The notes beneath the pieces were generated by a model. That model was not told the DNA's origin, made no database searches, and saw only the letters and a program-made list of their open reading frames with translations. Source: an uncultured Bacilli bacterium (GTDB lineage: Bacteria; Bacillota_I; Bacilli_A; RF39; UBA660). From it: 64,000 bases of DNA. Of the stretch, positions 1 to 64,000 are shown one piece after another. A program made the translations under genes and the position numbers. The stretch spans positions 3,542 to 67,541 of the forward strand of contig CANRPK010000004.1 in NCBI GenBank assembly GCA_947632455.1, in the 5' to 3' direction. Each line of letters starts with the position of its first letter. Positions within the stretch are counted from its first letter, which is position 1.

Positions 1-1200
1 GAAGAAGTAGAGATAGAATATTTAAATAGTGAAATAAATATATCTCACTTAACCGAAAAAGGAACAAAATGTTATATCTATTTTGATAGTTTAGTAAAAG
101 AAATGTTAGGAAAGTTAGAAACATCAAAAGGAAGTAAATATACCATAGATGCCATGCCAAATCCCATAACTGGAATGTATGATGAAAATACAGAAAATCC
201 AGAACATAAAGAGAAATTATATACAACCGAAGATAACTATGGAACCAGTTATGTGTTTAGGGGAAATAACAGTGATGTAAATAACTGGGTAACATTTGCA
301 AATCATACATGGAGGATAATCCGAATAAATGGAGATGGAACATTAAGGTTAATATATCAATGTGCAACTCCAGGATGTACAGATACAATCGGTGTAAATA
401 CACAAATAGGAAAAAGTACTTATAATGGTAAAGGCAATGATAACACCTATGTAGGATATTATTATGGAACAGCACACACAGATGAAAAACCAAGTCCAAG
501 TTATGAAGAAGCACATTCAAACTCTACACCAAGTACGATAGCTAAAGCAATAAATAATTGGTACAGTGGTACAGGAGCAATGACAGATTACACCAATTAT
601 TTAGATGGAAGTACAGGATTTTGCAATGATAGAGTAGTAGTAAAAGAAGTTTGGGATGGTTATGAAGGGAATGGAACAGGCCAGTCTGCAAGCGGATATG
701 GTCCGGCATCAAGGTTACTTACAAAAGGTGGAACCTGGAGAAAAAATCAATATCCAACATTAAAGTGTGGAGCAGTTATGCCTGATACAAATTCAACAGA
801 AGAAGAAGGATTTAAGAGTTTTGATGAAATCAATCCAGCAGCTTTAAAAAGAGATTTATTCACAACTAGTAATTCAGGAAGAGGTAATGAAGTGCTTACA
901 AATCCAGTAGGATTAATTACTAGTGATGAAGTAGCCATGACAGGAGCTTTTGGAGTAACGGTAGGAGCTAACTACTGGCTATATACCAACCAATATTATT
1001 GGACAATGTCTCCGTTTCGCTACAATGACACTGGTAGTGCTCTCATGTTTGATTTGCATGAGAATGGTCGCTTTGGCACACCAAGCGTGGGTGACGCTAC
1101 TCCTGGTGTACGTCCAGTAATCAATCTAAACGCTGATACAGAGTTCACAGGAGGAGACGGAAAATCATCCAATCCCTTTGTAGTTAATACAGGTAATTAA
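1..1200 (+). CDS. Paralog A of the repeated ~500-aa membrane-anchored/secreted protein family (5' end outside window)
   Basis: Frame 1 is open from nt 1 (EEVEIEYLNSEINISHLTEKGTKCYIYFDSLVKEMLGKLETSKGSKY...). It is collinear with residues ~105-504 of the copies at 47360..48874 and 61416..62954. Shared blocks: NYGTSYVFRGN, WRIIRINGDGTLRLIYQC, GFCNDR, YPTLKCG, YWLYTNQYYWTMSP, GVRPVINL. Confidence 0.9.
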   Translation, partial: EEVEIEYLNSEINISHLTEKGTKCYIYFDSLVKEMLGKLETSKGSKYTIDAMPNPITGMYDENTENPEHKEKLYTTEDNYGTSYVFRGNNSDVNNWVTFANHTWRIIRINGDGTLRLIYQCATPGCTDTIGVNTQIGKSTYNGKGNDNTYVGYYYGTAHTDEKPSPSYEEAHSNSTPSTIAKAINNWYSGTGAMTDYTNYLDGSTGFCNDRVVVKEVWDGYEGNGTGQSASGYGPASRLLTKGGTWRKNQYPTLKCGAVMPDTNSTEEEGFKSFDEINPAALKRDLFTTSNSGRGNEVLTNPVGLITSDEVAMTGAFGVTVGANYWLYTNQYYWTMSPFRYNDTGSALMFDLHENGRFGTPSVGDATPGVRPVINLNADTEFTGGDGKSSNPFVVNTGN

Positions 1201-1202
1201 TA

Positions 1203-1240
1203 CTTGCTTATATTGCTTTCTTATTCCAAATATAAGCAAG
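1203..1240 (+). repeat. Family-specific 3' stem-loop, copy A (stem CTTGCTTATATT / AATATAAGCAAG, loop GCTTTCTTATTCCA)
   Basis: A 12-bp perfect inverted repeat starts 3 nt after the stop codon. The same element with the same stem variant follows paralog E. Confidence 0.8.
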
Positions 1241-1253
1241 ATATATTATCAAA

Positions 1254-1276
1254 AGATAGGTTGTCCTATCTTTTTT
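1254..1276 (+). terminator. Rho-independent terminator of paralog A
   Basis: AGATAGG-TTGT-CCTATCT hairpin followed by a T-run. Confidence 0.75.
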
Positions 1277-1326
1277 ATTTAAAAATTTCTTAATTTTTGC
1301 TATTATATTAGTAAGAGGAAATGCCT

Positions 1327-1929
1327 ATGGAAGAATTATTTACTATAAATAATAAAAAATTTTATAAAACTTCTACAACTGTGTTATATACTAGTTCCTA
1401 TAACTATTTAAAAGATGCGGTCGAATTTATAAATAAAAACGCTCTTGTAATAAGTATTAGAAATCCCCTAGAAGCATCCAAAATATCCCGTAAATTGCTT
1501 GTTAAATTTAAATGCCAAGACTTAGCCAAAAAAGATAATTTAACTCGTTTAGATATCATTAAAATAAATATCTTAGAAGCATTAGAAAAAGATCAAGAAG
1601 TCTATGTTTTCTTAAATACTTTAACTTACTTAGATAATGAATTTAAAAATACATTAATTACTTATTTAAAAGAAAATAATAAGATAATAATTAATTATAC
1701 TGAAGATATTGAAGAAGCTTTATTATTAGAATATATTATGGTATTACATGAAAATAAAATAATTATGGAAGGAAATAAAGAAGAAGTTTTAAAAGAAGAG
1801 AAGATCTTAAAAAAACTAGGTTTAAATCTTCCAACGATAGTGGAATTATCAAATGGTTTAAAATATTATGGCCTAATAGATAAACTATATTATGATAATG
1901 AAAGTTTGGTGAATAGATTATGGAAATAA
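1327..1929 (+). CDS. Degenerate EcfA-like ABC ATPase homologue lacking Walker A, with altered signature and Walker B motifs
   Basis: The C-terminal part reads like EcfA (IINYTEDIEEALLLEYIMVLHENKIIMEGNKEEVL...LGLNLPTIVELS). The LSGGQ position reads LTRLD and the ILDE position reads FLNT; there is no GxxGxGK(S/T). It sits directly upstream of truA, as ecfA does in Firmicutes. GAGG lies 8 nt before the ATG at 1327; an alternative ATG is at 1321. Confidence 0.6.
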   Translation: MEELFTINNKKFYKTSTTVLYTSSYNYLKDAVEFINKNALVISIRNPLEASKISRKLLVKFKCQDLAKKDNLTRLDIIKINILEALEKDQEVYVFLNTLTYLDNEFKNTLITYLKENNKIIINYTEDIEEALLLEYIMVLHENKIIMEGNKEEVLKEEKILKKLGLNLPTIVELSNGLKYYGLIDKLYYDNESLVNRLWK

Positions 1930-2549
1930 TGCGTGTTATAACTAAACTAGAAGAAGACAAAGTATATGGATTAATGGGAAATATTGATATAACTACGAAT
2001 AATAGTAATTATTTTATTGTAAATGATTATAAATTTAAAGGAACCATCGAAGAATATTTAGCTAGCCAAAAAAGTATTTCCGCCTTAAAAATGGTCATGT
2101 TAAATGAGCAATATTTAACTAAAGATATAAGTGAGTTATCGTCTTCTGAAATAAAAAGGATAATTTTAGCTAAAGCTTTAATATCTAATAAAAAATATAT
2201 AATTCTTGATTACTTTGATAAAGATCTAACGCAAAAAGAACAAGAAGAATTTAAACGTTTATTTAAAAGATTAGCTACTAACTATCATAAAACTATCCTA
2301 TTATTTACTAATAATATAACTTTTATTTGGGACATTGCTGAATATATAATTTATCTAAATAATAATGAATTAAAAACTTTCCCTAAAAAAGATTTTGGTA
2401 TTCTAAATTATGTAGATAAGCCCAATATAATTAAAATAATTGAATTAATTAGATCTAAAAATATTTCTATAAATGATTATAAAAATACGGCTGATTTATT
2501 AAAAGCCATATATCGTATAAAGGAGAAAGAAGTAAAATGCACTATTTAA
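1920..2549 (+). CDS. Second degenerate EcfA-like ABC ATPase homologue with ablated catalytic motifs
   Basis: LSSSEIKRIILAKALISNKKYIILDYFDKDL aligns to the ABC signature plus Walker B, with LSGGQ changed to LSSSE and ILDE changed to ILDY. The Walker A position reads GLMGNIDITTNNSN and the H-loop position reads FTNN. It overlaps both the upstream ORF and truA. Confidence 0.6.
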   Translation: MEIMRVITKLEEDKVYGLMGNIDITTNNSNYFIVNDYKFKGTIEEYLASQKSISALKMVMLNEQYLTKDISELSSSEIKRIILAKALISNKKYIILDYFDKDLTQKEQEEFKRLFKRLATNYHKTILLFTNNITFIWDIAEYIIYLNNNELKTFPKKDFGILNYVDKPNIIKIIELIRSKNISINDYKNTADLLKAIYRIKEKEVKCTI

Positions 2550-3259
2550 TAAGTATAGCATATGATGGTTCTAAGTTTTATGGTTTTCAAAGATTAAATG
2601 ATTATAATACTGTTCAAAAAAAGATAGAAGAAGCCTTAAGTATTATTAATAAATCCAAAGTAACTATTAAAGGTGCCGGCCGAACCGATCGTGGAGTTCA
2701 TGCTTACGATCAAAAAGCCACATTTGATTTAAAAATAAATATTGAACCCGAAAACTTAAAAAGAGCTATAAATAGTTTAGTAGAACCATATATTCATATT
2801 ACTGATGTTCAAATTGTTGCCAAAGATTTTCATGCTAGATTTAATACTTTAAAAAAAGAATATATTTATAAAATAAATTTAGGCTCATATAATCCTTTAT
2901 TAGTTGATTATACTTATTATCCTAATTATAAAATAAATATTAAAAATATGAAAAAGTGTGCTAAAATATTTATTGGCATTCATAATTTTGAAAATTTTGT
3001 CTCTGGTACTCGCAATAATTATGAATGTATTATATATGCCATAAATTTTAAAATTAAAAATAACATTTTAGAAATAAAATTTATTGGTAAAAGTTTTTAT
3101 CGTTATATGGTTAGAAACTTAGTCGGAGCCATGTTAGATGTAAGTCGTGGTAAAGTATCTATTATGGAAGTAAAAGAAGCTTTAGATAATCCTAAAATAT
3201 CTAAAAGATTTACTACAGCTATTCCCAATGGTTTATATTTAAATAAAATTTATTATTAG
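2537..3259 (+). CDS. truA: tRNA pseudouridine(38-40) synthase TruA
   Basis: YLISIAYDGSKFYGFQRL and GAGRTDRGVHA (catalytic Asp motif), ~240 aa, with the conserved position upstream of rplM-rpsI. Confidence 0.9.
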   Translation: MHYLISIAYDGSKFYGFQRLNDYNTVQKKIEEALSIINKSKVTIKGAGRTDRGVHAYDQKATFDLKINIEPENLKRAINSLVEPYIHITDVQIVAKDFHARFNTLKKEYIYKINLGSYNPLLVDYTYYPNYKINIKNMKKCAKIFIGIHNFENFVSGTRNNYECIIYAINFKIKNNILEIKFIGKSFYRYMVRNLVGAMLDVSRGKVSIMEVKEALDNPKISKRFTTAIPNGLYLNKIYY

Positions 3260-3294
3260 AAGTATATCCTATACTTTCAGAAGAATATCATTAT

Positions 3295-3456
3295 ATGGCT
3301 TATAATACATTATTAATGGGTAAATTATTACATAAAGAAGCAGTTTCAATTTTAAATTCTAAACGTCATAATGAAGCTTTAAAAAAATTAGATGAAGTCT
3401 TAAAAAAATTTGAAAATATCCCTAATTTAACTCAAAATAATAATTTTACTCGTTAA
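3295..3456 (+). CDS. Possible 53-aa ORF (helical, TPR-fragment-like); may be non-coding
   Basis: ATG-to-TAA ORF MAYNTLLMGKLLHKEAVSILNSKRHNEALKKLDEVLKKFENIPNLTQNNNFTR in the truA-rplM spacer. No clear SD. Confidence 0.2.
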   Translation: MAYNTLLMGKLLHKEAVSILNSKRHNEALKKLDEVLKKFENIPNLTQNNNFTR

Positions 3457-3491
3457 ATTTTGTTAATTTTATTAAAATAGTCAATTTTTAT

Positions 3492-3520
3492 TTGACAAAA
3501 GCTTATATTTTACATATAAT
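3492..3520 (+). promoter_or_regulatory. Consensus sigma-A promoter of rplM-rpsI
   Basis: TTGACA (3492-3497), 17-nt spacer, TATAAT (3515-3520). Confidence 0.8.
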
Positions 3521-3601
3521 TTTAAATGGTACATTTTATTTGTTCGCGTTATTATGCCCTGGGAAAGCAGAAATAACAAAAACGAGTGGAAGGAAATAAT
3601 T
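3521..3601 (+). ncRNA. rplM 5' leader with hairpin (candidate L13-type ribosomal-protein leader)
   Basis: An ~80-nt UTR lies between the promoter and the rplM ATG. A hairpin GTTATT(A)TGC...GCA(GA)AATAAC spans 3548..3577. An L13 leader family is described for low-GC Gram-positives (assigned from memory). Confidence 0.35.
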
Positions 3602-4033
3602 ATGAAGACATTCATGCAAAAACAAGAAAACATTGAACGTAAATGGTATGTAATCGACGCTGAAGGTCAAACTTTAGGAAGATTAGCTACCAAAGCTGCT
3701 ACAATCTTAAGAGGAAAACATAAACCAACTTATACTCCTCATGTTGATTGTGGTGACTATGTAATTGTAATTAACGCCTCAAAAGTAAAACTTACAGGTA
3801 AAAAATTAGATGATAAGATGTATTATAATCATTCTGGCTATCCAGGCGGATTAAGAGAAAGAACTGCTCGCACAATGATTGAAAAATATCCCGAAGAAAT
3901 GGTTGAAAGAGCTATAAAAGGAATGTTACCTAATGGACCATTAGGTGACAAAATGGGCAAAAAGTTATTTGTTTATAGAGATGCTGAACATAAACATGAA
4001 GCTCAAAAACCTATAGCTTTAGAAATTGATTAG
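3602..4033 (+). CDS. rplM: 50S ribosomal protein L13
   Basis: [58 protein letters not shown] upstream of the ATG at 3602; the longer ORF from 3554 is unlikely. Confidence 0.95.
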
Positions 4034-4042
4034 GAGGTAAAC

Positions 4043-4459
4043 ATGGCAAAACAAGTTTGGACTGCAACAGGTCGTCGTAAAAGAAGTTCCGCAACTGTTA
4101 GATTAGTTGGGGGTACAGGAAATATTACTGTAAATGGAATGGATGTTAATGAATATTTTCCAAATAAATTATTAGTCATGGATTTAACAAGTCCACTAAC
4201 TGCAACTGATAATGCAAATCGTTTTGATATTGAAGTTACTGTTAGAGGTGGAGGATATTCTGGACAAGCTGGTGCTATTCGTTTAGGTATAGCTAGAGCT
4301 TTACTTAAATTTGATGCTAATACCGATCAATCAAGAGAAGATTCTTATCGTAAAATCTTAAAATCAAGTGGATTTTTAACACGTGATGCTCGCGTAAAAG
4401 AACGTAAAAAATATGGTCTTAAAAAAGCTCGTCGTGCCCCACAATTCTCAAAGCGTTAA
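4043..4459 (+). CDS. rpsI: 30S ribosomal protein S9
   Basis: [12 protein letters not shown] ... [19 protein letters not shown] ... [10 protein letters not shown]-terminus. Confidence 0.95.
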
Positions 4460-4476
4460 TCATTCAATGTTTCAAG

Positions 4477-4500
4477 AAGCCCAAATATATGGGCTTTTTT
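4477..4500 (+). terminator. Rho-independent terminator after rpsI
   Basis: AAGCCC-aaatatat-GGGCTT followed by a T-run. Confidence 0.8.
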
Positions 4501-4614
4501 GCTATAATAAAATACTTATTTAAACTTTACTATAAGCCTAAATGTAATCTTGTCTTTTAGTTTTCATTATTTAATATCCATGATATAATAATATTACTAA
4601 ATGAGGTGATCATT

Positions 4615-5805
4615 ATGAAATGTACACTTATGAATAAAAAAGTAGAAATTTTAGACGCAGAATATGATACAGCAACAAGCGTTTTTACTAAAATATATGA
4701 AGTTAAAAATATTAATTATGCCCCATATATTTTAAAAAGTATTTATATTGTAAATGATATTAATGATACACCTTTTAGAACTAATTTAAGTGAATGGTTT
4801 AAAGGAAGAGGTATACCATCATGGCGTGATAAATTAGATTTATTATTACATAGACTAAATATAACTGCTCCCTATGAACTTTTAGATAAAGCTTTTGGTT
4901 TATCCTTATCTGATCAATATTGGTTAAAACCTTATGATAGTGATATTTCTTATGAAGATATTAATTTTTTTGATAATGATTTTGATTATGCCGAATTTAT
5001 GGAAGCATCCTTATCAATCAATAGTAAAACTATTACCAAAGAAACATCGCTAAAAACTCCAAATAATACAACTGATGGAATGCTAAGAAAAGCATGGATA
5101 ATTGAAAATGGTACAAGATATTTATTAAAGGGCGGTTATAAAAATGAAACTTTACAACCATTTAATGAAGTATTAGCTAGTGAAATATGTAAAAGACTTG
5201 GATTTAAACATGTTGAATATACTATCGATACATATAAAAATATAGTTGTATCTAAATGTCCTTGCTTTATAACTAAAGATACAGAATTTATTACTTGCTA
5301 TCAAATCAAAAATAATATGAAACGCCATGACAATTTAGAAGATTATGAAGAATATATCAAGAAATTAGAAGAACATAATATAAAAAATGCTCGTGAAAAA
5401 CTTGAAAATATGTTTATTTTAGACTATATAATTATGAACGAAGATAGACATTTAAATAACTTTGGCATTATAAGAGATGTTAATACGCTAAAATGGCTAG
5501 ATGTTGCTCCAATCTTTGATAATGGTGAGAGTTTAGATATTGAATACTATGATGAAGAAGAAATGCATATATCTGGAATGGGTCGGATATTTTATGAAGT
5601 AAAACCTTTTGATGAAATAATAAAAGTTGTCAAAAATTTAAAAAGAATAGATATATCAAAATTAGATGGTTTAGTTGAATGGTATGATGATTTACTACAT
5701 AAATATCAATATTTAACTGGTTATTCTGATACTAGAATTAATAAATTATGTATCTTGCTAAATAATCAAATTAATAAATTAAATGAATTAATTTTAAATA
5801 GTTAG
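4615..5805 (+). CDS. HipA-like Ser/Thr kinase domain protein
   Basis: IIMNEDRHLNNFGIIRD (HipA_C catalytic loop NxDxHxxN) and APIFDNGESL. GAGGTGA SD before the ATG at 4615. No adjacent HipB-like HTH gene. Confidence 0.7.
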   Translation: MKCTLMNKKVEILDAEYDTATSVFTKIYEVKNINYAPYILKSIYIVNDINDTPFRTNLSEWFKGRGIPSWRDKLDLLLHRLNITAPYELLDKAFGLSLSDQYWLKPYDSDISYEDINFFDNDFDYAEFMEASLSINSKTITKETSLKTPNNTTDGMLRKAWIIENGTRYLLKGGYKNETLQPFNEVLASEICKRLGFKHVEYTIDTYKNIVVSKCPCFITKDTEFITCYQIKNNMKRHDNLEDYEEYIKKLEEHNIKNAREKLENMFILDYIIMNEDRHLNNFGIIRDVNTLKWLDVAPIFDNGESLDIEYYDEEEMHISGMGRIFYEVKPFDEIIKVVKNLKRIDISKLDGLVEWYDDLLHKYQYLTGYSDTRINKLCILLNNQINKLNELILNS

Positions 5806-5848
5806 ACTAAATAATTCTTCCATGATATAATTAAAATGAGGAATTTAT

Positions 5849-6484
5849 ATGAATATATTAATCGGTTATATTTTAACATATAGTTATATCTTTTTAATTT
5901 TGTTAGTAACTAATATTTTATTAACAAAATTTAATGTATCTCAAGAAATAACTCGCAAATTAGTTCATATTTTTGTTGGTTTTTCTTGGTTTATCATGGC
6001 TAAATATTTTAAAACTAGTATTCATCTTTTAATACCACCTCTAACGTTTATCTTCATAAATTATATATCTCTTAAAAAGAATTTAATTAAACCAATTAGT
6101 AAACAAGATAACTTTGGTACAGTTTATTATGCGATTAGCTTTACTTTATTAGCCTTTTTTTCTATCTGTAATCCTAAATTTTTACCTTATTATGGTTTAG
6201 GTGTAATTACAATGTGTCTTGCTGATGGTTTAGCTCCTTTAATTAGTAAATCTTGTGTTCATAAAATTGGTAAGTCATATAAAACTTATGGTTCTCAATT
6301 TGTAGTATTAATTATAACTTTTTTAATCGCCGTATTTTTTAATTGGCACTATAACTTAGAATTTAACTTAATAAGTTATTTAATTATTAGTCTAAGCTCT
6401 AGTATTTTAGAATTTATTGGAACTAAAGGTTTAGATAATATTACTTTACCCATCGGAATAGCATTAATAGCGTCTTTATTATAG
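5849..6484 (+). CDS. Polytopic membrane protein, CTP-dependent polyprenol/phytol/dolichol kinase-like (CdsA superfamily)
   Basis: Multiple TM helices; TRKLVHIFVGFSW motif typical of the dolichol/phytol kinase family (from memory). Confidence 0.5.
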   Translation: MNILIGYILTYSYIFLILLVTNILLTKFNVSQEITRKLVHIFVGFSWFIMAKYFKTSIHLLIPPLTFIFINYISLKKNLIKPISKQDNFGTVYYAISFTLLAFFSICNPKFLPYYGLGVITMCLADGLAPLISKSCVHKIGKSYKTYGSQFVVLIITFLIAVFFNWHYNLEFNLISYLIISLSSSILEFIGTKGLDNITLPIGIALIASLL

Positions 6485-6492
6485 GAGGATAT

Positions 6493-7284
6493 ATGAAATT
6501 AATTATAAGTTTATTATTAAGTTTTCTTTTAGCAACCTTAGGTTATGTAAAAAAAGCATTAACTCCACCAGCCTTAATTTTAGCATTTATATTTGCATGT
6601 ATTATTACATACTTTGGTGGAGTATCTTCATTTTTAATGTTAGCAACTGTCTTTTTACTAACAATAATTGCCGGTAAAATAAAAAAAGAAGAGCGAAAAA
6701 ATAAAATAAAAGATCTTCATCAAAAAGGTCATCAAAAAGATGTTCCCTCAATTATAGCTAACGTTGCTCCCGGAACATTATGTTTGATATTATATGGCCT
6801 AACAAATAATGCCTATCTTTTAGTCGTGTATGCAACCTTAATGGCCGAGGCAATATCTGATAGTCTTGCTTCTGATATTGGTATTTTATCTTCTAAACCA
6901 CCTATAAATATTTTAACTTTGAAACGAAGTACTCCCGGTTTATCAGGTAATATTAGTTTATTAGGAATATTTGCTTCATTTATAGGTAGTTTAATAATTG
7001 CTTTAATTTATTTAATATTTAATCATAATATCTTTAACTTTTTAATTATAACTATATGTGGTACTTTAGGTAATTTAATAGATTCCTTTTTAGGCGCTCT
7101 CGTTCAAGCTAAATATGAATGCCCAACTTGTCATATTATCACCGAAAAAACCGAACATTGTGCGACTAAAACGAAAAAAATAGCCGGAATAGATTTCCTT
7201 AATAATGATGTTGTTAATATAACTAGTAATATAATTTCCGGGTTATTATGTTATTTAATATTAATTGCGTATTTTTCTAAATAA
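6493..7284 (+). CDS. DUF92 / TMEM19 / VTE6-like integral membrane protein
   Basis: TM-rich. ATLMAEAISDSLASDIGILS resembles the DUF92 core. A CPTCHIITEKTEHC Cys/His cluster is present. The gene is tightly spaced with the upstream kinase-like gene. Confidence 0.55.
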   Translation: MKLIISLLLSFLLATLGYVKKALTPPALILAFIFACIITYFGGVSSFLMLATVFLLTIIAGKIKKEERKNKIKDLHQKGHQKDVPSIIANVAPGTLCLILYGLTNNAYLLVVYATLMAEAISDSLASDIGILSSKPPINILTLKRSTPGLSGNISLLGIFASFIGSLIIALIYLIFNHNIFNFLIITICGTLGNLIDSFLGALVQAKYECPTCHIITEKTEHCATKTKKIAGIDFLNNDVVNITSNIISGLLCYLILIAYFSK

Positions 7285-7322
7285 TGCTATAATAAGTTCG
7301 TTTTAAAAAGGAAGTGACTTTT

Positions 7323-8669
7323 ATGTCTGATACTATATGTGCTATTGCCACGGCAAGAGGCGTTGGTGCCATCTCAATTATTCGAGTAAGTGGTCCCGAA
7401 GCTATTGCCACAGTTGCCAAAATTTTTGATGGTAAAGACTTAACTAAAGTTAAAAGTCACACTATCCATTATGGTCATATTATAAGCCAAAATGAAATAA
7501 TAGATGAAGTATTAGTAAGTATTATGAAAGCTCCTAAAACTTATACCACTGAAGATGTTGTCGAAATAAATACTCATGGAGGAATAGCGCCTACAAAAAA
7601 AGTTTTAGAAATTCTTTTAGAAAATGGTCTAAGACTAGCGGAACCAGGCGAGTTTACCAAACGGGCTTTTTTAAATGGCCGTCTTGATTTAACTGAAGCT
7701 GAAGCAGTCGAAGAACTAATTAACTCCGAAACTGATTTAGAAAGAAAATTAGCCTTAAATACTATTAATGGTAAAATATCTAAGAAAATAAAAAAAGTTC
7801 GCGATATAATTATTGATTTAATTGCCAACATTGAAGTTAATATTGATTTTCCTGAATATGAAGATGCCTTACAAATAACTTTAGATAATTTGCCTCCTAA
7901 ATTAACAGAAATAAAAAAAGAATTAGAAAGTCTTTTAGAAGAATCCAAAGTAGGTACTTTAATATCCCAAGGAATTAAAGTTGCAATCGTCGGTAAACCA
8001 AATGTAGGTAAAAGTAGTTTGCTAAATACACTATTAAAAGAAAATAAAGCTATAGTCACAGATATCGCCGGTACTACTAGAGATATAGTTGAAGGCGAAA
8101 TTGAATTAAAAGGTATTCGCCTAAAATTTATTGATACTGCCGGTATTAGAAATACTACAGATGTTGTTGAAAAAATAGGCGTGGATAAATCATTAACGAT
8201 GATTGATGAAGCTGATCTTGTAATACATGTTTTAAATAATAATGAAGAATATACTGAAGAAGATGCGCAAATTAATGCTAAATTACAAAATAAAGTTCAT
8301 ATTACTTATGTTAATAAAAATGATTTACCAGCTAAATTAAAAATAGAAAATTCCCATGTTATTTATGGTAATACTCTAACTTTAGAAGGAATTGAACCAT
8401 TAAAAAATAAAATAATTGAATTATTTGATCTTGATAAAATTAATACTTCTAATATTGAAGTTATATCTAGTATAAGAGTAATTAATCTTATTAAAGAAGC
8501 ATTAAACTCTATAAATAATGCTTTAAATAATATTGCTCAAAATATTCCTGTAGATATGTTAGCTATTGATATTAAACATGCTTGGGATTTATTAGGTGAA
8601 ATAACTGGCGAAACTTATCAAGATGAATTATTAGATACATTATTTAGTAAATTTTGCTTAGGAAAATAA
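7323..8669 (+). CDS. mnmE: tRNA modification GTPase MnmE
   Basis: DTICAIATARGVGAISIIRVSG, the G-domain GKPNVGKSSLLN and DIAGTTRD, and the C-terminal FCLGK tetrapeptide. Confidence 0.95.
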   Translation: MSDTICAIATARGVGAISIIRVSGPEAIATVAKIFDGKDLTKVKSHTIHYGHIISQNEIIDEVLVSIMKAPKTYTTEDVVEINTHGGIAPTKKVLEILLENGLRLAEPGEFTKRAFLNGRLDLTEAEAVEELINSETDLERKLALNTINGKISKKIKKVRDIIIDLIANIEVNIDFPEYEDALQITLDNLPPKLTEIKKELESLLEESKVGTLISQGIKVAIVGKPNVGKSSLLNTLLKENKAIVTDIAGTTRDIVEGEIELKGIRLKFIDTAGIRNTTDVVEKIGVDKSLTMIDEADLVIHVLNNNEEYTEEDAQINAKLQNKVHITYVNKNDLPAKLKIENSHVIYGNTLTLEGIEPLKNKIIELFDLDKINTSNIEVISSIRVINLIKEALNSINNALNNIAQNIPVDMLAIDIKHAWDLLGEITGETYQDELLDTLFSKFCLGK

Positions 8670-8691
8670 TTATAACAAGAAGGTGAAAAAA

Positions 8692-10548
8692 ATGTATGAT
8701 TTAATTGTTGTCGGTGGTGGTCATGCTGGATGTGAAGCTGCCCATATAGGCGCAGTCTTAGGCCTAAAAACTGCCTTAGTCACAGCTAATATTAAAAATA
8801 TTGCCGATATGCCATGTAATCCCTCTATTGGAGGTACTGCTAAAGGTATAATTGTAAGAGAAATAGATGCTTTAGGTGGTCTAATGGGAATAGTCGCGGA
8901 TAAATCCCATTTTCAAATTAAAATGTTAAATAATGGAAAAGGCCCCGCTGTCCGTAGTCTTAGAGCTCAAGCTGATAAAATAACTTATCCTAAAAATATG
9001 TTAGCGGCCTTAAAAAATACTTCTAACTTAGAAATTATTGAAAGTATGGTTGAGGACTTAATCGTTGATAATTCTCAAGTAAAGGGTATTATTCTAAGTG
9101 ATGGCACTAAAATATCTTCAAAAGCTGTTATTTTAACTACCGGTACTTATTTAAAAGGCAATATTTTAATAGGTTCCCAAAATACTCCGGGTGGACCGCA
9201 TGGAGAAGCCAGAAGTAATTATTTAAGTGATAATTTAAAAAAATATGGCTTAAGTATTCAAAGATTAAAAACCGGAACTCCCCCTCGCATTAAAGCATCA
9301 TCTATTGATTTTTCTGTAATGCAAGAAGAATTAGGCGATGATACTTATCATACTTTTTCTTTTGATACTGAGCCTTTATATGAAATAAATAAGCAACAAA
9401 AATGTTATTTACTATATACTAATGAACAAACTCATCAAATAATTAGAGATAATTTGTCTAAATCAGCCATGTATGGCGGCTATGTTACTGGAGTAGGTCC
9501 TAGATATTGTCCATCTATTGAAGATAAAATCGTCAGATTTGCTGATAAAAAACGTCATCAATTATTCTTAGAACCAGAAAGTATTTATTATGATGAATGG
9601 TATCTTCAAGGCTTTTCTACTTCTATGCCTATAGATATTCAAGAAAAAATGGTTCATTCCTTACCGGGATTAGAAAATGCCGAAATTACTAAATATGCTT
9701 ACGCTATTGAATATGATGCCATTGATCCTTTACAAATGAAACCATCTCTAGAAAATAAAGTTATTGCTAATTTATTTACTGCTGGTCAAATAAATGGTAC
9801 AAGTGGCTATGAAGAAGCCGCCGCTCAAGGTTTAATCGCTGGCATAAATGCTCATCATAAAATAAAAAATATTGAGCCATTAATCTTAAAAAGAAATGAA
9901 GCTTATATTGGTGTTTTAATCGATGATTTAGTCACTAAAGGAACAGCCGAACCATATCGTATGCTTACTTCTCGTGCTGAATTTAGATTAATTTTAAGAC
10001 ATGATAATGCTGATTTACGTTTAAGAAAAATTGGCTATGAAAATGGTACGATTGATGATATAAGATATCAAAAATTATTGTTAAAAGAAAATCAAATAAA
10101 TGAATTAAAAAATATTTTAAGAAACACTAATTTAAGTCTTAATCCTAAAACCGAGGAAATATTTAAAAAATATGCTATAGCTATACCAAAATCCAGTATT
10201 TCTCTTTATTTACTTTTAAAAAGACCAGAAATAACTATTGATTTTCTAAAAGAAATAATTCCTTTAGATTATGAACCAAGTATTTTAGAAGAAGTAGAAA
10301 TTGAAATAAAATATGAAGGTTATATAGCTAAATCATATAAAGAAGCTGAAAAAATGCTTAAATTAGAAGAAAAATTAATTCCTGAAGATCTAAACTATCA
10401 AGATGTAATTAACCTCGCTAGTGAAGCCCGTCAAAAATTAGAAAAAATTCGTCCTAAATCTATCGGCCAAGCTGCTAGAATAAGTGGAGTTAATCCATCT
10501 GATATTGCTATCTTATCAGTTTATTTAAAAAGAAAATATAATAAATAA
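8692..10548 (+). CDS. mnmG: tRNA uridine 5-carboxymethylaminomethyl modification enzyme MnmG (GidA)
   Basis: YDLIVVGGGHAGCEAA FAD motif, GPRYCPSIEDK, TSRAEFRLILR. GAAGGTGA SD before the ATG at 8692. Confidence 0.95.
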   Translation: MYDLIVVGGGHAGCEAAHIGAVLGLKTALVTANIKNIADMPCNPSIGGTAKGIIVREIDALGGLMGIVADKSHFQIKMLNNGKGPAVRSLRAQADKITYPKNMLAALKNTSNLEIIESMVEDLIVDNSQVKGIILSDGTKISSKAVILTTGTYLKGNILIGSQNTPGGPHGEARSNYLSDNLKKYGLSIQRLKTGTPPRIKASSIDFSVMQEELGDDTYHTFSFDTEPLYEINKQQKCYLLYTNEQTHQIIRDNLSKSAMYGGYVTGVGPRYCPSIEDKIVRFADKKRHQLFLEPESIYYDEWYLQGFSTSMPIDIQEKMVHSLPGLENAEITKYAYAIEYDAIDPLQMKPSLENKVIANLFTAGQINGTSGYEEAAAQGLIAGINAHHKIKNIEPLILKRNEAYIGVLIDDLVTKGTAEPYRMLTSRAEFRLILRHDNADLRLRKIGYENGTIDDIRYQKLLLKENQINELKNILRNTNLSLNPKTEEIFKKYAIAIPKSSISLYLLLKRPEITIDFLKEIIPLDYEPSILEEVEIEIKYEGYIAKSYKEAEKMLKLEEKLIPEDLNYQDVINLASEARQKLEKIRPKSIGQAARISGVNPSDIAILSVYLKRKYNK

Positions 10549-10566
10549 ATCTTAAAGGAGCGTTTA

Positions 10567-11271
10567 ATGAATATAGAAACTCTTATAAAAGAATTAGAAA
10601 AATTAAATATTAATTTAAATTCTAAACAAATAAATCAGTTAATTAAATATAAAGAAATGCTTCAAGAATATAATCAAAAATTTAATTTAACCGCCTTAAT
10701 TACGGATGAAGATATTTATTTAAAACATTTCTATGATTCTTTAACTTTAGCTAAAGCTTTTAACTTTGATCAAGAACTAAAACTTTTAGATCTTGGCACA
10801 GGCGCAGGTTTTCCAGGCTTGGTTTTAAAAATAGCTTTCCCTAAGTTAAATATTACCCTATTAGATTCTAATAATAAAAAAATAGAATTTTTAAAAACTG
10901 TAATAAATACTTTAGAACTAACTAATATTAATTGCCTTAATAAAAGAATAGAAGACTTACCAACAAGTTATAAAGAAACTTATGATATTATCACTTCTAG
11001 AGCCGTTGCAACCTTACCAGTATTATTAGAATTAGCCATTCCCTATTTAAGAATAAATGGTTATTTTCTTCCTATGAAAAGTAATATTAAAGAAGAATTA
11101 TCTCTTAGTAAAAATGCTTTAAATATTCTAAATAGTAAAGTAGAGACTTTAATTGAATTTAATCTTCCTCTTGAAAATTCTTATCGTACTATTATAAAAA
11201 TTAAAAAAGAAGCCCAAACTTCTTCTAAATATCCTCGCCCCTATAATCAAATAATTAAAAAAACATTATAG
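10567..11271 (+). CDS. rsmG: 16S rRNA (guanine527-N7)-methyltransferase RsmG
   Basis: NLTALITDEDIYLKHFYDSL, LLDLGTGAGFPGLVLKI (SAM motif); follows mnmG. Confidence 0.9.
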   Translation: MNIETLIKELEKLNINLNSKQINQLIKYKEMLQEYNQKFNLTALITDEDIYLKHFYDSLTLAKAFNFDQELKLLDLGTGAGFPGLVLKIAFPKLNITLLDSNNKKIEFLKTVINTLELTNINCLNKRIEDLPTSYKETYDIITSRAVATLPVLLELAIPYLRINGYFLPMKSNIKEELSLSKNALNILNSKVETLIEFNLPLENSYRTIIKIKKEAQTSSKYPRPYNQIIKKTL

Positions 11272-11310
11272 TACTTAGTATATAAATAATTAAATATAAT
11301 ATATACTAAT

Positions 11311-12060
11311 ATGAAAAAAATAATATTTCTAACTATAATGTTTTTTTATTTTACTTCTAATACTTTAAATGATAATTTAAATATCAATCAAGTAAATCAA
11401 GAATTAATAACTGATATGGAAAATACATATAACATAAAGATAAATAATGCTTCTAAAGAATTTCCTAATTTTAAAATTACTAAAGATAATAATGTTTACC
11501 AAATAAATAATGCTTTACAAATAATTTCTAAAATCTTATCTAAATTTAATAAAGAATTTTTTAATACTTTTTATAAATATAATTATAATGGTCTAAATAT
11601 TTATTTAACAAATAATATAGTATCCGAAGATCAAATAACTCCTAGTGGTTTATCTTTAGATTATCAAAAAAATTATATATTAGCATTAAATATTAATGCA
11701 TCATCTTTAGAAAAAGTATTTTGCCATGAACTTATGCATCATATTGAATTTAATATGCAAAAAGAAAGTGAACCATTTCCTCTTTGGAATACTTATAATC
11801 CTCCCAATTTTTATTATAATTATTCCTATACTAAAGATTATATTTTTAATTATACATTAAATGATCCCCAAAAAAATATTTATTTTATAGATTATTATGC
11901 CCATACTTATCCTGAAGAAGATCGTGCACGAATTTTTGAAAATATCTGTGCTTATCAAACTAATTTAAGTTATTATCCCCATATATATCAAAAAGCCTTA
12001 TATTTACAAAAAGAAATATTAAATATTTATCCTAGCCTTAGTTCTTTATTTAAATTGTAA
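11311..12060 (+). CDS. Secreted putative zinc metallopeptidase (HExxH)
   Basis: N-terminal signal-like MKKIIFLTIMFFYFTS. FCHELMHHIEF contains HExxH. It occupies the slot where noc/soj usually sits. Confidence 0.5.
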   Translation: MKKIIFLTIMFFYFTSNTLNDNLNINQVNQELITDMENTYNIKINNASKEFPNFKITKDNNVYQINNALQIISKILSKFNKEFFNTFYKYNYNGLNIYLTNNIVSEDQITPSGLSLDYQKNYILALNINASSLEKVFCHELMHHIEFNMQKESEPFPLWNTYNPPNFYYNYSYTKDYIFNYTLNDPQKNIYFIDYYAHTYPEEDRARIFENICAYQTNLSYYPHIYQKALYLQKEILNIYPSLSSLFKL

Positions 12061-12086
12061 TTTTAAAAATAAAGATATATAAATAA

Positions 12087-12115
12087 TTGAAAATTTCTAA
12101 ATTAGTTGTTATAAT
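12087..12115 (+). promoter_or_regulatory. Extended -10 promoter upstream of parB
   Basis: TTGAAA (12087-12092), 17 nt, TGtTATAAT ending at 12115. Confidence 0.55.
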
Positions 12116-12147
12116 AATATATAAGTAAAAATAGGGGCTGATTAGTA

Positions 12148-13362
12148 ATGAATTTAGAACAAAATATTTTACAAATACCTATTGAGGATATAATCCCCAA
12201 TCGTTTTCAACCACGCCTAAATTTTGAAGATCGAGGCTTAGAAGAATTAGCTAACTCTATTAGGCAACATGGAATTATTCAACCTTTAGTTCTTCGCCGA
12301 GTTGGTGATAAATATGAAATTATTGCCGGTGAAAGAAGATATAAAGCCGCGACTTTAGCTGGATTACAAAAAGTTCCCGCTGTTATTGCGCAAATAGATG
12401 ATAATAAAAGTGCCGAAGTAGCAATCGTTGAAAATGTCCAAAGAAGAGACTTATCAGCCATTGAAGAGGCTAGAAGTTATAAAAATCTTTTAGATAAAGG
12501 TTATTTAACTCAAACAGAATTAGCTAAAAAAATGGGCTTATCGCAAAGTGCTATTGCAAATAAACTTCGGTTGTTAAACTTAGATGAAAGTGTTCAAGAA
12601 GCTTTACTAAATAATGAAATAAGTGAACGTCATGCTAGATCTTTGCTAGTTCTACCTACTCATGAACAACAAAAAGAATGGCTAGATAAAATTATTAAAG
12701 AACGTTTAACTGTAAGGGAACTAGATGATGCTATTAAAAATCTTAATACTAGTGAAGAACCAGCCTCTGAAGAAACTGATATCCCTCTAGTTAAACCTTT
12801 AGATATTGAAGCTATAAGACAAAGTGCTACCGAATTACCAAATGTTAATGAAGATAGTGAAATAGCACGGAAAATAAAAGAGATTGAAAGAGAAAAAATG
12901 TATAATCCTGATGTCATACCTATCGATCAAACATCTAATGATTCTAAAGGTAATTTCTTCAACTTCTTAGAAAATGAAACTGTAAACATGAATACTGAAG
13001 AACAAACTATTAATCCTGAAGATCTAAACTTAGATTTAATTCCTAACTTAAATAATGCCGAACCAATAAATAAAGTGGAAAATATAGCTCCACCAACTCC
13101 AGGATTTTTTAATCCTGAACCAGCCCCAGAAATGCCTGAACAACTTGATACTAAAGATTTTGATCCTGTTAATTTAATAGATACTTTAGATCCAAACTTT
13201 GAAAATAAAATAGAACAAAAATTAGGTATAGATTTAAAAACTGCAATAAATACTATTCGCGATACTAAAACAACTCTAGAAAATAAAGGCTTTAATATTT
13301 CCTTAGAAGAAACAGATTTAAATGATATATATCAATTTATTATAAAAATTAAGAAAGACTAA
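12148..13362 (+). CDS. parB: ParB/Spo0J-family partition protein with a long acidic/Pro/Asn-rich C-terminal extension
   Basis: IIPNRFQPR, QPLVLRR, IIAGERRYKAA (ParB arginine patch), HTH LTQTELAKKMGLSQSAIANKLRLL. The protein is 404 aa, about 120 aa longer than typical, with a low-complexity tail. Confidence 0.85.
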   Translation: MNLEQNILQIPIEDIIPNRFQPRLNFEDRGLEELANSIRQHGIIQPLVLRRVGDKYEIIAGERRYKAATLAGLQKVPAVIAQIDDNKSAEVAIVENVQRRDLSAIEEARSYKNLLDKGYLTQTELAKKMGLSQSAIANKLRLLNLDESVQEALLNNEISERHARSLLVLPTHEQQKEWLDKIIKERLTVRELDDAIKNLNTSEEPASEETDIPLVKPLDIEAIRQSATELPNVNEDSEIARKIKEIEREKMYNPDVIPIDQTSNDSKGNFFNFLENETVNMNTEEQTINPEDLNLDLIPNLNNAEPINKVENIAPPTPGFFNPEPAPEMPEQLDTKDFDPVNLIDTLDPNFENKIEQKLGIDLKTAINTIRDTKTTLENKGFNISLEETDLNDIYQFIIKIKKD

Positions 13363-13393
13363 CTACCATATAGCTAGTTTTTTTAACTAGTAT

Positions 13394-13421
13394 TTGACAA
13401 ATATTTTTAATATGTTATAAT
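13394..13421 (+). promoter_or_regulatory. Promoter of the TetR-family gene
   Basis: TTGACA (13394-13399), 16 nt, TGtTATAAT ending at 13421. Confidence 0.6.
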
Positions 13422-13461
13422 TTAAATAACAATAGTTACCAATTATAAAGGGAGTGAAATA

Positions 13462-14025
13462 ATGGCTGGCCGAAGTATAATAGATAAAGAAACTTTGTTA
13501 AAAGCAGCAATAGAAATGGTCGAAAACGAAGGCGTTGAAAGTATAAATGCTAGATCTTTGGCTACACATGCCGGAATTTCTACCAAACCAATATATCGCT
13601 TATATACTAGTCTAGATGATTTAAAACATGATGTTAATGAAATAATTAAAAAAGAATATAATGAATTTATAATGAGAAGAGTAGATACTAAAAATGCATT
13701 AATTACTTTATGTGTTGCCTATATAGAATTTGCTCAAATGCATAAAAATTATTTTAGATCAATGTTTCTATCTAATAACCTAAAATGGAAAAGTATTGAT
13801 GATGTTTTAAATGAAAAATGGAACCAAGGTGCTATAATAAATTTAGTAAATAAACATAATTTAAGTTTTGAAGAAGCTAAAGCTTTATTTATGAATGTTT
13901 GGCTATACGCAAATGGCTTAGCTACATTAATTGCCTCTAATGAACTTACGATTGATAATAAAGAAATACTTGTTAGAATAGTAAAAATATTTAAAGAATT
14001 TTCCAAAAATAAAATAACAAATTAA
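13462..14025 (+). CDS. TetR/AcrR-family transcriptional regulator
   Basis: N-terminal HTH LLKAAIEMVENEGVESINARSLATHAGISTKPIYRLY, ~190 aa. Confidence 0.8.
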   Translation: MAGRSIIDKETLLKAAIEMVENEGVESINARSLATHAGISTKPIYRLYTSLDDLKHDVNEIIKKEYNEFIMRRVDTKNALITLCVAYIEFAQMHKNYFRSMFLSNNLKWKSIDDVLNEKWNQGAIINLVNKHNLSFEEAKALFMNVWLYANGLATLIASNELTIDNKEILVRIVKIFKEFSKNKITN

Positions 14026-14033
14026 AAGTACTA

Positions 14034-14318
14034 TTATCTTATATATAATGGTACTTTTTGATTGACATCAATTATATTATAATTATTATCTAAAATAAAA
14101 TGATAATAATTATTTTTATTCTTAATATATATATTATAATTATTATTATTGTATATAACTTTTAAATATTTAATTTTATCTTCAGTATTTAAATAATTAC
14201 TAATAGTATTTTTAGTATCTTTTTCAATTATTTTATTAACTAATTTATAACAAAAAAGATTATAAAAAAGTAAAGATAAAACAATTATAAATATAACCAT
14301 TAAATTTTTAGCTTTCAT
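14034..14318 (-). CDS. Small membrane-anchored N/Y/I-rich hypothetical protein
   Basis: 94-aa ORF with an N-terminal TM helix (LMVIFIIVLSLLFYNLF); the rest is low-complexity. Confidence 0.4.
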   Translation of the reverse strand: MKAKNLMVIFIIVLSLLFYNLFCYKLVNKIIEKDTKNTISNYLNTEDKIKYLKVIYNNNNYNIYIKNKNNYYHFILDNNYNIIDVNQKVPLYIR

Positions 14319-14358
14319 ATTATCACTCTATTTAATTCTATCATATTTTATCTTAATT

Positions 14359-14817
14359 TTAAATATTTAAATATTTGGGTTCATTAGTTCTCCCAAGTAA
14401 ATAATCCGCGGATATATTGTATTTCTTACATATTGTATATAAAAATGGTGTAGCAATTAAAGTTCTGCCTCTTTCATAATTAGCAATAACTGATCTATTA
14501 GTATTTAAATCACTAGCTAATACATCCTGAGTAAGTTTATTTTCTTTTCTAAAATTTTTTAATTTTTCCCCAGCTAAAACATTATTAGTATTGGAAAAAT
14601 AATTATCATATATAACTTGATTAGTAAAAGAAAAAATATAGTCTAAAGAAACATTAAAATATTCACTTATAGTTATTAAATGTTTTAAAGGTATTATCGT
14701 ATACTCAATTTCATATTGACTATATAATCCTCTTTTTATATTTAAAATATTAGCAACTTGTTCCTGAGTTAAACCATTTTCTTCCCTTAACTCTCTAATT
14801 TTATCACCATATAACAT
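14359..14817 (-). CDS. Tandem double-HTH XRE-family regulator, cassette B
   Basis: Two HTH_XRE-like modules: YGDKIRELREENGLTQEQVANIL... and AGEKLKNFRKENKLTQDVLASDL...ICKKYNISADYLLGR. GGTGA SD 7 nt before the ATG at 14817. The longer ORF to 14874 lacks paralog support. Confidence 0.85.
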   Translation of the reverse strand: MLYGDKIRELREENGLTQEQVANILNIKRGLYSQYEIEYTIIPLKHLITISEYFNVSLDYIFSFTNQVIYDNYFSNTNNVLAGEKLKNFRKENKLTQDVLASDLNTNRSVIANYERGRTLIATPFLYTICKKYNISADYLLGRTNEPKYLNI

Positions 14818-14892
14818 GTAATTGTCACCAAAAATAATTTTCTCATATAAGCAAATGTTTTTAAAAAAATGCATGAAATAGAAACGTTTTTC

Positions 14893-14947
14893 TTGACTTT
14901 AATAATATCAAAGTATATAATTTAAATATAAATTAGGAATTTCTAAT
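14893..14947 (+). promoter_or_regulatory. Cassette B promoter plus palindromic operator candidate
   Basis: TTGACT (14893-98), 17 nt, TATAAT (14916-21), then the 16-bp near-palindrome ATTAGGAATTTCTAAT (14932-47). The block is conserved in cassettes B, C, D, F and G. Confidence 0.75.
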
Positions 14948-14977
14948 AATATTGATAATGGAAAGGGAATAAGAGCA

Positions 14978-16501
14978 ATGAAATTAGAAAAGTTGGAGGA
15001 TAATACCTCCAAAGTAAAGGGAGTAATAATAGGGATATTACTAACTATTTTGTTAGTAATATTAATAAACTATATAACAAGTTTAGCAAGATATCGAAAC
15101 ACAGAAAGTATAGAATTAGCAAGTGGCAATATAAGCTATAATAAAGCTGATTTAAATATAATCGCCATGTATCAGGAAAAAGATGATTATGTAAGTGAAG
15201 ATGATAAATATACTAATATAAACAAAATACCAACGACTGGATATAAGCTAAGTTCACAAAGTTATTGTGAAGTAGGAAATCAAAAAGTAGAAGAAGCCGA
15301 AATAACATATGATGGACAATATATAGGAGTAAACAAATTAAGCGAAAAAGGAACAAAGTGTTATATATACTTTGATAGTATGGCAAGAGAAATGTTAGCG
15401 AAACTAGAAACATCCAAAGAAAGTAAATATACCATAGATGCCATGCCAAATCCGATAACTGGACAATATAATGCAGAAACAGAAAATCCAGATGGAAAAG
15501 AGAAATTATACACTAGTCCAGATAATTATGGAACAAGTTATGTATTTAGAGGAAACAATGATGATGTAAATAATTGGGTAAGTTTTGCTAGTCATACATG
15601 GCGAATAATCAGAATAAATGGAGATGGCACACTAAGGTTGATTTATCAATGTGCAACACCGAATTGTCAAACAACTGAAGGAGAAGAAACTCAAATAGGA
15701 AAAAGTGCATATAAATCAGCACCATATGATGATAACACTTATGTAGGATATTATTATGGAACAGCCCACACAGAAGAAAAACCAAATCCAACTTACGAGG
15801 AAACACACTCAAATTTAAAGCCCAGTACAATAGCTCAAGCTATTAATGATTGGTATAACGAAACAGGAGCAATGGGTGATTACACAGATTATCTAGATGG
15901 AAGTACAGGATTTTGCAACGATCGAGTAGTAGTAAAAGGAAATGCAAATGGACATGAAGGAAACGGAACTGGCCAATCAACAAGCGGATATGCGCCAGGA
16001 TCAAGAATAATGGTAAAAGGAGGATGGAGAAAAAATCAATATCCAACGTTAAAATGTGGAGTAGAAATGCCTGAAACAAATCCTTCAGAAGAAGATGCGT
16101 CAATAAGCTATTCAAATTTTGCCATTAATGAAAAAAATGTTAAAAGAGATTTATTCACAACCGAAGGTTCAAACCATGGAAATGGCGTCCTTTCAGTTCC
16201 AGCAGCCTTAATAACAAGCGATGAAGTAGTCATGGCCGGAGGATTTGGAGGTACTATTGGAACGGATTATTGGTTATATGTAAACCAATATTACTGGACA
16301 ATGTCCCCACTTAGCTATCCCGAGAGTGAAGAAAAGGCATTTATATTCATTGCGTATGTAAATGGCTTACTAAGTAGTGCTTGGGGTGTGAATTTTAGTG
16401 CTCCTACAGTGCGCCCAGTAATCAATCTAAACGCTGATATAGAGTTCACAGGAGGAAATGGTAAATCTGGTAGTCCATTTATAGTAAAAACAAACATATA
16501 A
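14978..16501 (+). CDS. Paralog B of the ~500-aa membrane-anchored/secreted protein family
   Basis: 507 aa with one N-terminal TM helix (VIIGILLTILLVILINYI), SLARYRNTESIELASGN, conserved Cys and the family blocks. GGAAAGGGAA SD. Confidence 0.9.
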   Translation: MKLEKLEDNTSKVKGVIIGILLTILLVILINYITSLARYRNTESIELASGNISYNKADLNIIAMYQEKDDYVSEDDKYTNINKIPTTGYKLSSQSYCEVGNQKVEEAEITYDGQYIGVNKLSEKGTKCYIYFDSMAREMLAKLETSKESKYTIDAMPNPITGQYNAETENPDGKEKLYTSPDNYGTSYVFRGNNDDVNNWVSFASHTWRIIRINGDGTLRLIYQCATPNCQTTEGEETQIGKSAYKSAPYDDNTYVGYYYGTAHTEEKPNPTYEETHSNLKPSTIAQAINDWYNETGAMGDYTDYLDGSTGFCNDRVVVKGNANGHEGNGTGQSTSGYAPGSRIMVKGGWRKNQYPTLKCGVEMPETNPSEEDASISYSNFAINEKNVKRDLFTTEGSNHGNGVLSVPAALITSDEVVMAGGFGGTIGTDYWLYVNQYYWTMSPLSYPESEEKAFIFIAYVNGLLSSAWGVNFSAPTVRPVINLNADIEFTGGNGKSGSPFIVKTNI

Positions 16502-16505
16502 AAAA

Positions 16506-16545
16506 CTTGCCTATGCGTCTTCTTCTTATTCTAAGCATAGGCAAG
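16506..16545 (+). repeat. Family 3' stem-loop, copy B (stem CTTGCCTATGC / GCATAGGCAAG, loop GTCTTCTTCTTATTCTAA)
   Basis: 11-bp perfect inverted repeat 5 nt after the stop codon. Confidence 0.8.
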
Positions 16546-16559
16546 ATATATTTATCAAT

Positions 16560-16585
16560 GATAGGAACAGATCCTATCTTTTTTT
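16560..16585. terminator. Terminator shared by convergent paralog B and regulator C
   Basis: GATAGGA-acag-ATCCTATC followed by a T-run; it abuts the stop of the minus-strand regulator. Confidence 0.7.
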
Positions 16586-17042
16586 ATTTATTTAAATATT
16601 TAGGTTCATCAATTCTGCCTAATAAGTAATCGGCAGAAATATTATACTTTTTACATATTGTATATAAAGTATGAGTAGCTATTAAAAAATCTCCACGTTC
16701 GTATTTAGATATAATTGTATTAACAACATTTAAAATATTTGCTAATTCCTTTTGTGACATCTTATATTCTTTTCGAAATTCTTTCAATCGTTGTCCAACT
16801 ATATTTTTATCAATAATTTTATTTATATTTTTATAAGATTTTTTCTTTGTAAAACTAAAAACGTAATCTAATGAAATATTAAAATAATCACATACATCAA
16901 TAAGGTGTTTTAAAGGCATTATATAATACTCTCTTTCATATTGCCCATATACATCAATATTTAAACCAAGCAGCTTAGACATAGAACGTTGAGTGACACC
17001 AAAATCTTCTCTAATAGCTTCGAGTTTATCTTTATATATCAT
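16584..17042 (-). CDS. Tandem double-HTH XRE-family regulator, cassette C
   Basis: MIYKDKLEAIREDFGVTQRSMSKLL... plus VGQRLKEFRKEYKMSQKELANIL...ICKKYNISADYLLGRIDEPKYL. AGGTGA SD. Confidence 0.85.
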   Translation of the reverse strand: MIYKDKLEAIREDFGVTQRSMSKLLGLNIDVYGQYEREYYIMPLKHLIDVCDYFNISLDYVFSFTKKKSYKNINKIIDKNIVGQRLKEFRKEYKMSQKELANILNVVNTIISKYERGDFLIATHTLYTICKKYNISADYLLGRIDEPKYLNK

Positions 17043-17116
17043 TAATAATCACCTAAAATAATTTTCGCATACAAAATAAACCAAAAATATAAAACGAGAA
17101 AATATTAGAATTTTTC

Positions 17117-17171
17117 TTGACTTTAATAATACCAAAGTATATAATTTAAATATAAATTAGGAATTTCTAAT
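17117..17171 (+). promoter_or_regulatory. Cassette C promoter plus palindromic operator candidate
   Basis: TTGACT (17117-22), 17 nt, TATAAT (17140-45), ATTAGGAATTTCTAAT (17156-71). Confidence 0.75.
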
Positions 17172-17201
17172 AATATTGATAATGGAAAGGGAATAAGAGC
17201 A

Positions 17202-18710
17202 ATGAAATTAGAAAAATTGGAGGATAATACCTCCAAAGTAAAGGGAGTAATAATAGGGATATTACTAACTATAGGTTTAGTAATATTAATAAACTATATA
17301 ACGAGTTTAGCAAGATATAGAAATACAGAGAGTATAGAACTAGCAAGTGGCAATATAAGTTATAATAAAGCAGATTTAAATATAATCGCCATGTATCAAG
17401 AAAAAGATGATAGTACTAAAGAAGAAAAAGAATATGTAAGTATAAATAAAATACCAACAGTTGGATATAAACTAAGTGAAGATAGTTATTGTGAAGTAGG
17501 TAGCGAGAGAGTAGAAGAAGCAGAATTTACATTAAATGAAAAGGGAATAACAATAGCAAACTTACAAGAAAAAGGAACAAAATGTTATGTATACTTTGAT
17601 AGTTTATCAAGAGAGATGCTAACTAAATTAGAAAAATCAAAACAAAGTAAATATACTATAGATAAAATGCCAAGTCCCATAACTGGAATATATGATGAAC
17701 AAAAAGAAAATCCCGAAGGAAAAGAGAAGTTATATACAACCGAAGATAATTATGGAACAAGTTATGTGTTTAGAGGAAACAATGATGATGTAAATAACTG
17801 GGTAACATTTGCCAATCATACATGGAGAATAATTAGAATAAATGGAGATGGCACACTAAGGTTGATTTATCAATGTGCAGAACCAAATTGTGAAACAACT
17901 GAAGGAGAAGAAACTCAAATAAGAAGAAGTTCATATAAATTAGAACCATATGATGACAATGCCTATGTCGGCTATTATTATGGAACAGCGCACACAGAAG
18001 AAAAACCAAATCCACCATATGATGAAGTTCACTCAAATTCCCATCCAAGTACTATAGCATATGCGGTTGATGGTTGGTATAGTGGAACAGGAGCAATGGG
18101 TAATTATACAGACTATCTAGATGGAAACACTGGATGGTGTAATGATCGAACGGTAGTAAAAAATATTCAGCCTGATTATAACGGAAATGGAACAGGTCAA
18201 ACGGCAACAGGATATGGTCCAGCAGCAAGATTAATGTTTAATAGAACTTGGAGAACAAAACAATATCCGACATTAAAGTGTGGAGTAGTAATGCCAGATG
18301 AAGCTCCAACTGAAGAAGAAGGATTTAGCAGTTTTGATAAAATAGATCCAATAGCATTAAAAAGGGACTTATTCACAACCTCTGGTACTGGTATAGGCAA
18401 TGAAGTACTTACAAATCCAGTAGGCTTAATCACAAGTGACGAATTAGTTATGGCTGGAGGCTTTGGAGGCAAAGCCGGAACTAACTACTGGCTTTATACC
18501 AACCTATATTATTGGACAATGTCGCCGTGGGGCTATGATGTCGATAGTTTGGCTCGCGTGTTCTGTGTACATGATAGTGGTCTCATCCTCAATTCAGGCG
18601 CTATAGACCCTTATGGTGCGCGTCCAGTAGTTAATCTGAAGGCTGATACAACATTCTCAGGAGGAAATGGTAAATCTGATAATCCATTCGTAGTAAAAAC
18701 AAACATATAA
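17202..18710 (+). CDS. Paralog C of the ~500-aa family
   Basis: 502 aa. Same N-terminus as B and D, with the family blocks including GWCNDR, YPTLKCG, YWLYTNLYYWTMSP and ARPVVNL. Confidence 0.9.
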   Translation: MKLEKLEDNTSKVKGVIIGILLTIGLVILINYITSLARYRNTESIELASGNISYNKADLNIIAMYQEKDDSTKEEKEYVSINKIPTVGYKLSEDSYCEVGSERVEEAEFTLNEKGITIANLQEKGTKCYVYFDSLSREMLTKLEKSKQSKYTIDKMPSPITGIYDEQKENPEGKEKLYTTEDNYGTSYVFRGNNDDVNNWVTFANHTWRIIRINGDGTLRLIYQCAEPNCETTEGEETQIRRSSYKLEPYDDNAYVGYYYGTAHTEEKPNPPYDEVHSNSHPSTIAYAVDGWYSGTGAMGNYTDYLDGNTGWCNDRTVVKNIQPDYNGNGTGQTATGYGPAARLMFNRTWRTKQYPTLKCGVVMPDEAPTEEEGFSSFDKIDPIALKRDLFTTSGTGIGNEVLTNPVGLITSDELVMAGGFGGKAGTNYWLYTNLYYWTMSPWGYDVDSLARVFCVHDSGLILNSGAIDPYGARPVVNLKADTTFSGGNGKSDNPFVVKTNI

Positions 18711-18714
18711 AAAA

Positions 18715-18754
18715 CTTGCCTATGCGTCTTCTTCTTATTCTGAGTATAGGCAAG
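18715..18754 (+). repeat. Family 3' stem-loop, copy C (as copy B, but one pair is G.U)
   Basis: CTTGCCTATGC ... GTATAGGCAAG with loop GTCTTCTTCTTATTCTGA. Confidence 0.75.
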
Positions 18755-18768
18755 ATATATTTATCAAT

Positions 18769-18791
18769 GATAGGGAGCGTCCCTATCTTTT
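18769..18791 (+). terminator. Terminator of paralog C
   Basis: GATAGGGA-gcg-TCCCTATC followed by TTTT. Confidence 0.7.
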
Positions 18792-18844
18792 ACTTTTATA
18801 AAAAAAGTGTTATAATTAATCTATAATAAAGGAGGATATTATAT

Positions 18845-19759
18845 ATGGAAGAAATAAGTATGCTAGAACGATATGGCGAAAATTTAACGAATAAAAATTA
18901 TATTACAGATCCCGCTATTGGTCGTGAGCAAGAAATAAAACAAATGATTTTAACCTTATTAACTCCTGAAAAAAGTGCTTTATTAGTTGGTAAGCCAGGT
19001 ATAGGAAAAACAGCTATAGTTGAAGGATTAGCTTATCGTATAATTAAAGGTTATGTTCCCGATGTTTTACTAAATTATGAAATTATCAAAATAAATATAA
19101 CCAGTTTATTAGGTAGTGAAAATGTTTCTGGTACTGCTGAAAATCGCATTGATTTATTAGTTAGAGAATTAGCCAAAAAAGATAATGTCATCATTTTTAT
19201 AGATGAAACTCATTTACTAGTAAATAAAGAAGGAGGCCTTGACTTTGCTAACATGTTAAAAGCTGGTCTAGACCGTGGTACAATAAAAATGATTGGCGCT
19301 ACCACTACTGAAGAATATGAACATTATATTTTAAGAGATCGTGCCTTTTTAAGAAGATTTCAAAAAATTGAAGTTGAAGAAGCTGATAAAGAAACAACAG
19401 TTAGTATATTAATGGGAACCCTTCCCAAAATTGAAAAACAAGTCGGGGTAAAATGTGAATATACTGATTTTATTAAAACTAAAATAATGCGTTTTATTGT
19501 AGAAATGACTGATGAGTATAAAAGGGTATATGAAATAGCCTCACGTTATCCTGATATATGTTTAACGATAGTATCTAATGCATATACTTATGCTTTATAT
19601 GATAATGTTAAATCAGTCACATTAAAACATTTTTATAAAGCTATATGTAATGCCAAAAATATTTATGAAGATGCTAAATTAAAGGAAATAGAAAGATTTA
19701 AAGTTGAATTTGCTGATATGATAAAGGAAGAAGGAGTAGATTTAAATGAGCAAAATTAA
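18845..19759 (+). CDS. Stand-alone Clp/Hsp100 D1-type AAA+ ATPase module (no N-domain, no D2)
   Basis: [32 protein letters not shown], Walker [19 protein letters not shown], Walker [41 protein letters not shown]. It reads like ClpB/ClpC NBD1 but is only 304 aa. Confidence 0.7.
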
Positions 19760-20801
19760 AGTATTTCAAATCGGATGTGGAAAAATGAGTAAATATATTA
19801 TGGAATATATTTATAATTTAGGTGGTACTATTGTTGGTGCCGTTGATATAAATGAAGATTTAATCGGTGAAGATATAAGTACAGTAATTAAGTGTGATAA
19901 AAAAGATGTAATTATTAACGATTTATCGAGATTAGAAGAATTATTACAAGAAACTAAACCTGATATAGCAGTAATTACTACATTAAGTTATTTAAATGAT
20001 GTTGAAAAAGAAATAAGAACATGTATTACTTGTGGAGTAAATGTTATTACTACTTCTGAAGAATGTTTTTATGCCCAAAACTCTAATCCAACGTTATATC
20101 ATGAGCTAGATACTTTAGCTAAATCTTATAATGTAACCGTAACGGGATGTGGTTATCAAGATATATTCTGGGGTAATTTAATTACTACTATTGCTTCATC
20201 TACCCATAAAATAACTAAAATAAAAGGAAGTTCTTCATATAATGTTGAAGATTATGGTATTGCTTTAGCTAAAGTTCATGGTGCTGGTTTATCTATGGAT
20301 GAATTTGATTCTCAAATTGCCAAAGTAGATAATATTACTCCTGAACAAAGAACAAGATTAATTAATAATCGGGAATATACCCCATCTTATATGTGGAATA
20401 CTGTTGGCTGGCTTGCTGAAAAACTTCATCTAACTCCAACTAACATGACTAGTAAAACTATTCCTATGACCCACCCTGAAGATCTTCATAGTGAAACTCT
20501 AAAGATGGATATTAAAGCGGGAGATGCTACCGGAATGAGTGCTGTAGCTATATTAGAAACTAAAGAGGGTATTACTATTGAAGCCGAAAGCATAGGTAAA
20601 GTTTATAGCAAAGATGATTTTGATACTAATACTTGGACCATTTATGGTGAACCTGATACCACTATTACTATTAGTAAACCTGATACAGTAAGACTTACAT
20701 GTGCAGATATAGTAAATAGAATACCGGATGTAATTAATGCTAAACCAGGATTTGTTCCTACTTGTGAGTTACCTGAACCAACATATAAAATAAATTATTA
20801 A
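19746..20801 (+). CDS. NAD(P)-binding Rossmann oxidoreductase (DapB-like / amine-dehydrogenase-like)
   Basis: N-terminal [14 protein letters not shown] dinucleotide-binding motif, ~350 aa. It overlaps the upstream AAA+ gene by 14 nt. The family call is tentative. Confidence 0.45.
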
Positions 20802-20803
20802 TA

Positions 20804-22663
20804 TTAAAGGTGCAAAGCTTTAGCTTGCATCTTTTTTAAATATTTTTGTAACTTTTTATCACATGCATAAACATAACAACCCTTCATTCCTCTAGTCATT
20901 AAAACCCTATAAGTATTTCTTATAATTAAATCTGCCAAATTTTCATAATAATCTTTATCTTCCTTTAATAAAACTTGCAATCCATATAATGATTTTTCGG
21001 TAATAGATCGCTCCTTATAATCTGTAACTACTAAACTATTTCTATATTTTAAATCTGGACCTATAATTACGCCAATATAATCAAATTCTAAACCTTGGAC
21101 ATTATGAATACAACCAACTTCATTTATGGCATTTAATCTAGTCGCAAAAGGTTCACCATGCTTTAAATTCCAACTCATCCCAAAATCTCCAATTATAATA
21201 TCATGATAATCTTGATCATCCGCAAATCTACTTTTTCTAGGCCAACAATAACCTGCGACTATTCTAGCATTGTTATTAGTATTTTTTTCGGTAATTAAAT
21301 CTCTTAAAGCTTGAGGACTATCCATTACTCTAAAATCAAAATTAAAATTAACTTTATATCTTTTATTATAAAGAAAAGAATCCAAAAAATCTAAATATTT
21401 ATCACTACCATTACATCTAAATTGACTAATAAGTTCTCTTTTAACAATCTTAGCTTGATACTTTTTAGCCCACATTTCAATATTTTTAATTTTACCAATA
21501 TCATTTAAAGTTACAATCTGTTTTTCATCGATAAAAAAGACACTTAAAAAAGCCGCATGAATAATTTCTTTAATTTGATTTTCTCCCGCATTATTATACA
21601 TTCCTGATTTTTCTTGTAATCTATGGGCTTCATCAACTAATAAGAAATCATACTTATTTTCTTTATCTCTAATAAAAGCTCCCGAACTTTTAAATAATTC
21701 ATTAACACAAACTTCATTATCATTTACTACCAACTTATTTTTATATACTTTTCTAGGAGCCATATTTTTCGAAACATAAGCTCCCACTAAGCCATTTTTA
21801 ATCAAGTAACCTAAAGCATTTATGGCCAAAACTGATTTACCTGTTCCAGGTCCTCCATTAATAATCATTACAATTTTTTTATTTTCGGTATAAGCTTCAT
21901 AAGCTAAAGTTACAATTTCTTCCATAATAACTTTTTGTTCATCTAAAAGCTTAAATTCACTTTTAGTTTTTAAAGCATTATTTATTGTATCTAATAATTT
22001 TTTAGTTGGCCTTTCTTCACTTTTATCTATAATGTTTATAACTTCTAAGTTATCCCCATAAATTATTTGTGAACCAATAAGATTAATTAAATCATCTTTA
22101 TCATCTTTCCCAAACATATAAACTTTACTATAATAAGGTTTATATTTTATATTATATAAAGCATCATTACCCTCTAATTCATAATTATGTAAATATACAA
22201 TCGGTATAATAGTAATATCTTCTTTTTCTACATTTATATTATAACCTTTAAGTAAATTAGCATAACTAAGTACTTGATATGCCGGATGTAAAACATTTTT
22301 TTCTCTTTTTCCAATATGAGTTCTAATTACTCCATCCACAGATTTTATAACTCTAGCATAAGTCCATTGCTTAAGTTCTACTAAAAATATTAAAGGCTTG
22401 TGATCTTTGGTATACCCACTTATAATCATATCTACACTCTTACTAGTAAGGGGAATATTATATTCTATAGTTATTCCTACATTATCTGGTAAATTAATTA
22501 AAATATCTTTCATAATAGGTAAACTATTAGCCCAAGCTTTAATTTGATTAAAAACCGTTTTTTTCTTAAATATATTTTGATAAGCTTCATAAACTTTATT
22601 ACTTATTATTCCTTCATTAACATAATCTATAAACTCTTTTTTAGTACACGCAAAAACAATCAT
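20804..22663 (-). CDS. DUF2075-type P-loop NTPase (SF1 helicase-like, Schlafen-C-terminal-like)
   Basis: INGGPGTGKSVLAINALGYL (Walker A), FLLVDEAHRL (Walker B), C-terminal VHNVQGLEFDYIGVIIG and YRVLMTRGMKGCYVY. The N-terminal ~200 aa are nuclease-like. Confidence 0.7.
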   Translation of the reverse strand: MIVFACTKKEFIDYVNEGIISNKVYEAYQNIFKKKTVFNQIKAWANSLPIMKDILINLPDNVGITIEYNIPLTSKSVDMIISGYTKDHKPLIFLVELKQWTYARVIKSVDGVIRTHIGKREKNVLHPAYQVLSYANLLKGYNINVEKEDITIIPIVYLHNYELEGNDALYNIKYKPYYSKVYMFGKDDKDDLINLIGSQIIYGDNLEVINIIDKSEERPTKKLLDTINNALKTKSEFKLLDEQKVIMEEIVTLAYEAYTENKKIVMIINGGPGTGKSVLAINALGYLIKNGLVGAYVSKNMAPRKVYKNKLVVNDNEVCVNELFKSSGAFIRDKENKYDFLLVDEAHRLQEKSGMYNNAGENQIKEIIHAAFLSVFFIDEKQIVTLNDIGKIKNIEMWAKKYQAKIVKRELISQFRCNGSDKYLDFLDSFLYNKRYKVNFNFDFRVMDSPQALRDLITEKNTNNNARIVAGYCWPRKSRFADDQDYHDIIIGDFGMSWNLKHGEPFATRLNAINEVGCIHNVQGLEFDYIGVIIGPDLKYRNSLVVTDYKERSITEKSLYGLQVLLKEDKDYYENLADLIIRNTYRVLMTRGMKGCYVYACDKKLQKYLKKMQAKALHL

Positions 22664-22673
22664 CTAATCAACT

Positions 22674-22712
22674 CCTAAAAAAAGACTAGTAAAAACCTAA
22701 AGTCTTTACTAG
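22674..22712 (-). terminator. Rho-independent terminator of the Rieske/FAD gene, immediately before the DUF2075 SD
   Basis: Minus-strand RNA reads CTAGTAAA-gactttaggt-TTTACTAG followed by TCTTTTTTT, then AGGAG and the ATG at 22663. Confidence 0.65.
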
Positions 22713-22740
22713 CCCTTTAATACTTTTATTATAACATAAA

Positions 22741-24159
22741 TTATTTAAAAGTTATATCAAAATTACTCGGACCATTAATACATTTTCCATCTAAAGTAAA
22801 TCTTGAACCATGACATAAACATTCCCATACTCTTTCTGTTTCATTAAATACTATCCCACATTTTAAATGGGGACATCTATTAAGTACAATATATTCTTTA
22901 TTATTATCTTTATATATTAAAACTTTCTTTCCCTTAATAGTTTTGTTAATAACACTTTTATTATTAACATTATTTTTATTACTCTTTGTAAAAGCTTTAA
23001 TATTAGAGTATAAATCTGTAAAAACTCTTCCTAACTTATGTAAATTTAATCCTCTAGTCGGATTAAATAATTCTTCATATTTATTTTGCTTTTCTAATAT
23101 TAAATCTTTTATAATATAACCCGCTAAAACTCCATTAGTCATCCCCCAAGTATTATAACCTGTTGCTAAAAATAAATTATCTTCTATTCCCCCAATAAAT
23201 GGTAAATAATCATTAGTAATTAAATCATTATTAGACCAAATATAATCAAAGTTATTTTTAAAATAATCAAAATTTTTATTTATATCTTTTATATTAGCAC
23301 TCTTTAAAGAATTATTTAAATATATTAAATTATTATTATAATATCTAATTGATATACATGGTTTATCAATACTTATAGCGCTAGATTTTTTATTTGTACT
23401 CTTTTTCACTCCAATATAAGAAGTCTCAATATAATTTTTAAAAGGTAATCCTAAAGGTATTAAAAAATAGGGATAATGACTTGCCATAACTAAATATTTA
23501 GTTTTAATTATCTTACCATTTACTATACATTCATAATAACCATTTACTTTTCTAAATCCTTCTAGTTTTGAATTTTCATATATATAATCTCTGTATTTAT
23601 CTACCCAATAATTAATATATTTTATAGGATTAAATACATAACTATCTTTAATTTTTAATGCCATTTTAACATTTTTGTCAAACATAACATCTGTTATTTT
23701 TTCAATTTCTAAATTATTATCTTTAAAAAATTTATATTCCTCTTCCAATTTTTCTAAGTTTTCTTCTTCAAGTGTAAATAAATAAGCATCAACTTTTTCT
23801 AAATCACAATCTATCTTGTTCTTTATAATTAAATCTTTAAGTAAATTAACTGCCAACACTTGACTATTTAAATATTCTAAAGCTATTTTATTACCTAAAG
23901 TTTTTCTTATATTTATATATGTATCTCCCTGTAAATAAGTTATTTTAGCGGTACTTCTACTAGTAGTTCCAGATCCACATTTATTTTTTTCAATTAAAAT
24001 AGTTTTATATTTTGAATTAATTAAATTAACTAAGGTAGAAATTCCCGTAATACCTCCACCAACGATTAAAATATCGACAACCATATTTTCATCAATACGT
24101 TTCTTTTTTAAATTATTAATTGAATTTTGCCAAATACTATAATTTTTCATAAACATCAT
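22741..24159 (-). CDS. FAD-dependent oxidoreductase with C-terminal Rieske [2Fe-2S] domain (YhfW-like)
   Basis: DILIVGGGITGISTL FAD motif; C-terminal CPHLKC...CLCHGSRF Rieske motif. Confidence 0.75.
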   Translation of the reverse strand: MMFMKNYSIWQNSINNLKKKRIDENMVVDILIVGGGITGISTLVNLINSKYKTILIEKNKCGSGTTSRSTAKITYLQGDTYINIRKTLGNKIALEYLNSQVLAVNLLKDLIIKNKIDCDLEKVDAYLFTLEEENLEKLEEEYKFFKDNNLEIEKITDVMFDKNVKMALKIKDSYVFNPIKYINYWVDKYRDYIYENSKLEGFRKVNGYYECIVNGKIIKTKYLVMASHYPYFLIPLGLPFKNYIETSYIGVKKSTNKKSSAISIDKPCISIRYYNNNLIYLNNSLKSANIKDINKNFDYFKNNFDYIWSNNDLITNDYLPFIGGIEDNLFLATGYNTWGMTNGVLAGYIIKDLILEKQNKYEELFNPTRGLNLHKLGRVFTDLYSNIKAFTKSNKNNVNNKSVINKTIKGKKVLIYKDNNKEYIVLNRCPHLKCGIVFNETERVWECLCHGSRFTLDGKCINGPSNFDITFK

Positions 24160-24255
24160 TATTAATATTTGTAAATATCAATTAAAAATACATAAAGTCT
24201 TGATTTTTTTAATAATATTTGATATTCTAATTATGCTTAATAAAAAAGCATTTAT

Positions 24256-24332
24256 GGCGGGATTGGTGAAGTGGTTAACACGGCAGATTGTGGCTCTGTT
24301 ATGCGTGGGTTCGACTCCCACATCTCGCCCCA
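24256..24332 (+). tRNA. tRNA-His (anticodon GTG) with encoded G-1 and CCA
   Basis: Hand-folded cloverleaf. Acceptor GCGGGAT/ATCTCGC with G-1 opposite C73. Anticodon stem GCAGA/TCTGT, loop TTGTGGC. T-arm GTGGGTTCGACTCCCAC. 3' CCA present. Confidence 0.9.
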
Positions 24333-24367
24333 TCTGAATTTAAGCACATATTTGTGCTACAATATAA

Positions 24368-24396
24368 AGTTCATAAATCTATTATGAGCTTTTTTA
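24368..24396 (+). terminator. Terminator after tRNA-His
   Basis: AGTTCATAA-atcta-TTATGAGCT (one G.U pair) followed by a T-run. Confidence 0.6.
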
Positions 24397-24465
24397 TTTT
24401 AAATATTAAAATAAAGGTGCATAACTTTTCTTTTAAAATAGCAAACTATTTATAGAGGTTAAATC

Positions 24466-25821
24466 ATGAATAGTTTAAAAAAATATAATACTAAAAGAAA
24501 TTTTAAAGTAACAAAAGAACCGGTAGGTCAAGTTAAAAAATCATCAAAAAAATTAAAATTCTGTATTCAACATCATTTAGCTAAAAAAGATCATTATGAC
24601 TTACGCTTAGAATGGGATGGTGTTTATTTAAGTTGGGCTGTACCTAAAGGCCCATCTTATAACCCTACAGATAAAAGATTAGCAATTAAAGTTGAAGATC
24701 ATCCCTTATCTTATGGTAATTTTGAAGGTACTATCCCAAAAGGTGAATATGGCGCAGGAATAGTAATGCTTTGGGATAAAGGCGAGTTTATACCGGAGAC
24801 AAATTTTAAAGAAAATCTTAAAAAAGGTATTATTAAATTTACTTTAAAAGGAAAAAGAATAAAAGGTAAGTGGTCTTTAGTTAGATTTAAGGAAGATAAT
24901 TGGTTATTATTAAAAGAAAATGATGAATATAAAAATTATGCTAATATTAATAAATATCAAACTAGTATAAAAACCAATCGAACCATGACTGAAATAGAGA
25001 AGGGAAAAACTAAACCCAAAACATCAAGAAAAGAAGCTATAGTATGTGGAATAACTATTACTAACCCCGATAAAGTAATTTTTTCTAATCCTAAAATAAC
25101 TAAACTAGATATAGCCATGTACTATCATAAAATAGCTAAAAAAATGTTACCATATTTACAAAATAGATTAATAAGTACAGTTAGAGCTCCTGAAGGTATT
25201 ACCAAAGAAAAATTTTTCAAAAAACATTTTGATACTAATCCTTATTTAAAAAAAGTAACTATTCCCAGTAAAGAACATAAAGAAGACTATTATTATATAG
25301 CAAATGAAGAAGGTCTAATTTATGAAGTTCAAATGAATAGTTATGAATTTCATATTTGGGGTAGTCAAGTATCAGATTTAAATCATCCCGATTTAATGGT
25401 TTTTGATTTAGATCCCGATGTTAGTTTAAGTTTAAAAAAAGTTCGTGAAGGCGTAAAAGATTTACAAAAAATATTAAAGGAATTTAATTTAAAAGCAAGC
25501 ATCAAAGTAAGTGGAGGAAAAGGTTATCACATTATGGTTCCTATAAAAAATAAAATTTCCTGGGCTAAGTTTAGTAAAATAGCTCAAAATATTGCTGAAT
25601 TATTAGTCGAAAGATACCCCGACAAATATACAACTAATATTAAAAAAGAAGCTCGTAAAGGTAAAATATTTATAGATTATCTTCGCAATAAAAAAAGCGC
25701 TACCTTTGTTGCACCTTTTTCCCTAAGACTAAAATCAAAACCTAGTATATCACTTCCTATTTCTTGGACAGATTTAGATAATATTAAACCAAATGAAATT
25801 TTAATCACCAAATATTTATAA
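24466..25821 (+). CDS. LigD-type 3'-phosphoesterase + primase-polymerase fusion (no ligase domain)
   Basis: PE domain: FCIQHHLAKKDHYDLRLEWDGVYLSWAVPKGPS...VEDHPLSYGNFEGTIPKGEYGAG. Pol domain: ITNPDKVIFSNPKITKLDIAMYYHKIAKKMLPYLQNRLISTVRAPEGI, MVFDLDPD, SGGKGYHI. Confidence 0.8.
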   Translation: MNSLKKYNTKRNFKVTKEPVGQVKKSSKKLKFCIQHHLAKKDHYDLRLEWDGVYLSWAVPKGPSYNPTDKRLAIKVEDHPLSYGNFEGTIPKGEYGAGIVMLWDKGEFIPETNFKENLKKGIIKFTLKGKRIKGKWSLVRFKEDNWLLLKENDEYKNYANINKYQTSIKTNRTMTEIEKGKTKPKTSRKEAIVCGITITNPDKVIFSNPKITKLDIAMYYHKIAKKMLPYLQNRLISTVRAPEGITKEKFFKKHFDTNPYLKKVTIPSKEHKEDYYYIANEEGLIYEVQMNSYEFHIWGSQVSDLNHPDLMVFDLDPDVSLSLKKVREGVKDLQKILKEFNLKASIKVSGGKGYHIMVPIKNKISWAKFSKIAQNIAELLVERYPDKYTTNIKKEARKGKIFIDYLRNKKSATFVAPFSLRLKSKPSISLPISWTDLDNIKPNEILITKYL

Positions 25822-25887
25822 TTTTGAAATTTGCTATAGTAAAAACTTTTTTCTTATGTTAAACTTATATCTAAGAAGTGGTGTTAT

Positions 25888-27192
25888 ATGTTAAAAAATA
25901 AAAAACTAAGATATTTTATACTAGCAATCATTATTATCCTTATAGGTGTATTTATTTTCTTTGCTATTAAAAAAACTAATAAAGATATAGAAGAAAAACC
26001 TGAGGTTATTCCAAACGATGTCCCTGTTAACCCAGAAGAAAATCTAACTATTAAAGAGGATCTAAAATTACCTTTAAATAGTCCTATTCCTACTATTAAA
26101 GACTTAACTAATCAAGATTTAGAAGGTCAAGTAGAAGTATATTTTGATTATGAATTATATGAAGAAGACACTTTAACTAAAGTTGGAGTATATAATATTG
26201 AATTAATTATCGAAGATCAAACTTATACAACATCTATTACTGTTGTTGATGAAGAAAAACCTACTTTAACTTTAAAAGAATTAACTATCACTGAAGGCCA
26301 AACTTATACTATTAATTCTTTTATAACTAAATGTAGTGATAATAGTAATGAAGCTTGTAGCTATAATTATACTAAAGAAGAAATGGCTAAATATACTAAA
26401 ACCGGAACATATGATATCATAATTGAAGCTAAAGATCCCAGTAATAATGCTACTACAGCTACAACTAAACTAATAATTAAAGCTAAACCAACAACGACTG
26501 ATACCAGCAAAAAAACTGAGGCTAAACCAAGTACTGAAACTAAACCAAGTACTGAAAATAAAACTCCTGAGACTAAACCTAATACTGAAAGTAAAACTAT
26601 TACTGAAGATAAAGAAACTGTAACTTATAAATATGGTGTTAAAATAACTACTATCGAAACTATTACCTATAATGTTGAGGCTGATGATACTAAAACCGAA
26701 ATTAAACGTCAAACAAAAAAGACTACTTATGATAATTCTACCTATAAAGCTACTACTGCCGAATTAAAATCTGAAGCTCAAGCTAATAGTAATACTTATG
26801 CTTCTAAAATAAACGAAATATTACAATATGTAAACTCTTATCGTTCAGAAGTAGATGCCGAAGACTTAGTATTAGATAATAATTTAACCTTAGCTGCTAA
26901 TATTAGAGCTCTAGAATTAGCTTGGTCAGGGAAAATAGAACATGCTAGACCAAATAGTTCTGATCCTCAAAGTTGCTTTACTGTATTATCTGATCTAGGT
27001 ATAAGAAATAATTATTTTACTCTAGGTGAAAATATAGCTGCCTATTTTACTACTCCTAAAGCTGTATCTGAAGGTTGGCGTCAATCTTCTGGTCATTATA
27101 AAAACATGATTAATCAAGATTTTCATAAAATAGGCATAGGAGTAGCTTATCTAAATGGCCAATATTATTGGGTGCAAATGTTTGGCAATTAA
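25888..27192 (+). CDS. Membrane-anchored surface protein with Ig-like region, T/K/P/E repeat linker and C-terminal CAP/SCP (YkwD-like) domain
   Basis: N-terminal TM helix; C-terminus YVNSYRSE...LELAWSGKIEHARPN...GENIA...GWRQSSGHYKNMINQDFHKIGIGV. Confidence 0.75.
   Translation: MLKNKKLRYFILAIIIILIGVFIFFAIKKTNKDIEEKPEVIPNDVPVNPEENLTIKEDLKLPLNSPIPTIKDLTNQDLEGQVEVYFDYELYEEDTLTKVGVYNIELIIEDQTYTTSITVVDEEKPTLTLKELTITEGQTYTINSFITKCSDNSNEACSYNYTKEEMAKYTKTGTYDIIIEAKDPSNNATTATTKLIIKAKPTTTDTSKKTEAKPSTETKPSTENKTPETKPNTESKTITEDKETVTYKYGVKITTIETITYNVEADDTKTEIKRQTKKTTYDNSTYKATTAELKSEAQANSNTYASKINEILQYVNSYRSEVDAEDLVLDNNLTLAANIRALELAWSGKIEHARPNSSDPQSCFTVLSDLGIRNNYFTLGENIAAYFTTPKAVSEGWRQSSGHYKNMINQDFHKIGIGVAYLNGQYYWVQMFGN
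26521..26592 (+). repeat. Four 18-nt (6-aa) tandem repeats encoding (A/T)KPSTE-like units
   Basis: gctaaaccaagtactgaa / actaaaccaagtactgaa / aataaaactcctgagact / aaacctaatactgaaagt. Confidence 0.8.
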
Positions 27193-27259
27193 AAAATATT
27201 GTACATCTTTAAATTTTTATGATATAATAACCTAAGTAAACAAAAAAGGACGGATAAAT

Positions 27260-27478
27260 ATGTTAGAAACAATATTATTAATAATCTCAGTTTTAATGAT
27301 CACCGTAGTATTATTACAAAGTAATAAAGCTAGTGATGCTGGTCAAATTATTACTGGTGGTAATGAAACATTATTTCAAAATATGAAAGAAAGAGGCTTT
27401 GAATTATTTATAAGTCGTCTTACTTTAGTATTAGGAGTTTTATTCTTTGTAATTTCTCTAGTATTATATTTAAAATAA
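27260..27478 (+). CDS. secG: Preprotein translocase subunit SecG
   Basis: 72 aa, two TM helices, VLLQSNKASDAG...GGNETLF motif. Confidence 0.8.
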   Translation: MLETILLIISVLMITVVLLQSNKASDAGQIITGGNETLFQNMKERGFELFISRLTLVLGVLFFVISLVLYLK

Positions 27479-27485
27479 TTTATAA

Positions 27486-27508
27486 GCTGATTAAATATCA
27501 GTTTTTTT
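27486..27508 (+). terminator. Terminator after secG
   Basis: GCTGAT-taaat-ATCAGT followed by a T-run. Confidence 0.7.
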
Positions 27509-27536
27509 ATTGCCAAAAATTACAAGTGTAAATAAG

Positions 27537-27575
27537 CGAATAATTGTTTACAAAACAAATGTATGCTGATATAAT
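27537..27575 (+). promoter_or_regulatory. Promoter of the radical-SAM operon with overlapping Cheo/LexA-box-like sequence
   Basis: TTTACA (27547-52), 17 nt, TATAAT (27570-75). CGAATAATTGTTTA (27537-50) resembles CGAAC-N4-GTTCG with 3 mismatches and overlaps the -35. Confidence 0.45.
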
Positions 27576-27591
27576 ATAATTGGTGATTAAA

Positions 27592-28806
27592 ATGGAATTA
27601 AAAGAAAAACTCCAAATCCTAGCCGATAGTGCCAAATATGATGCTTCCTGTTCTTCCTCGGGAAGTGACCGCTCTAATAAAAATGGGGTCGGAAATGCAG
27701 CCTATAGTGGTATTTGTCATTCTTTTGCTAGTGATGGAAGATGCATTTCTTTATTAAAAATATTACTCACTAATTGTTGCATATTTGATTGTAAATATTG
27801 TTTAAATCGTCGTAGTAATAATATTAAAAGAGCGATGTTTACTCCTGAAGAAATATGTAATATTACTCTTAATTTTTACCGCCGCAATTATATAGAAGGA
27901 TTATTTTTAAGTTCTGGTATTATTAAAAATCCTGATTATACTATGGAACTTTTAATTGAAACTATTTCTTTACTCCGTTATAAATATAAATTTAATGGTT
28001 ATATTCATGCCAAAGCTATCCCCGGAGCTAGTACAATTCTTTTAAATAGATTAGGTAAATTAGTTGATCGCCTAAGTGCTAATATTGAACTTCCTACTAA
28101 TGATGGCCTAAAACTTTTAGCTCCAGATAAAGATAGTAATAAAGTTGAAAAAATAATGGGCTATGTTAAAGAACATAAAAATAAAAACTTTGTTCCTGCC
28201 GGAGAAAGTACCCAAATGATTATTGGAGCCACCCCTGAAACAGATTTTGATATATTAACTAGAAGTGCATCTATGTATCAAAAATATGAATTAAAAAGAG
28301 TTTTTTATTCTGCTTATATTCCTATTAATACTGATAAGTTATTACCAACTATTGCTAAACCTCCTCTAAAAAGAGAAAATCGTCTTTATCAAGCCGATTG
28401 GCTATTAAGATATTATAACTTTAAAGTTGAAGATTTACTAACTTCAAATAATCCTAATTTTAATTTATTAATTGATCCTAAAGCGGATTACGCTCTAAGA
28501 CATATGGAACAATTTCCTAAAGAAATTAATACAGCGTCCTATAATGATTTATTAAAAATTCCTGGCATAGGAGTTACTAGTGCTAAAAGAATAATTAAAT
28601 CCCGGAAATATTTTAAAATAACCTTTAATGACTTAAAAAAGATGGGAGTAGTCTTAAAAAGAGCAAAATACTTTATTACTTGTAATAATAAATATTGCTT
28701 AGATATGTCCTTATATAAAAAAGATTTTATTGAAAGTAATTTAATTTTAGAAAATAAAAATATTCCAACTTCACCTAGTACCCAACTAAGTTTATTTAAT
28801 GAATAA
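27592..28806 (+). CDS. Putative DNA modification/repair radical SAM protein (TIGR03916-like) with C-terminal HhH
   Basis: LADSAKYDASCSSSG; the CIFDCKYC CX3CX2C cluster; C-terminal LLKIPGIGVTSAKRII helix-hairpin-helix. GGTGA SD before the ATG at 27592. Confidence 0.8.
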   Translation: MELKEKLQILADSAKYDASCSSSGSDRSNKNGVGNAAYSGICHSFASDGRCISLLKILLTNCCIFDCKYCLNRRSNNIKRAMFTPEEICNITLNFYRRNYIEGLFLSSGIIKNPDYTMELLIETISLLRYKYKFNGYIHAKAIPGASTILLNRLGKLVDRLSANIELPTNDGLKLLAPDKDSNKVEKIMGYVKEHKNKNFVPAGESTQMIIGATPETDFDILTRSASMYQKYELKRVFYSAYIPINTDKLLPTIAKPPLKRENRLYQADWLLRYYNFKVEDLLTSNNPNFNLLIDPKADYALRHMEQFPKEINTASYNDLLKIPGIGVTSAKRIIKSRKYFKITFNDLKKMGVVLKRAKYFITCNNKYCLDMSLYKKDFIESNLILENKNIPTSPSTQLSLFNE

Positions 28807-29545
28807 AGTATATTTATATAATAAAACTTTTGTAAATCTTTTAAGTTTAATAACATATTTAATCCAAAATAATATTATCCCAAATGATATTAAACCTATA
28901 GACTATGAACCCAATCTTTTAGACCAAACTATTAATTTAAATATTTCTGATAATTCTAAAATCATTCCCGAATTAAAAAAACATTTTGCAGTTTTAAAGG
29001 TAATGTATTATGTCTTTTTATCTGATCAAAATAATAAAGAATTAATTATTTATTATTTTTACTTAAACTATCTAAAATATTCTCTTCATGTTTTAAATAT
29101 GCGTAATCTTAATTGTGTTACTAAAGCCCTAAAAATAGCTAGTTATGTCAGTAAAGAAAATCATAAATTAAAAGGATTTATAAGATTTAAACAATTAAAT
29201 AATAAAGTGTTATATGCCAAAATAGAACCAACTAATAATGTTATTTTACTACTATCAAATCATTTTCAAAAAAGACTAGCCAATGAATATTGGTTAATCC
29301 ATGATACTAAAAGAAATATAATCAGTTTGTATGATAAAAAACATTTTTATTTAATAAATGCCATAAACCTTAAACTAGATCTTAATGCAAGTGATGAAAT
29401 ATATGAAGATTTATGGCAAACATTTTATGATACAGTAGGAATAAAAGAAAGAAAAAATGATCGTGCCCGGCTAAATTTTATGCCTAAAAAATATTGGAAA
29501 AATATTATAGAAATGAGGAATGAATGTGAAAAAAGTAATCAGTGA
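28799..29545 (+). CDS. DUF4130 / TIGR03915-like putative DNA repair protein, the usual partner of the radical SAM protein
   Basis: Overlaps the upstream gene. C-terminus LWQTFYDTVGIKERKNDRARLNFMPKKYWKNIIE. Confidence 0.7.
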   Translation: MNKVYLYNKTFVNLLSLITYLIQNNIIPNDIKPIDYEPNLLDQTINLNISDNSKIIPELKKHFAVLKVMYYVFLSDQNNKELIIYYFYLNYLKYSLHVLNMRNLNCVTKALKIASYVSKENHKLKGFIRFKQLNNKVLYAKIEPTNNVILLLSNHFQKRLANEYWLIHDTKRNIISLYDKKHFYLINAINLKLDLNASDEIYEDLWQTFYDTVGIKERKNDRARLNFMPKKYWKNIIEMRNECEKSNQ

Positions 29546-31022
29546 TGAAGATTTAAAATTAAAAATTAATGAAGCTATTAAATTAATATGTAATCCCACT
29601 AAAAGAACTTTAGGCCCCAAAGGTTGTAATTCTATTGTGGACCCTTTAGATTTAGCTCCATTTATTACTAATGATGGCGTTACTATTGCCTCGAATATTG
29701 CTAGTGATGATGTCGCAGTAAATACAATCTTAGAAATCATAAAAGAAGCTTCAATTAAAACTAATGAATTAGTCGGAGATGGGACCACTACCACTTTAGT
29801 TTTATTAGAAAGTATTTATAATGCCATTACTAAATTAATTCTTCAAGGTAAAAATCCTATTATATTAAAAGAAGAATTAGAAACTGCGACTAAAGAAGTA
29901 GTTAATTTGTTAAATAATAAAAGTAAAAAGCCTAGCTTAAAAAACTTGCAAAGTATTGCTAGTATAGCTGCAAAAAATAAAGAAATAGGTAAAAATATTG
30001 CCGATGCTTATAAAAAAGTTGGTCCTGGCATTTATTTAGAGGAAAGTCTTGATGAAAAAACCAGTATTGTTTTTAATAAAGGGTATCAGTTTGAAACCCT
30101 CTTAGCATCCCCATATTTTTTAAAATCTCAAGATGAAATAATTTATTCTAATCCTTATATATTAGTAACTAATGAAGAAATAAATTCTGCCAATATCTCG
30201 GCTATTTTAAAATTTATTTTTGATACCAAAAGTTCTTTAATAATTATAGCCAAAGATTATGATGATTATTTTCTTAATAATATACTAAATGACTATTTAG
30301 AAAATACAGCTAATATAATTTTGTTAAAATCTCCAGGATATGGCTTAGAAGAATTAAATATATTAGAAGATATAGCCACTATTAGTGATAGTAATTTAAT
30401 GAGTAATAATTTTTGTGTATCTTCGTTGGGAAAAGTTCCTCAAATAAAAATTAATAAAGAAATAACTACTATTGAATTTAATCCTAGCCCCAAAATTAAT
30501 AGTTATCTAAAAACTTTAAGTAAAAATACTTCTTCAGTTCGCAAAAATATGTTAACTAAAGGTTCAGTTACAATTAAAATAGGCTCACCAACTTCAACTG
30601 AGACTAAAGAAAAGAAAATGCATTATGAAGATGCTCTATGGGCTATAAATATTGCTAAAGATGGAGTATTACCGGGCTCAGGAATAACTCTTTATGAAAT
30701 AAGTGATAATCTGCCAAATAAAACGAATGGTTATCAAATATTAAAAGAAGCTCTAAAAGCTCCTCTAAATCAAATTTTATTAAATGCTGGTATTTCCCCG
30801 GATACTATTATTTCTAAAATCCGCACCATTAATTTTACTAAGATATATAATGTTATGACAAATACATATGAAGATATAAAAACTACCGAAATAATAGATC
30901 CTAGTTTAGTAATTATTACGGCCCTAAAAAATGCTGTTAGTATTGCAAGTATCTTAGCTACCACTACCTCACTCATCATTAATGAACAAGCACCCATAAG
31001 TAAAGAAGATTTTAATTTATAA
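29526..31022 (+). CDS. Divergent, shortened GroEL/Cpn60-family chaperonin-like protein with no adjacent GroES
   Basis: RTLGPKGCNSIV, ITNDGVTIA, ELVGDGTTTTLVLLESI, YEDALWAINIAKDGVLPGSG. About 498 aa with no GGM tail. The start is ambiguous (GTG 29526 with GAGG 7 nt upstream, or ATG 29520). Overlaps the DUF4130 gene. Confidence 0.7.
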   Translation: MKKVISDEDLKLKINEAIKLICNPTKRTLGPKGCNSIVDPLDLAPFITNDGVTIASNIASDDVAVNTILEIIKEASIKTNELVGDGTTTTLVLLESIYNAITKLILQGKNPIILKEELETATKEVVNLLNNKSKKPSLKNLQSIASIAAKNKEIGKNIADAYKKVGPGIYLEESLDEKTSIVFNKGYQFETLLASPYFLKSQDEIIYSNPYILVTNEEINSANISAILKFIFDTKSSLIIIAKDYDDYFLNNILNDYLENTANIILLKSPGYGLEELNILEDIATISDSNLMSNNFCVSSLGKVPQIKINKEITTIEFNPSPKINSYLKTLSKNTSSVRKNMLTKGSVTIKIGSPTSTETKEKKMHYEDALWAINIAKDGVLPGSGITLYEISDNLPNKTNGYQILKEALKAPLNQILLNAGISPDTIISKIRTINFTKIYNVMTNTYEDIKTTEIIDPSLVIITALKNAVSIASILATTTSLIINEQAPISKEDFNL

Positions 31023-31857
31023 GTTTTTGATCAATATCAAATTCAATAAATTTTATTCCTGTTTTTCTAGCAATAATTTCTTTTTTAATGTTGGCCTCCG
31101 CATTAATTAAACTTTTAACTGTATAATCTTTTGCTAAACTTACATTAATAATTAGTTGACTATACATACCTCTTTTAATTAAAGTATAACTATTAAAAAT
31201 AATTTTTTTATAATTTTTAAAAACATCTTGTAATGTCGCTTCTATTTTGTCATCTTTAATATTTTCCCCAATTAATAAACCAATATTTTCGCCAATAATT
31301 TTAATTGCTTGATATATAATCATTAAACCTATTAAAACACTGCCAACCATATCAGCTTTAGGAAAAATAAATGATGAACAAATAACTAAAATTAAAATTC
31401 CAGAAGACATGGCATCGATAAATGATTCCTTACTTGAAGTAATAAGAATATTACTATTTATTCTATTTCCCACTTTAAATAAAATTTTTGAACTATAAAC
31501 CTTAAGTCCTATTACTAAGATAATTGGCATAACTACCAATAAATCAGGCCTTGAATATTTAACTTTTAAACCCATAAAAATAACAACCAATCCCACTAAA
31601 AATATCACAAAGCCCATAATCATTTGCATAATATATTCAAAGTTTCCATATCCTAAAGGATATCTTTTGTTAGGTCTTTTTTTACTTACTTTTGCGCCAA
31701 TCATCGCTAAAACATCCGTAATTAAATCACTAAATGTATAAAAACCATCCGCAATTATTGAAGAAAAATTAAAAAATATTCCTGATAATATTTTGATAAT
31801 TGCCACAAATAAATTAATAAATGCACTAAATATTAAAGTTCTTTTTTCTGCTTTCAT
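31012..31857 (-). CDS. Cation diffusion facilitator (CDF) family transporter
   Basis: Six TM helices plus a C-terminal cytoplasmic domain. TM2 reads SSIIADGFYTFSDLITD, with Tyr where CDF proteins usually have His. Confidence 0.7.
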   Translation of the reverse strand: MKAEKRTLIFSAFINLFVAIIKILSGIFFNFSSIIADGFYTFSDLITDVLAMIGAKVSKKRPNKRYPLGYGNFEYIMQMIMGFVIFLVGLVVIFMGLKVKYSRPDLLVVMPIILVIGLKVYSSKILFKVGNRINSNILITSSKESFIDAMSSGILILVICSSFIFPKADMVGSVLIGLMIIYQAIKIIGENIGLLIGENIKDDKIEATLQDVFKNYKKIIFNSYTLIKRGMYSQLIINVSLAKDYTVKSLINAEANIKKEIIARKTGIKFIEFDIDQKLIN

Positions 31858-31971
31858 TTAAATCCCTCTATTTTAATTTTAACATATTCTCAAAATATAT
31901 CCAATCTTAAATAAAAATTTTTCTTTTCAAGCACTAAACTTTATAATATAATATTTATAAGGAGGAAAACT

Positions 31972-33357
31972 ATGAAATTATATAATACTGAAACTCATCA
32001 AATAGAAGAATTTATTCCTTGGGACAAAAACCATGTTAAAATGTATACTTGTGGCCCAACCGTCTATAACTATGCCCATATTGGTAATTTACGTACGTAT
32101 ATTATGGAAGATATATTAGAAAAAACTTTACGTTTATTAGGTTATAATGTTACTAGAGTAATGAATATTACCGATGTTGGTCATTTAAGTAGTGATGCTG
32201 ATACAGGTGAAGATAAAATGGTAAAAAGTGCTAAAAAAGAACACACAACTGTATTAGAAATAGCTAAATTTTATACTGATGCTTTCTTTAAAGACACTGC
32301 TAAATTAAATATTAAAAAACCTGATATTGTAAGTCCAGCGACTGAAAATATTTCTGAATATATTAAAATTATTACTAAATTATTAGAAACAGGCTATGCT
32401 TATTCCGCCGGTGGTAATATCTACTTTGACACATCTAAATTAACTAATTATTATCGCTTAAGTAATCATGTTAAAGAAGAATTAATAAGTGGGGTAAGAG
32501 ATACAGTTGAAGAAGATTTAAATAAGAAAAATAAAACAGACTTTGTTTTATGGTTTACTAAATCCAAATTTGAAGATCAAGATTTAAAATGGGATAGTCC
32601 ATTTGGCTTAGGTTATCCAGGCTGGCATATAGAATGTTCAGGTATATCTTTAAAATATTTAGGTGAATACCTTGATATCCATTGTGGAGGAGTAGATAAT
32701 ATTTTCCCCCATCATACTAATGAAATTGCTCAATCAGAATCTTATATTGGCCATAAATGGTGTAAGTATTGGGTTCATGGTGAACATTTAAATGACGCTA
32801 ATGGTAAAATGAGTAAATCGAAAGGCCAAACTTTAACCGTATCTTATCTTGAAGAATTAGGCTTTGATCCTATAAGTTATCGTTTCTTTGTTTTACAAAG
32901 CCATTATCGTAAACAATTAACTTTTAGTATAGAAGCTCTAACTGGGGCTGCTAATGCTTATAAAAAATTAAAAAATAAAGTATTAAGCTTAAAAGATAAT
33001 GAAGAAATAGATAAAACAATTTTAGAAAAATATGAAGATAATTTTAAAGCTTGTCTAAGTGATGATTTAAATACAGCCAATGCTATAACTTTGATGTATG
33101 ATGCCATAAAAGAAAATACTACTGATACTACTAAATTAGAAATAATCAAATATTTTGATCAAGTATTATCTTTATCATTATGTCAAAAAGAGAGCTTGGC
33201 TGTTGATGAAGCTTATATCAAAGAAATGATTGCTAAAAGAAATATTGCCAAACAAAATAAAGATTATGCTTTAGCAGATGCTATTAGAAATGAATTGTTA
33301 GAACAAAAAATAGTCTTAAAAGACACCCGAGAAGGTACTATTTATGAGGTCCAATAA
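31972..33357 (+). CDS. cysS: Cysteine--tRNA ligase
   Basis: CGPTVYNYAHIGNLRTY (HIGH), GKMSKSKG (KMSKS), WHIECS. Confidence 0.95.
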   Translation: MKLYNTETHQIEEFIPWDKNHVKMYTCGPTVYNYAHIGNLRTYIMEDILEKTLRLLGYNVTRVMNITDVGHLSSDADTGEDKMVKSAKKEHTTVLEIAKFYTDAFFKDTAKLNIKKPDIVSPATENISEYIKIITKLLETGYAYSAGGNIYFDTSKLTNYYRLSNHVKEELISGVRDTVEEDLNKKNKTDFVLWFTKSKFEDQDLKWDSPFGLGYPGWHIECSGISLKYLGEYLDIHCGGVDNIFPHHTNEIAQSESYIGHKWCKYWVHGEHLNDANGKMSKSKGQTLTVSYLEELGFDPISYRFFVLQSHYRKQLTFSIEALTGAANAYKKLKNKVLSLKDNEEIDKTILEKYEDNFKACLSDDLNTANAITLMYDAIKENTTDTTKLEIIKYFDQVLSLSLCQKESLAVDEAYIKEMIAKRNIAKQNKDYALADAIRNELLEQKIVLKDTREGTIYEVQ

Positions 33358-33992
33358 TGGGTACCATAATAGAAATAACATTCGTTACTATATTAATAAT
33401 TATAATTATTGCTAACTTAATTGCTAGTAATTATCAAAAAGAATATCGCCAAATGCATAATGAAGTAAATTTATCTGGTTTTGAAATAGCTAAATTAATT
33501 ACAAATAAATTTTGTGATGAAGAGCCCCATATTATTAAAAAAAAGACTTGGCGTTTTTTAGATTATTATAACTCTAATCGTCATGTTATTAAATTAAATC
33601 CCGAAGTCTTTGATGAAACTAATATGTTAGCCACTTTTATTGCCATTACAACCAGTACTGAATTAATTGATGATAATAAAAGAATTGATATCATCCATAA
33701 ATTAGGATCTTTTCTTTTACTAAGTTTTTATCTTTTAATTATAATTGGTGCTTTATTAAATAATTATTCGCTAATTAATCTTAGTTTAATAATTTTTATT
33801 ATATCTTTTCTAATTGAAATAAGTTATATAATAAAATTTATAAATAATAATATGACGAGTGTACAATTAACTGATTTACTAAATAAAGAAAAAATACTTG
33901 AACCAAAAGAAATGTTAAATAATTTTAAAAACTTTTGCTTCATTATTAAAATAGCTAGTTTTCCCTATAACTTTATCAATTACTTTAACTAA
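33357..33992 (+). CDS. YugP-like (Zn_peptidase_2) membrane protein with the HExxH motif lost
   Basis: Aligns by eye to B. subtilis YugP: SGFEIAKLI..., FLDYYNSNRHVIKLNPEVF. AAHEVGHA is replaced by AITTSTEL. The start overlaps the cysS stop (TAATG). Confidence 0.5.
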   Translation: MGTIIEITFVTILIIIIIANLIASNYQKEYRQMHNEVNLSGFEIAKLITNKFCDEEPHIIKKKTWRFLDYYNSNRHVIKLNPEVFDETNMLATFIAITTSTELIDDNKRIDIIHKLGSFLLLSFYLLIIIGALLNNYSLINLSLIIFIISFLIEISYIIKFINNNMTSVQLTDLLNKEKILEPKEMLNNFKNFCFIIKIASFPYNFINYFN

Positions 33993-34054
33993 TAGGAGTA
34001 AAAAATTGAATAAGCTCCTTTTTTTTGTTATAATAAAAAATAGGAGTGATTAAA

Positions 34055-35572
34055 TTGCGAACTAAAAAAACTTTTATAAATGCTTTATCAGTTTTAATAT
34101 TTAATCTTATTATCGGTATTATTGGTTTTATAAAAGTTCGGGTTTTTGTAAATGGTTTAAGCAATGATATCTATTCTTTAAATCAACTTTTTTATCAAGT
34201 ATTTAGTTATATAGCTATAACAGATATTGGCTTTGGCCTTTTATTAAATAAAGCTTTATATCAAGCCTTCGCTAATAATAATCATGATGAAGTAAATGAA
34301 ATTTATACTACATCTCGTAGATTTTATAATATTATAGCTATAATAATGATAACTATATCACTAATTATTAGTTTTATAATTCATTATTTTACTAAAGCAA
34401 ACGTTCCTAACTATTATATTCAAATCATGTTTATTGTATTTGTTATAAAAAATGTAGTAGATTATTTCTTTATTGCTCCTAGATATGTTTTAGAAGCTGA
34501 TCAAAAATTATATAAAGTAAATCATTTTGTTAGATTATCTAAAATCTTAGAACAAATCGTAGAAATGATTTTAGTAATTATAGGAGTGGACTTCTTAATT
34601 GTATTAATTCCCGGTATTTTTATTACCATTATCTTAGATATATATATTAATAAAAAAATATATAGTTATTATCCATGGCTTAAAAATACTAAAAAATTTA
34701 ATCGTCAATATTTAAAAGGAACTAAAGAAGTTATTTGGTTAAAATTAGCGGGTCTTCTCGGTTCTAATACGGATATTATTTTAATATCAACTTTTATTAA
34801 TCCTCTAAGTGTTATTATATATACTTCTTATACATATATAACTAAATTTATAACCGATACTATTTATATGATATTTACGGCTATCTTACCAAGCTTTGCT
34901 AATGTCTTATTAAAAGAAAAACCCCAAAAAACTTATAATGTTTTTAATGAAGTAAATATGTTTTTCTTATTTTTAGGAAGTTTTGTCTTTATAATGCTTT
35001 ATGCCTTTTTAAATAAATTAATTATATTTTGGGTTGGCCCTAATTATTTAGTTAATAATCTAACTTTATTTTGCTTTGCTTTTATAGCATTTCAATTAAT
35101 CGCTGAAAAATCGACAATGTTAGTTATAAATAGTCGTGGTTTATTTAAAGAAACTAAAATAGCTACCATCATGGAAGCCATCTTAAATTTAATAATTTCT
35201 CTAATACTAGTAAATAAAATTGGTTTAATTGGTGTCTTATTAGGTACTATAATATCTAAATTATTAACTTCATTTATACAAAACCCTATTTATATTTATA
35301 AAAATATTTTTCAAGAAAAAGCTTTTACTTATTATTTAAAATATTTTCTTGTTTTAATAATTAATATAATATTTGTTATAATATTTAATATTTTAAATCT
35401 CAATATTAGTAGTGTTCTATCATTTATTATATATGTTTTAATATTTGCTCTTATTGTCAGTTTAATTTTGTTTGCTCTTTACTATGCTTTATTTAAATCG
35501 TTCCGTGCTTTATGCAAAAGAGCTCTAGAATTTATTAAAGTTAGAGGTAAATATTTAGAAAGTGAGGCTTAA
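34055..35572 (+). CDS. Wzx/MOP-family polysaccharide flippase
   Basis: ~505 aa with 12 or more TM helices and a typical oligosaccharide flippase profile. AGGAG SD 8 nt before the TTG at 34055; GTG 34046 overlaps the SD. Confidence 0.7.
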   Translation: MRTKKTFINALSVLIFNLIIGIIGFIKVRVFVNGLSNDIYSLNQLFYQVFSYIAITDIGFGLLLNKALYQAFANNNHDEVNEIYTTSRRFYNIIAIIMITISLIISFIIHYFTKANVPNYYIQIMFIVFVIKNVVDYFFIAPRYVLEADQKLYKVNHFVRLSKILEQIVEMILVIIGVDFLIVLIPGIFITIILDIYINKKIYSYYPWLKNTKKFNRQYLKGTKEVIWLKLAGLLGSNTDIILISTFINPLSVIIYTSYTYITKFITDTIYMIFTAILPSFANVLLKEKPQKTYNVFNEVNMFFLFLGSFVFIMLYAFLNKLIIFWVGPNYLVNNLTLFCFAFIAFQLIAEKSTMLVINSRGLFKETKIATIMEAILNLIISLILVNKIGLIGVLLGTIISKLLTSFIQNPIYIYKNIFQEKAFTYYLKYFLVLIINIIFVIIFNILNLNISSVLSFIIYVLIFALIVSLILFALYYALFKSFRALCKRALEFIKVRGKYLESEA

Positions 35573-35573
35573 A

Positions 35574-37124
35574 ATGGCTAAATTAAAAGAAACTATCATA
35601 AATAAACAAATTATTGAAAAAACATTAATTATTTTTTTAATGCTTCAACCATTATTAGATTTTGCCTTTTTATTTAAAGAAAAGGTAGTTAATCTCTTTG
35701 GTTTTTCACCCTCAACTATCATCCGTATTTTAGGTCTTGGTATTATCTGTTTATTATTTATATTAGTAAATAAAAATAAAAAGGAATATAAATATCTAAT
35801 TATATATGGCATATTAGTAATAATTTATGCGGTATTTCATCATTTAAATGCTTTAAAATTTACTGATTATTATAATGGCTATGACTTTGGTTATAATTTA
35901 ATTGGCGAATTATTTTATATTATTAGAATGCTTTTACCCCTTAGTTTAATTTATATTTCAGCCCATTATAATATTGACGATAAAAAAATAGCTAAATTAT
36001 TAACAGTTTTAATAATTTTAATATGTGGAAGTATTCTCATTACTAATTTAACTTTAACCTCTATAGGTTCATATAGTAAGCAAACAATTAAAGGTAGTAT
36101 TATCTGTTGGTTTAAAACTGATCGTTGTAATTTAAGTTATTTTGAATTAGCATCCAAAGCCTTTTTTAACGATCCTAATCGTTTAGCATCCTTGCTTACT
36201 TTAATTACTAGTATTACTTATTATATCTTAATAAAAAATCCCTCAATTAAAAATAAAATATTAATAATCCTTCTTTTATTAGGTACATTTATATTAGGAA
36301 CTAAAGTAAGTACTTATGGATTTACTATTCTATCATTATTTTCTTTTATAATTTATTTGTTTTTCTGCTTTGTTAAAAAAGAATTAAAATTTAGTAAAAA
36401 TTTATGTATTTTCTTTGTAATAGTTCTTTTATTAGAAGCGTTTTTAATTCCCGTATCACCGGCTTTAAATAGAACTGAAACAGAAAAAAATAATATTGCT
36501 AATTTTGAAAAAGAAGAAGAAAAACTTTTAAAGAAACATATGAAGCAATTAGAAGAAGAAATAAAAGCTAATCCCAAAGATAAGTATAGCCTCCAAATTG
36601 CTTATATTAAAAAATATTATGAAGATTATCATATGAACCCTCAATTTATAATTGATTCTTACCCATATGAATATGATCCCGATTTTTGGTTAGCAATTAT
36701 GAAAAAGCCTTTAGCTAAAAGAACAGATTTTAGATATATTGAAGAATTAATGTTAAAGAGAGTAAAAGAAAAAAATAATAATAAAATGGATAATTATTTT
36801 GGTATAACTTTTGTCCGAATGGGTAATATCTTTGATTTAGAAAGAGACTTTATTTCTCATTATTATACTTTAGGTATTCTTGGTCTTATTTTATTAGTAT
36901 CACCTTATATTATTTTAACTTTAATATTTATAATAAGCATTTTAAAAAATATAAAAACTAATTTAACTTTAAAAAATACTTTCTATTTAATGGGCATGGG
37001 TATTGCTTTATGCGCGGCTTTCTATTCCGGCAATGTTTTAGATGGCCTAATCGTAACTTTAATTTTAGGCTTCTTTATTGGTCAACTTATGAATAGTTTG
37101 TATGCTAAAGAAAAAGAGGTATAA
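35574..37124 (+). CDS. O-antigen ligase/polymerase-like (Wzy-type) polytopic membrane protein
   Basis: Many TM helices with a large charged loop (EKEEEKLLKKHMKQLEEEIK), in a glycan-cluster context. Confidence 0.55.
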   Translation: MAKLKETIINKQIIEKTLIIFLMLQPLLDFAFLFKEKVVNLFGFSPSTIIRILGLGIICLLFILVNKNKKEYKYLIIYGILVIIYAVFHHLNALKFTDYYNGYDFGYNLIGELFYIIRMLLPLSLIYISAHYNIDDKKIAKLLTVLIILICGSILITNLTLTSIGSYSKQTIKGSIICWFKTDRCNLSYFELASKAFFNDPNRLASLLTLITSITYYILIKNPSIKNKILIILLLLGTFILGTKVSTYGFTILSLFSFIIYLFFCFVKKELKFSKNLCIFFVIVLLLEAFLIPVSPALNRTETEKNNIANFEKEEEKLLKKHMKQLEEEIKANPKDKYSLQIAYIKKYYEDYHMNPQFIIDSYPYEYDPDFWLAIMKKPLAKRTDFRYIEELMLKRVKEKNNNKMDNYFGITFVRMGNIFDLERDFISHYYTLGILGLILLVSPYIILTLIFIISILKNIKTNLTLKNTFYLMGMGIALCAAFYSGNVLDGLIVTLILGFFIGQLMNSLYAKEKEV

Positions 37125-37125
37125 A

Positions 37126-38313
37126 ATGAAATTTACGATAATCATGCCAACTTATAATGATGCTACAACAATTAAAGAAGCTTTGCTAAGCTTAGCTAAT
37201 CAAACTTATCAAAATTGGGAATTATTAATAAGTATTGATGGATCTACAGATAATACTCTTACCATAATTAAAGATTTTATTAAAGAATATAAAGATCTGG
37301 ATATTAAATATTATTATGAAGAAAATCAAGATCAATTAAACGCTATCTTAAATGTTTTACCATATATTACTGGGGATTATGTTTATGTTTTGCACTCTGA
37401 TGATTTAATATGTCCCGATGCTTTAACTAAAGCTAATGCTATATTATCAAAAAACCCTAAGCTTGATGCTTTAATTACCGATAATTATATAATTGATGAA
37501 AATGCTAGTATTAAAGGTTATCATAAAACTAAAAAATATCATTTAAAAAGGAGTGTACCCCCTTTAGTATTATTATGGCTTGGTCGCAATCTATATGTTG
37601 ATGTTGCTTTTCATAAAACAAGTACTTTTATTACTCAAGTAAAAGAAAATTATTTATTGTGGAATACTCCCTTTTGGTTAAACTTAAATGAGAAACCTTC
37701 TATGTTAAATGTAGAAAATGCTAAGTTTCCTAGCTTTCAATATCGCGTATTTTCTGATAATTATATAAATAATGAAATAGGTAAATTAAATGTTTTAAAT
37801 GGTGAGCTAAGAACAGCCATTAATCTTATGAAATATTATTCTATTCCTTTTTATAAAATCCAATACTATATATTCCGCTTGTTAAATAAATTTAATATAT
37901 CTTATTATCCCCTATATTTTTCTAAAGAAACAAAAAATAAATATAATATTATAAAATTTATTTTAGATAAACGTTATTGTAATCAAGAGTATTTAGATAA
38001 TATTTATTTAAATAATTTATTGTTGTTTTATCAAAAAAATACTTCTCGCTCTATAACTATCCCTAAAATATCTTCTAAAGAATTTATTTATTATGGTAAA
38101 GATATGCGTAAATTTAATACTAATTTATTAAATAATAAACTATCAGATTTATATATGTTTATTATTAAAGAAATGGCCGAAGGCTTTAATGAAATAATAG
38201 CATCTGATCCTAACGATTTACCTAAAGTAAAGTTAATTATTAAATTTCTTTGTATTGAACCATCCGTGACTATAAAGACTTCTAAAATATCCGAAAATAT
38301 TGCTACCCCATAA
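37126..38313 (+). CDS. Family 2 glycosyltransferase
   Basis: KFTIIMPTYNDATTIKEALLSLANQTYQNWELLISIDGSTDNT, DDL motif. AGAGG SD before the ATG at 37126. Confidence 0.85.
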   Translation: MKFTIIMPTYNDATTIKEALLSLANQTYQNWELLISIDGSTDNTLTIIKDFIKEYKDLDIKYYYEENQDQLNAILNVLPYITGDYVYVLHSDDLICPDALTKANAILSKNPKLDALITDNYIIDENASIKGYHKTKKYHLKRSVPPLVLLWLGRNLYVDVAFHKTSTFITQVKENYLLWNTPFWLNLNEKPSMLNVENAKFPSFQYRVFSDNYINNEIGKLNVLNGELRTAINLMKYYSIPFYKIQYYIFRLLNKFNISYYPLYFSKETKNKYNIIKFILDKRYCNQEYLDNIYLNNLLLFYQKNTSRSITIPKISSKEFIYYGKDMRKFNTNLLNNKLSDLYMFIIKEMAEGFNEIIASDPNDLPKVKLIIKFLCIEPSVTIKTSKISENIATP

Positions 38314-38346
38314 TATTTATGTTAAAATCTAAATAAAGGAGAGTAT

Positions 38347-39063
38347 ATGACAAAAGAAAATAAAATTCCTAAAATCATTCATTATGTCTGGGTAGGTAAT
38401 AATCCTAAACCCAAAGATATCCAAAGATGCATGAAAACATGGTCTAAATATTTAGCAGGTTATGAAATAAAAGAATGGAATGAAACTAACTTTGATATAG
38501 AAAGTCATCCCTTTGTAAAAGCTGCATATAAAGCTAAAAAATGGGCATTTGTTAGTGATTATATTCGGGCCTATGTTATTTATAATGAAGGTGGAATATA
38601 CTTAGATACGGATGTTATTTTATTAAATAATTTTGATGAATACTTAAAACATGATGCTTTTGTTGGTTTTGAAAATAAAACTCATCCTTTTACCGCGGTT
38701 TTTGGTGCTAAACCTAAACATCCATTAATTAAAAAAATGTTAGATTATTATGATAATTTAGATAATTATGAATTTAATTTTGAAAATAATAATACTATTT
38801 CTGTCTCTGATATTTTAATTAAAGATTATAATTGTCTTACCAATAATGAATATCAAGAATTAAAAGATGGCCTAGCTGTATATCCCGATACTGTATTTTG
38901 TAATCCTTCCGCTAACTCTACTTCAATTCATATCTTTACTGGTACATGGTTAACAAATAAAAAAAGTTTAAAATATAAATTAGTTAAAACCCTTAAATTA
39001 CATTTAACTACTAAAACTAAAGCTAAAATATATAATAAACTATTTCAAAGCAAGAAGGGATAA
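38347..39063 (+). CDS. DXD-motif glycosyltransferase (Gly_transf_sug / OCH1-like)
   Basis: IPKIIHYVWVGNNPKP ... WAFVSDYIRAYVIYNEGGIYLDTDV. Confidence 0.8.
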   Translation: MTKENKIPKIIHYVWVGNNPKPKDIQRCMKTWSKYLAGYEIKEWNETNFDIESHPFVKAAYKAKKWAFVSDYIRAYVIYNEGGIYLDTDVILLNNFDEYLKHDAFVGFENKTHPFTAVFGAKPKHPLIKKMLDYYDNLDNYEFNFENNNTISVSDILIKDYNCLTNNEYQELKDGLAVYPDTVFCNPSANSTSIHIFTGTWLTNKKSLKYKLVKTLKLHLTTKTKAKIYNKLFQSKKG

Positions 39064-39064
39064 T

Positions 39065-40186
39065 ATGAAAAAAATTGCCATTTTAGGCCTTCATTTAAGT
39101 TATGGAGGAGTAGAGAGGGCTATTGCTAATCAAGCTAATGCTCTAGTAGATGATTTTAAAGTTGAACTTGCTATCAGTTATAATAAAGCTCCCGCTTTTG
39201 ATATAGCTAAATCGGTAGAGATTAAATATTTAACAAATTATTGGCCTAATCGTCAAGAATTTATGCAAGCCCTAAAACATTTAAAATTAATCCAAGCTTT
39301 TAAAGAAGGTTTAAAAAGTATCAAGATACTTAAAGCTAAAAAAAATACTATGATTGCATATATAAAAAATACTGATGCAGATATAATTATTTCTACTAGA
39401 TTAGAAATAACTAAATTATTAAATAAGTATGCACCTAAAAATACGATAACCATCCATGAAGAACATACTAAACCTCCAAAAGAACAAAAATATCTACAGA
39501 AACTAAAAAAAGCTAGTTCTAATATTTCTTATTTAATCACCGTATCTAAAGAATTAAAGGAAATTTTTACTCAAGCTCTACCTCATAAAAAAATTATATA
39601 TCTACCCAATACTTTAAGTTATTGGCCAACTAAAACTTCCAATTTAAACTCTAAAGAATTAATCGCTGTAGGTAGATTATCTAAAGAAAAAGGTTTTTTA
39701 ACTCTCATAGATACTTTTAAAATAATTAATGAATTAGATCCCACTTATCACTTAAATATAATTGGTGATGGTAAAGAGTATTCTAAAATTATTAAAAGAA
39801 TTAATAAATATAATTTATCTTCTAAAGTAACTATGCATGGTTTCCAAAATAAAGACTATATTAATAAATGCTTAGCTAATTCTTCTTTGTATTTAATGAC
39901 TTCCTATGAGGAATCCTTTGGTATAGTTTTAATTGAAGCTGCTTCTTTTGGTATACCACTTCTAGCTTTTACAAGTGCAACGGGAGCTAAAGAAATAATT
40001 AAGGATAATATAAATGGTTATCTAATTGAAAATCGTAATAAAGAAGAGTATGCTAATAAAGCTTTGGACTTACTCCATAATCCTGATAAACTTCAAGAAT
40101 TTGGCCAAAATGCTCGTAGTATGGCTGAGGAATATAGTTTTTCCAATGTCAAATTAAAATACTTAGATTTTTTTAAAAATTTATAA
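39065..40186 (+). CDS. Family 4 (GT-B) glycosyltransferase
   Basis: KIAILGLHLSYGGVERA and the E-x7-E region SYEESFGIVLIEAASFGIPLL. Confidence 0.85.
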   Translation: MKKIAILGLHLSYGGVERAIANQANALVDDFKVELAISYNKAPAFDIAKSVEIKYLTNYWPNRQEFMQALKHLKLIQAFKEGLKSIKILKAKKNTMIAYIKNTDADIIISTRLEITKLLNKYAPKNTITIHEEHTKPPKEQKYLQKLKKASSNISYLITVSKELKEIFTQALPHKKIIYLPNTLSYWPTKTSNLNSKELIAVGRLSKEKGFLTLIDTFKIINELDPTYHLNIIGDGKEYSKIIKRINKYNLSSKVTMHGFQNKDYINKCLANSSLYLMTSYEESFGIVLIEAASFGIPLLAFTSATGAKEIIKDNINGYLIENRNKEEYANKALDLLHNPDKLQEFGQNARSMAEEYSFSNVKLKYLDFFKNL

Positions 40187-40198
40187 AGGAATGATAAT

Positions 40199-42016
40199 AT
40201 GCTAAAAAAAATTATAACTAATAAATATTTTAACTATACTGTAATTGCTATATCTTATCTTTTTTTAGCTTTTATTTTTCGTCTGTTTACAATTAAAGAA
40301 ACTCTTTTTTATCCGATCTATAGTCCTGGCCCCATATTATTTAGTCTTTCTTTAGTTTTCTTAAATTTATTAATTATTAGAATATTACCTAAAAAATTGT
40401 CAATAACTTATTATTTACTAACAAATATTTTTAATAACTTGCTAATAGCCATTCAATATTTCCATTATAAAGTTATTGGTACTTATTTTACTATTTCCGA
40501 AATATTTTTATCTAAAGAAGGTTTAACTTATATCGATGTTATAACTAAATACCTTGATTATAAATTACTTATTTTAATTATATTATTTATTATTTTTACG
40601 ATTATTAGTTTAATAGGTTTAATAAAAATACCTAAATCCAAACTATCTTTTAAAACTATTATCATAAATCTAGGTGTTATTATTACTATCTATTTATTAG
40701 GTCTTGGTAGTCTACTCGTATTTAATCAAAAAGAAAAACCATCTAGTAGATTATCCCCAATTTATAATTATCTTCATTTAGAAGTTCCTTATCGCTCAAT
40801 TCAAAGTATTGGTATTATAGATTATAATATTAAAGATGTCTTATCTTATATATACTCTGTACTAACTCCCCAAAAAGATCTTACGGTTTATGAAACTGAA
40901 ATAAAAGAATATTTAAGTAATAAACCCAAAACCACTTCTAATGAATATACTGGTATATTTAAAGATAAAAATCTTATTTATATTATGCTTGAAAGTGGTG
41001 ATGATTGGTTAATTGATGAAGAACATATGCCAACCTTATCTAAACTTCAAAAAGAAGGTTTAAACTTTACTAATAGGTATTCTCCTTTCTTTTATGGAGG
41101 CTATACATTTAATGCTGAATTTGCCGCGAATACTGGTTTATATTTAACTGAAGATTTTAATAATACTATCGATAATTATTTTCCTTATTCACTTCCTAAT
41201 TTATTTACTAAATCCGGCTATATAGTTAATTCATTTCATATGAATAACCCAGAATTTTATGAGCGTGGAAAATATCATTTAACTTTTGGCTATTCTCATT
41301 ATTATGGTGGTTATAATACTGTAGAATATAAAAATAAAGGTTATAATTATGTTGATGATACATCATGGATAACTAATCCCGAAACTTATAATTTATTAGT
41401 TCCAAAAAATCAAAAATTTATGAGTTTTTTAATTACTTATTCCATGCATTTACCATATATAAATAATGAATTATGTGATGCGGCTATTCGTAATAAAGAA
41501 TTAACCTATAATTCATCTGAAGAATTAGAATTAAATTGTCTGCATTATTTATCTAGTAAAACTGATTTAATGTTAACTAAATTACTCGAAAAATTAGAAG
41601 AAGATAAATTACTTGATGATACAGTCTTAATCCTTTTTGCGGATCATGATACTTATGGTTATTCTAATAAAGATTATTTAGCTAAAGTAAAAAATACTCC
41701 TAATTTATATTTACAACAAAAAACTCCTTTAATTATTTGGAGTAAAGATATTGAGCATAAAGATATAGATATTTTAATGGATACAGCTGATTTAGTTCCA
41801 ACTATTGCTAATATGTTTGGTCTTGACTATGATAATCAAAATTATTTATCTACTGATGTCTTTTCTAAAGATCATGATGATTATATTTATTTCCAATATG
41901 GTTATCAATTAAATTCTGATAATACATTTATAGATAATAGTAAAGCTCCTAAAGCTGTAGATATGATAAACTATAATAAATATATTCTAAAATCTGATTA
42001 TTATAGAAAGGATTAA
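40199..42016 (+). CDS. LtaS-family sulfatase-fold phosphoglycerol/alditol-phosphate transferase
   Basis: N-terminal TM bundle plus an extracellular domain with LIYIMLESGDDW and FADHD motifs. Confidence 0.75.
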   Translation: MLKKIITNKYFNYTVIAISYLFLAFIFRLFTIKETLFYPIYSPGPILFSLSLVFLNLLIIRILPKKLSITYYLLTNIFNNLLIAIQYFHYKVIGTYFTISEIFLSKEGLTYIDVITKYLDYKLLILIILFIIFTIISLIGLIKIPKSKLSFKTIIINLGVIITIYLLGLGSLLVFNQKEKPSSRLSPIYNYLHLEVPYRSIQSIGIIDYNIKDVLSYIYSVLTPQKDLTVYETEIKEYLSNKPKTTSNEYTGIFKDKNLIYIMLESGDDWLIDEEHMPTLSKLQKEGLNFTNRYSPFFYGGYTFNAEFAANTGLYLTEDFNNTIDNYFPYSLPNLFTKSGYIVNSFHMNNPEFYERGKYHLTFGYSHYYGGYNTVEYKNKGYNYVDDTSWITNPETYNLLVPKNQKFMSFLITYSMHLPYINNELCDAAIRNKELTYNSSEELELNCLHYLSSKTDLMLTKLLEKLEEDKLLDDTVLILFADHDTYGYSNKDYLAKVKNTPNLYLQQKTPLIIWSKDIEHKDIDILMDTADLVPTIANMFGLDYDNQNYLSTDVFSKDHDDYIYFQYGYQLNSDNTFIDNSKAPKAVDMINYNKYILKSDYYRKD

Positions 42017-42020
42017 AATT

Positions 42021-42734
42021 ATGCAAAATTATTATCAAAGATTATATTCTAAAACTAAAGAAGAATTTCAAAAAGAAGTGTTTACTAATTTAAAAAATAA
42101 TAAAAGAATGTTTATTATTACTGCCAATCCTGAAACTTTTACATATGCGACTAAAGATCCCCTAATAGATAAAATGTTAGTTGATCCAAAAAGTACTTTA
42201 ATACCTGATGGAATATGTATAGTAAAAACTGCTAAAATGTTAAAATATAATCTAAAAGAAAGAATAACGGGTATTGATTTGGCTACTGCTCTTTTAGAAG
42301 AATGTAATAAAAAACATTATAAATTAGCTTTATTAGGTGCTAAAGAAGAAGTATTAACTGCTCTAATATCTAAAATAAATTCTACATATCCTAATATATC
42401 TATTGTCAAATATCAAGATGGTTATACTAATAAAAATGATGAATTTTTTGAAGAATTAGTAACCCTTAAACCCGATGTTTGTTTAGTTGCTTTAGGTATT
42501 CCTAATCAAGAAAAATTAATCTATAAGCATTTAAATAATTTTAATAAAGGAGTTTTTGTTGGTGTAGGTGGTTCTTTTGATGTTTTAAGTGGTACTAAAA
42601 AAAGAGCTCCTAAATTATTTCAAAAACTAAACTTAGAATGGTTATATCGTTTAATTAAAGAACCCAAAAGAATAAAAAGGTTTTATAATAATAATATCAA
42701 ATTTATGTTTAAAGTATTATTTATGAAGAAGTAG
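42021..42734 (+). CDS. tagA: WecB/TagA/CpsF family (GT26) glycosyltransferase
   Basis: ITANPE, LIPDGI, LLGAKEEV, VALGIPNQE, GVGGSFDVLSGTKKRAP, LEWLYRLIKEPKR. Confidence 0.85.
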   Translation: MQNYYQRLYSKTKEEFQKEVFTNLKNNKRMFIITANPETFTYATKDPLIDKMLVDPKSTLIPDGICIVKTAKMLKYNLKERITGIDLATALLEECNKKHYKLALLGAKEEVLTALISKINSTYPNISIVKYQDGYTNKNDEFFEELVTLKPDVCLVALGIPNQEKLIYKHLNNFNKGVFVGVGGSFDVLSGTKKRAPKLFQKLNLEWLYRLIKEPKRIKRFYNNNIKFMFKVLFMKK

Positions 42735-42743
42735 AGGTGCAAT

Positions 42744-43793
42744 ATGAACTTAACAGTAAATGGTTATTCTATATATTTAATTATTTTAGTAACGGTAATA
42801 TCAAGTTATCTATTAACCTTTTTAGCCAAAAAAATCGCCGAGCATGTTGGTGCTGTAGATATTCCTAATGAACGAAAAGTCCATCAAAAACCTATGCTTA
42901 GATGTGGTGGTTTAGCTATATTTGGAGCCTTTTTAATTGGTTATATTCTTTATGGTGAAATAACTACTCAGATGTTATCAATCTTAATAGGTTCATTTAT
43001 CATTGTTATGGTTGGCTTTGTTGATGATATTAAACCTATTAGAGCTAGAACTAAATTTATTTTTCAAATTCTAGCTGCTTGTATAGTTGTATTTTATGGT
43101 AAAACTTATTTTACTGAAATAACCTTTTTAGGTTGGCATTTTAATTTTCCATATTATCTAAATACTATTATTTCCGTTATTTATATAGTTGGTATAGTAA
43201 ATGCTATAAATTTAATAGATGGTCTTGATGGCCTAGCCGCCGGTATAAGTTCTATTTATTTTGCTACCATAGCTATAATAGCTTTTATTTTAAATAAAAT
43301 AGGTGGCTTAGATATCATATTATCATTAATTATGTTAGGTTCAACTTTAGGTTTTTTAGGTCATAACTTTCCCCCAGCCAAAATCTTTATGGGCGATACT
43401 GGTAGTTTGTTTTTAGGCTTTATTATCGCCGTAATTTCTTTACTAGGATTTAAAATGACTACTATAACATCTTTGGTAGTTCCCTTAGTTATCTTAGCAA
43501 TTCCTCTTTATGATACGATCTTAGCTATCTTAAGAAGATTGTTAAAAGGAGAATCCATCGGCGCTCCTGATAAAGAACATTTCCATCATCAATTATTAAA
43601 AATGCAAATGGGTCCTAAAAAAACTATTTTATTAATCTATTTTATAAATATTTTATTTTCTATTGTTTCTATCTTTTATGTAATTGGCGATAATAAACAA
43701 GCAATAATATTATATATAATTTTAATGTTATTCTGGTTATATTTAGTATTAAAAACAGATATCTTATTTTCTCATAATCATAAAAAGAATTGA
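42744..43793 (+). CDS. tagO: Undecaprenyl-phosphate HexNAc-1-phosphate transferase (WecA/TagO, MraY family)
   Basis: VDIPNERKVH, VGFVDD, NAINLIDGLDGLAAG, FMGDTGSLFLGF, PDKEHFHH. Confidence 0.85.
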   Translation: MNLTVNGYSIYLIILVTVISSYLLTFLAKKIAEHVGAVDIPNERKVHQKPMLRCGGLAIFGAFLIGYILYGEITTQMLSILIGSFIIVMVGFVDDIKPIRARTKFIFQILAACIVVFYGKTYFTEITFLGWHFNFPYYLNTIISVIYIVGIVNAINLIDGLDGLAAGISSIYFATIAIIAFILNKIGGLDIILSLIMLGSTLGFLGHNFPPAKIFMGDTGSLFLGFIIAVISLLGFKMTTITSLVVPLVILAIPLYDTILAILRRLLKGESIGAPDKEHFHHQLLKMQMGPKKTILLIYFINILFSIVSIFYVIGDNKQAIILYIILMLFWLYLVLKTDILFSHNHKKN

Positions 43794-43841
43794 CTTATTA
43801 AAGATACATAGTTATAATGAACTTAGAAAAAAGAGGTATAT

Positions 43842-44768
43842 ATGAGTAAAATTGCAGTATTAATTCCATGCTATAATGAAGCCCAAACTATTGAAAAAGT
43901 AGTAAAAGATTTTAAAAAAGAATTACCCGAAGCGGATATTTATGTTTATGATAATAATTCTAATGATGATACCGCTAAAATTGCTAAAGATGCCGGCGCT
44001 ATAGTTCGCCATGAATATATGCAAGGTAAAGGTAATGTTATTCGTAGAATGTTTAGAGAAATAGAAGCTGATTGCTATTTAATGGTTGATGGCGATGATA
44101 CATATCCCGCTACTCATGCTCGCCAAATGTGTGATTTAATATTAGAAGGCAAAGCTGAAATGGTCGTAGGGGATCGCTTATCAAGTACATACTTTACTGA
44201 AAATAAAAGAAAGTTTCATAATTTTGGTAATGTCTTAGTCCGTTTTTTAGTAAATAAAATATTTAAAAGTAATGTCCGAGATATTATGACTGGTTATCGT
44301 GCTTTTAGTCGTATGTTTGTTAAATCATTTCCCATAATTTCTGGCGGCTTTGAAATCGAAACAGAAATGACTATTCATGCGTTAGATAAAAAGATGAAAT
44401 TAGAAAATGTTTTAATTGATTATCGCGATCGCCCAAGTGGTAGTGAATCCAAATTAAATACAGTAAGTGATGGTCTAAAAGTATTAAATACTATTGGTAA
44501 ATTATTTAAACAATACAGACCTTTAGCTTTCTTTAGTATTTTATCAGCAATAAGTTTATTAATCGGTATTGGCTTTTTCATTCCAACCCTTATAGGCTAT
44601 TTAAATACTGGTTTAGTTGAAAAATTCCCATCTCTAATTGCCGCCTCATTCTTTGGTATTATCTCTATTCAACTTTTTGTAGGTGGCATAATATTAGAAA
44701 GTATAGCTAGAAAAGATCGCCAAAACTTTGAACTACATTTAATAAATTTAGAATTAAATAAAAAATAA
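43842..44768 (+). CDS. GtrB/CsbB-like polyprenol-phosphate glycosyltransferase (GT2 with C-terminal TM hairpin)
   Basis: IAVLIPCYNEAQTIEKVV, YDNNSNDDT, MVDGDDTY, plus two C-terminal TM helices. Confidence 0.8.
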   Translation: MSKIAVLIPCYNEAQTIEKVVKDFKKELPEADIYVYDNNSNDDTAKIAKDAGAIVRHEYMQGKGNVIRRMFREIEADCYLMVDGDDTYPATHARQMCDLILEGKAEMVVGDRLSSTYFTENKRKFHNFGNVLVRFLVNKIFKSNVRDIMTGYRAFSRMFVKSFPIISGGFEIETEMTIHALDKKMKLENVLIDYRDRPSGSESKLNTVSDGLKVLNTIGKLFKQYRPLAFFSILSAISLLIGIGFFIPTLIGYLNTGLVEKFPSLIAASFFGIISIQLFVGGIILESIARKDRQNFELHLINLELNKK

Positions 44769-44794
44769 TATGTTGCAAAACATATTTTTTTAAA

Positions 44795-45247
44795 TTATAA
44801 AGAATGTTTAGAATTATCAATTTTCCCTAATAAATAATCCGCGGATATATTTAATTTCTCACAATAAGTATATAAAAAAGAAGTAGTAATAAATGTCTTC
44901 CCTTGTTCATATCTACACCAAACAGAATGATCAATATTAAGTAAAACTCCCACTCTAACTTGAGTTAAACCAGCATCTTTTCTGCTTTCTTTAAGTCTTT
45001 TAGTTAAAATATCTTTATCATATCCCTTTCTACTATTTATATAATTATAATTATTAGTAAACCCAAAAATATAATCTAAAGAAACATTAAAATAATCACA
45101 AAACTTAATTAAATTTTTCAAAGTAATAGTATCATGAGCCGTTTCATTCATTCCATACGTTCCTAAAGATATACCTAAAATTTTAGCTATATCTTTTTGC
45201 TTTAAATTATTATTTTCTCGTATTATTCGCAGTCTCTTTAACTCCAT
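44795..45247 (-). CDS. Tandem double-HTH XRE-family regulator, cassette D (most divergent)
   Basis: MELKRLRIIRENNNLKQKDIAKIL... plus LTKRLKESRKDAGLTQVRVGVLL...CEKLNISADYLLGKID. GGTGA SD before the ATG at 45247. Confidence 0.8.
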   Translation of the reverse strand: MELKRLRIIRENNNLKQKDIAKILGISLGTYGMNETAHDTITLKNLIKFCDYFNVSLDYIFGFTNNYNYINSRKGYDKDILTKRLKESRKDAGLTQVRVGVLLNIDHSVWCRYEQGKTFITTSFLYTYCEKLNISADYLLGKIDNSKHSL

Positions 45248-45319
45248 AGTCATCACCACGTTTATTCTAACAATATTTATTATTTCAAAAATAAATTATA
45301 GGGAAATAACACATTTTTC

Positions 45320-45374
45320 TTGACTTTAATAATAGCAAAGTATATAATTTAAATATAAATTAGGAATTTCTAAT
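45320..45374 (+). promoter_or_regulatory. Cassette D promoter plus palindromic operator candidate
   Basis: TTGACT (45320-25), 17 nt, TATAAT (45343-48), ATTAGGAATTTCTAAT (45359-74). Confidence 0.75.
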
Positions 45375-45404
45375 AATATTGATAATGGAAAGGGAATAAG
45401 AGCA

Positions 45405-46895
45405 ATGAAATTAGAAAAATTGGAGGATAATACCTCCAAAGTAAAGGGAGTAATAATAGGGATATTACTAACTATAGGATTAGTAATATTAATAAACTAT
45501 ATAACGAGTTTAGCAAGATATCGAAATACAGAGAGTATAGAGCTAGCAAGTGGAAATATAAGTTATAATAAAGCAGATCTAAATATAATAGCAATGTATC
45601 AAGAAAGTAGTTATGGTACAAATGGCTATAAACAAATAGATGATGTACCAACTGAAAAATATACCTTAAGTAATAAAAGCTATTGTGAAGTAGGAGGACA
45701 AAAAGTAGAAGAAGCCCAAATAACATATGAAGAAGGGTATATAAGTGTAAGTAAAATAAATAAAAGAGGAACAAAATGCTATATATATTTTGATATGGAT
45801 TATACATCAGAAGATATGTTAGCAAAACTAGAAGCAACAAAACAAAGCAAATATACCATAGACACAATGCCAAGCCCAATCACAGGACCATATGATGAGA
45901 ATACAGAAAATCCAGAACATAAAGAGAAATTATATACAGCCGAAGATAATTATGGAACAAGCTATGTATTTAGAGGAAATAATAATGATGTAAATAACTG
46001 GGTAACATTTGCTAATCATACATGGAGAATAATCAGAATAAATGGCGATGGAACATTAAGAATGATCTATCAATGCGCAACACCTGGATGTACAGACACC
46101 GAAAGAGATAGTACCCAAATATCATGGGGAATTCCTTATAAATCAGCCCCAACTGATGATAATACCTATGCGGGCTATTATTATGGGGAACCAAACCAAG
46201 AAGAAGGGGAAGAAGGATTTAAAGAAACCCATTCAAATAAGTACCCAAATGATATTGTGAAAGTAATAAAAAATTGGTACACAACTGATCGTGGTAAAAT
46301 GACAGAATACACAAAATATTTAAGCGGAGATACAGGATTTTGTAATGATCGAGTTGTTGTAAATGTTCCAGGTTATGGTAAAGGCACAGGCAAATCTATA
46401 ACAATATTTGGATCATCAATTCGGCATAATAACATTAACAAATATAGAACTGAACAGTACCCAACTTTAAAATGCGGTGCAAATATTACCAGCCCTGAAA
46501 TAAAAAATTTGACAAATTTTGAAATTGATGAAAATGCTTTAAAAAGAGATTTATATACATTAGAAGGATCTAGTCAAGGCAATGGGGTATTAGATATTCC
46601 GGCAGCAACAATCACAAATGATGAAGCAGTTATGGCCGGAGGCTTTATGGGAACAGCATCAACAAATTATTGGCTATATACTAATGGAGGCTATTGGACA
46701 ATGTCTCCGGCTGGTTATAATATCAATAATTGGTCAAGTATATTCCGCGTTAATGGTGATGGAGCAATAACAAGTGGAAATGCACAAGATACATGGTTAG
46801 GAATTCGCCCAGTAATAAACTTGAATGCTGATGCTCAATTTACACAAGGAGATGGAACTCCAACTAATCCTTTTATAGTAAATACAGACATATAA
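45405..46895 (+). CDS. Paralog D of the ~500-aa family (most divergent C-terminal half)
   Basis: 496 aa. N-terminus identical in type to B and C. Family blocks are retained (GFCNDR, YPTLKCG, YWLYTNGGYWTMSP, IRPVINL). Confidence 0.9.
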   Translation: MKLEKLEDNTSKVKGVIIGILLTIGLVILINYITSLARYRNTESIELASGNISYNKADLNIIAMYQESSYGTNGYKQIDDVPTEKYTLSNKSYCEVGGQKVEEAQITYEEGYISVSKINKRGTKCYIYFDMDYTSEDMLAKLEATKQSKYTIDTMPSPITGPYDENTENPEHKEKLYTAEDNYGTSYVFRGNNNDVNNWVTFANHTWRIIRINGDGTLRMIYQCATPGCTDTERDSTQISWGIPYKSAPTDDNTYAGYYYGEPNQEEGEEGFKETHSNKYPNDIVKVIKNWYTTDRGKMTEYTKYLSGDTGFCNDRVVVNVPGYGKGTGKSITIFGSSIRHNNINKYRTEQYPTLKCGANITSPEIKNLTNFEIDENALKRDLYTLEGSSQGNGVLDIPAATITNDEAVMAGGFMGTASTNYWLYTNGGYWTMSPAGYNINNWSSIFRVNGDGAITSGNAQDTWLGIRPVINLNADAQFTQGDGTPTNPFIVNTDI

Positions 46896-46899
46896 AAAA

Positions 46900-46939
46900 C
46901 TTGCCTATACGTCTTCTTCTTATTCTAAGTATAGGCAAG
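46900..46939 (+). repeat. Family 3' stem-loop, copy D (stem CTTGCCTATAC / GTATAGGCAAG)
   Basis: 11-bp perfect inverted repeat with loop GTCTTCTTCTTATTCTAA. Confidence 0.8.
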
Positions 46940-46951
46940 ATATATTTATCA

Positions 46952-46974
46952 AATAGGGTTTACCCCTATTTTTT
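46952..46974. terminator. Terminator between paralog D and the convergent regulator E
   Basis: AATAGGG-tttac-CCCTATT followed by a T-run. Confidence 0.65.
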
Positions 46975-47197
46975 ATTTTATTATACTTTTTGGATAGGGC
47001 TTTCTCTCATCAGTTTGATAAAGTAAATAATCAATACTAGTGTTATAATATAATGCTAGTTTTTTTAATATATCCGTAGGTATATCATTTGTTTCAACCT
47101 CATATTTTGAATAACCTGTTTGGGACATATTCAAATATTTTGCAACATCTTTTTGGTATAAGTCTCTATCTTCTCTAAGTTCTTTTAATCTATTCAT
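46973..47197 (-). CDS. Single-HTH XRE-family regulator, cassette E
   Basis: 74 aa: MNRLKELREDRDLYQKDVAKYLNMSQTGYSKYEVETNDIPTDILKKLALYYNTSIDYLL. Confidence 0.85.
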   Translation of the reverse strand: MNRLKELREDRDLYQKDVAKYLNMSQTGYSKYEVETNDIPTDILKKLALYYNTSIDYLLYQTDERKPYPKSIIK

Positions 47198-47240
47198 TCT
47201 ATATCCTCATAAGCACTTTATCATAATCTAAAATAGATTA

Positions 47241-47294
47241 TTGACTTTTAACCCAAAATGGCTTATTATATTAATATAACCCAAAACAGGTTAT
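47241..47294 (+). promoter_or_regulatory. Cassette E control region: a different promoter and two 19-nt AACCCAAAA repeats
   Basis: TTGACT (47241-46), 17 nt, TATTAT (47264-69). TTAACCCAAAATGGCTTAT (47248-66) and ATAACCCAAAACAGGTTAT (47276-94); the latter is an ATAACC-N7-GGTTAT inverted repeat. There is no ATTAGGAATTTCTAAT palindrome here. Confidence 0.6.
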
Positions 47295-47359
47295 AAAGAT
47301 ATATGAACTTTTTGTAATAAACGGATAATTATTACATTATAAAGGAGGAAAGGAAAGAT

Positions 47360-48874
47360 ATGAAATTAAAAGGGTTAAGTAAAGAAAAAGATAAAAAATT
47401 ATTTATATGTGGTTTTATAGTATGTGCAATATTATTTATAGTAATAAACTATATAACCAGTTTAGCAAGATATAGGAATACAGAGAGTATAGAACTAGCA
47501 AGTGGAAATATAAACTACAATAAAGCAGATCTAAACATAATAGCAATGTATCAAGAAAAAGATAATAGCACTAAAGAAGAAAAAGAATATGTAAGTATAA
47601 GTAAGATACCTACAACAGGATATAAATTAAGTGAAGATAGTTATTGTGAAGTAGGTAAACAAAGAGTAGAAGAAGCAGAAATAATATATGATGGACAATA
47701 TATAGGAGTAAACAAACTAAGTGAAAAAGGAACAAAATGTTATATATATTTTGATAGTTTAGTAAAAGAGATGTTAGGTAAATTGGAAACTTCAAAGGGA
47801 AGTAAATATAGCATAGATGCAATGCCAAATCCCATAACTGGAATGTATGATGAAACTACAGAAAATCCAGAAGGAAAAGAAAAATTATATACAACCGAAG
47901 ATAACTATGGAACAAGTTATGTATTTAGGGGAAACAACGATGATGTAAATAACTGGGTAACATTTGCAAATCATACATGGAGGATAATCAGAATAAATGG
48001 AGATGGCACATTAAGAATGATATACCAATGTGCAGAACCAAATTGTACAACAACCGAAGGAGCTGAAACTCAAATAGGAAGAAGCGCATATAATAGTGAA
48101 AACAATGATAACACTTATGTCGGCTATTATTATGGAACAGCACATACAGATGAAAAACCAAATCCAAGTTATGACGAAACTCATTCAAATTCAACTCCTA
48201 GTACAGTAGCAAAAACAATAGAAACGTGGTATACCGACACAGGGAAAATGAATGATTATACCGATTACTTAGATGGAAATACAGGATGGTGTAATGATCG
48301 AACAGTGGTAAAAAATGTTTGGCCTGATTATAACGGAAATGGTACTGGTCAAACCGCAACAAGTTATGCACCTTCATCAAGATTAATTCCAACTAACCAA
48401 GGCTGGAGAACAAAACAATATCCAACATTAAAGTGTGGTGCAAAAATGCCCGAAACAAGTCCATCAAATGATACTGGATTTAGTAGTTTTGATGAAATAG
48501 ATCCTATAGCTTTAAAAAGAGATTTATATACAATAGAAGGATCAAATAGAGGAAATGCAAAGCTTTCAGTTCCAGCTGCATTAATTACTAGTGATGAATA
48601 TGTTATGGCCGGAGGTTTTGCAGGTGCTGTATCAACTAACTACTGGCTATATACTAACCAAACTTATTGGACAATCTCTCCAATTTACTACCTTGCCAAT
48701 AATGATACAGTTCAAGTATTCTTTGTGCGTGCTGATGGTGCCCTCTTCGGTGGTTGGAGTGTGAATTGGACTACTCCTGGTGCACGCCCAGTAATCAACC
48801 TAAAATCTAATATTGAATTTAGTGGAGGTACTGGTAAATCTGATAATCCTTTTATAGTTAATACAGGTAATTAA
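47360..48874 (+). CDS. Paralog E of the ~500-aa family
   Basis: 504 aa with the alternative N-terminus MKLKGLSKEKDKKLFICGFIVCAILFIV shared with F. Family blocks are present. Confidence 0.9.
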   Translation: MKLKGLSKEKDKKLFICGFIVCAILFIVINYITSLARYRNTESIELASGNINYNKADLNIIAMYQEKDNSTKEEKEYVSISKIPTTGYKLSEDSYCEVGKQRVEEAEIIYDGQYIGVNKLSEKGTKCYIYFDSLVKEMLGKLETSKGSKYSIDAMPNPITGMYDETTENPEGKEKLYTTEDNYGTSYVFRGNNDDVNNWVTFANHTWRIIRINGDGTLRMIYQCAEPNCTTTEGAETQIGRSAYNSENNDNTYVGYYYGTAHTDEKPNPSYDETHSNSTPSTVAKTIETWYTDTGKMNDYTDYLDGNTGWCNDRTVVKNVWPDYNGNGTGQTATSYAPSSRLIPTNQGWRTKQYPTLKCGAKMPETSPSNDTGFSSFDEIDPIALKRDLYTIEGSNRGNAKLSVPAALITSDEYVMAGGFAGAVSTNYWLYTNQTYWTISPIYYLANNDTVQVFFVRADGALFGGWSVNWTTPGARPVINLKSNIEFSGGTGKSDNPFIVNTGN

Positions 48875-48876
48875 TA

Positions 48877-48914
48877 CTTGCTTATATTGCTTTCTTATTC
48901 CAAATATAAGCAAG
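48877..48914 (+). repeat. Family 3' stem-loop, copy E (same variant as copy A)
   Basis: CTTGCTTATATT / AATATAAGCAAG with loop GCTTTCTTATTCCA. Confidence 0.8.
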
Positions 48915-48923
48915 ATATATTTA

Positions 48924-48946
48924 TAGGGTTTAAAACCCTATTTTTT
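48924..48946 (+). terminator. Terminator of paralog E
   Basis: ATAGGGTTT-aa-AACCCTAT followed by a T-run. Confidence 0.75.
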
Positions 48947-49022
48947 ATCTATAAAATAAAACAGATAGATTGACTAAGAAAAGAATATTTATTATAATTT
49001 ATAATAAGGAGGAGTTGAAAAG

Positions 49023-50249
49023 ATGAAAAAGAAAGAGGAAAGAAGTTCATCAAAGAGAAATGTTGCAATCGAGCTATGGCGGTTTTTAATAGCTATTGCT
49101 ATAATTGGTTTCCATGTAGGTTGGATAATCGCTCGTAGTTGCGATGGCACAAATGGCTATTGGATGCAATCAACAAATTGGTTCTTTGGTTCTAGTGAAG
49201 TGTTATTAATATTTACTTTAACTGCTGGTTATTTCTTAACATCACACTTCCAAAAGAAAAATGCTGACAAAGATTATCAAAAAAGAAGTGCATCATCAAA
49301 AGCATGGGAGTATACTTGGACCAGAATTAGAGGCTTACTACCTGTCTTAATTTTAGGTTATATTCTAGGTGTAGTAATAAGCACAAAATTCTATTATCCA
49401 AATTATACCTTCCAACAATCATGCGCTATGGTATTAAATAGTGCTTGGGAGTTCTTAGGTTTCCATGCTGCCGGATTAAGAAGTGTAGGCAATGAATTCT
49501 TTAATTTAAATGGACCATTATGGTTTATCTCAGCTATTATCATTGTCGGCTATTTCTTATATTATGGCTTAAGCAAAAACGAAGATACTATGCGTGGTTT
49601 AATTGCTCCATTCATTTTTATATTCTTAAGTGGATGGTGGGCATTTACAAATACGCGTGCTGCTCAAACAGCTTGGTCTACATTAGGCCTACAAACAGCC
49701 TCTACTAATGGTATGGGTGGAGCTGCTACTGGTAGTACAGCCTTTATTGGTTTCAATAATGGTTTATTATTCGTAATGCTTGGTATGCTTGGAGGAATGT
49801 TACTATATTACTTAATTAATTACTTAAAACAAAGAGAATATAGTAAAAAAGCTCGTCTAGCTTTAACTATTTTAAATCTCTTCTGCGCAGTATTATTATT
49901 ATGGTATACAATTTACCCAGCAACATGGTTTAATTTAGATCGTTGGACAGTTTCATTATTATGTATCTTAGTAATAGGTTTAACTTTATTAAACAAAGAT
50001 TACTTAACAGAGTTCTTAAATAATGATTACACTAGTAAAATATTCAACTATCTAGGAAGTATATCATTATATATTTACATGTTACATTATCCAATAGGTA
50101 TTTTCATGCTAAGAGTTCTCGGACCAAATACTTCTGATACGATTTATTCATTCTGGCTCATTTTTATTCCAACCGTAATTATTACTGTCATTCTAAGTAT
50201 ATTAATAAAAATGATCTTAGATGCTACAATCTTTAGAAAGAAAGCATAA
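49023..50249 (+). CDS. Acyltransferase-3 family membrane O-acyltransferase
   Basis: About 10 TM helices. N-terminal NVAIELWRFLIAIAIIGFHV is typical of acyltransferase_3. G+C is visibly higher, with TTC/ATC/GGC codons. Confidence 0.7.
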   Translation: MKKKEERSSSKRNVAIELWRFLIAIAIIGFHVGWIIARSCDGTNGYWMQSTNWFFGSSEVLLIFTLTAGYFLTSHFQKKNADKDYQKRSASSKAWEYTWTRIRGLLPVLILGYILGVVISTKFYYPNYTFQQSCAMVLNSAWEFLGFHAAGLRSVGNEFFNLNGPLWFISAIIIVGYFLYYGLSKNEDTMRGLIAPFIFIFLSGWWAFTNTRAAQTAWSTLGLQTASTNGMGGAATGSTAFIGFNNGLLFVMLGMLGGMLLYYLINYLKQREYSKKARLALTILNLFCAVLLLWYTIYPATWFNLDRWTVSLLCILVIGLTLLNKDYLTEFLNNDYTSKIFNYLGSISLYIYMLHYPIGIFMLRVLGPNTSDTIYSFWLIFIPTVIITVILSILIKMILDATIFRKKA

Positions 50250-50275
50250 AAAGATAGTGCAAACTATCTTTTTTC
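50250..50275 (+). terminator. Terminator after the acyltransferase gene
   Basis: AAGATAGT-gcaa-ACTATCTT followed by TTTT. Confidence 0.75.
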
Positions 50276-50352
50276 TTGATATAATATATTTAATAAAAAT
50301 AGGCTAACTAATATAAAAATATATTAGAAAAATAAAAGAGAAGAGGATGACT

Positions 50353-51915
50353 ATGAAAATAATTGATGCGAAAAAAGTTGCTAGTTTAATCAAAGATAAA
50401 GATACAGTTGCTATTTCTGGAAGTGGTGGTTCAGGATCCCCTGAAGCTTTAGTTGCGTCTTTGATGAATTCTTATAAAAGAAGGAAAACTCCCAAAGACA
50501 TAACAGTCGTTACCGGAATATCTCCAGGCAATTTAACTAATGATTTAGTTGGTATGAATATGTTAAGTGCTAAAGGTTTAGTTGGAAAAGCAATATGTGC
50601 TCATTTAGGTATGGGTAAATTATTTGGTAAAGCTATTGGTGAAAATGTTTTCCCGGCTTTTGCAGTTCCCCTAGGTGTATTAAATCATTTACTGCGGGCT
50701 ACTGCTGGTGGTGAACCTGGTATAGTTACCCATATAGGTCTTGATACATGTGCCGATCCTAGAATAGATGGTTGTTGTGCTAATGAACTAGCTAAAAAAG
50801 AAAAACCTATAGTTGATGTTGTTAAAATTAATGGTAAAGAATATTTGTTTTATCATACATTTCCTGTTAATGTTGCGCTAATAAAAGCTACATATGCCGA
50901 TGAAAAAGGTAATATTAGTTTTGAACATGAAGCTGTAATTGGGGAACAATATAATATGGCTATAGCTGCTCATAATTCTAATGGTATAGTTATTGTTCAA
51001 GTTGAAGATATTAAAAAATTTGGTACTTTAAAAGCTAAAGATGTTTTAATTCATAATAAATTAGTTGATTATGTCGTAGTATCAAAACCTGATGAAAGTC
51101 TAGGCGATTATAATCTACCTGTCTATCGCCCTGAATTAACTGGAGAAAAAAGAATATCTCTAGCTAAAATACCTAAAGAAAAATTAACTGAACGTAAGAT
51201 ATGTGGTCGTAGAGCGGCTCTAGAATTAAAGAAAGGTTATGTAATTAATTTAGGCGTAGGCATGCCAGATATTGTTGGTAAAATTGCCGCGGAAGAGGGC
51301 TTTTTATCAGATCTTACTTTATCTTTAGAATGTGGCCCTTTAGGTGGAATGCCTATTGGAGGAGTAGCCTTTGGCGCTTCTGTTAATCCGGAATCCATAA
51401 TATCTACCGCTGAAACTTTTGATTTATATAATGGTGGTTTCCTTGATATGGCCGTCTTAGGCTTAGCTGAAGTTGATAAATATGGAAATGTTAACGTTTC
51501 TTCATTTGGTAATCGTACGACTGGTCCCGGAGGCTTTATTAATATTACGCAAAGTACTAAAAAAATTGTTTTCATGGGCACGTTTACTAATGGTGATTTA
51601 GAAATAAATGTTAAAGATAATAAATTAAATATCGTAAAAGATGGTTCTAAAAATAAATTTGTAAAAAAAGTTCAACAAATAACTTTTAGTGGTAAAAACG
51701 CTATTAAAAATAATTTAGAAGTATTATATGTTACCGAAAGAGCAGTGTTTAAACTAAAAAAAGAAGGCTTAGTTCTAATTGAAATTGCTCCAGGAATAGA
51801 CTTAAAAAAAGATATCTTAGATCATATGTCTTTTAAACCCATTATATCCAAAGATTTAAAAGAAATGCCTTCAGCTATCTTTAATAAAGGTAAAATGAAT
51901 GTGAGCATAAAATGA
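50353..51915 (+). CDS. Acyl-CoA:acetate/propionate CoA-transferase (YdiF/Pct-like, family I)
   Basis: DKDTVAISGSGGSGSPEAL, ~520-aa fused alpha/beta CoA-transferase pattern, GVGMPD. GAAGAGGA SD before the ATG at 50353. Confidence 0.75.
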   Translation: MKIIDAKKVASLIKDKDTVAISGSGGSGSPEALVASLMNSYKRRKTPKDITVVTGISPGNLTNDLVGMNMLSAKGLVGKAICAHLGMGKLFGKAIGENVFPAFAVPLGVLNHLLRATAGGEPGIVTHIGLDTCADPRIDGCCANELAKKEKPIVDVVKINGKEYLFYHTFPVNVALIKATYADEKGNISFEHEAVIGEQYNMAIAAHNSNGIVIVQVEDIKKFGTLKAKDVLIHNKLVDYVVVSKPDESLGDYNLPVYRPELTGEKRISLAKIPKEKLTERKICGRRAALELKKGYVINLGVGMPDIVGKIAAEEGFLSDLTLSLECGPLGGMPIGGVAFGASVNPESIISTAETFDLYNGGFLDMAVLGLAEVDKYGNVNVSSFGNRTTGPGGFINITQSTKKIVFMGTFTNGDLEINVKDNKLNIVKDGSKNKFVKKVQQITFSGKNAIKNNLEVLYVTERAVFKLKKEGLVLIEIAPGIDLKKDILDHMSFKPIISKDLKEMPSAIFNKGKMNVSIK

Positions 51916-52325
51916 AAAAGACTTTAATAATTAAAATTTTATTATTAACTTTAATTCTAATAATTCCTATTGTATATTTTACTTATGTAAATTATATAAT
52001 TATTTCTAGCTATACTGCTTCTAATATCGCGGGTATTGCCTCTATTGAAGATAATGCCCATAAAGCTTTTAATCTAATGGGTATTTATAATATAGAATAT
52101 TTATTATACTGTCTATTAATAATTCTAAATTATTTTCTATATCAAAAAAAGTGTTTAAAAAGTTTACTTATTATAAACATTATAATCTTATGTTTAGTTA
52201 CCATAACTATTTTAGTAAAAAGTATTACTTTTACTATACCATATGATCTATTAATATATTTAATCGCAAGTATCTTTGGTTTAGGCTTAGGTTTAACCTT
52301 AAAGTATAAAAAAACTAATTCTTAA
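51912..52325 (+). CDS. Small polytopic membrane protein, unknown function
   Basis: 137 aa with four predicted TM segments; overlaps the upstream stop codon. Confidence 0.5.
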   Translation: MKKTLIIKILLLTLILIIPIVYFTYVNYIIISSYTASNIAGIASIEDNAHKAFNLMGIYNIEYLLYCLLIILNYFLYQKKCLKSLLIINIIILCLVTITILVKSITFTIPYDLLIYLIASIFGLGLGLTLKYKKTNS

Positions 52326-52445
52326 TTATTTTGAATTAGTTTTCTTTTTATCTAAATTTTTATTTACAAATCTAACTTTTACCCCTTTAACATGCCCAAA
52401 TTGTTTTTTAACCCCATCAGGTAAGTTTTTCTTTATAGTTTTCAT
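52326..52445 (-). CDS. Unlisted 39-aa highly basic small protein
   Basis: MKTIKKNLPDGVKKQFGHVKGVKVRFVNKNLDKKKTNSK. A strong GGAGGTGG SD lies 5 nt upstream, and TGTTATAAT (extended -10) lies further upstream on the minus strand. Below the ORF-track size cut-off. Confidence 0.45.
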   Translation of the reverse strand: MKTIKKNLPDGVKKQFGHVKGVKVRFVNKNLDKKKTNSK

Positions 52446-52527
52446 GAGTCCACCTCCACTTGCATAAATATTATAACACTATTTAAAAATATATGCTATA
52501 ATAAATTAATTGAAAGGAAGAAAAAAT

Positions 52528-53022
52528 ATGTTAGAAGCCAAAACTACCTTAGAAAATATCCTTATAACCAATAATTATCAAGCAAATATTCAAGCTTTAT
52601 TAGAAATTATTCCTGAATTAAAACTAATTACCTCTAAACCTCTTTTATGGCAAAATACTATTAGAGCTTTAAAAATATCTCCAAGTATGCCATTAGAAAT
52701 AAAAATAGCTATTATTTTTCGTAATTTAGGCTTTAAAGATAATATCTACTATCCTGGCCTAGCCAGCTTTCTTGCTAAAAATACCTTACAAAGATTAGGC
52801 TATGAAGATGAATTTATTTATGAAGTAATATATTTATTACAAAACTCCCATACTTTAATTGAGGCAAATACAATAGATCCCACTATCGGCTTAAATTTGT
52901 TAAATATGCAATATGCTTTAGTTTTATCTGGAGAACCCCATAAAATAATTGATAGTGTTTTAAAATTAAATGCTATTAGAGAACAATTATTAATGCAAGT
53001 TCCCTCAAATTTGACAAAATAA
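52528..53022 (+). CDS. Hypothetical helical protein
   Basis: AAAGGAAG SD before the ATG at 52528 and TGCTATAAT at 52494-52502. Weak resemblance to the C-terminal helical region of CCA-adding enzymes, without HD residues. Confidence 0.5.
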   Translation: MLEAKTTLENILITNNYQANIQALLEIIPELKLITSKPLLWQNTIRALKISPSMPLEIKIAIIFRNLGFKDNIYYPGLASFLAKNTLQRLGYEDEFIYEVIYLLQNSHTLIEANTIDPTIGLNLLNMQYALVLSGEPHKIIDSVLKLNAIREQLLMQVPSNLTK

Positions 53023-53064
53023 CTAAAAGATGTTAAAATAAATCTAAACAAAAGGGGGATTTAT

Positions 53065-53433
53065 ATGACAATAAAATATTCTAAAGAAGAGTTATTAAAA
53101 TTAATCGAATTATATTATAAACAATATCTTCAAAATCCAAATGCAATTATTTCTGTTAATTTTGTAAAAGCCGTTAGTAAAAATGGTCATAACAGATATA
53201 TACCTGCTATAGAAATAAAAGAAAACATTCAGATTAAAGATATTACTAAAGAAGCTACAGAAATCTTAACTAGAGAACAAGTAATTGAAATATTAAATGT
53301 TATCCATAAAGAATATGGTTATGAAGTTCAAAATGTTGCATTAATTGGTAATAACTTTAAACTTACAGGAAATGATTTAAAAGAAGCTGTAATTGAAGTA
53401 ACTCGTCAAAAAAAAGAAAGTCTTAGCAAATAG
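53065..53433 (+). CDS. Hypothetical protein
   Basis: 122-aa ORF with a GGGGGA SD; no recognisable motifs. Confidence 0.5.
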   Translation: MTIKYSKEELLKLIELYYKQYLQNPNAIISVNFVKAVSKNGHNRYIPAIEIKENIQIKDITKEATEILTREQVIEILNVIHKEYGYEVQNVALIGNNFKLTGNDLKEAVIEVTRQKKESLSK

Positions 53434-53444
53434 TACTAAGACTT

Positions 53445-54908
53445 TTAAAATGGTTTTAATGCTCTTTCTAAAGCTTTATCTATCATTTGCAAGTTATTAG
53501 CATCTAAACTTTCAATTAATTCTGTATTATCCGCCACAATATTATATTTTTTATTTAAATGACTAGCTAATGTTAAATATCTTTTAGCTAATTTATAATC
53601 ACCCACTGCAATATAAGCAAATCCTAATTTAGCATAAATAAATGGATAAGCATTAGGATTACTTGCTATTATTCTTAATAATTTAATACAATAATCATAA
53701 TCTTGATTTACATAAGCTAAATTAGCTTCATTCATTAATTCTTTATAATTTGCTGTATTTAAATCACAATATCTTAAGGCCAGTATATTATCATTATCGC
53801 CTATAATCATTCTACTAATATATGGAATATCTTTAATTTCATCTAAGATGTTTCTGATTTCTTCATCATCCATTTCCTCAAAAATAAATAATCCATCTCT
53901 TTTAACTACATCTAAAACTTCAATTAAATTATTCTTTCTTCGTCTAGCATTTATTTCTTTAACTAAATCATTTAATATTAAATAAAAATAATTATCAGTT
54001 AAATCTTTAAATTTATTATTAGTAATAACTATATTTAAAGCTCCTTCATAATCATGTAAAAGTAAAGCTGATTTCAAATCTGAACTATAACCTTCTTCTT
54101 TTTTAGGTATTTTTCCAGTTGTACGTATATTAATTATTTCCTTAGCAATTAATAAATAATATTTATTAGATAAATTTAATACATGCATTTTAGCTTCTTC
54201 ATCTAATAATAAAATTAATTCTTCATAATTTCTATCAATTACTAATTCACTAATCTTTGTATGGGTAGCAGTTTGTCTTTTTTTAGCCTTATATAATAAA
54301 TTAACTAATTCTGGAGTATAAACTAATTTATCGTTATCATGCAATAATTGTAAATTTATTATCGCACTATAAAATTTTTGATTAATTATATCTTCTATAA
54401 TAATACTTTTAAAAGTATCATCATTTATATTAATATCTAAATCATTTAATTTTAACTTTTTTACTATATCTTTATATTCTTGAGGTAAATCTAAAATATA
54501 ACTAAATAATAATAAATAAGTATTATATATTTTTCTATTATTAATATCTCTATAATAAATAAAATCAAAATAATTAAAAGCTTCTTTAAAATTTTTAGTT
54601 TTTAATTCTAAATAAAATAACCTTTTATAAACATCTAAATTTTGAGCATTTATTTCTAAACATCTAAGAAAACATAATTTTGCTTTATTATAATATCTCT
54701 TACTAACTAACGTATTACCATAATCATATAAACCATTAAGATCATTAAAAATATACCATCCTATTTTATATCTTTCTAATATATTTTTATTAACTAAATT
54801 AGTTAAATCATTTTTCTTAAAACCATAATTTTGTAATTGTTTAGTAGTTAGAGGATCTTCCTTAATAACCCCTTCATATAAATTTATTAAATTATTTGTA
54901 TTAATCAT
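53445..54908 (-). CDS. TPR-repeat protein
   Basis: 487 aa with repeated Y/A/L-spaced helical pairs (KAKLCFLRCLEINAQNLDVYKRL, GDYKLAKRYLTLASHLN). Confidence 0.6.
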   Translation of the reverse strand: MINTNNLINLYEGVIKEDPLTTKQLQNYGFKKNDLTNLVNKNILERYKIGWYIFNDLNGLYDYGNTLVSKRYYNKAKLCFLRCLEINAQNLDVYKRLFYLELKTKNFKEAFNYFDFIYYRDINNRKIYNTYLLLFSYILDLPQEYKDIVKKLKLNDLDININDDTFKSIIIEDIINQKFYSAIINLQLLHDNDKLVYTPELVNLLYKAKKRQTATHTKISELVIDRNYEELILLLDEEAKMHVLNLSNKYYLLIAKEIINIRTTGKIPKKEEGYSSDLKSALLLHDYEGALNIVITNNKFKDLTDNYFYLILNDLVKEINARRRKNNLIEVLDVVKRDGLFIFEEMDDEEIRNILDEIKDIPYISRMIIGDNDNILALRYCDLNTANYKELMNEANLAYVNQDYDYCIKLLRIIASNPNAYPFIYAKLGFAYIAVGDYKLAKRYLTLASHLNKKYNIVADNTELIESLDANNLQMIDKALERALKPF

Positions 54909-55048
54909 TTTTAAACCTCCTATTATCCATAATAAATAATTTTAATTGTAAAGTCAAGTTTATAAGCTGTTAATATATGTAAAAAATTCTCCTACAACTT
55001 GTAAACTAAATATATAAATGCTATACTCTAACTATTAAAGGAGCAATT

Positions 55049-56380
55049 ATGAAAGAAAAAGTATATAAAATTACCTCTATTATAAGTTTTATTTTATCTA
55101 TGTTATTATTAGCTGTGTATTTAATATTATTTATATTACCTAGATATAATTTAAATGCCTCTAGTATAGTGGTGTTACTAGGACTATCAGTTATTCTTTT
55201 TTATCTAGGTAATTTATTTATAAATAAATATCATCATATTTCTAAACCCTTAAAAATGACTTTATATTATATTCTAATTATATATGTCTTATCTTTATTA
55301 AATCTAACTATTTTTGACTATCAAAGAGGTTTTAATTTCCAATTTTTCTTTAGTAATAAAGAATTATTTCATGGTTATCTTGATACTTCTGTAAGACTTA
55401 TTCCTTTTTCTACAATTATTGGTTATTTTAGATCTTTATTTAATCATAATATAAATGTTTATATCTTTGTTTATAATATAATTGGTAATCTTATATGTCT
55501 TATTCCTTATGCTATCCTACTTCCTCTTTTATTTCCTAAACAAAATAAAGCCAAAGTTTTTATTCCTACCATTATATTTTTAAGTATAGGTATTGAATTA
55601 CTTCAACTTATAACGTTATCTGGTACATTAGATATAGATGATGTAATTCTAAACTCTCTAGGCGCAATTATCATTTACTTTATTCTAAAAATCCCTAGTT
55701 TAAAAAAATTAATTAATCATATATTTAATTTTAATACTTCTAAAATAAATAAAAAAGATATTAAAGTTTATATAATAACTCTAGTTATTACCATTATCTT
55801 AGCTAGTACTTTATTTTTAACTTTTAAATATTTTCAAAGTAAAGAATATAAAGGATACTCTTATGATTTTTTTGATAAATCCACATCTTGTGATAATGTT
55901 AAAGAATTATTTTATGAAGATGATTATTATACTTATTACTTTAATTGTACTAAAAGTGATGATGTATATATAATATTTAATAATAAAGATGAATATTTAT
56001 TAAAAGATTTCTTAAATAATAATCCTAATCCTGAATATCAATTAAATAATTTAAATATTATTCTTAAAAATGCTAATATAGGTGTAATAATTGAAGCAAA
56101 AATTCCTAAATTTAGTTTTGAATACGAAGGCAAAGATATTTATGCATCTTATATAATTGATAATCCCGAAATATTAGAACTTGAACATGATATAGGTATT
56201 ATGGGGTCTACTACTTTTAGACAAGACTATTTTATTAAAGCTAAAAAACCCGGCACAACTAAAGTTATCTTTGAAGTCAAAGACTTCAATTATTTACCTG
56301 AAACTAAAATAATAGATACAGTTGAATACTTATTTACAGTAAATAATGATTTAACAGTTAAGTATACTAAAGTAAGTTAA
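55049..56380 (+). CDS. VanZ-like membrane protein with a large C-terminal extracytoplasmic domain
   Basis: RLIPFSTIIGYF, NIIGNLICLIPYAILLP, ELLQLITLSGTLDIDDVILNSLGA. Confidence 0.65.
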   Translation: MKEKVYKITSIISFILSMLLLAVYLILFILPRYNLNASSIVVLLGLSVILFYLGNLFINKYHHISKPLKMTLYYILIIYVLSLLNLTIFDYQRGFNFQFFFSNKELFHGYLDTSVRLIPFSTIIGYFRSLFNHNINVYIFVYNIIGNLICLIPYAILLPLLFPKQNKAKVFIPTIIFLSIGIELLQLITLSGTLDIDDVILNSLGAIIIYFILKIPSLKKLINHIFNFNTSKINKKDIKVYIITLVITIILASTLFLTFKYFQSKEYKGYSYDFFDKSTSCDNVKELFYEDDYYTYYFNCTKSDDVYIIFNNKDEYLLKDFLNNNPNPEYQLNNLNIILKNANIGVIIEAKIPKFSFEYEGKDIYASYIIDNPEILELEHDIGIMGSTTFRQDYFIKAKKPGTTKVIFEVKDFNYLPETKIIDTVEYLFTVNNDLTVKYTKVS

Positions 56381-56443
56381 TCTAGAAAAACTTGCAATTT
56401 TTCATAAAATAGGCTATATTAATACTAGAAAGAAGGGAATTAT

Positions 56444-56827
56444 ATGCAATATCGTACTTTTGAAGATCATGAAAAAAATGGTCATGGCTATGCTTATATT
56501 TTTGATAAAAAAAATCAGGAAACTTATGAATATAATAATGGCTTAAGAAAGGGTCCCAAAACTGATGATACCCCATTATATGCTCCAACTAAAAAAGAAC
56601 AAGACTTTTTAAAAACAAAAGAAGCCATGGTAGAAAGTGTTTATAATACTTGTAAATATAAACTAGGGATGACTGATGAAAATGCTTTAGACGCTGCTCA
56701 TTTAGCTGCTAACTTATGCTATGATAAACATATTAAATATGAAGATGCCATAAAAGAAGCCATTAATCATGTTAGTAGCTTAGCTAAATTACAAAGCTAT
56801 AATGAAGAACAAACTCATCATAGATAA
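56444..56827 (+). CDS. Hypothetical protein
   Basis: 127-aa ORF with an AGAAGGGAA SD; no recognisable motifs. Confidence 0.5.
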   Translation: MQYRTFEDHEKNGHGYAYIFDKKNQETYEYNNGLRKGPKTDDTPLYAPTKKEQDFLKTKEAMVESVYNTCKYKLGMTDENALDAAHLAANLCYDKHIKYEDAIKEAINHVSSLAKLQSYNEEQTHHR

Positions 56828-56862
56828 AAAATAATAATTTTCCAAAAAGTTTTAATACTAAT

Positions 56863-56890
56863 AACAAGAACCTTTTAAAGTTCTTGTTTT
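56863..56890 (+). terminator. Terminator upstream of uvrB
   Basis: AACAAGAAC-cttttaaa-GTTCTTGTT followed by TT. Confidence 0.7.
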
Positions 56891-56951
56891 ATAATGTTTA
56901 ACGTGTTAAAATATTTCAAGATATATCTTTTTTATTTAAGGATGTGGTAAT

Positions 56952-58901
56952 ATGTTTGAATTAGTATCAAAATATAAACCTAGTGGAGATCAACCAGAAG
57001 CTATAAAAGAATTAGTCGAAGGTATTAAAAATGGCAAAAAAGAACAAGTTTTACTAGGCGCAACCGGAACAGGTAAAACTTTTACGATTGCTAATGTCAT
57101 TAAAGAAGTAAATAAACCTACTTTAGTTTTAGCTCATAATAAAACCCTCGCGGGACAACTATATTCTGAATTAAAAGAATTATTCCCTAATAATCATGTT
57201 GAGTACTTTGTATCATATTATGATTATTATCAACCTGAAGCTTATGTTCCTTCCAGTGATACATATATTGAAAAGGATTCCTCAATTAATGATGAAATAG
57301 ATGAATTAAGGCATGGAGCTACTAGCAGTCTTATTAATTATCAAGATGTTATTGTTGTATCTAGTGTATCATGTATTTATGGTATAGGTGAAAAAGAAGA
57401 ATATGAAAAATCAATGTTAGTTTTAAATTTAGATCAACAAATAAAAAGAAATGATATTATTAGTCGTCTAGTAGATATGACTTATGAACGTAATGATTTA
57501 GATTTTCATCGCGGCACATTCCGTAGTCGTGGGGATATTATTGATGTCATTCCTTCAAATGAACATGCTCATGGAATCCGTATTGAACTATTTGGTGATA
57601 CAATTTCTCGTATTTGTAGTTTTGATCCTGTAACCGGAGCTATTGTCTCCAATAAAAAGACTGTTACTATCTCTCCAGCTTCTCACTTTGTTACTTCCCC
57701 CGAAAAATTAAAAGAAGCTTGCCATCGTATTGAATTAGAACTTGAAGAACGCTTAAAAGAATTAAAAGAACAAGGAAAACTAATTGAAGAACAACGTTTA
57801 AGAGAAAGAACCAATTATGATTTGGAAATGTTAAAAGAAACAGGTTTTTGTAGTGGAGTAGAAAATTATTCTCGCCATCTTGCCTTGCGTGGCCCTGGAG
57901 AAACTCCCACTTGTTTAATTGACTTTTTCCCCAAAGACTTTTTACTAGTGGTCGATGAATCCCATGTTACTTTACCTCAAGTTCGAGGCATGTATAATGG
58001 AGATAGAATGCGTAAACAAACTTTAGTTGATTATGGTTTTCGTCTTCCTAGTGCTCTTGATAACAGACCCCTAAATTTTAAAGAATTTGAAAGTAAAATA
58101 AATCAAGCTATTTATGTTTCTGCCACTCCGGGAGATTATGAATTAGAACATACTGAAGGAAAATATGTTGAACAAATAATCCGCCCAACAGGTCTATTAG
58201 ATCCCACGATTGAAATTAAACCAACTATGGGCCAAATTGATGATATAATTGAAGAAATCAAAAAACGTATTGCGCTAAATGAAAGAGTATTAGTTACTAC
58301 TCTAACTATTCGTATGTCTGAAGAATTAACTAATTACTTAAAAGAAATGGGTATTAAAGTCGCCTATCTTCATAGTGAAATTAAAACTTTAGAAAGATTA
58401 AAAATAATCCGTGAATTACGTTTAGGTACTTATGATTGTATAGTTGGTATTAACCTTTTAAGAGAAGGCTTAGATATCCCTGAAGTAAGTTTAATATGTA
58501 TTTTAGATGCCGATAAACAAGGCTTTTTAAGAAGTGATCGAAGCTTAATTCAAACCATAGGTAGATGTGCTCGTAATGCTAATGGTCATGTAATAATGTA
58601 CGCGGATACTACTAGTGAAGCTATGCAATTAGCCATTAAAGAAACAGCTAGACGTCGTAAAATTCAAGAAGAATATAATGAAGAACATCATATAACTCCA
58701 ACTACTATTCAAAAAGAAATCAAAGAAGTAGTTTCTAATGAAGTTGAAAAAGTTTCAGCTAAACCTAAAATGAGTAAGAAAGAAAAAGAAAATATTCTAA
58801 AAACTATTGAAGAAGAAATGCAAGAAGCAGCCAAACAATTAGATTTTGAACGAGCTATGGAATTAAGAGATATATTATATGAAATGAAAAAAAGTTCATA
58901 A
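56952..58901 (+). CDS. uvrB: Excinuclease ABC subunit B
   Basis: [35 protein letters not shown], and the C-terminal UVR motif [10 protein letters not shown]. Confidence 0.95.
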
Positions 58902-58952
58902 TATATTGCAAGCTTAATTAAATTATGATAAATTAAATTTAAGGTGAAGTAT

Positions 58953-60794
58953 ATGTCTAAAGTAAAAATATTTATATTAAGTATTTTAACTACTTTATGT
59001 TTATATAGCGAGCAAGTAATTAAAGAAATGGTCATAGTCTATGAAAAAATAAATAAAATAGATCTTACTAAACTTATTAAATTTAGTTATTCTAATACTA
59101 GCTTTTTACTTATATTATTATTAACTATTATTCTTTACTTATTTTATCAAAAATATCTCAATATAAAAACTAAAAAAGCTTATAATATAATTAGTTTAAT
59201 CTTTACTTTTTTCTTAGTCTTTGGTTTTAGTTATAGTATTATTGGTGATGCTAGTATTGTATTAGGTAATTTTGTTTTAATTATTATATCTATTATTAAA
59301 TTTATAACTTATTATATATTTATAAAAACTCTTCTTAATTTTCTAATTCCTAAAATTATTAACTTTAATTTATCTCCAATAAAACTTCCTAAATTTCTCA
59401 AAAAATTTCAAAATTATTATGAAAAACATCCTTATAAAGTAACTATCTTAATTTTATTAATTGCTTATCTACCCTATATAATTAGTTTTTATCCCGCTAT
59501 ACTATCTCCCGATCCTTCTAATCAAATAAAACAATATTATAATTTACCAACTCATTATATAGAAGGAGTAAAATTAATAGATAATAATGTTTTAATAACT
59601 AATCATCATCCTGTATTTCATACTTTTATTTTAGGAGGCTTTACTAAATTAGGTGATAAATTACTAAATTTAAATTTTGGTTTATTCTTATTTAGCTTAT
59701 TTCAAATTTTCCTTATTATAAGTGCCATGACTTATTTATTAGTATATCTAAAAAATATTAAAGTTCCTTTTATAAGTCGTTTTATTATATTATTAATATT
59801 TGCTTTAGTTCCAGTCTTTCCATTATATACTTTAAGTAGTGTTAAAGATACTTTCTTTGGAGCGTTATTAGTCTTTTATCTTATTGAAATGCATAAATTA
59901 ATAAAAGGTAAAAAATATAGTTTAATTGAATATATATCTTTAGGTTTATTATGTTTATTTATGATGTTAGTTCGTAATAATGGTTTGTTTATTATTTTGT
60001 TTAGTTTCCCATTTTTAATTCATGAAGAAAAAAGGCAAAAATTAATATTAATTTTAGTGCTATTATCAACTATCTTAGTTTATGAAGCTCATAATAAAAT
60101 ATTATTACCAGCCCTTCATATTACTAATGGCAGTGTTCGTGAAGTATTATCAATTCCTTTTCAACAAACTGCTAGATATGTAAAATATTATCCCAATACT
60201 ATTACTAAAGAAGATCAACAAGTTATTGATAAAATATTAAATTATGATACTCTCGCCACCAGATATAAACCTAATATATCTGATCCTGTAAAAAATGAAT
60301 TTAATAAAGAAACAACCACCCAAGATTTAATCGCTTATTTTAAAGTATGGCTCAAGTATTTATTCCGTCATCCCGGTGTTTATATTGACGCTACTATCAA
60401 TAATGTATATGGCTATTTTTATCCTAATACTTCTAATTGGTATGTTTATTATAATTATGATGAAAGATTAATTGAAAGTTATTTAGATTATCACTATAAT
60501 AATTTAAATATTACTCGTAATATCTTAAGTTCTTATGCTGTTTCATTCCCATATATCCCAGTTTTAGGAAGTATTGTAAATATTGGTTTTGTTGTTTGGA
60601 TTTATATTATCTTACTTGGAGTATTCATTACTGAGCATAAAAAACAATTAATCGCTTTATTAATACCAGCCTTAACTTTAGTATTAATTTTAGTCGCCGG
60701 TCCCGTAAATACTTATTTTAGATATGTATTTCCAATCGTGTTAACTTTACCATTAATACTTAATATAGCTTATATAGAATTAAAGAAGGATTAA
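58953..60794 (+). CDS. Large polytopic membrane protein (possible GT-C-fold glycosyltransferase)
   Basis: ~613 aa with more than 10 TM helices and a soluble loop domain. AAGGTGA SD 6 nt before the ATG at 58953. The function is an inference only. Confidence 0.4.
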   Translation: MSKVKIFILSILTTLCLYSEQVIKEMVIVYEKINKIDLTKLIKFSYSNTSFLLILLLTIILYLFYQKYLNIKTKKAYNIISLIFTFFLVFGFSYSIIGDASIVLGNFVLIIISIIKFITYYIFIKTLLNFLIPKIINFNLSPIKLPKFLKKFQNYYEKHPYKVTILILLIAYLPYIISFYPAILSPDPSNQIKQYYNLPTHYIEGVKLIDNNVLITNHHPVFHTFILGGFTKLGDKLLNLNFGLFLFSLFQIFLIISAMTYLLVYLKNIKVPFISRFIILLIFALVPVFPLYTLSSVKDTFFGALLVFYLIEMHKLIKGKKYSLIEYISLGLLCLFMMLVRNNGLFIILFSFPFLIHEEKRQKLILILVLLSTILVYEAHNKILLPALHITNGSVREVLSIPFQQTARYVKYYPNTITKEDQQVIDKILNYDTLATRYKPNISDPVKNEFNKETTTQDLIAYFKVWLKYLFRHPGVYIDATINNVYGYFYPNTSNWYVYYNYDERLIESYLDYHYNNLNITRNILSSYAVSFPYIPVLGSIVNIGFVVWIYIILLGVFITEHKKQLIALLIPALTLVLILVAGPVNTYFRYVFPIVLTLPLILNIAYIELKKD

Positions 60795-60810
60795 ATCCTT
60801 TTTTATTTGT

Positions 60811-61263
60811 TCAAAAACTAATAGAATCATCAATTCTTCCCATTAAATAATCCGCGGATATATTATATTTTTTACATATATCATATAAATATAAAGTATT
60901 AATAAGCATTCTCCCTCGTTCATAATCAGAAATAACTGATTGAGTAGTATTAAGTATATTTTTTAAATCATTTTGTGTTAATTTTTTTTCTTTTCTAAAT
61001 TCTTTTAATCTATTCCCAGCATCTTTATTATCAACATCTAATCGTATCCTATTATAATTTTTATCTTTAGTAAATCCAAATATATAATCTAAGGAAATAT
61101 TAAAGTAATTTGCTACTTTAATTAAATGCTTAATAGGCATTATATAATATTCTCTTTCATATTGCCCATATACATCAATATCTAGTTCTAACATAGTAGA
61201 AACAGCCCGTTGGGTAATTCCTAAATTTTCCCTAATTTCCTTCAACTTTTCGCCATATATCAT
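60811..61263 (-). CDS. Tandem double-HTH XRE-family regulator, cassette F
   Basis: MIYGEKLKEIRENLGITQRAVSTML... plus AGNRLKEFRKEKKLTQNDLKNIL...ICKKYNISADYLMGRID. AGGTGA SD before the ATG at 61263. Confidence 0.85.
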   Translation of the reverse strand: MIYGEKLKEIRENLGITQRAVSTMLELDIDVYGQYEREYYIMPIKHLIKVANYFNISLDYIFGFTKDKNYNRIRLDVDNKDAGNRLKEFRKEKKLTQNDLKNILNTTQSVISDYERGRMLINTLYLYDICKKYNISADYLMGRIDDSISF

Positions 61264-61339
61264 TGATAAATCACCTAAAAATAATTTTCTCATATAAAGT
61301 ATTTTAAAAAATAAAAACGAGAAAATAGCGATATTTTTC

Positions 61340-61394
61340 TTGACTTTGATAATAGCAGATATTATAATTTAAATATAAATTAGAAATTTCTAAT
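61340..61394 (+). promoter_or_regulatory. Cassette F promoter plus perfect 16-bp palindrome
   Basis: TTGACT (61340-45), 17 nt, TATAAT (61363-68), ATTAGAAATTTCTAAT (61379-94, perfectly self-complementary). Confidence 0.75.
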
Positions 61395-61415
61395 AATATT
61401 GAGGAAAGGAAAGAT

Positions 61416-62954
61416 ATGAAATTAAAAGGGTTAAGTAAAGAAAAAGATAAGAAATTATTTATATATGGTTTTATAGTATGTGCAATATTATTTATAGTAA
61501 TAAACTATATAACAAGCCTAGCAAGATATAGAAATACAGAAAGTATAGAACTAGCAAGTGGAAATATAAGTTATAATAAAGCAGATTTAAATATAATAGC
61601 GATATATCAAGAAAAAGATAATAGTACATCTGAAGAAAAAGAATATGTAAGTATAAGTAAGATACCTACAGCAGGATATAAACTAAGCAATAAAAGTTAT
61701 TGTGAAGTAGGAAAACAAAGAGTAGAAGAAGCAGAATTTACATTAAATGAAAAAGGAATAACAATAGCAAACTTACAAGAAAAAGGAACAAAATGTTATA
61801 TATACTTTGATAGCCTAGTAAAAGAGATGTTAGGTAAATTGGAAACTTCAAAAGGAAGCAAATATACAATCGATGCAATGCCTAATCCGATTACTGGAGT
61901 ATATAATGCAGATGTAGAAAATCCCGAAGGAAAAGATAAATTATATATTAGTCCAGACAATTATGGAACAAGTTATGTCTTTAGAGGAAATAATGATGAT
62001 GTAAATAATTGGGTAAATTTTGCTAATCATACATGGAGAATAATCAGGATAAATGGAGATGGCACATTAAGGTTAATATTTCAATGTGCAGAACCAAATT
62101 GTACAGATACAACAGGAGAAAAAACTATTGCATTAGGCGGAACTGCTTATAAGCCTACCCAATTTGATGATAATACCTATGTAGGATATTATTATGGAAC
62201 ATCAAAAGCAAATAAAGGAGATGCCGGAGATCCAACATATGAAGAAGCTCATTCAAATACTACACCAAGTAATATAGCTAATGCAGTTCAGACATGGTAT
62301 AACGAAGCCGGAGCGATGAAAAATTATACAGAATATCTAGATGGAAATACGGGATGGTGTAATGATCGAACAGTAGTAAAAAATGTTTGGTCTAATTATG
62401 ACGGAAATGGTACTGGTCAGACTGCAACAGGTTATGCCCCGGCTTCTAGATTAATAGTAAAAAATGAAACTTATGGAGATTTTCGAACAAAACAATATCC
62501 AACGTTGAAGTGTGGAGTAGAAATGCCAGAAGAAAACCAATCAGAGGAAACGGCATCAAATGATTTTATTAATTTTGATATAAATGATGCATTTCTAAAA
62601 AGGGATTTATTTACAATAGAAGGCTCAAGTCTAGGTAATGCTAAACTTCCAGTACCAGCTGCATTAATCACAAGTGATGAAATAGTAATGGCAGGGGGCT
62701 TTGGAGGTACTGTATCAACTGATTACTGGCTATACACTAACCAATATTATTGGACAATGTCTCCGTATCACTATTATATTACTGATAAGTGGGCTGCCGT
62801 GTTCGTTGTACGTGATAGTGGCATCCTCGGTGGTGGCGCTGTGAATTGGACTACTCCTGGTGTGCGTCCAGTAATTAATCTTAATGCCAATATAGAATTT
62901 AGTGGAGGAAATGGTAAATCTAGTAGTCCATTTATAGTAAATACAAGTAATTAA
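61416..62954 (+). CDS. Paralog F of the ~500-aa family
   Basis: 512 aa. N-terminus of the E type; the second block is the same as in C. Family blocks are present. Confidence 0.9.
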   Translation: MKLKGLSKEKDKKLFIYGFIVCAILFIVINYITSLARYRNTESIELASGNISYNKADLNIIAIYQEKDNSTSEEKEYVSISKIPTAGYKLSNKSYCEVGKQRVEEAEFTLNEKGITIANLQEKGTKCYIYFDSLVKEMLGKLETSKGSKYTIDAMPNPITGVYNADVENPEGKDKLYISPDNYGTSYVFRGNNDDVNNWVNFANHTWRIIRINGDGTLRLIFQCAEPNCTDTTGEKTIALGGTAYKPTQFDDNTYVGYYYGTSKANKGDAGDPTYEEAHSNTTPSNIANAVQTWYNEAGAMKNYTEYLDGNTGWCNDRTVVKNVWSNYDGNGTGQTATGYAPASRLIVKNETYGDFRTKQYPTLKCGVEMPEENQSEETASNDFINFDINDAFLKRDLFTIEGSSLGNAKLPVPAALITSDEIVMAGGFGGTVSTDYWLYTNQYYWTMSPYHYYITDKWAAVFVVRDSGILGGGAVNWTTPGVRPVINLNANIEFSGGNGKSSSPFIVNTSN

Positions 62955-62956
62955 AA

Positions 62957-62996
62957 ATATGCCTATACTGCTTTCTTATTCCAAGTATAGGCATAT
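62957..62996 (+). repeat. Family 3' stem-loop, copy F (stem ATATGCCTATAC / GTATAGGCATAT)
   Basis: 12-bp perfect inverted repeat with loop TGCTTTCTTATTCCAA. Confidence 0.8.
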
Positions 62997-63007
62997 TTAT
63001 TATTTTT

Positions 63008-63033
63008 GAATACCTTTTTGGTATTCTTTTTTT
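63008..63033. terminator. Terminator between paralog F and regulator G
   Basis: GAATACC-tttttg-GTATTC followed by a T-run. Confidence 0.7.
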
Positions 63034-63035
63034 CT

Positions 63036-63488
63036 TTAAAAACTAATAGGTTCATCAATTCTTCCAAGTAAATAATCTGCAGATATATTATATTTCTTAC
63101 ATATTGTATATAAAAATGGTGTAGAAATTAAATATCTACCTCGTTCATAATCCGCTATAACAGATTGAGTAGTGTTTAAATAATTAGCAAGTTCTAATTG
63201 GGTAAGTTTAAGACTTTTACGCCACTCTTTAAGATTTTTACCAGCTTTAATATTATTTGCTTTTTTCTTAATATTTTTATATTCTTGAATAGAAGTAAAA
63301 CTAAAAATAAAATCTAAAGAAACATTAAAATAATTACATAAAGTAATTAAATGTTTAATTGGAATAGTTTGTTTTTCCTTTTCATATCTTCCATATAGAC
63401 TTTTATCAATTTCTAACATTTTTGACATTTCAGTTTGACTAATTCCAATTCTTTCTCTCATATTTTTTATGTTTTCTCCATAATTCAT
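63036..63488 (-). CDS. Tandem double-HTH XRE-family regulator, cassette G
   Basis: MNYGENIKNMRERIGISQTEMSKML... plus AGKNLKEWRKSLKLTQLELANYL...ICKKYNISADYLLGRIDEP. GGTGA SD before the ATG at 63488. Confidence 0.85.
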   Translation of the reverse strand: MNYGENIKNMRERIGISQTEMSKMLEIDKSLYGRYEKEKQTIPIKHLITLCNYFNVSLDFIFSFTSIQEYKNIKKKANNIKAGKNLKEWRKSLKLTQLELANYLNTTQSVIADYERGRYLISTPFLYTICKKYNISADYLLGRIDEPISF

Positions 63489-63561
63489 ACTATTCACCAA
63501 GATAATTTTCTCATTAAAATAGGTATTAATAAAAAATAGTGGATAAATACCGATATTTTTC

Positions 63562-63616
63562 TTGACTTTGAGTATATCAAAGTATATAATTTAAATATAA
63601 GTTAGGAATTTCTAAT
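63562..63616 (+). promoter_or_regulatory. Cassette G promoter plus palindromic operator candidate
   Basis: TTGACT (63562-67), 17 nt, TATAAT (63585-90), GTTAGGAATTTCTAAT (63601-16). Confidence 0.7.
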
Positions 63617-63637
63617 AATATTGAGAGAGGGAAAAGA

Positions 63638-64000
63638 ATGAAAATAGAAAGGTTAGATACAGATAATAAAAGGAATAAAACAATATTTGCAGTAGGTTTT
63701 ATTTTAGCAATAATATTAGTAATAGTAATAAATTATATAACCAGTTTAGCAAGATATCGAAATACAGAAAGTATAGAACTAGCAAGTGGAAATATAAACT
63801 ACAATAAGGCAGATTTAAATATAATAGCGATGTATCAAGAAAGTAGTTATAGTACAAATGGCTATAAACAAATAGATGATGTGCCAACTGAAAAATATAC
63901 ATTAAGTAATAAAAGCTATTGTGAAGTAAATAAAGAAAAAGTTGAAGAAGCCCAAATAACATATGAAGAAGGATATATAAGCGTAAGTAAAATAAATAAA
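63638..64000 (+). CDS. Paralog G of the ~500-aa family (3' end outside window)
   Basis: Not in the ORF track because it is open-ended. Hand translation: MKIERLDTDNKRNKTIFAVGFILAIILVIVINYITSLARYRNTESIELASGNINYNKADLNIIAMYQESSYSTNGYKQIDDVPTEKYTLSNKSYCEV...EEAQITYEEGYISVSKINK. This is a third N-terminal type, and the second block is as in D. Confidence 0.85.
   Translation, partial: MKIERLDTDNKRNKTIFAVGFILAIILVIVINYITSLARYRNTESIELASGNINYNKADLNIIAMYQESSYSTNGYKQIDDVPTEKYTLSNKSYCEVNKEKVEEAQITYEEGYISVSKINK

Follow-up and report, generated by a model that had tools for sequence, protein, structure and literature searches.

Putative repressor-gated cassettes encoding variable DUF6273-like exported proteins in an uncultured Bacilli bacterium

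Organisation of the cassettes

The window, that is, the whole stretch analysed, comprises 64,000 nt of an uncultured gut Bacilli bacterium (contig CANRPK010000004.1 of assembly GCA_947632455.1, positions 3,542 to 67,541). It contains seven large paralogous ORFs, A0 to A6, with 59-70% identity to the first copy in the alignment, and six XRE-type genes, R1 to R6, each divergent from a large ORF and five of them encoding two HTH modules. The preliminary description listed the same ORFs, and every one was found in its place; the alignment and the domain matches agree with its seven paralogs and six divergent regulators (five tandem), and the computed sum of 11,643 bp with its estimate of about 11.6 kb of 64 kb. 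Each cassette has two promoters, a weak putative one for the regulator and a near-consensus one for the target, together with an operator, the ORF, a 3' hairpin that shows covariation, and a terminator (Table 1). Candidate defence genes adjoin the A2 cassette. A longer R1 ORF reaching 14874 is probably unused.

Table 1. Genes and candidate signals of the cassettes (positions in the window)
Feature	Positions	Strand	Details
A0	1..1200	+	DUF6273-like exported protein family, 3' part (399 codons + stop)
A0 3' hairpin	1203..1240	+	conserved; 11-bp stem CTTGCTTATAT/ATATAAGCAAG, 16-nt pyrimidine-rich loop
R1	14359..14817	-	tandem-HTH XRE, 152 aa; start 14817 behind GGTGA Shine-Dalgarno sequence
Regulator promoter	14834..14846	-	putative extended -10, TATGAGAAAAT
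A1 promoter	14893..14921	+	TTGACT-17-TATAAT
A1 operator	14932..14947	+	class I, ATTAGGAATTTCTAAT, ~+4 to +20 of predicted transcription start
A1	14978..16501	+	507 aa
A1 3' hairpin	16506..16545	+	conserved
A1 terminator	16560..16578	+	intrinsic, stem GATAGG..CCTATC then T run
R2	16584..17042	-	tandem-HTH XRE, 152 aa
A2 promoter	17117..17145	+	TTGACT-17-TATAAT
A2 operator	17156..17171	+	class I, ATTAGGAATTTCTAAT
A2	17202..18710	+	502 aa
A2 3' hairpin	18715..18754	+	conserved; terminator 18769-18787
R3	44795..45247	-	tandem-HTH XRE, 150 aa
A3 promoter	45320..45348	+	TTGACT-17-TATAAT
A3 operator	45359..45374	+	class I, ATTAGGAATTTCTAAT
A3	45405..46895	+	496 aa
A3 3' hairpin	46900..46939	+	conserved
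R4	46973..47197	-	single-HTH XRE, 74 aa, class II
A4 promoter	47241..47269	+	class II, TTGACT-17-TATTAT
A4 operator O1	47248..47265	+	class II, TTAACCCAAAATGGCTTA, inside -35/-10 spacer
A4 operator O2	47276..47294	+	class II, ATAACCCAAAACAGGTTAT, immediately downstream of -10
A4	47360..48874	+	504 aa
A4 3' hairpin	48877..48914	+	conserved
R5	60811..61263	-	tandem-HTH XRE, 150 aa
A5 promoter	61340..61368	+	TTGACT-17-TATAAT
A5 operator	61379..61394	+	class I, perfect 16-bp palindrome ATTAGAAATTTCTAAT
A5	61416..62954	+	512 aa
A5 3' hairpin	62958..62995	+	conserved; variant stem TATGCCTATAC/GTATAGGCATA
R6	63036..63488	-	tandem-HTH XRE, 150 aa
A6 promoter	63562..63590	+	TTGACT-17-TATAAT
A6 operator	63601..63616	+	class I, GTTAGGAATTTCTAAT
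A6	63638..64000	+	5' part (121 codons), runs past window end

Large proteins

The A1 protein has a hydrophobic helix (residues 10-36), a conserved linker (37-57), a small beta domain (~60-134) and a DUF6273-like domain (~150-507). The AF2 model of the ~500-aa protein (pLDDT 89.5, pTM 0.85) gave as its best Foldseek match in the PDB the T. ramosa IgA peptidase, 9qa6 (probability 0.97, E 4.8e-3, 349 columns), with low TM-scores (0.27 and 0.18) and rmsd 10.4. The aligned part, absent from the Foldseek output, is assumed to be the N-terminal domain, a DUF6273 domain of expanded C-type-lectin-like type (PMC12402451, PMC12237041). The BFVD structure matches are DUF6273 phage proteins. PF19789 is matched by 35 of the 83 homologs, and relatives exceed the Pfam cut-off; the window copies are below every Pfam threshold. 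The large proteins are thus a divergent branch of DUF6273 with an expanded C-type-lectin-like fold. The preliminary description, which had proposed these Pfam, structure-prediction and Foldseek searches, was correct that the tail recalls DUF6273; its statement that the proteins could not be placed in a characterised family no longer holds, and the fibre protein it considered gives way to a lectin-like fold.

The conserved blocks and six cysteines that it listed are present in the window paralogs. Of the 83 homologs, 82-83 retain Cys97/128 and Cys313/360. Cys225 and Cys230 are each found in 47/83, and thus probably co-occur. The N-terminal hydrophobic helix, described as a membrane anchor, is indeed present; anchoring is uncertain, as the helix terminates in (S/T)-x-A in 81-82 of 83 homologs and fits a cleavable Sec signal peptide equally well as a signal anchor. 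The proteins would be surface-displayed binders.

It is unlikely that they are instead secreted enzymes acting on glycans or proteins, with paralogs differing in substrate specificity. Polar residues R209, R212, N214, D391, D415 and E416 are invariant among the 83 homologs, and H277 is found in 80; D415, E416, H277, R209, R212 and N214 could mark a catalytic rather than a ligand-binding site. The C-type-lectin-like fold class includes enzymes, e.g. the formylglycine-generating enzyme. In T. ramosa IgAse the DUF6273 domain is fused to a peptidase (PMC12402451); however, catalysis does not require this N-terminal domain (PMC12237041). No catalytic family was matched in Pfam, NCBIfam and PDB sequence searches, those DUF6273 relatives that have been characterised bind receptors and are targets of diversity-generating retroelements (DGRs; PMC10743442), and hypervariability between strains is typical of binding surfaces.

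Diversification of the ORFs

In the syntenic locus of a conspecific strain the neighbours, regulators and promoters are 98-100% identical, and the targets are 77.5% (A1) and 68.3% (A2) identical. At the nucleotide level the strains are 95-100% identical as far as ~15160 and again, for the second cassette, between 16528 and ~17370; within the ORFs, identity drops to 50-95%. The dS values are 0.55 and 0.46 for the two target ORFs versus 0.02-0.06 for the neighbours, an approximately tenfold difference. A second locus shows a comparable contrast: its regulator is identical to R6, but the adjoining target has just 65% identity. Identity between paralogs is mosaic, and in the PHI test 0 of 2000 permutations were at or below the observed value. 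The conversion tracts begin past the first ~50 codons, and identity is regained in the last ~30. Identity between strains is complete for the signals on both sides of the ORF: the promoter and operator ahead of it, and the 3' hairpin and terminator behind it. Near-identical flanks around diverged ORFs with tenfold dS point to gene conversion from the paralog pool; the ORFs diversify by duplication and gene conversion within this large pool.

Variation is maximal at residues 441-480, on the C-terminal face of the lectin-like domain. In DUF6273 this stretch matches the C-terminal end, the site of the DGR variable regions of phage DUF6273 proteins (PMC11792537; 10.1101/2024.10.15.618418). The variable repertoire suggested earlier is supported, for an exported protein, by the cysteine pairs, the lectin-like fold, the mosaic paralogs and the hypervariable ORFs.

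Regulators and candidate operators

The five tandem regulators consist of two HTH_3/HTH_19 modules within 150-152 aa, with neither an oligomerisation nor a sensor domain. The nearest structural relatives of the regulators are the repressors C.BclI, P22 C2 and ImmR; no solved structure spanning both modules of the tandem form was found among the structure matches. Full-length homologs of the tandem form (~30% identity) occur in temperate phages of Firmicutes, and a two-HTH XRE protein, gp17 of the C. difficile phage phiCDKH01, was experimentally shown to be a repressor (PMC11172241). Hence we infer that the regulators repress the neighbouring gene. R4 is 85-91% identical to the regulators of three other loci (L002, L012, L008). 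As described previously, conservation is higher in the C-terminal than in the N-terminal module (60% vs 51% in the window, 69% vs 52% among 44 homologs). However, near-invariance is restricted to a 15-aa helix-4/5 motif, which is structural and distinct from the recognition helix.

With 11 of 12 consensus positions, the target promoter at A1 should need no activator. Motifs of the TATGAGAAAAT type, as in the candidate R1 promoter, are also found at 17058-17070, 61281-61293 and 63502-63514. Within the window, the 12-bp operator core TAGRAATTTCTA is confined to the five class I intergenic regions, and its position is unchanged in distant loci. Thus the claim of nearly the same operator everywhere applies to the 16-bp palindrome of the five class I loci, whereas the cassette at 46973..48874 has its own operator pair. 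The candidate operator sequence covaries with the predicted recognition helix: SQTGYSKYE pairs with ATAAC-N9-GTTAT, and TQQQYSKYE with ATACAC-N8-GTGTAT. In other genera, many tandem-HTH loci keep just the left operator half.

The family numbers at least 11,031 cluster representatives, with no fewer than 574 loci. The count proposed in the preliminary description gives dozens of copies per genome. The 80 best loci all come from uncultured gut MAGs, and nearly all of these carry a Bacilli or Mollicutes-like label. A divergent XRE gene lies within 400 nt in 50 of 65 related loci, across genera, and was not found in the other 15 with the profile used. This agrees with the suggestion that each locus has its own regulator; the candidate operator is promoter-proximal.

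Proposed mechanism

We propose that the cassettes encode repressor-gated, recombination-diversified exported binding proteins, and give this reading a probability of about 0.58. Each cassette would act as an autonomous unit expressing an exported protein that binds a ligand and has the expanded C-type-lectin-like (DUF6273-type) fold. The weak extended -10 promoter would supply a small XRE repressor lacking a sensor domain, and this repressor, bound at about +4 to +20 of the near-consensus sigma-A promoter, would keep the target off by default. Class I would combine tandem-HTH regulators with one common operator, so that the five class I loci of the window may make up a single regulon under cross-repression. 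Class II would combine single-HTH regulators with private operator pairs, insulated from class I. The hypervariability of an exported protein between otherwise near-identical strains points to a variable surface repertoire of a kind not described before.

The regulators could instead give mutually exclusive or bistable expression, one paralog being displayed per cell as in antigenic variation, as the preliminary description proposed. This would fit a multigene family with hypervariable cores and conserved ends and a regulator beside every gene, and private class II operators could permit independent switching. However, the use of one operator by five loci, each of which has a regulator of its own, favours pooled cross-repression and hence co-regulation, as any class I regulator should repress all five. 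No operator was seen at the regulators' own promoters, and thus a feedback loop is not evident. No repeat tract, invertible element, invertase or recombinase was found, and the earlier analogy to contingency genes is not supported; the complete strong promoter on every copy does not correspond to silent cassettes with an expression site. Mutual exclusion is therefore improbable.

Even less probable is a phage origin or an anti-phage role of the cassettes, with a CI-like repressor controlling a decoy resembling receptor-binding proteins or a superinfection-exclusion protein. DUF6273 proteins are common phage receptor-binding proteins (BFVD matches; PMC10743442), PADLOC HTH models match the regulators, which also resemble repressors of phages, and the defence candidates are close to A2. 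On the other hand, the large protein has no PADLOC match and no relative in 50,697 phage genomes, the cassettes are flanked by housekeeping genes, their position adjoining parB is conserved across genera, and there are dozens of copies per genome.

It is very doubtful that the XRE genes do not control their neighbours, the palindrome being a 5'-UTR RNA element or another factor's site and the adjacency reflecting co-duplication: the palindrome does lie within the transcribed leader, it is symmetric despite the two non-identical HTH modules of the tandem regulators, and recent gene conversion could explain the 93-99% promoter identity among cassettes in the window, but the pairing survives down to ~33% protein identity, the operator type follows regulator class and recognition helix, regulators and operators are 85-95% conserved versus 36-42% for targets, and a loopless 16-bp palindrome cannot make a useful RNA hairpin.

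Comparison with known systems

Of the earlier interpretation as a whole, the variable repertoire, the XRE pairing and the DUF6273 tail are retained, whereas mutual exclusion and the analogies to contingency genes and SinR-TasA are not. Variable surface families that change by gene conversion include Mycoplasma Vsp/Vpma/vlhA, Neisseria pilE/pilS, Borrelia vlsE and Anaplasma msp2/p44. They share with the window family many paralogs, conserved 5' and 3' ends, a mosaic hypervariable core and strain-level replacement, and the host lineage is related to Mollicutes. Unlike them, the window proteins have no lipobox, and every copy has a full strong promoter in place of a combination of silent cassettes and an expression site. 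Neither a site-specific recombinase nor a switch based on repeat tracts was found, and control is apparently by per-gene XRE repressors.

The regulators share the HTH fold with C.BclI, C.AhdI, P22 C2, ICEBs1 ImmR and phiCDKH01 gp17. As in other sensor-less XRE/Cro-C1 repressors, the candidate operators lie against the promoter or overlap with it; class II carries two operator copies, like the systems of restriction-modification controller proteins. In contrast to these small repressors, the target is a divergently transcribed gene of an exported lectin-like protein, and the regulators are amplified, many per genome, with one common operator. SinR, which controls tapA-sipW-tasA, was found among the Foldseek matches, and that system also joins an XRE-type regulator (its repressor role being putative here) to an exported-protein gene. 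SinR has a C-terminal oligomerisation domain and an antagonist, SinI (PDB 1b0n). The window regulators are two HTH domains alone, no counterpart of SinI was observed, and the target does not encode a fibre protein and is not an operon; thus the resemblance is loose, at the level of an HTH repressor.

The known DUF6273 proteins share with the window family the fold class, the C-terminal YW..SP ... RP(V/A) signature, an origin in gut Bacillota or their phages (PMC10743442, PMC11792537, PMC12237041), and variability at the C-terminal end of the domain (PMC11792537). Unlike the DGR targets, the window family has no reverse transcriptase or template/variable repeat pair, which argues for diversification by paralog recombination. 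The window domain is about twice the length of the Pfam model, with sub-threshold copies, and is preceded by an N-terminal signal or anchor and a beta domain. Finally, the window genes are chromosomal and multi-copy, each with its own putative dedicated repressor.

Cassette inventory and genomic setting

The gene boundaries in the preliminary description were all reproduced by an ORF map of the window and its translations. The seven large ORFs (A0-A6, of which A0 and A6 are partial) are paralogs with 59-70% identity to the first, and contain all the motif blocks and the six cysteines ascribed to them. The divergent regulator genes R1-R6 lie beside A1-A6. Five of the regulators, 150-152 aa each, have two HTH modules, with HTH_3/HTH_19 matched twice in Pfam (e.g. 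HTH_3 at 92.2 bits and HTH_19 at 96.6 bits); R4 is an ORF of 74 aa with a single module. The summed length of the cassette genes is 11,643 bp, in agreement with the earlier figure of about 11.6 kb, or 18% of the window.

The window is chromosomal, with a G+C content of about 27%. The neighbours of the cassettes are truA, rplM, rpsI, mnmE, mnmG, rsmG, parB, secG, cysS, uvrB and a surface-glycopolymer cluster. Since the housekeeping ORFs are intact, the genetic code of the organism is 11. In the origin-proximal mnmE-mnmG-rsmG region a cassette adjoins parB or parAB not only in the window, but also in L110, the syntenic locus of a conspecific strain, and in L025 from a distantly related bacterium of the human gut. 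This recurrence suggests that the insertion site is ancestral.

The glycopolymer cluster, immediately upstream of the A3/A4 cassettes, encodes an O-antigen-ligase-like protein, glycosyltransferases of the GT2, GT4 and GT1 families, a sulfatase/LTA-synthase-like protein, and transferases of the WecG/TagA and MraY/WecA types; it suggests a decorated envelope. Candidate defence or conflict genes near the cassettes encode an AAA ATPase with weak IetA/TRIP13-like matches, a Schlafen-group-3 helicase protein (PADLOC PDC-S41), and a HipA-like kinase (PADLOC PDC-M03A) followed by a 211-aa ORF of no assigned function. In a LigD-like protein the matches listed comprise phosphoesterase and primase-polymerase domains but no ligase domain. 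A CAP/SCP-domain protein, likely a further exported protein, has an internal 51-nt tandem repeat encoding a Thr/Lys/Pro/Glu-rich linker.

Coordinates of features in the window and occurrence in related loci
Feature	Window	Related loci
3' hairpin	1203-1240, 16506-16545, 18715-18754, 46900-46939, 48877-48914, 62958-62995	L001, L003, L004, L006-L008, L010, L012, L013, L020
Single-HTH regulator R4	46973..47197	
Cassette adjoining parB/parAB	12148-14318	L025:9524-11189; L110
Surface-glycopolymer cluster	34046-44768	
Candidate defence/conflict genes	18845-19759, 20804-22663 (-), 4606-5805	
LigD-like protein	24466-25821	
CAP/SCP-domain protein	25888-27192	
Tandem repeat in CAP/SCP-domain protein	26516-26613	
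5'-UTR leader element		L002, L003, L006-L008, L012, L015, L018, L024, L045, L049, L053, L056, L066, L077, L084, L088, L105
Promoter and operator-like site between regulators		L025:7274-7398
Retron reverse transcriptase		L025:13967-14899

Identity and fold of the large proteins

The window copies of the large protein have no Pfam or NCBIfam matches, and DUF6273 (PF19789, gathering score 23.5 bits) is unmatched even at E<=1. However, the PF19789 cut-off is exceeded by the close relatives P0266 (49.1 bits), P0264 (32.9), P0261 (32.4) and P0300 (27.4), with matches running through the C-terminal part of the model, and 35 of the 83 aligned homologs match it weakly (E<=0.1). Thus the window proteins form a divergent branch and are not formal Pfam members. 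The likeness of their tail to DUF6273, noted in the preliminary description, is borne out by these matches; the proteins, left there without a characterised family, can be placed by the matches of relatives and by structure comparison as a divergent, enlarged DUF6273 branch.

The AlphaFold2 model built from the 83-sequence alignment (pLDDT 89.5, pTM 0.85) comprises a hydrophobic helix (residues 10-36), a conserved low-confidence linker (37-57), a small beta domain (about 60-134) and a large alpha/beta domain (about 150-507). The sole credible Foldseek match in PDB is 9qa6, the IgA peptidase of T. ramosa (probability 0.97, E 4.8e-3, 349 columns); the TM-scores are low, 0.17-0.27, and the aligned part of 9qa6, which is not reported, was assumed to be the N-terminal domain. 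The latter (residues 31-322) is a DUF6273 domain with an expanded C-type-lectin-like fold, has no known function and is not needed for IgA cleavage (PMC12402451, PMC12237041). In the viral structure library BFVD, Foldseek retrieved DUF6273 phage proteins at E 1e-5 to 1e-3. At the sequence level no link to solved structures was obtained, as a PDB profile search yielded one spurious match (E 0.042).

The large proteins are best read as a repertoire of exported, probably lectin-like proteins that presumably bind ligands. Another possibility is that these proteins could be catalytic, and not, or not only, binders; their invariant polar residues would be compatible with such a role.

Cys97/128 and Cys313/360 are retained in 82-83 of the 83 homologs, and Cys225 and Cys230, each present in 47 of 83, probably co-occur. 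This pattern is as expected of disulfides and would fit an extracytoplasmic protein. The N-terminal hydrophobic helix, from which the proteins had been described as membrane-anchored, is indeed present, but anchoring is uncertain: in 81-82 of the 83 homologs it terminates with (S/T)-x-A, and thus it may be cleaved off as a signal peptide instead of serving as an anchor. A type IV pilin-like N-terminus was rejected, as no G/FTLxE-type motif was seen by eye in the window paralogs.

Regulators, promoters and operators

The regulators belong to the XRE / Cro-C1 HTH group (PF01381, PF12844), as their five-helix HTH_3 domains score higher than the Pfam cut-off. The AlphaFold2 model of a tandem regulator (pLDDT 95, pTM 0.88) consists of two five-helix bundles in a fixed arrangement. 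Each of the matching solved structures (C.BclI, P22 C2, ImmR, SinR) covers one HTH module only. The suggested analogy with SinR is a loose one, since regulators of that type combine an HTH with a SinR/SinI-type helical oligomerisation domain, whereas the tandem regulators of the window have just two HTH bundles and a linker. Full-length tandem-HTH homologs are present in temperate Firmicutes phages; one such protein, gp17 of phiCDKH01, was demonstrated experimentally to be a repressor (PMC11172241). Two long relatives, P0136 (233 aa) and P0142 (227 aa), may have three HTH modules.

The pairing of regulator and target is conserved. In related loci, nearly all targets are immediately preceded by an XRE gene in divergent orientation; in a larger sample, such a gene was found at a distance of at most 400 nt from 50 of 65 genes (37 tandem-HTH, 13 single-HTH). 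The regulators are 85-95% identical where their targets share just 36-42%.

Regulators and operators fall into three classes. In class I, tandem-HTH regulators are accompanied by a TAGAAATTTCTA-type site at a fixed position. All five class I intergenic regions of the window have the target promoter TTGACT-17-TATAAT and, ten bases downstream, the 16-bp palindrome ATTAG(G/A)AATTTCTAAT; the operator core occurs at five sites in the window, in all class I intergenic regions and nowhere else. The promoter and the left half of the operator are retained across genera even at about 33% protein identity. On the opposite strand, the ribosome-binding site of the regulator is GGTGA in each class I cassette, and the motif TATGAGAAAAT, which could be a TRTG-type extended -10 promoter of the regulator, is present in four of the five.

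Class II regulators have a single HTH and are 74-80 aa long; their operator is an 18-20-bp inverted repeat that occurs twice, in the spacer between the -35 and -10 boxes and again after the -10 box. This class includes R4/A4 of the window. The recognition helix covaries with the operator: SQTGYSKYE occurs with ATAAC-N9-GTTAT, and TQQQYSKYE with ATACAC-N8-GTGTAT. Class III has a third type of HTH and again a different palindrome. The proposal that each locus has its own repressor but nearly the same operator would hold for the five class I loci, but not for R4/A4, which has its own operator pair.

The near-consensus target promoter and the location of the site at about +4 to +20 point to repression. 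As the class I operator is common to all loci of this class, it would imply cross-repression of all of them, and not the mutually exclusive expression suggested earlier as a possibility.

Many related cassettes contain a conserved 5'-UTR leader element of the form AAATGAAG(T/C)..., e.g. AAATGAAGTATAACTTAA or AAATGAAGCCTAGCATCATG, a short distance before the ribosome-binding site. This element, which the window cassettes lack, could form a small hairpin, or could be a mini-ORF whose product begins with MK. In the human-gut relative L025, the spacer between two successive tandem-HTH regulators has an operator-like site and a second consensus promoter pointing antisense into the first regulator gene; this could be what is left of a deleted cassette, or else serve in antisense control.

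The 3' hairpin

Each large ORF is followed, 3-10 nt past the stop codon, by a hairpin that has an 11-bp stem and a pyrimidine-rich loop of 14-18 nt, and then by a separate intrinsic terminator. Pairing in the hairpin is complete (100%) in 16 distinct sequences taken from several genomes, with compensatory changes in six of its 11 pairs; none of 500 shuffles reached the observed values. The stem pattern was found solely behind genes of this family, and Rfam has no credible match to either the leader or the hairpin. An anti-Shine-Dalgarno role of the loop, which is complementary to the ribosome-binding region, was rejected: the duplex energies do not surpass those of shuffled loops (mean z -0.5), so that the complementarity is accounted for by composition. 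Possible roles of the hairpin are in mRNA stability, as a protein-binding site, or as a recombination signal.

Diversification

Identity among the window cassettes is mosaic, the closest pair differing from segment to segment. The PHI test is significant (observed 0.435 versus 0.5045 +/- 0.0064; 2000 permutations gave no value as low as that observed). The variability of the paralogs is highest at residues 441-480, between YWTMSP and RPVINL.

The key comparison is that with L110, a syntenic contig from another sample. Amino-acid identity to the window is 98.7% for MnmG, 99.1% for RsmG, 100% for ParB, 98% for R1 and 100% for R2, as against 77.5% for A1 and 68.3% for A2. Nucleotide identity is 95-100% over the flanks, regulators, promoters and approximately the first 50 codons, falls to a mosaic of 50-95% over most of each target ORF, and rises again near the stop codon; it is 100% over the 3' hairpin and terminator. 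The dS values of A1 and A2 are 0.55 and 0.46, compared to 0.02-0.06 in the neighbours, which argues that these alleles have been replaced or converted from divergent paralogs and are not merely evolving faster. At a second locus, a regulator identical to R6 adjoins a target that is just 65% identical to A5.

Several known sources of variation were considered and rejected. Contingency gene families had been named as an analogue, but no repeat tracts, invertase or recombinase were found in the window. Specifically, its cassette promoters and 5' ends have no tandem repeats, and Pfam scans revealed no recombinase, so phase variation by repeats or an invertase was discarded. Diversity-generating retroelements (DGRs) were dismissed, as the scanned window ORFs include no reverse transcriptase (RVT) and there is no template/variable repeat; the only reverse transcriptase near a relative, in L025, is a retron one (Ec107-like), and no repeat ties it to the gene.

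Family size and distribution

An exhaustive profile search yielded 11,031 cluster representatives of the large-protein family at E<=1e-3 and 3,228 at E<=1e-30, and relatives are encoded at at least 574 loci of species-representative genomes. None of the family proteins found bears a protein name. The best 80 loci come from the gut of rabbit, human, mouse and chicken, from MAGs submitted as uncultured Bacilli, Tenericutes, Mycoplasmatota, Mycoplasma sp. CAG:776 or Ca. Caccenecus; one MAG among them is labelled Ruminococcus sp., probably a misassignment. We take the cassette-bearing gut Bacilli to belong to the RF39 grade. Genomes have many copies, at least 14 in one MAG.

Regulator and target genes lie mainly on very short metagenomic contigs; for P0166, 309 of 333 blocks are on contigs shorter than 10 kb. 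The cassette repeats appear to break assemblies, and thus the copy numbers in MAGs are probably underestimates. In the giant relatives P0255 (4905 aa) and P0256 (3528 aa) the lectin-like domain is matched 8-28 times.

A known anti-phage defence system was discarded, as the large protein has no PADLOC match and the regulators match only generic HTH models, and so was a prophage origin, with no tblastn match in 50,697 phage genomes and housekeeping genes in the flanks.

Discussion

On the best-supported reading, the exported proteins diversify through duplication and gene conversion, with promoter/operator, 3' hairpin and terminator constant between strains, and each target gene would be held off by a small sensor-less XRE repressor at the promoter-proximal operator. 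The anatomy of the cassette, the regulator-target pairing, the covariation and the hypervariability were observed directly; repression, surface display and the nature of the ligand are deduced.

One further possibility, to which we assign a probability of about one in five, is that the cassettes form a lectin repertoire of uncultured Mollicutes-like gut Bacilli comparable to the var genes of eukaryotes: dozens of recombining DUF6273-type surface binders, each gated by a sensor-less XRE regulator, with an operator code and homology arms at the cassette ends. The operator code, in which class I sites are shared and class II/III sites private, would select the subsets displayed. Surface phenotypes could in this way be heterogeneous and heritable with no need of DGRs, invertases or repeat tracts. 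The ends of the cassettes, which are conserved and include the 3' hairpin, might be the homology arms or recombination signals for the exchange.

The host Bacilli are widespread in the guts of humans and animals, were seen here solely as MAGs, and are functionally opaque. The cassettes would explain much of the accessory coding capacity of these Bacilli, and it is in the cassette ORFs that the genomes of otherwise identical strains differ, the expected signature of dealings with host immunity (e.g. IgA), host or dietary glycans, other microbes or phages. The regulator/operator pairs would also provide a compact, naturally orthogonal set of repressors.

Nothing relevant to the cassette was found in the literature searched. 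XRE repressors, DUF6273 lectin-like domains and variable families driven by gene conversion are all of known kinds; it is the combination of per-gene repressors having class-specific operators, a conserved 3' hairpin, ORFs hypervariable at the strain level and massive amplification in an uncultured gut lineage for which we found no description. Type II toxin-antitoxin systems are co-transcribed operons with a small cytoplasmic toxin, whereas the cassette genes are divergent with separate promoters, and neither Pfam, NCBIfam nor the AlphaFold2 model reveals a toxin domain in the exported partner of about 500 aa. The phase-variable lipoproteins of Mollicutes have a lipobox cysteine and switch by repeat tracts or a site-specific recombinase; the large proteins of the window have no conserved cysteine before residue 97, and the promoter spacer of the cassettes is constant at 17 nt.

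A close parallel is with phage proteins, in which the DGR variable regions map to the C-terminal end of DUF6273 (PMC11792537; 10.1101/2024.10.15.618418); the peak variability of the window paralogs falls at the same end. DUF6273, known from phage DGR targets and the N-terminal domain of an IgA peptidase, would gain a further, cellular context from the cassettes, with its variable face diversifying by a second route, gene conversion between paralogs.

Follow-up and report, generated by a model that had tools for sequence, protein, structure and literature searches.

A dispersed family of two-gene cassettes with mosaic structural genes in an uncultured gut member of the low-GC Bacilli

The genome of an uncultured gut bacterium of the low-GC Bacilli carries at least seven copies of a gene for a protein of ~500 amino acids. 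The copies form dispersed two-gene cassettes, each pairing a - strand gene for an XRE-type HTH regulator with a facing, self-contained transcription unit of ~1.75 kb, and their structural genes are mosaics. This whole picture, of a cassette family whose mosaics are driven by gene conversion and which probably serves diversification, is the likely explanation of the data. Exchange appears to be frequent enough that close strains already differ in their mosaics, a pattern also known from families of surface-antigen genes in certain pathogens.

The sequences used all derive from metagenomes assembled from short reads. The window is the whole stretch of 64,000 nucleotides that was analyzed. The mosaic pattern was originally noted at 45405-48874, an interval that spans only copies D and E and the regulator gene of E, but the observation concerns all seven copies.

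Copies, regulators, and transcription units

A tblastn search with D as the query finds exactly seven copies in the window, all on the + strand and all placed in the protein alignment. In the type labels, the number stands for the N-terminal type and the letter for the type of the next block. Copy A (1-1200) is cut by the window at its 5' end; its full-length form, P0005 (recorded as encoded in the window), has N-terminal type 2 and the block EEVEIEYLNSEINISHL, which makes A a 2d. The complete copies are B (14978-16501; 507 aa, type 1a), C (17202-18710; 502 aa, type 1b), D (45405-46895; 496 aa, type 1c), E (47360-48874; 504 aa, type 2a), and F (61416-62954; 512 aa, type 2b), all of them intact full-length open reading frames (ORFs). 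Copy G (63638-64000, type 3c) is cut at its 3' end. D is the most divergent copy; its variable block at aa 96-120 corresponds to about 45690-45764. In E, which was used for structure modeling, the block at aa 99-123 lies at 47654-47728 and a hypervariable hairpin (aa 441-470) at 48680-48769. The copies share one orientation and have housekeeping genes between them (mnmE, mnmG, parB, cysS, and uvrB).

Every copy forms a monocistronic unit of its own, with a divergent XRE regulator gene in front of it. The unit consists of a sigma-70-like promoter, a presumed operator, the ~500-aa ORF, a conserved 3' hairpin, and a terminator. The regulators, all encoded on the - strand, are mostly double-HTH proteins, found upstream of B (14359..14874, with two stretches matching Pfam HTH_3/HTH_19), C (16584..17042), D (44795..45259), F (60811..61293), and G (63036..63500). 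The regulator of E (46973..47197) is a short single-HTH protein of 74 aa. The E and G regulators are 89% and 83% identical, respectively, to regulators from a related genus.

The conserved promoter is found on the + strand upstream of B (14893..14946), where TTGACT and TATAAT are separated by 17 nt and followed by the palindrome TTAGGAATTTCTAA (14933-14946). The D promoter (45320..45373, +) has the same layout, with 11 of 12 matches and the palindrome at 45360-45373; in G, the palindrome is at 63602-63615. This palindrome, just downstream of the -10 box, is the presumed operator through which each regulator would repress the neighboring gene. The regulatory region of E is unlike those of the other loci: its promoter (47241..47294, +; TTGACT-17-TATTAT) overlaps with a pair of 18-nt direct repeats, TAACCCAAAAYRGSTTAT (47249-47266 and 47277-47294). 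F is a hybrid: its promoter (palindrome at 61380-61393) is like those of B, C, D, and G, but its ribosome-binding region and N terminus are like those of E. At the other end, the conserved 3' flank of D (46890..46971, +) contains the hairpin ACTTGCCTATAC...GTATAGGCAAG and then a T-tailed terminator-like hairpin; E has the conserved 3' hairpin and a terminator-like hairpin at 48868..48941 (+).

This organization bears on the possibility of classical antigenic variation, with one expression site and silent promoterless cassettes. The family resembles Neisseria pilE/pilS, Borrelia vlsE, Treponema tprK, and Mycoplasma genitalium mgpB/MgPar in its short-tract, mostly non-reciprocal conversion, which yields mosaic surface proteins, and here, too, short tracts move segmentally and apparently non-reciprocally. 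However, pilE/pilS-type systems have a single expression site and promoterless partial donors, whereas every copy that can be judged in the window is a complete unit. A separate promoter, ribosome-binding site, and regulator gene accompany each of the six copies with a 5' region in the window (B to G), all six with a 3' end in it (A to F) have the conserved terminator region, and tblastn found no truncated or promoterless copies there. A silent-cassette system is therefore very improbable.

Block re-assortment among the copies

The original prediction described the paralogues as combinatorial mosaics, and every string quoted in it is recovered in the protein alignment. There are three N-terminal types, MKLEKLEDNTSKVKG in B, C, and D, MKLKGLSKEKDKK in E and F, and MKIERLDTDNKRNK in G. 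The next block groups the copies differently, with EEAEI(T/I)YDGQYIGVNKLSEKG in B and E, EEAEFTLNEKGITIANLQEKG in C and F, EEAQITYEEGYISVSKINK in D and G, and EEVEIEYLNSEINISHLTEKG in A. Farther downstream the affinities change again: DSLVKEMLGKLETSKGSKY is common to A, E, and F, and YDENTENPEHKEKLYT and CATPGCTDT to A and D. The C-terminal tails are NTGN in A and E and KTNI in B and C.

The same regrouping is seen at the nucleotide level. Over nt 1-90, B, C, and D are 97 to 100% identical and E and F 96%, with about 50% identity between the groups. Over nt 301-360, the pairs are B and E (91 to 93%), C and F (90 to 98%), and D and G (85 to 95%). Accordingly, 35 informative sites in nt 1-120 support the split BCD|EF, and 14 in nt 301-360 support an incompatible split, (BDE or BE)|CF. 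One near-identical block of 78 nt is shared by C (17511-17588) and F (61722-61799), which differ in it at only one position (G/A). Exact matches of 30 to 143 nt occur between copies, the longest being 143 nt for C-D and 83 nt for B-C and B-D. Block sharing of this extent far exceeds chance.

The block sharing persists in a proper codon alignment, and the PHI test detects recombination (z = -10.6, with p at the lowest value that 2000 permutations allow). In a 3SEQ-like test, 26 of 120 triplets reach the permutation floor (p <= 0.0005), against 0.06 expected. Third codon positions are 84 to 97% identical in shared blocks versus 46 to 60% in unshared pairs, so the shared blocks reflect common ancestry rather than convergence; within them, similarity at synonymous third positions equals that at the positions that determine the amino acid.

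The blocks were also said to be combined independently, which is only partly true. The mutual information between the N-terminal type and the next blocks equals the shuffled expectation (p = 0.28 and 0.70), but the blocks at aa 67-98, 99-123, and 124-162 are mutually linked (p <= 0.0005). Across 52 close homologues, the N terminus occurs in 9 types, the stretch at aa 67-98 in 6, and that at aa 99-123 in 11.

The variable blocks are flanked by stretches that are near-identical in all copies: the promoter and 5' leader, aa 29-66, 121-130, and 181-220, and the 3' flank. The structural genes exchange tracts of ~60 to 200 nt through homologous recombination of non-allelic copies, a form of gene conversion in which the regulator genes take no part, and these stretches may act as its homology anchors. 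Since the copies are co-oriented with housekeeping genes between them, crossovers would delete those genes, and only non-crossover products of conversion should persist.

Divergence between strains and genera

Two other assemblies of the same species, L018 and L019, are both collinear with the window, and their loci carry different mosaics despite flanks of low divergence. Overall, flanks and regulator genes diverge by 0 to 2.4% and the paralogues by 8 to 20%, in tracts of ~60 to 200 nt. Thus, L018 is collinear with 35405-56895, with flanks 1.3 to 1.9% and regulators 0.9 to 2.4% divergent, whereas D (11.5%) and E (7.9%) diverge in discrete peaks. In nt 271-390, the L018 orthologue of E is 58 to 62% identical to E and 93 to 97% identical to C. 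L019 is collinear with 4978-17803. Its flank is 0.98% divergent, and the regulator of C with its intergenic region is 0% divergent, whereas B differs by 19.9% and the 5' part of C by 20%; in nt 181-240, the affinities of the two orthologues are swapped, that of B resembling C and that of C resembling B. Conversion thus results in a separate combination of block variants at each locus and in different mosaics at the same locus in strains with 1 to 2% flank divergence. The divergence ends sharply at the transcription-unit borders, which fits the limits of inter-paralogue homology.

In the replaced tracts, dS is 0.5 to 0.96, compared to about 0.06 to 0.1 in the least-changed segments of the same genes, a tenfold jump inside one gene between two strains. 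Codon-based dN/dS in the hypervariable stretch is about 0.25 to 1.4, with saturation in several pairs, so these values do not establish positive selection. The dS jump also counts against a history without recombination, in which old duplicates diverged and protein-level selection kept the shared blocks or made them alike. Strong purifying selection is clear at aa 29-66 and 181-220. Nevertheless, adjacent segments give incompatible splits, the PHI and triplet tests are positive, and third positions are conserved along with the rest; barring wrong alignments, this history is already refuted and retains hardly any probability.

In a metagenome-assembled genome (MAG) from a related genus, CANQYU01, 16 full-length loci were compared, and a divergent XRE gene lies 65 to 158 nt upstream in all 15 loci that could be checked. 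Loci A, B, and F are positionally conserved between this genome and the window, yet these positional orthologues are only 38, 49, and 47% identical, respectively. Paralogues are 57 to 74% identical within the window versus 37 to 52% between the genomes. They group by genome despite their kept positions, which is concerted evolution, a further result of the conversion: copies in one genome are more alike than positional orthologues in another genus. The family in the MAG is mosaic, too (PHI z = -41).

The mosaics might instead derive mainly from the DNA of other strains or species, through allelic replacement after horizontal transfer. For three tracts of the D orthologue (nt 271-420, 991-1080, and 1261-1470), no donor is seen among the window copies, and the donor-like matches reach only 93 to 97% identity rather than 99%, the true donors being copies in the other strain itself. 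Also, the population holds many more block types than a single genome. On the other hand, the same blocks occur at non-allelic loci of one contig with 90 to 100% nucleotide identity, the neighboring regulator genes are spared by the divergence, and allelic import alone cannot make paralogues cluster by genome while their positions are kept across genera. Inter-locus conversion and import probably both act, and import as the sole cause is unlikely.

Another concern is that short-read assemblers could have produced chimeric genes by joining reads that stem from distinct paralogues or strains. The exact repeats of C-D and of B-C and B-D might confuse a k-mer graph, and the related contigs L017 and L019 end at or inside a paralogue. 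However, most block junctions sit at only 30 to 56 nt of exact identity, and the shared blocks are 85 to 98%, not 100%, identical. Moreover, three independent assemblies from different samples are collinear across the loci, where B, D, and E are bordered on either side by clean flanks of low divergence, and identical block types reappear in some 50 proteins on many contigs, with mosaics in a different genus as well. An assembly artifact is thus a highly unlikely source of the mosaics. Recurrent segmental gene conversion or recombination among dispersed loci, as originally proposed, is supported by the recombination tests and by the strain comparison alike.

Predicted protein and similarity to known systems

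The ORF product is predicted to be exported through an N-terminal signal peptide or signal anchor, as a hydrophobic run followed by [ST]-x-A is present in 63 to 66 of 80 homologues. The protein is probably secreted or located at the surface, and a signal peptide may be cleaved off. The region of the signal peptide belongs to the variable blocks. The AlphaFold2 (AF2) model of E (pLDDT 90.4, pTM 0.85) divides into two domains, a small one of β structure (aa about 59-133) and a large, globular one (aa about 150-504). The large domain resembles enlarged C-type-lectin-like/DUF6273 domains in the model, with low TM-scores (0.16 to 0.27 on the query). The sole PDB match of the model is the IgA peptidase of Thomasclavelia ramosa (9qa6; E = 2.7e-3, probability 0.98), and several matches among viral models (BFVD) are to named DUF6273 proteins. 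The window proteins have no Pfam or NCBIfam match, but in two (P0075 and P0087) of three distant homologues, the ~45 C-terminal residues match Pfam DUF6273 at its gathering score. Diversity peaks in the β domain (aa 67-123) and above all in the β-hairpin at aa 441-470 of the lectin-like domain, where the entropy maximum falls on the hairpin strands E436-445 and E450-456. The proteins may bind ligands. The family could serve to diversify a surface that binds ligands or acts as an antigen, with host immunity, host glycans, or phages as the selective pressure.

The N-terminal domain of the T. ramosa peptidase carries the annotation DUF6273 and is described as a C-type-lectin-like domain of the enlarged kind (PMC12402451, PMC12237041), roughly double the usual size and dispensable for cleavage (PMC12237041). 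The large domain of the window proteins is similarly about twice the usual size. In phage tentaclins, the variable region is a surface β-hairpin of the DUF6273 domain (PMC10743442). The variable hairpin of the window family falls within the segment of the domain covered by the Pfam match in homologues. Unlike those proteins, the window family has no protease or tail-fiber context.

Diversification of the C-terminal hairpin by a diversity-generating retroelement (DGR), as in other proteins of the DUF6273 or C-type-lectin fold, would fit the fold and hairpin position, which match the DGR targets of phage DUF6273 proteins (PMC10743442). However, a Pfam scan of 30 flanking ORFs gives no match to a reverse transcriptase family, nor is such a match seen for any gene called across 35405-56895, and no extra template-like copy of any 3' region is found in the window. 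Furthermore, DGRs alter template adenines only, whereas synonymous sites differ here, too (dS 0.55 in D nt 1261-1470). A DGR is accordingly a rather remote prospect, though one elsewhere in the genome could act in trans, and diversification through recombination of paralogues, not through a retroelement as in tentaclins, is the preferred reading.

Variable surface proteins also form multigene families in the mycoplasmas, small low-GC host-associated relatives of the Bacilli, where vsp, vpma, and vlhA have conserved 5' regions and variable bodies. These are lipoproteins, varied by site-specific promoter inversion, repeat expansion, or pseudogene conversion. The window family differs in having no lipobox, recombinase, or repeats and in its variable signal-peptide region.

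The bab, sab, and hop genes of Helicobacter pylori are full-length adhesin paralogues at fixed loci that undergo RecA-type gene conversion, as between babA and babB, resulting in chimeric genes and strain-specific repertoires. The window family is similar in that full-length paralogues at fixed loci exchange segments. It differs in fold, cell envelope, number of interacting copies, and the paired regulator, which the H. pylori genes lack; lectin activity has been demonstrated for BabA and SabA and is only predicted here. The Neisseria opa genes likewise comprise several complete chromosomal loci, dispersed and conserved in position, whose variable regions are re-assorted by recombination and which share near-identical segments within a genome. 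Opa proteins are small outer-membrane β-barrels of a Gram-negative pathogen, whereas the Bacilli family consists of lectin-like proteins of 500 aa. A CTCTT repeat in the coding sequence turns opa expression on and off; no phase-variation repeats were found in the coding or promoter regions of the window loci, each of which has a dedicated XRE regulator gene instead.

Gene family and chromosomal setting

Searches with the open reading frame (ORF) at 45405-46895 (tblastn) show that the window encodes a single gene in seven copies within 64 kb, all on the + strand: paralogues A (1-1200, 5' end cut by the window), B (14978-16501), C (17202-18710), D (45405-46895), E (47360-48874), F (61416-62954), and G (63638-64000, 3' end cut by the window). 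The original prediction had been placed on D and E only; the family consists of all seven copies. Their products are 496 to 512 amino acids (aa) long, with mutual identity of 57 to 74%. The neighbors are ordinary chromosomal genes (truA, mnmE, mnmG, rsmG, parB, cysS, a glycosyltransferase cluster, and uvrB), and the family is not a mobile element. The mean G+C content of the window is 26%. The nearest named relatives of its MnmG come from metagenome-assembled genomes (MAGs) recorded as Bacilli or Firmicutes bacteria. One homolog from the protein library, P0024, displays a fourth N-terminal type (MKIEKIGETNKYRW), absent from the window, and is probably an eighth copy located just beyond one of the window ends.

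A near-identical stretch of ~95 nt precedes B, C, D, F, and G. It contains, in this order, TTGACT, 17 nt, TATAAT, the palindrome TTAGGAATTTCTAA, and a ribosome-binding site. In the window, this palindrome is found only at these five like promoters (10 strand-hits at no more than one mismatch against 0.86 expected). The divergent regulator genes, located on the - strand upstream of the paralogues, encode members of the XRE (Cro-C1) family: all six match the HTH_3 or HTH_19 models with E-values of 1e-12 to 1e-27. Five of them contain two HTH domains, and the regulator of E contains one. The control region of E (46973-47359) is unlike those of the other loci: its regulator gene encodes a 74-aa single-HTH protein, and two 18-nt direct repeats, TAACCCAAAAYRGSTTAT (47249-47266 and 47277-47294), overlap the promoter. 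A probable role of the XRE proteins is repression through the palindrome. Covariation of the N-terminal type of the paralogue with its regulator is rejected, as B, C, and D share the N-terminal type and their regulators are only 42 to 54% identical, no closer than other pairs.

In the window, a conserved hairpin, ACTTGC(C/T)TAT ... ATA(G/A)GCAAG, comes after every stop codon (A to F), with a T-tailed hairpin behind it. This flank is located at 46890-46971 in D, at 48868-48941 in E, and within the ~90 nt that follow the stops of A, B, C, and F. It is of one sequence type in A/E/F and of another in B/C/D, and may represent a terminator or stability element as well as the 3' homology anchor of the cassette. 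The conserved upstream and downstream stretches indicate that the homogenized unit is the whole transcription unit, from ~-95 to ~+90, with the regulator genes just outside it. Phase variation by repeats or by inversion is rejected: no simple-sequence or tandem repeats and no homopolymers of at least 8 nt are found in the promoters or 5' coding parts, no inverted repeats flank the promoters, and no recombinase family is represented among the 30 flanking ORFs (Pfam) or the genes called across 35405-56895.

The genes mnmE, mnmG, rsmG, an unnamed ORF, and parB are consecutive at 7314-13362, and almost all genes lie on the + strand. The mnmE-mnmG-rsmG-parB row is the usual neighborhood of the replication origin. 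Thus, the paralogue loci may be clustered on the leading strand close to the origin. Between loci A and B, the housekeeping block also includes a gene for a HipA-like kinase (4606-5805); the syntenic region of a related genus (L003/L014) has its neighbors on both sides but no match to the kinase gene itself. Two - strand genes at 20804-24159 encode a Schlafen-like helicase and an FAD oxidoreductase with a Rieske domain; GC skew is strongly negative across this patch (-0.19 to -0.38), which may be an inserted or inverted segment. It is followed by a LigD-type protein (24466-25821) with phosphoesterase and primase-polymerase domains and no Pfam ligase-domain match, a component of non-homologous end joining in an apparently small, low-GC genome. 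Further downstream is a likely secreted protein with a CAP (cysteine-rich secretory protein) domain (25888-27192), whose gene includes a coding tandem repeat at 26516-26613 with a period of 51 or 18 nt. The region 27580-31022 contains a radical-SAM gene, a DUF4130 gene, and a gene for a 500-aa member of the Cpn60/TCP-1 family. The best Pfam match of the latter spans only its N-terminal half; such a chaperonin-like gene is unusual for a bacterium.

Mosaic structure and exchange between loci

According to the original prediction, the paralogues are combinatorial mosaics, with sequence blocks re-assorted between dispersed loci by recombination. Every string quoted in its support is found in the protein alignment, in the copies that had been named. 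C and F share a 78-nt block (17511-17588 and 61722-61799) that is identical except for a single G/A difference. Sliding-window comparisons show identity of 97 to 100% among B, C, and D and 96% between E and F for nt 1-90, with ~50% between the two groups. Within nt 181-300, C, E, and F are 83 to 91% identical and D and G 96%, and within nt 301-360 the like pairs are B/E (91 to 93%), C/F (90 to 98%), and D/G (85 to 95%). At nt 451-630, A resembles E (91 to 96%). Among copies B to F, the split BCD|EF has 35 informative sites in nt 1-120, and the incompatible split (BDE or BE)|CF has 14 in nt 301-360. The mosaic reaches upstream of the start codon, as F combines a promoter of the B/C/D/G kind with a ribosome-binding region and N terminus of the E kind.

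The PHI test (our own implementation, run on a codon alignment with 2000 permutations) gives z = -10.6 for B to F and -7.8 for A to F, with p at the permutation floor in both cases. In a 3SEQ-like maximum-descent test, 26 of the 120 parent-parent-child triplets reach the permutation floor of 0.0005, compared to 0.06 expected. Identity at third codon positions is 84 to 97% in the shared blocks versus 46 to 60% in non-sharing pairs, indicating common descent of the DNA rather than protein convergence. Thus, the PHI test, the incompatible splits, the triplets, and synonymous-site identity all bear out recombination, which is well supported. Exact matches between copies reach 143 nt (C-D) and 83 nt (B-C and B-D), with 56 nt or less in all others, and block junctions are mostly in imperfectly matching DNA; both features count against a chimeric assembly.

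The predicted re-assortment is also seen between strains: the same loci carry different mosaics in two other assemblies of this species, and the genes diverge far faster than their flanks. Both come from other samples. The contig L018 (ERZ27249158) is collinear with 35405-56895 and a 97.3% match to it. Its divergence from the window is 1.3 to 1.9% in the flanks and 0.9 to 2.4% in the two regulator genes versus 11.5% in D and 7.9% in E, and the differences in D and E sit in peaks of up to 46 per 200 nt. At nt 271-390, the E ortholog is only 58 to 62% identical to E but 93 to 97% identical to C and 83 to 92% to F; where the window strain has the block EEAEIIYDGQY..., the ortholog has EEAEFTLNEKG.... 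The first 120 nt of this ortholog are 98 to 100% identical to F and 92 to 96% to E. In the D ortholog, nt 271-420 and two 3' stretches have been replaced, with no donor among the window copies. Synonymous divergence is 0.5 to 0.96 in the replaced tracts versus ~0.06 to 0.1 in the least-changed segments (e.g., D nt 1-270 and E nt 661-990), the pattern expected of imported sequence. Alleles imported from other strains are probably one source of the diversity.

The contig L019 (ERZ27249647) is collinear with 4978-17803. Here, divergence is 0.98% in the flank, 1.2% in the regulator of B, and 0% in the regulator of C and its intergenic region, versus 19.9% in B and 20% in the first 600 nt of C. It starts ~100 to 200 nt inside each gene and, in B, stops at the stop codon. 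Within nt 181-240, the B ortholog is C-like (95 to 97%) and the C ortholog is B-like (93%). Short tracts pass from one copy to another, non-allelic one, and the exchange does not extend beyond the transcription unit. The family is the fastest-evolving part of these genomes, with 8 to 20% divergence next to sequences that differ by 0 to 2%. The B/C swap (L019 10001-12818 versus 14978-17803 in the window) looks like a reciprocal exchange between adjacent loci, not a one-way conversion.

The protein search yielded 1687 relatives, and segment types were assigned in the 52 closest ones (55 to 100% identical, from many contigs). These show 9 N-terminal types, 6 types of aa 67-98, and 11 types of aa 99-123; the N-terminal and aa 99-123 types are found in 36 combinations. 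Independent assortment of the blocks, as originally proposed, holds for the N terminus, whose mutual information with the next blocks is at the level expected after shuffling (p = 0.28 and 0.70), but only partly further downstream, where linkage is seen among aa 67-98, 99-123, and 124-162 (p of 0.0005 or less).

From an uncultured Bacilli MAG of a related genus (CANQYU01, isolate "Lapin-015 bin56"; MnmG 84% identical), 16 full-length paralogues were extracted. Of these, 15 could be checked for a divergent XRE gene, and all have one 65 to 158 nt upstream. Three loci share their chromosomal position between the two organisms: A and B, on either side of the truA-mnmE-mnmG-parB block, and F, which comes after uvrB and a DUF6020 gene. 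Paralogues are 57 to 74% identical within the window and 37 to 52% between the two genomes. The three pairs of positional orthologs (38, 49, and 47%) are not more similar than other pairs drawn across the genomes. In contrast, the regulators of E and G are 89 and 83% identical to their best CANQYU01 counterparts, whereas regulators within one genome share 34 to 63%. The loci and their regulators are thus old and stable, and the structural genes are homogenized within each genome and diverge rapidly between genomes, i.e., the copies evolve in concert. The CANQYU01 paralogues are likewise mosaic (PHI z = -41).

As to the mechanism, the near-invariant stretches (promoter and leader, aa 29-66, 121-130, and 181-220, and the 3' flank) would serve as homology anchors. 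Copies share exact runs of 30 to 143 nt, which reach or exceed the minimum commonly cited for RecA-dependent exchange. As the copies form direct repeats with housekeeping genes between them, only non-crossover products should survive.

Predicted fold and variable sites

The window proteins have no match in Pfam, NCBIfam, PADLOC, or PHROGs, and viral contigs encode no close relative of the large protein. An origin in a defense system or a phage is rejected: the large protein is not matched in PADLOC or PHROGs, and the regulators match only generic HTH models. The AlphaFold2 model of E, built with 80 homologs (pLDDT 90.4, pTM 0.85), consists of a helix (residues 12-37), a low-confidence linker (37-55), a small beta domain (~59-133), a second helix (134-146), and a large globular domain that extends to the end.

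Past the hydrophobic N-terminal segment, 63 to 66 of the 80 homologs have [ST]-x-A and, after it, (K/R/N)-Y-R. The [ST]-x-A motif fits a signal-peptidase site, suggesting cleavage; the segment might alternatively be an uncleaved signal anchor. The sequence (K/R)YRNTESxxLASG(N/T)I is reminiscent of the mature N terminus of TasA/CalY. Assignment to the TasA or camelysin type, with a SipW-type signal peptide, finds no HMM support: the N-terminal 67 aa have no NCBIfam match at E of 10 or less, and Pfam gives no match either.

Foldseek searches show a single match to a solved structure, the IgA peptidase of Thomasclavelia ramosa (9qa6; E = 2.7e-3, probability 0.98, TM 0.27 over 353 columns). The N-terminal domain of 9qa6 is annotated as DUF6273 (PMC12402451); it is described as having a C-type-lectin-like core that decorations bring to double the usual size, as dispensable for IgA cleavage, and as being of unknown function (PMC12237041). 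In the viral library BFVD, 4 of the 10 best matches are named DUF6273 (E of 1e-4 to 5e-2, TM on target up to 0.53). A profile search against PDB sequences gave no match, and D, E, and B do not match the Pfam DUF6273 model (PF19789; D and E were tested to E of 10 or less). The distant homologs P0075 (28.6 bits) and P0087 (23.6 bits) score above the 23.5-bit cutoff of this model, with matches restricted to model positions 127-171, the last ~45 residues.

Column entropy is at its maximum at aa 441-470 (2.0 to 2.6 bits), where the 52 proteins display 50 distinct types. This stretch, encoded at 48680-48769 in E, is located on a predicted hairpin (strands 436-445 and 450-456) between the conserved motifs YWTMSP and RPVINL, in the part of the domain that Pfam DUF6273 matches in the distant homologs. 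Secondary peaks are found in the small beta domain (aa 71-80 and 101-120, the block that the original prediction placed next to the N terminus) and in loops (aa 231-250, 261-270, and 341-380). In the hypervariable stretch, dN/dS is saturated or near 1 and confounded by recombination, so positive selection is not claimed. The hydrophobic segment with [ST]-x-A and the predicted lectin-like fold, from which we infer function, make surface exposure and ligand binding candidate properties of this family. The products are probably secreted or surface lectin-like binders with variable faces under diversifying pressure.

Comparison with known systems

The family resembles the opa genes of Neisseria and the bab/hop genes of Helicobacter, in which complete dispersed loci at fixed positions have their variable regions re-assorted. 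Several complete paralogues (seven copies) are separated by housekeeping genes; segments are exchanged between them, as seen from the PHI test, incompatible splits, triplets, and synonymous-site identity; and the same locus carries different mosaics in close strains, with divergence of 7.9 to 11.5% versus 1.3 to 1.9% in L018 and ~20% versus ~1% in L019. The on/off switching of opa by simple-sequence repeats is absent here. Such repeat phase variation defines opa in particular and not the wider gene-conversion kind. As in opa-type families, diversity is far above the genome average (PMC13183285).

Unlike silent-cassette systems (pilE/pilS, vlsE, tprK, and MgPar), this family has no single expression site with promoterless partial donors. 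A silent-cassette arrangement is ruled out by the intact ORFs of B to F, the promoter, ribosome-binding site, and regulator gene that each of B to G has of its own, and the conserved terminator region of A to F.

In phage tentaclins, the DUF6273 domain is the target of a diversity-generating retroelement (DGR), and the variable region is a surface beta-hairpin (PMC10743442). With a predicted fold that may be the same, the family would be a natural comparison of two routes to the diversification of one binding scaffold. The paralogues themselves are rejected as DGR targets in the window. No reverse transcriptase family is represented among the 30 flanking ORFs (Pfam), the genes called across 35405-56895, or those of the L018 locus; blastn searches of the window with each 3' hypervariable region match only the paralogues, with no template-like copy; and the variable tracts show high dS.

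Regulation is likewise inferred from sequence. At most loci, the putative operator is of a single type, and the XRE proteins, as probable paralogue-specific repressors, could therefore cross-repress one another. In a regulated repertoire, which we regard as an unlikely scheme, such cross-repression would leave one or a few lectin-like variants expressed per cell, with conversion between loci renewing the repertoire. If so, this would be a transcription-factor-based system of antigenic or adhesive variation in uncultured gut Bacilli, and recombination between paralogues would do for the ligand-binding hairpin of a DUF6273/C-type-lectin domain what DGRs do elsewhere. The private regulator next to a homogenized, diversified structural gene makes control of repertoire expression testable in a setting free of phase-variation repeats.

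Full-text searches of the literature found nothing on this gene family, and the family, its pairing with private XRE regulators, and the host lineage appear to be undescribed. To our knowledge, rapidly recombining surface-protein families have been known from a few cultured pathogens and hardly from the uncultured commensals that make up most of gut metagenomes. The paralogue genes could serve as strain-level markers and are likely to break short-read assemblies; they are also candidate determinants of interactions with the host, glycans, antibodies, or phages. The family is large, yet no Pfam or NCBIfam model covers it: its profile matches 11,349 clusters at 50% identity. The large domain is also found in giant proteins, in up to 17 tandem copies (e.g., P0255, 4905 aa).
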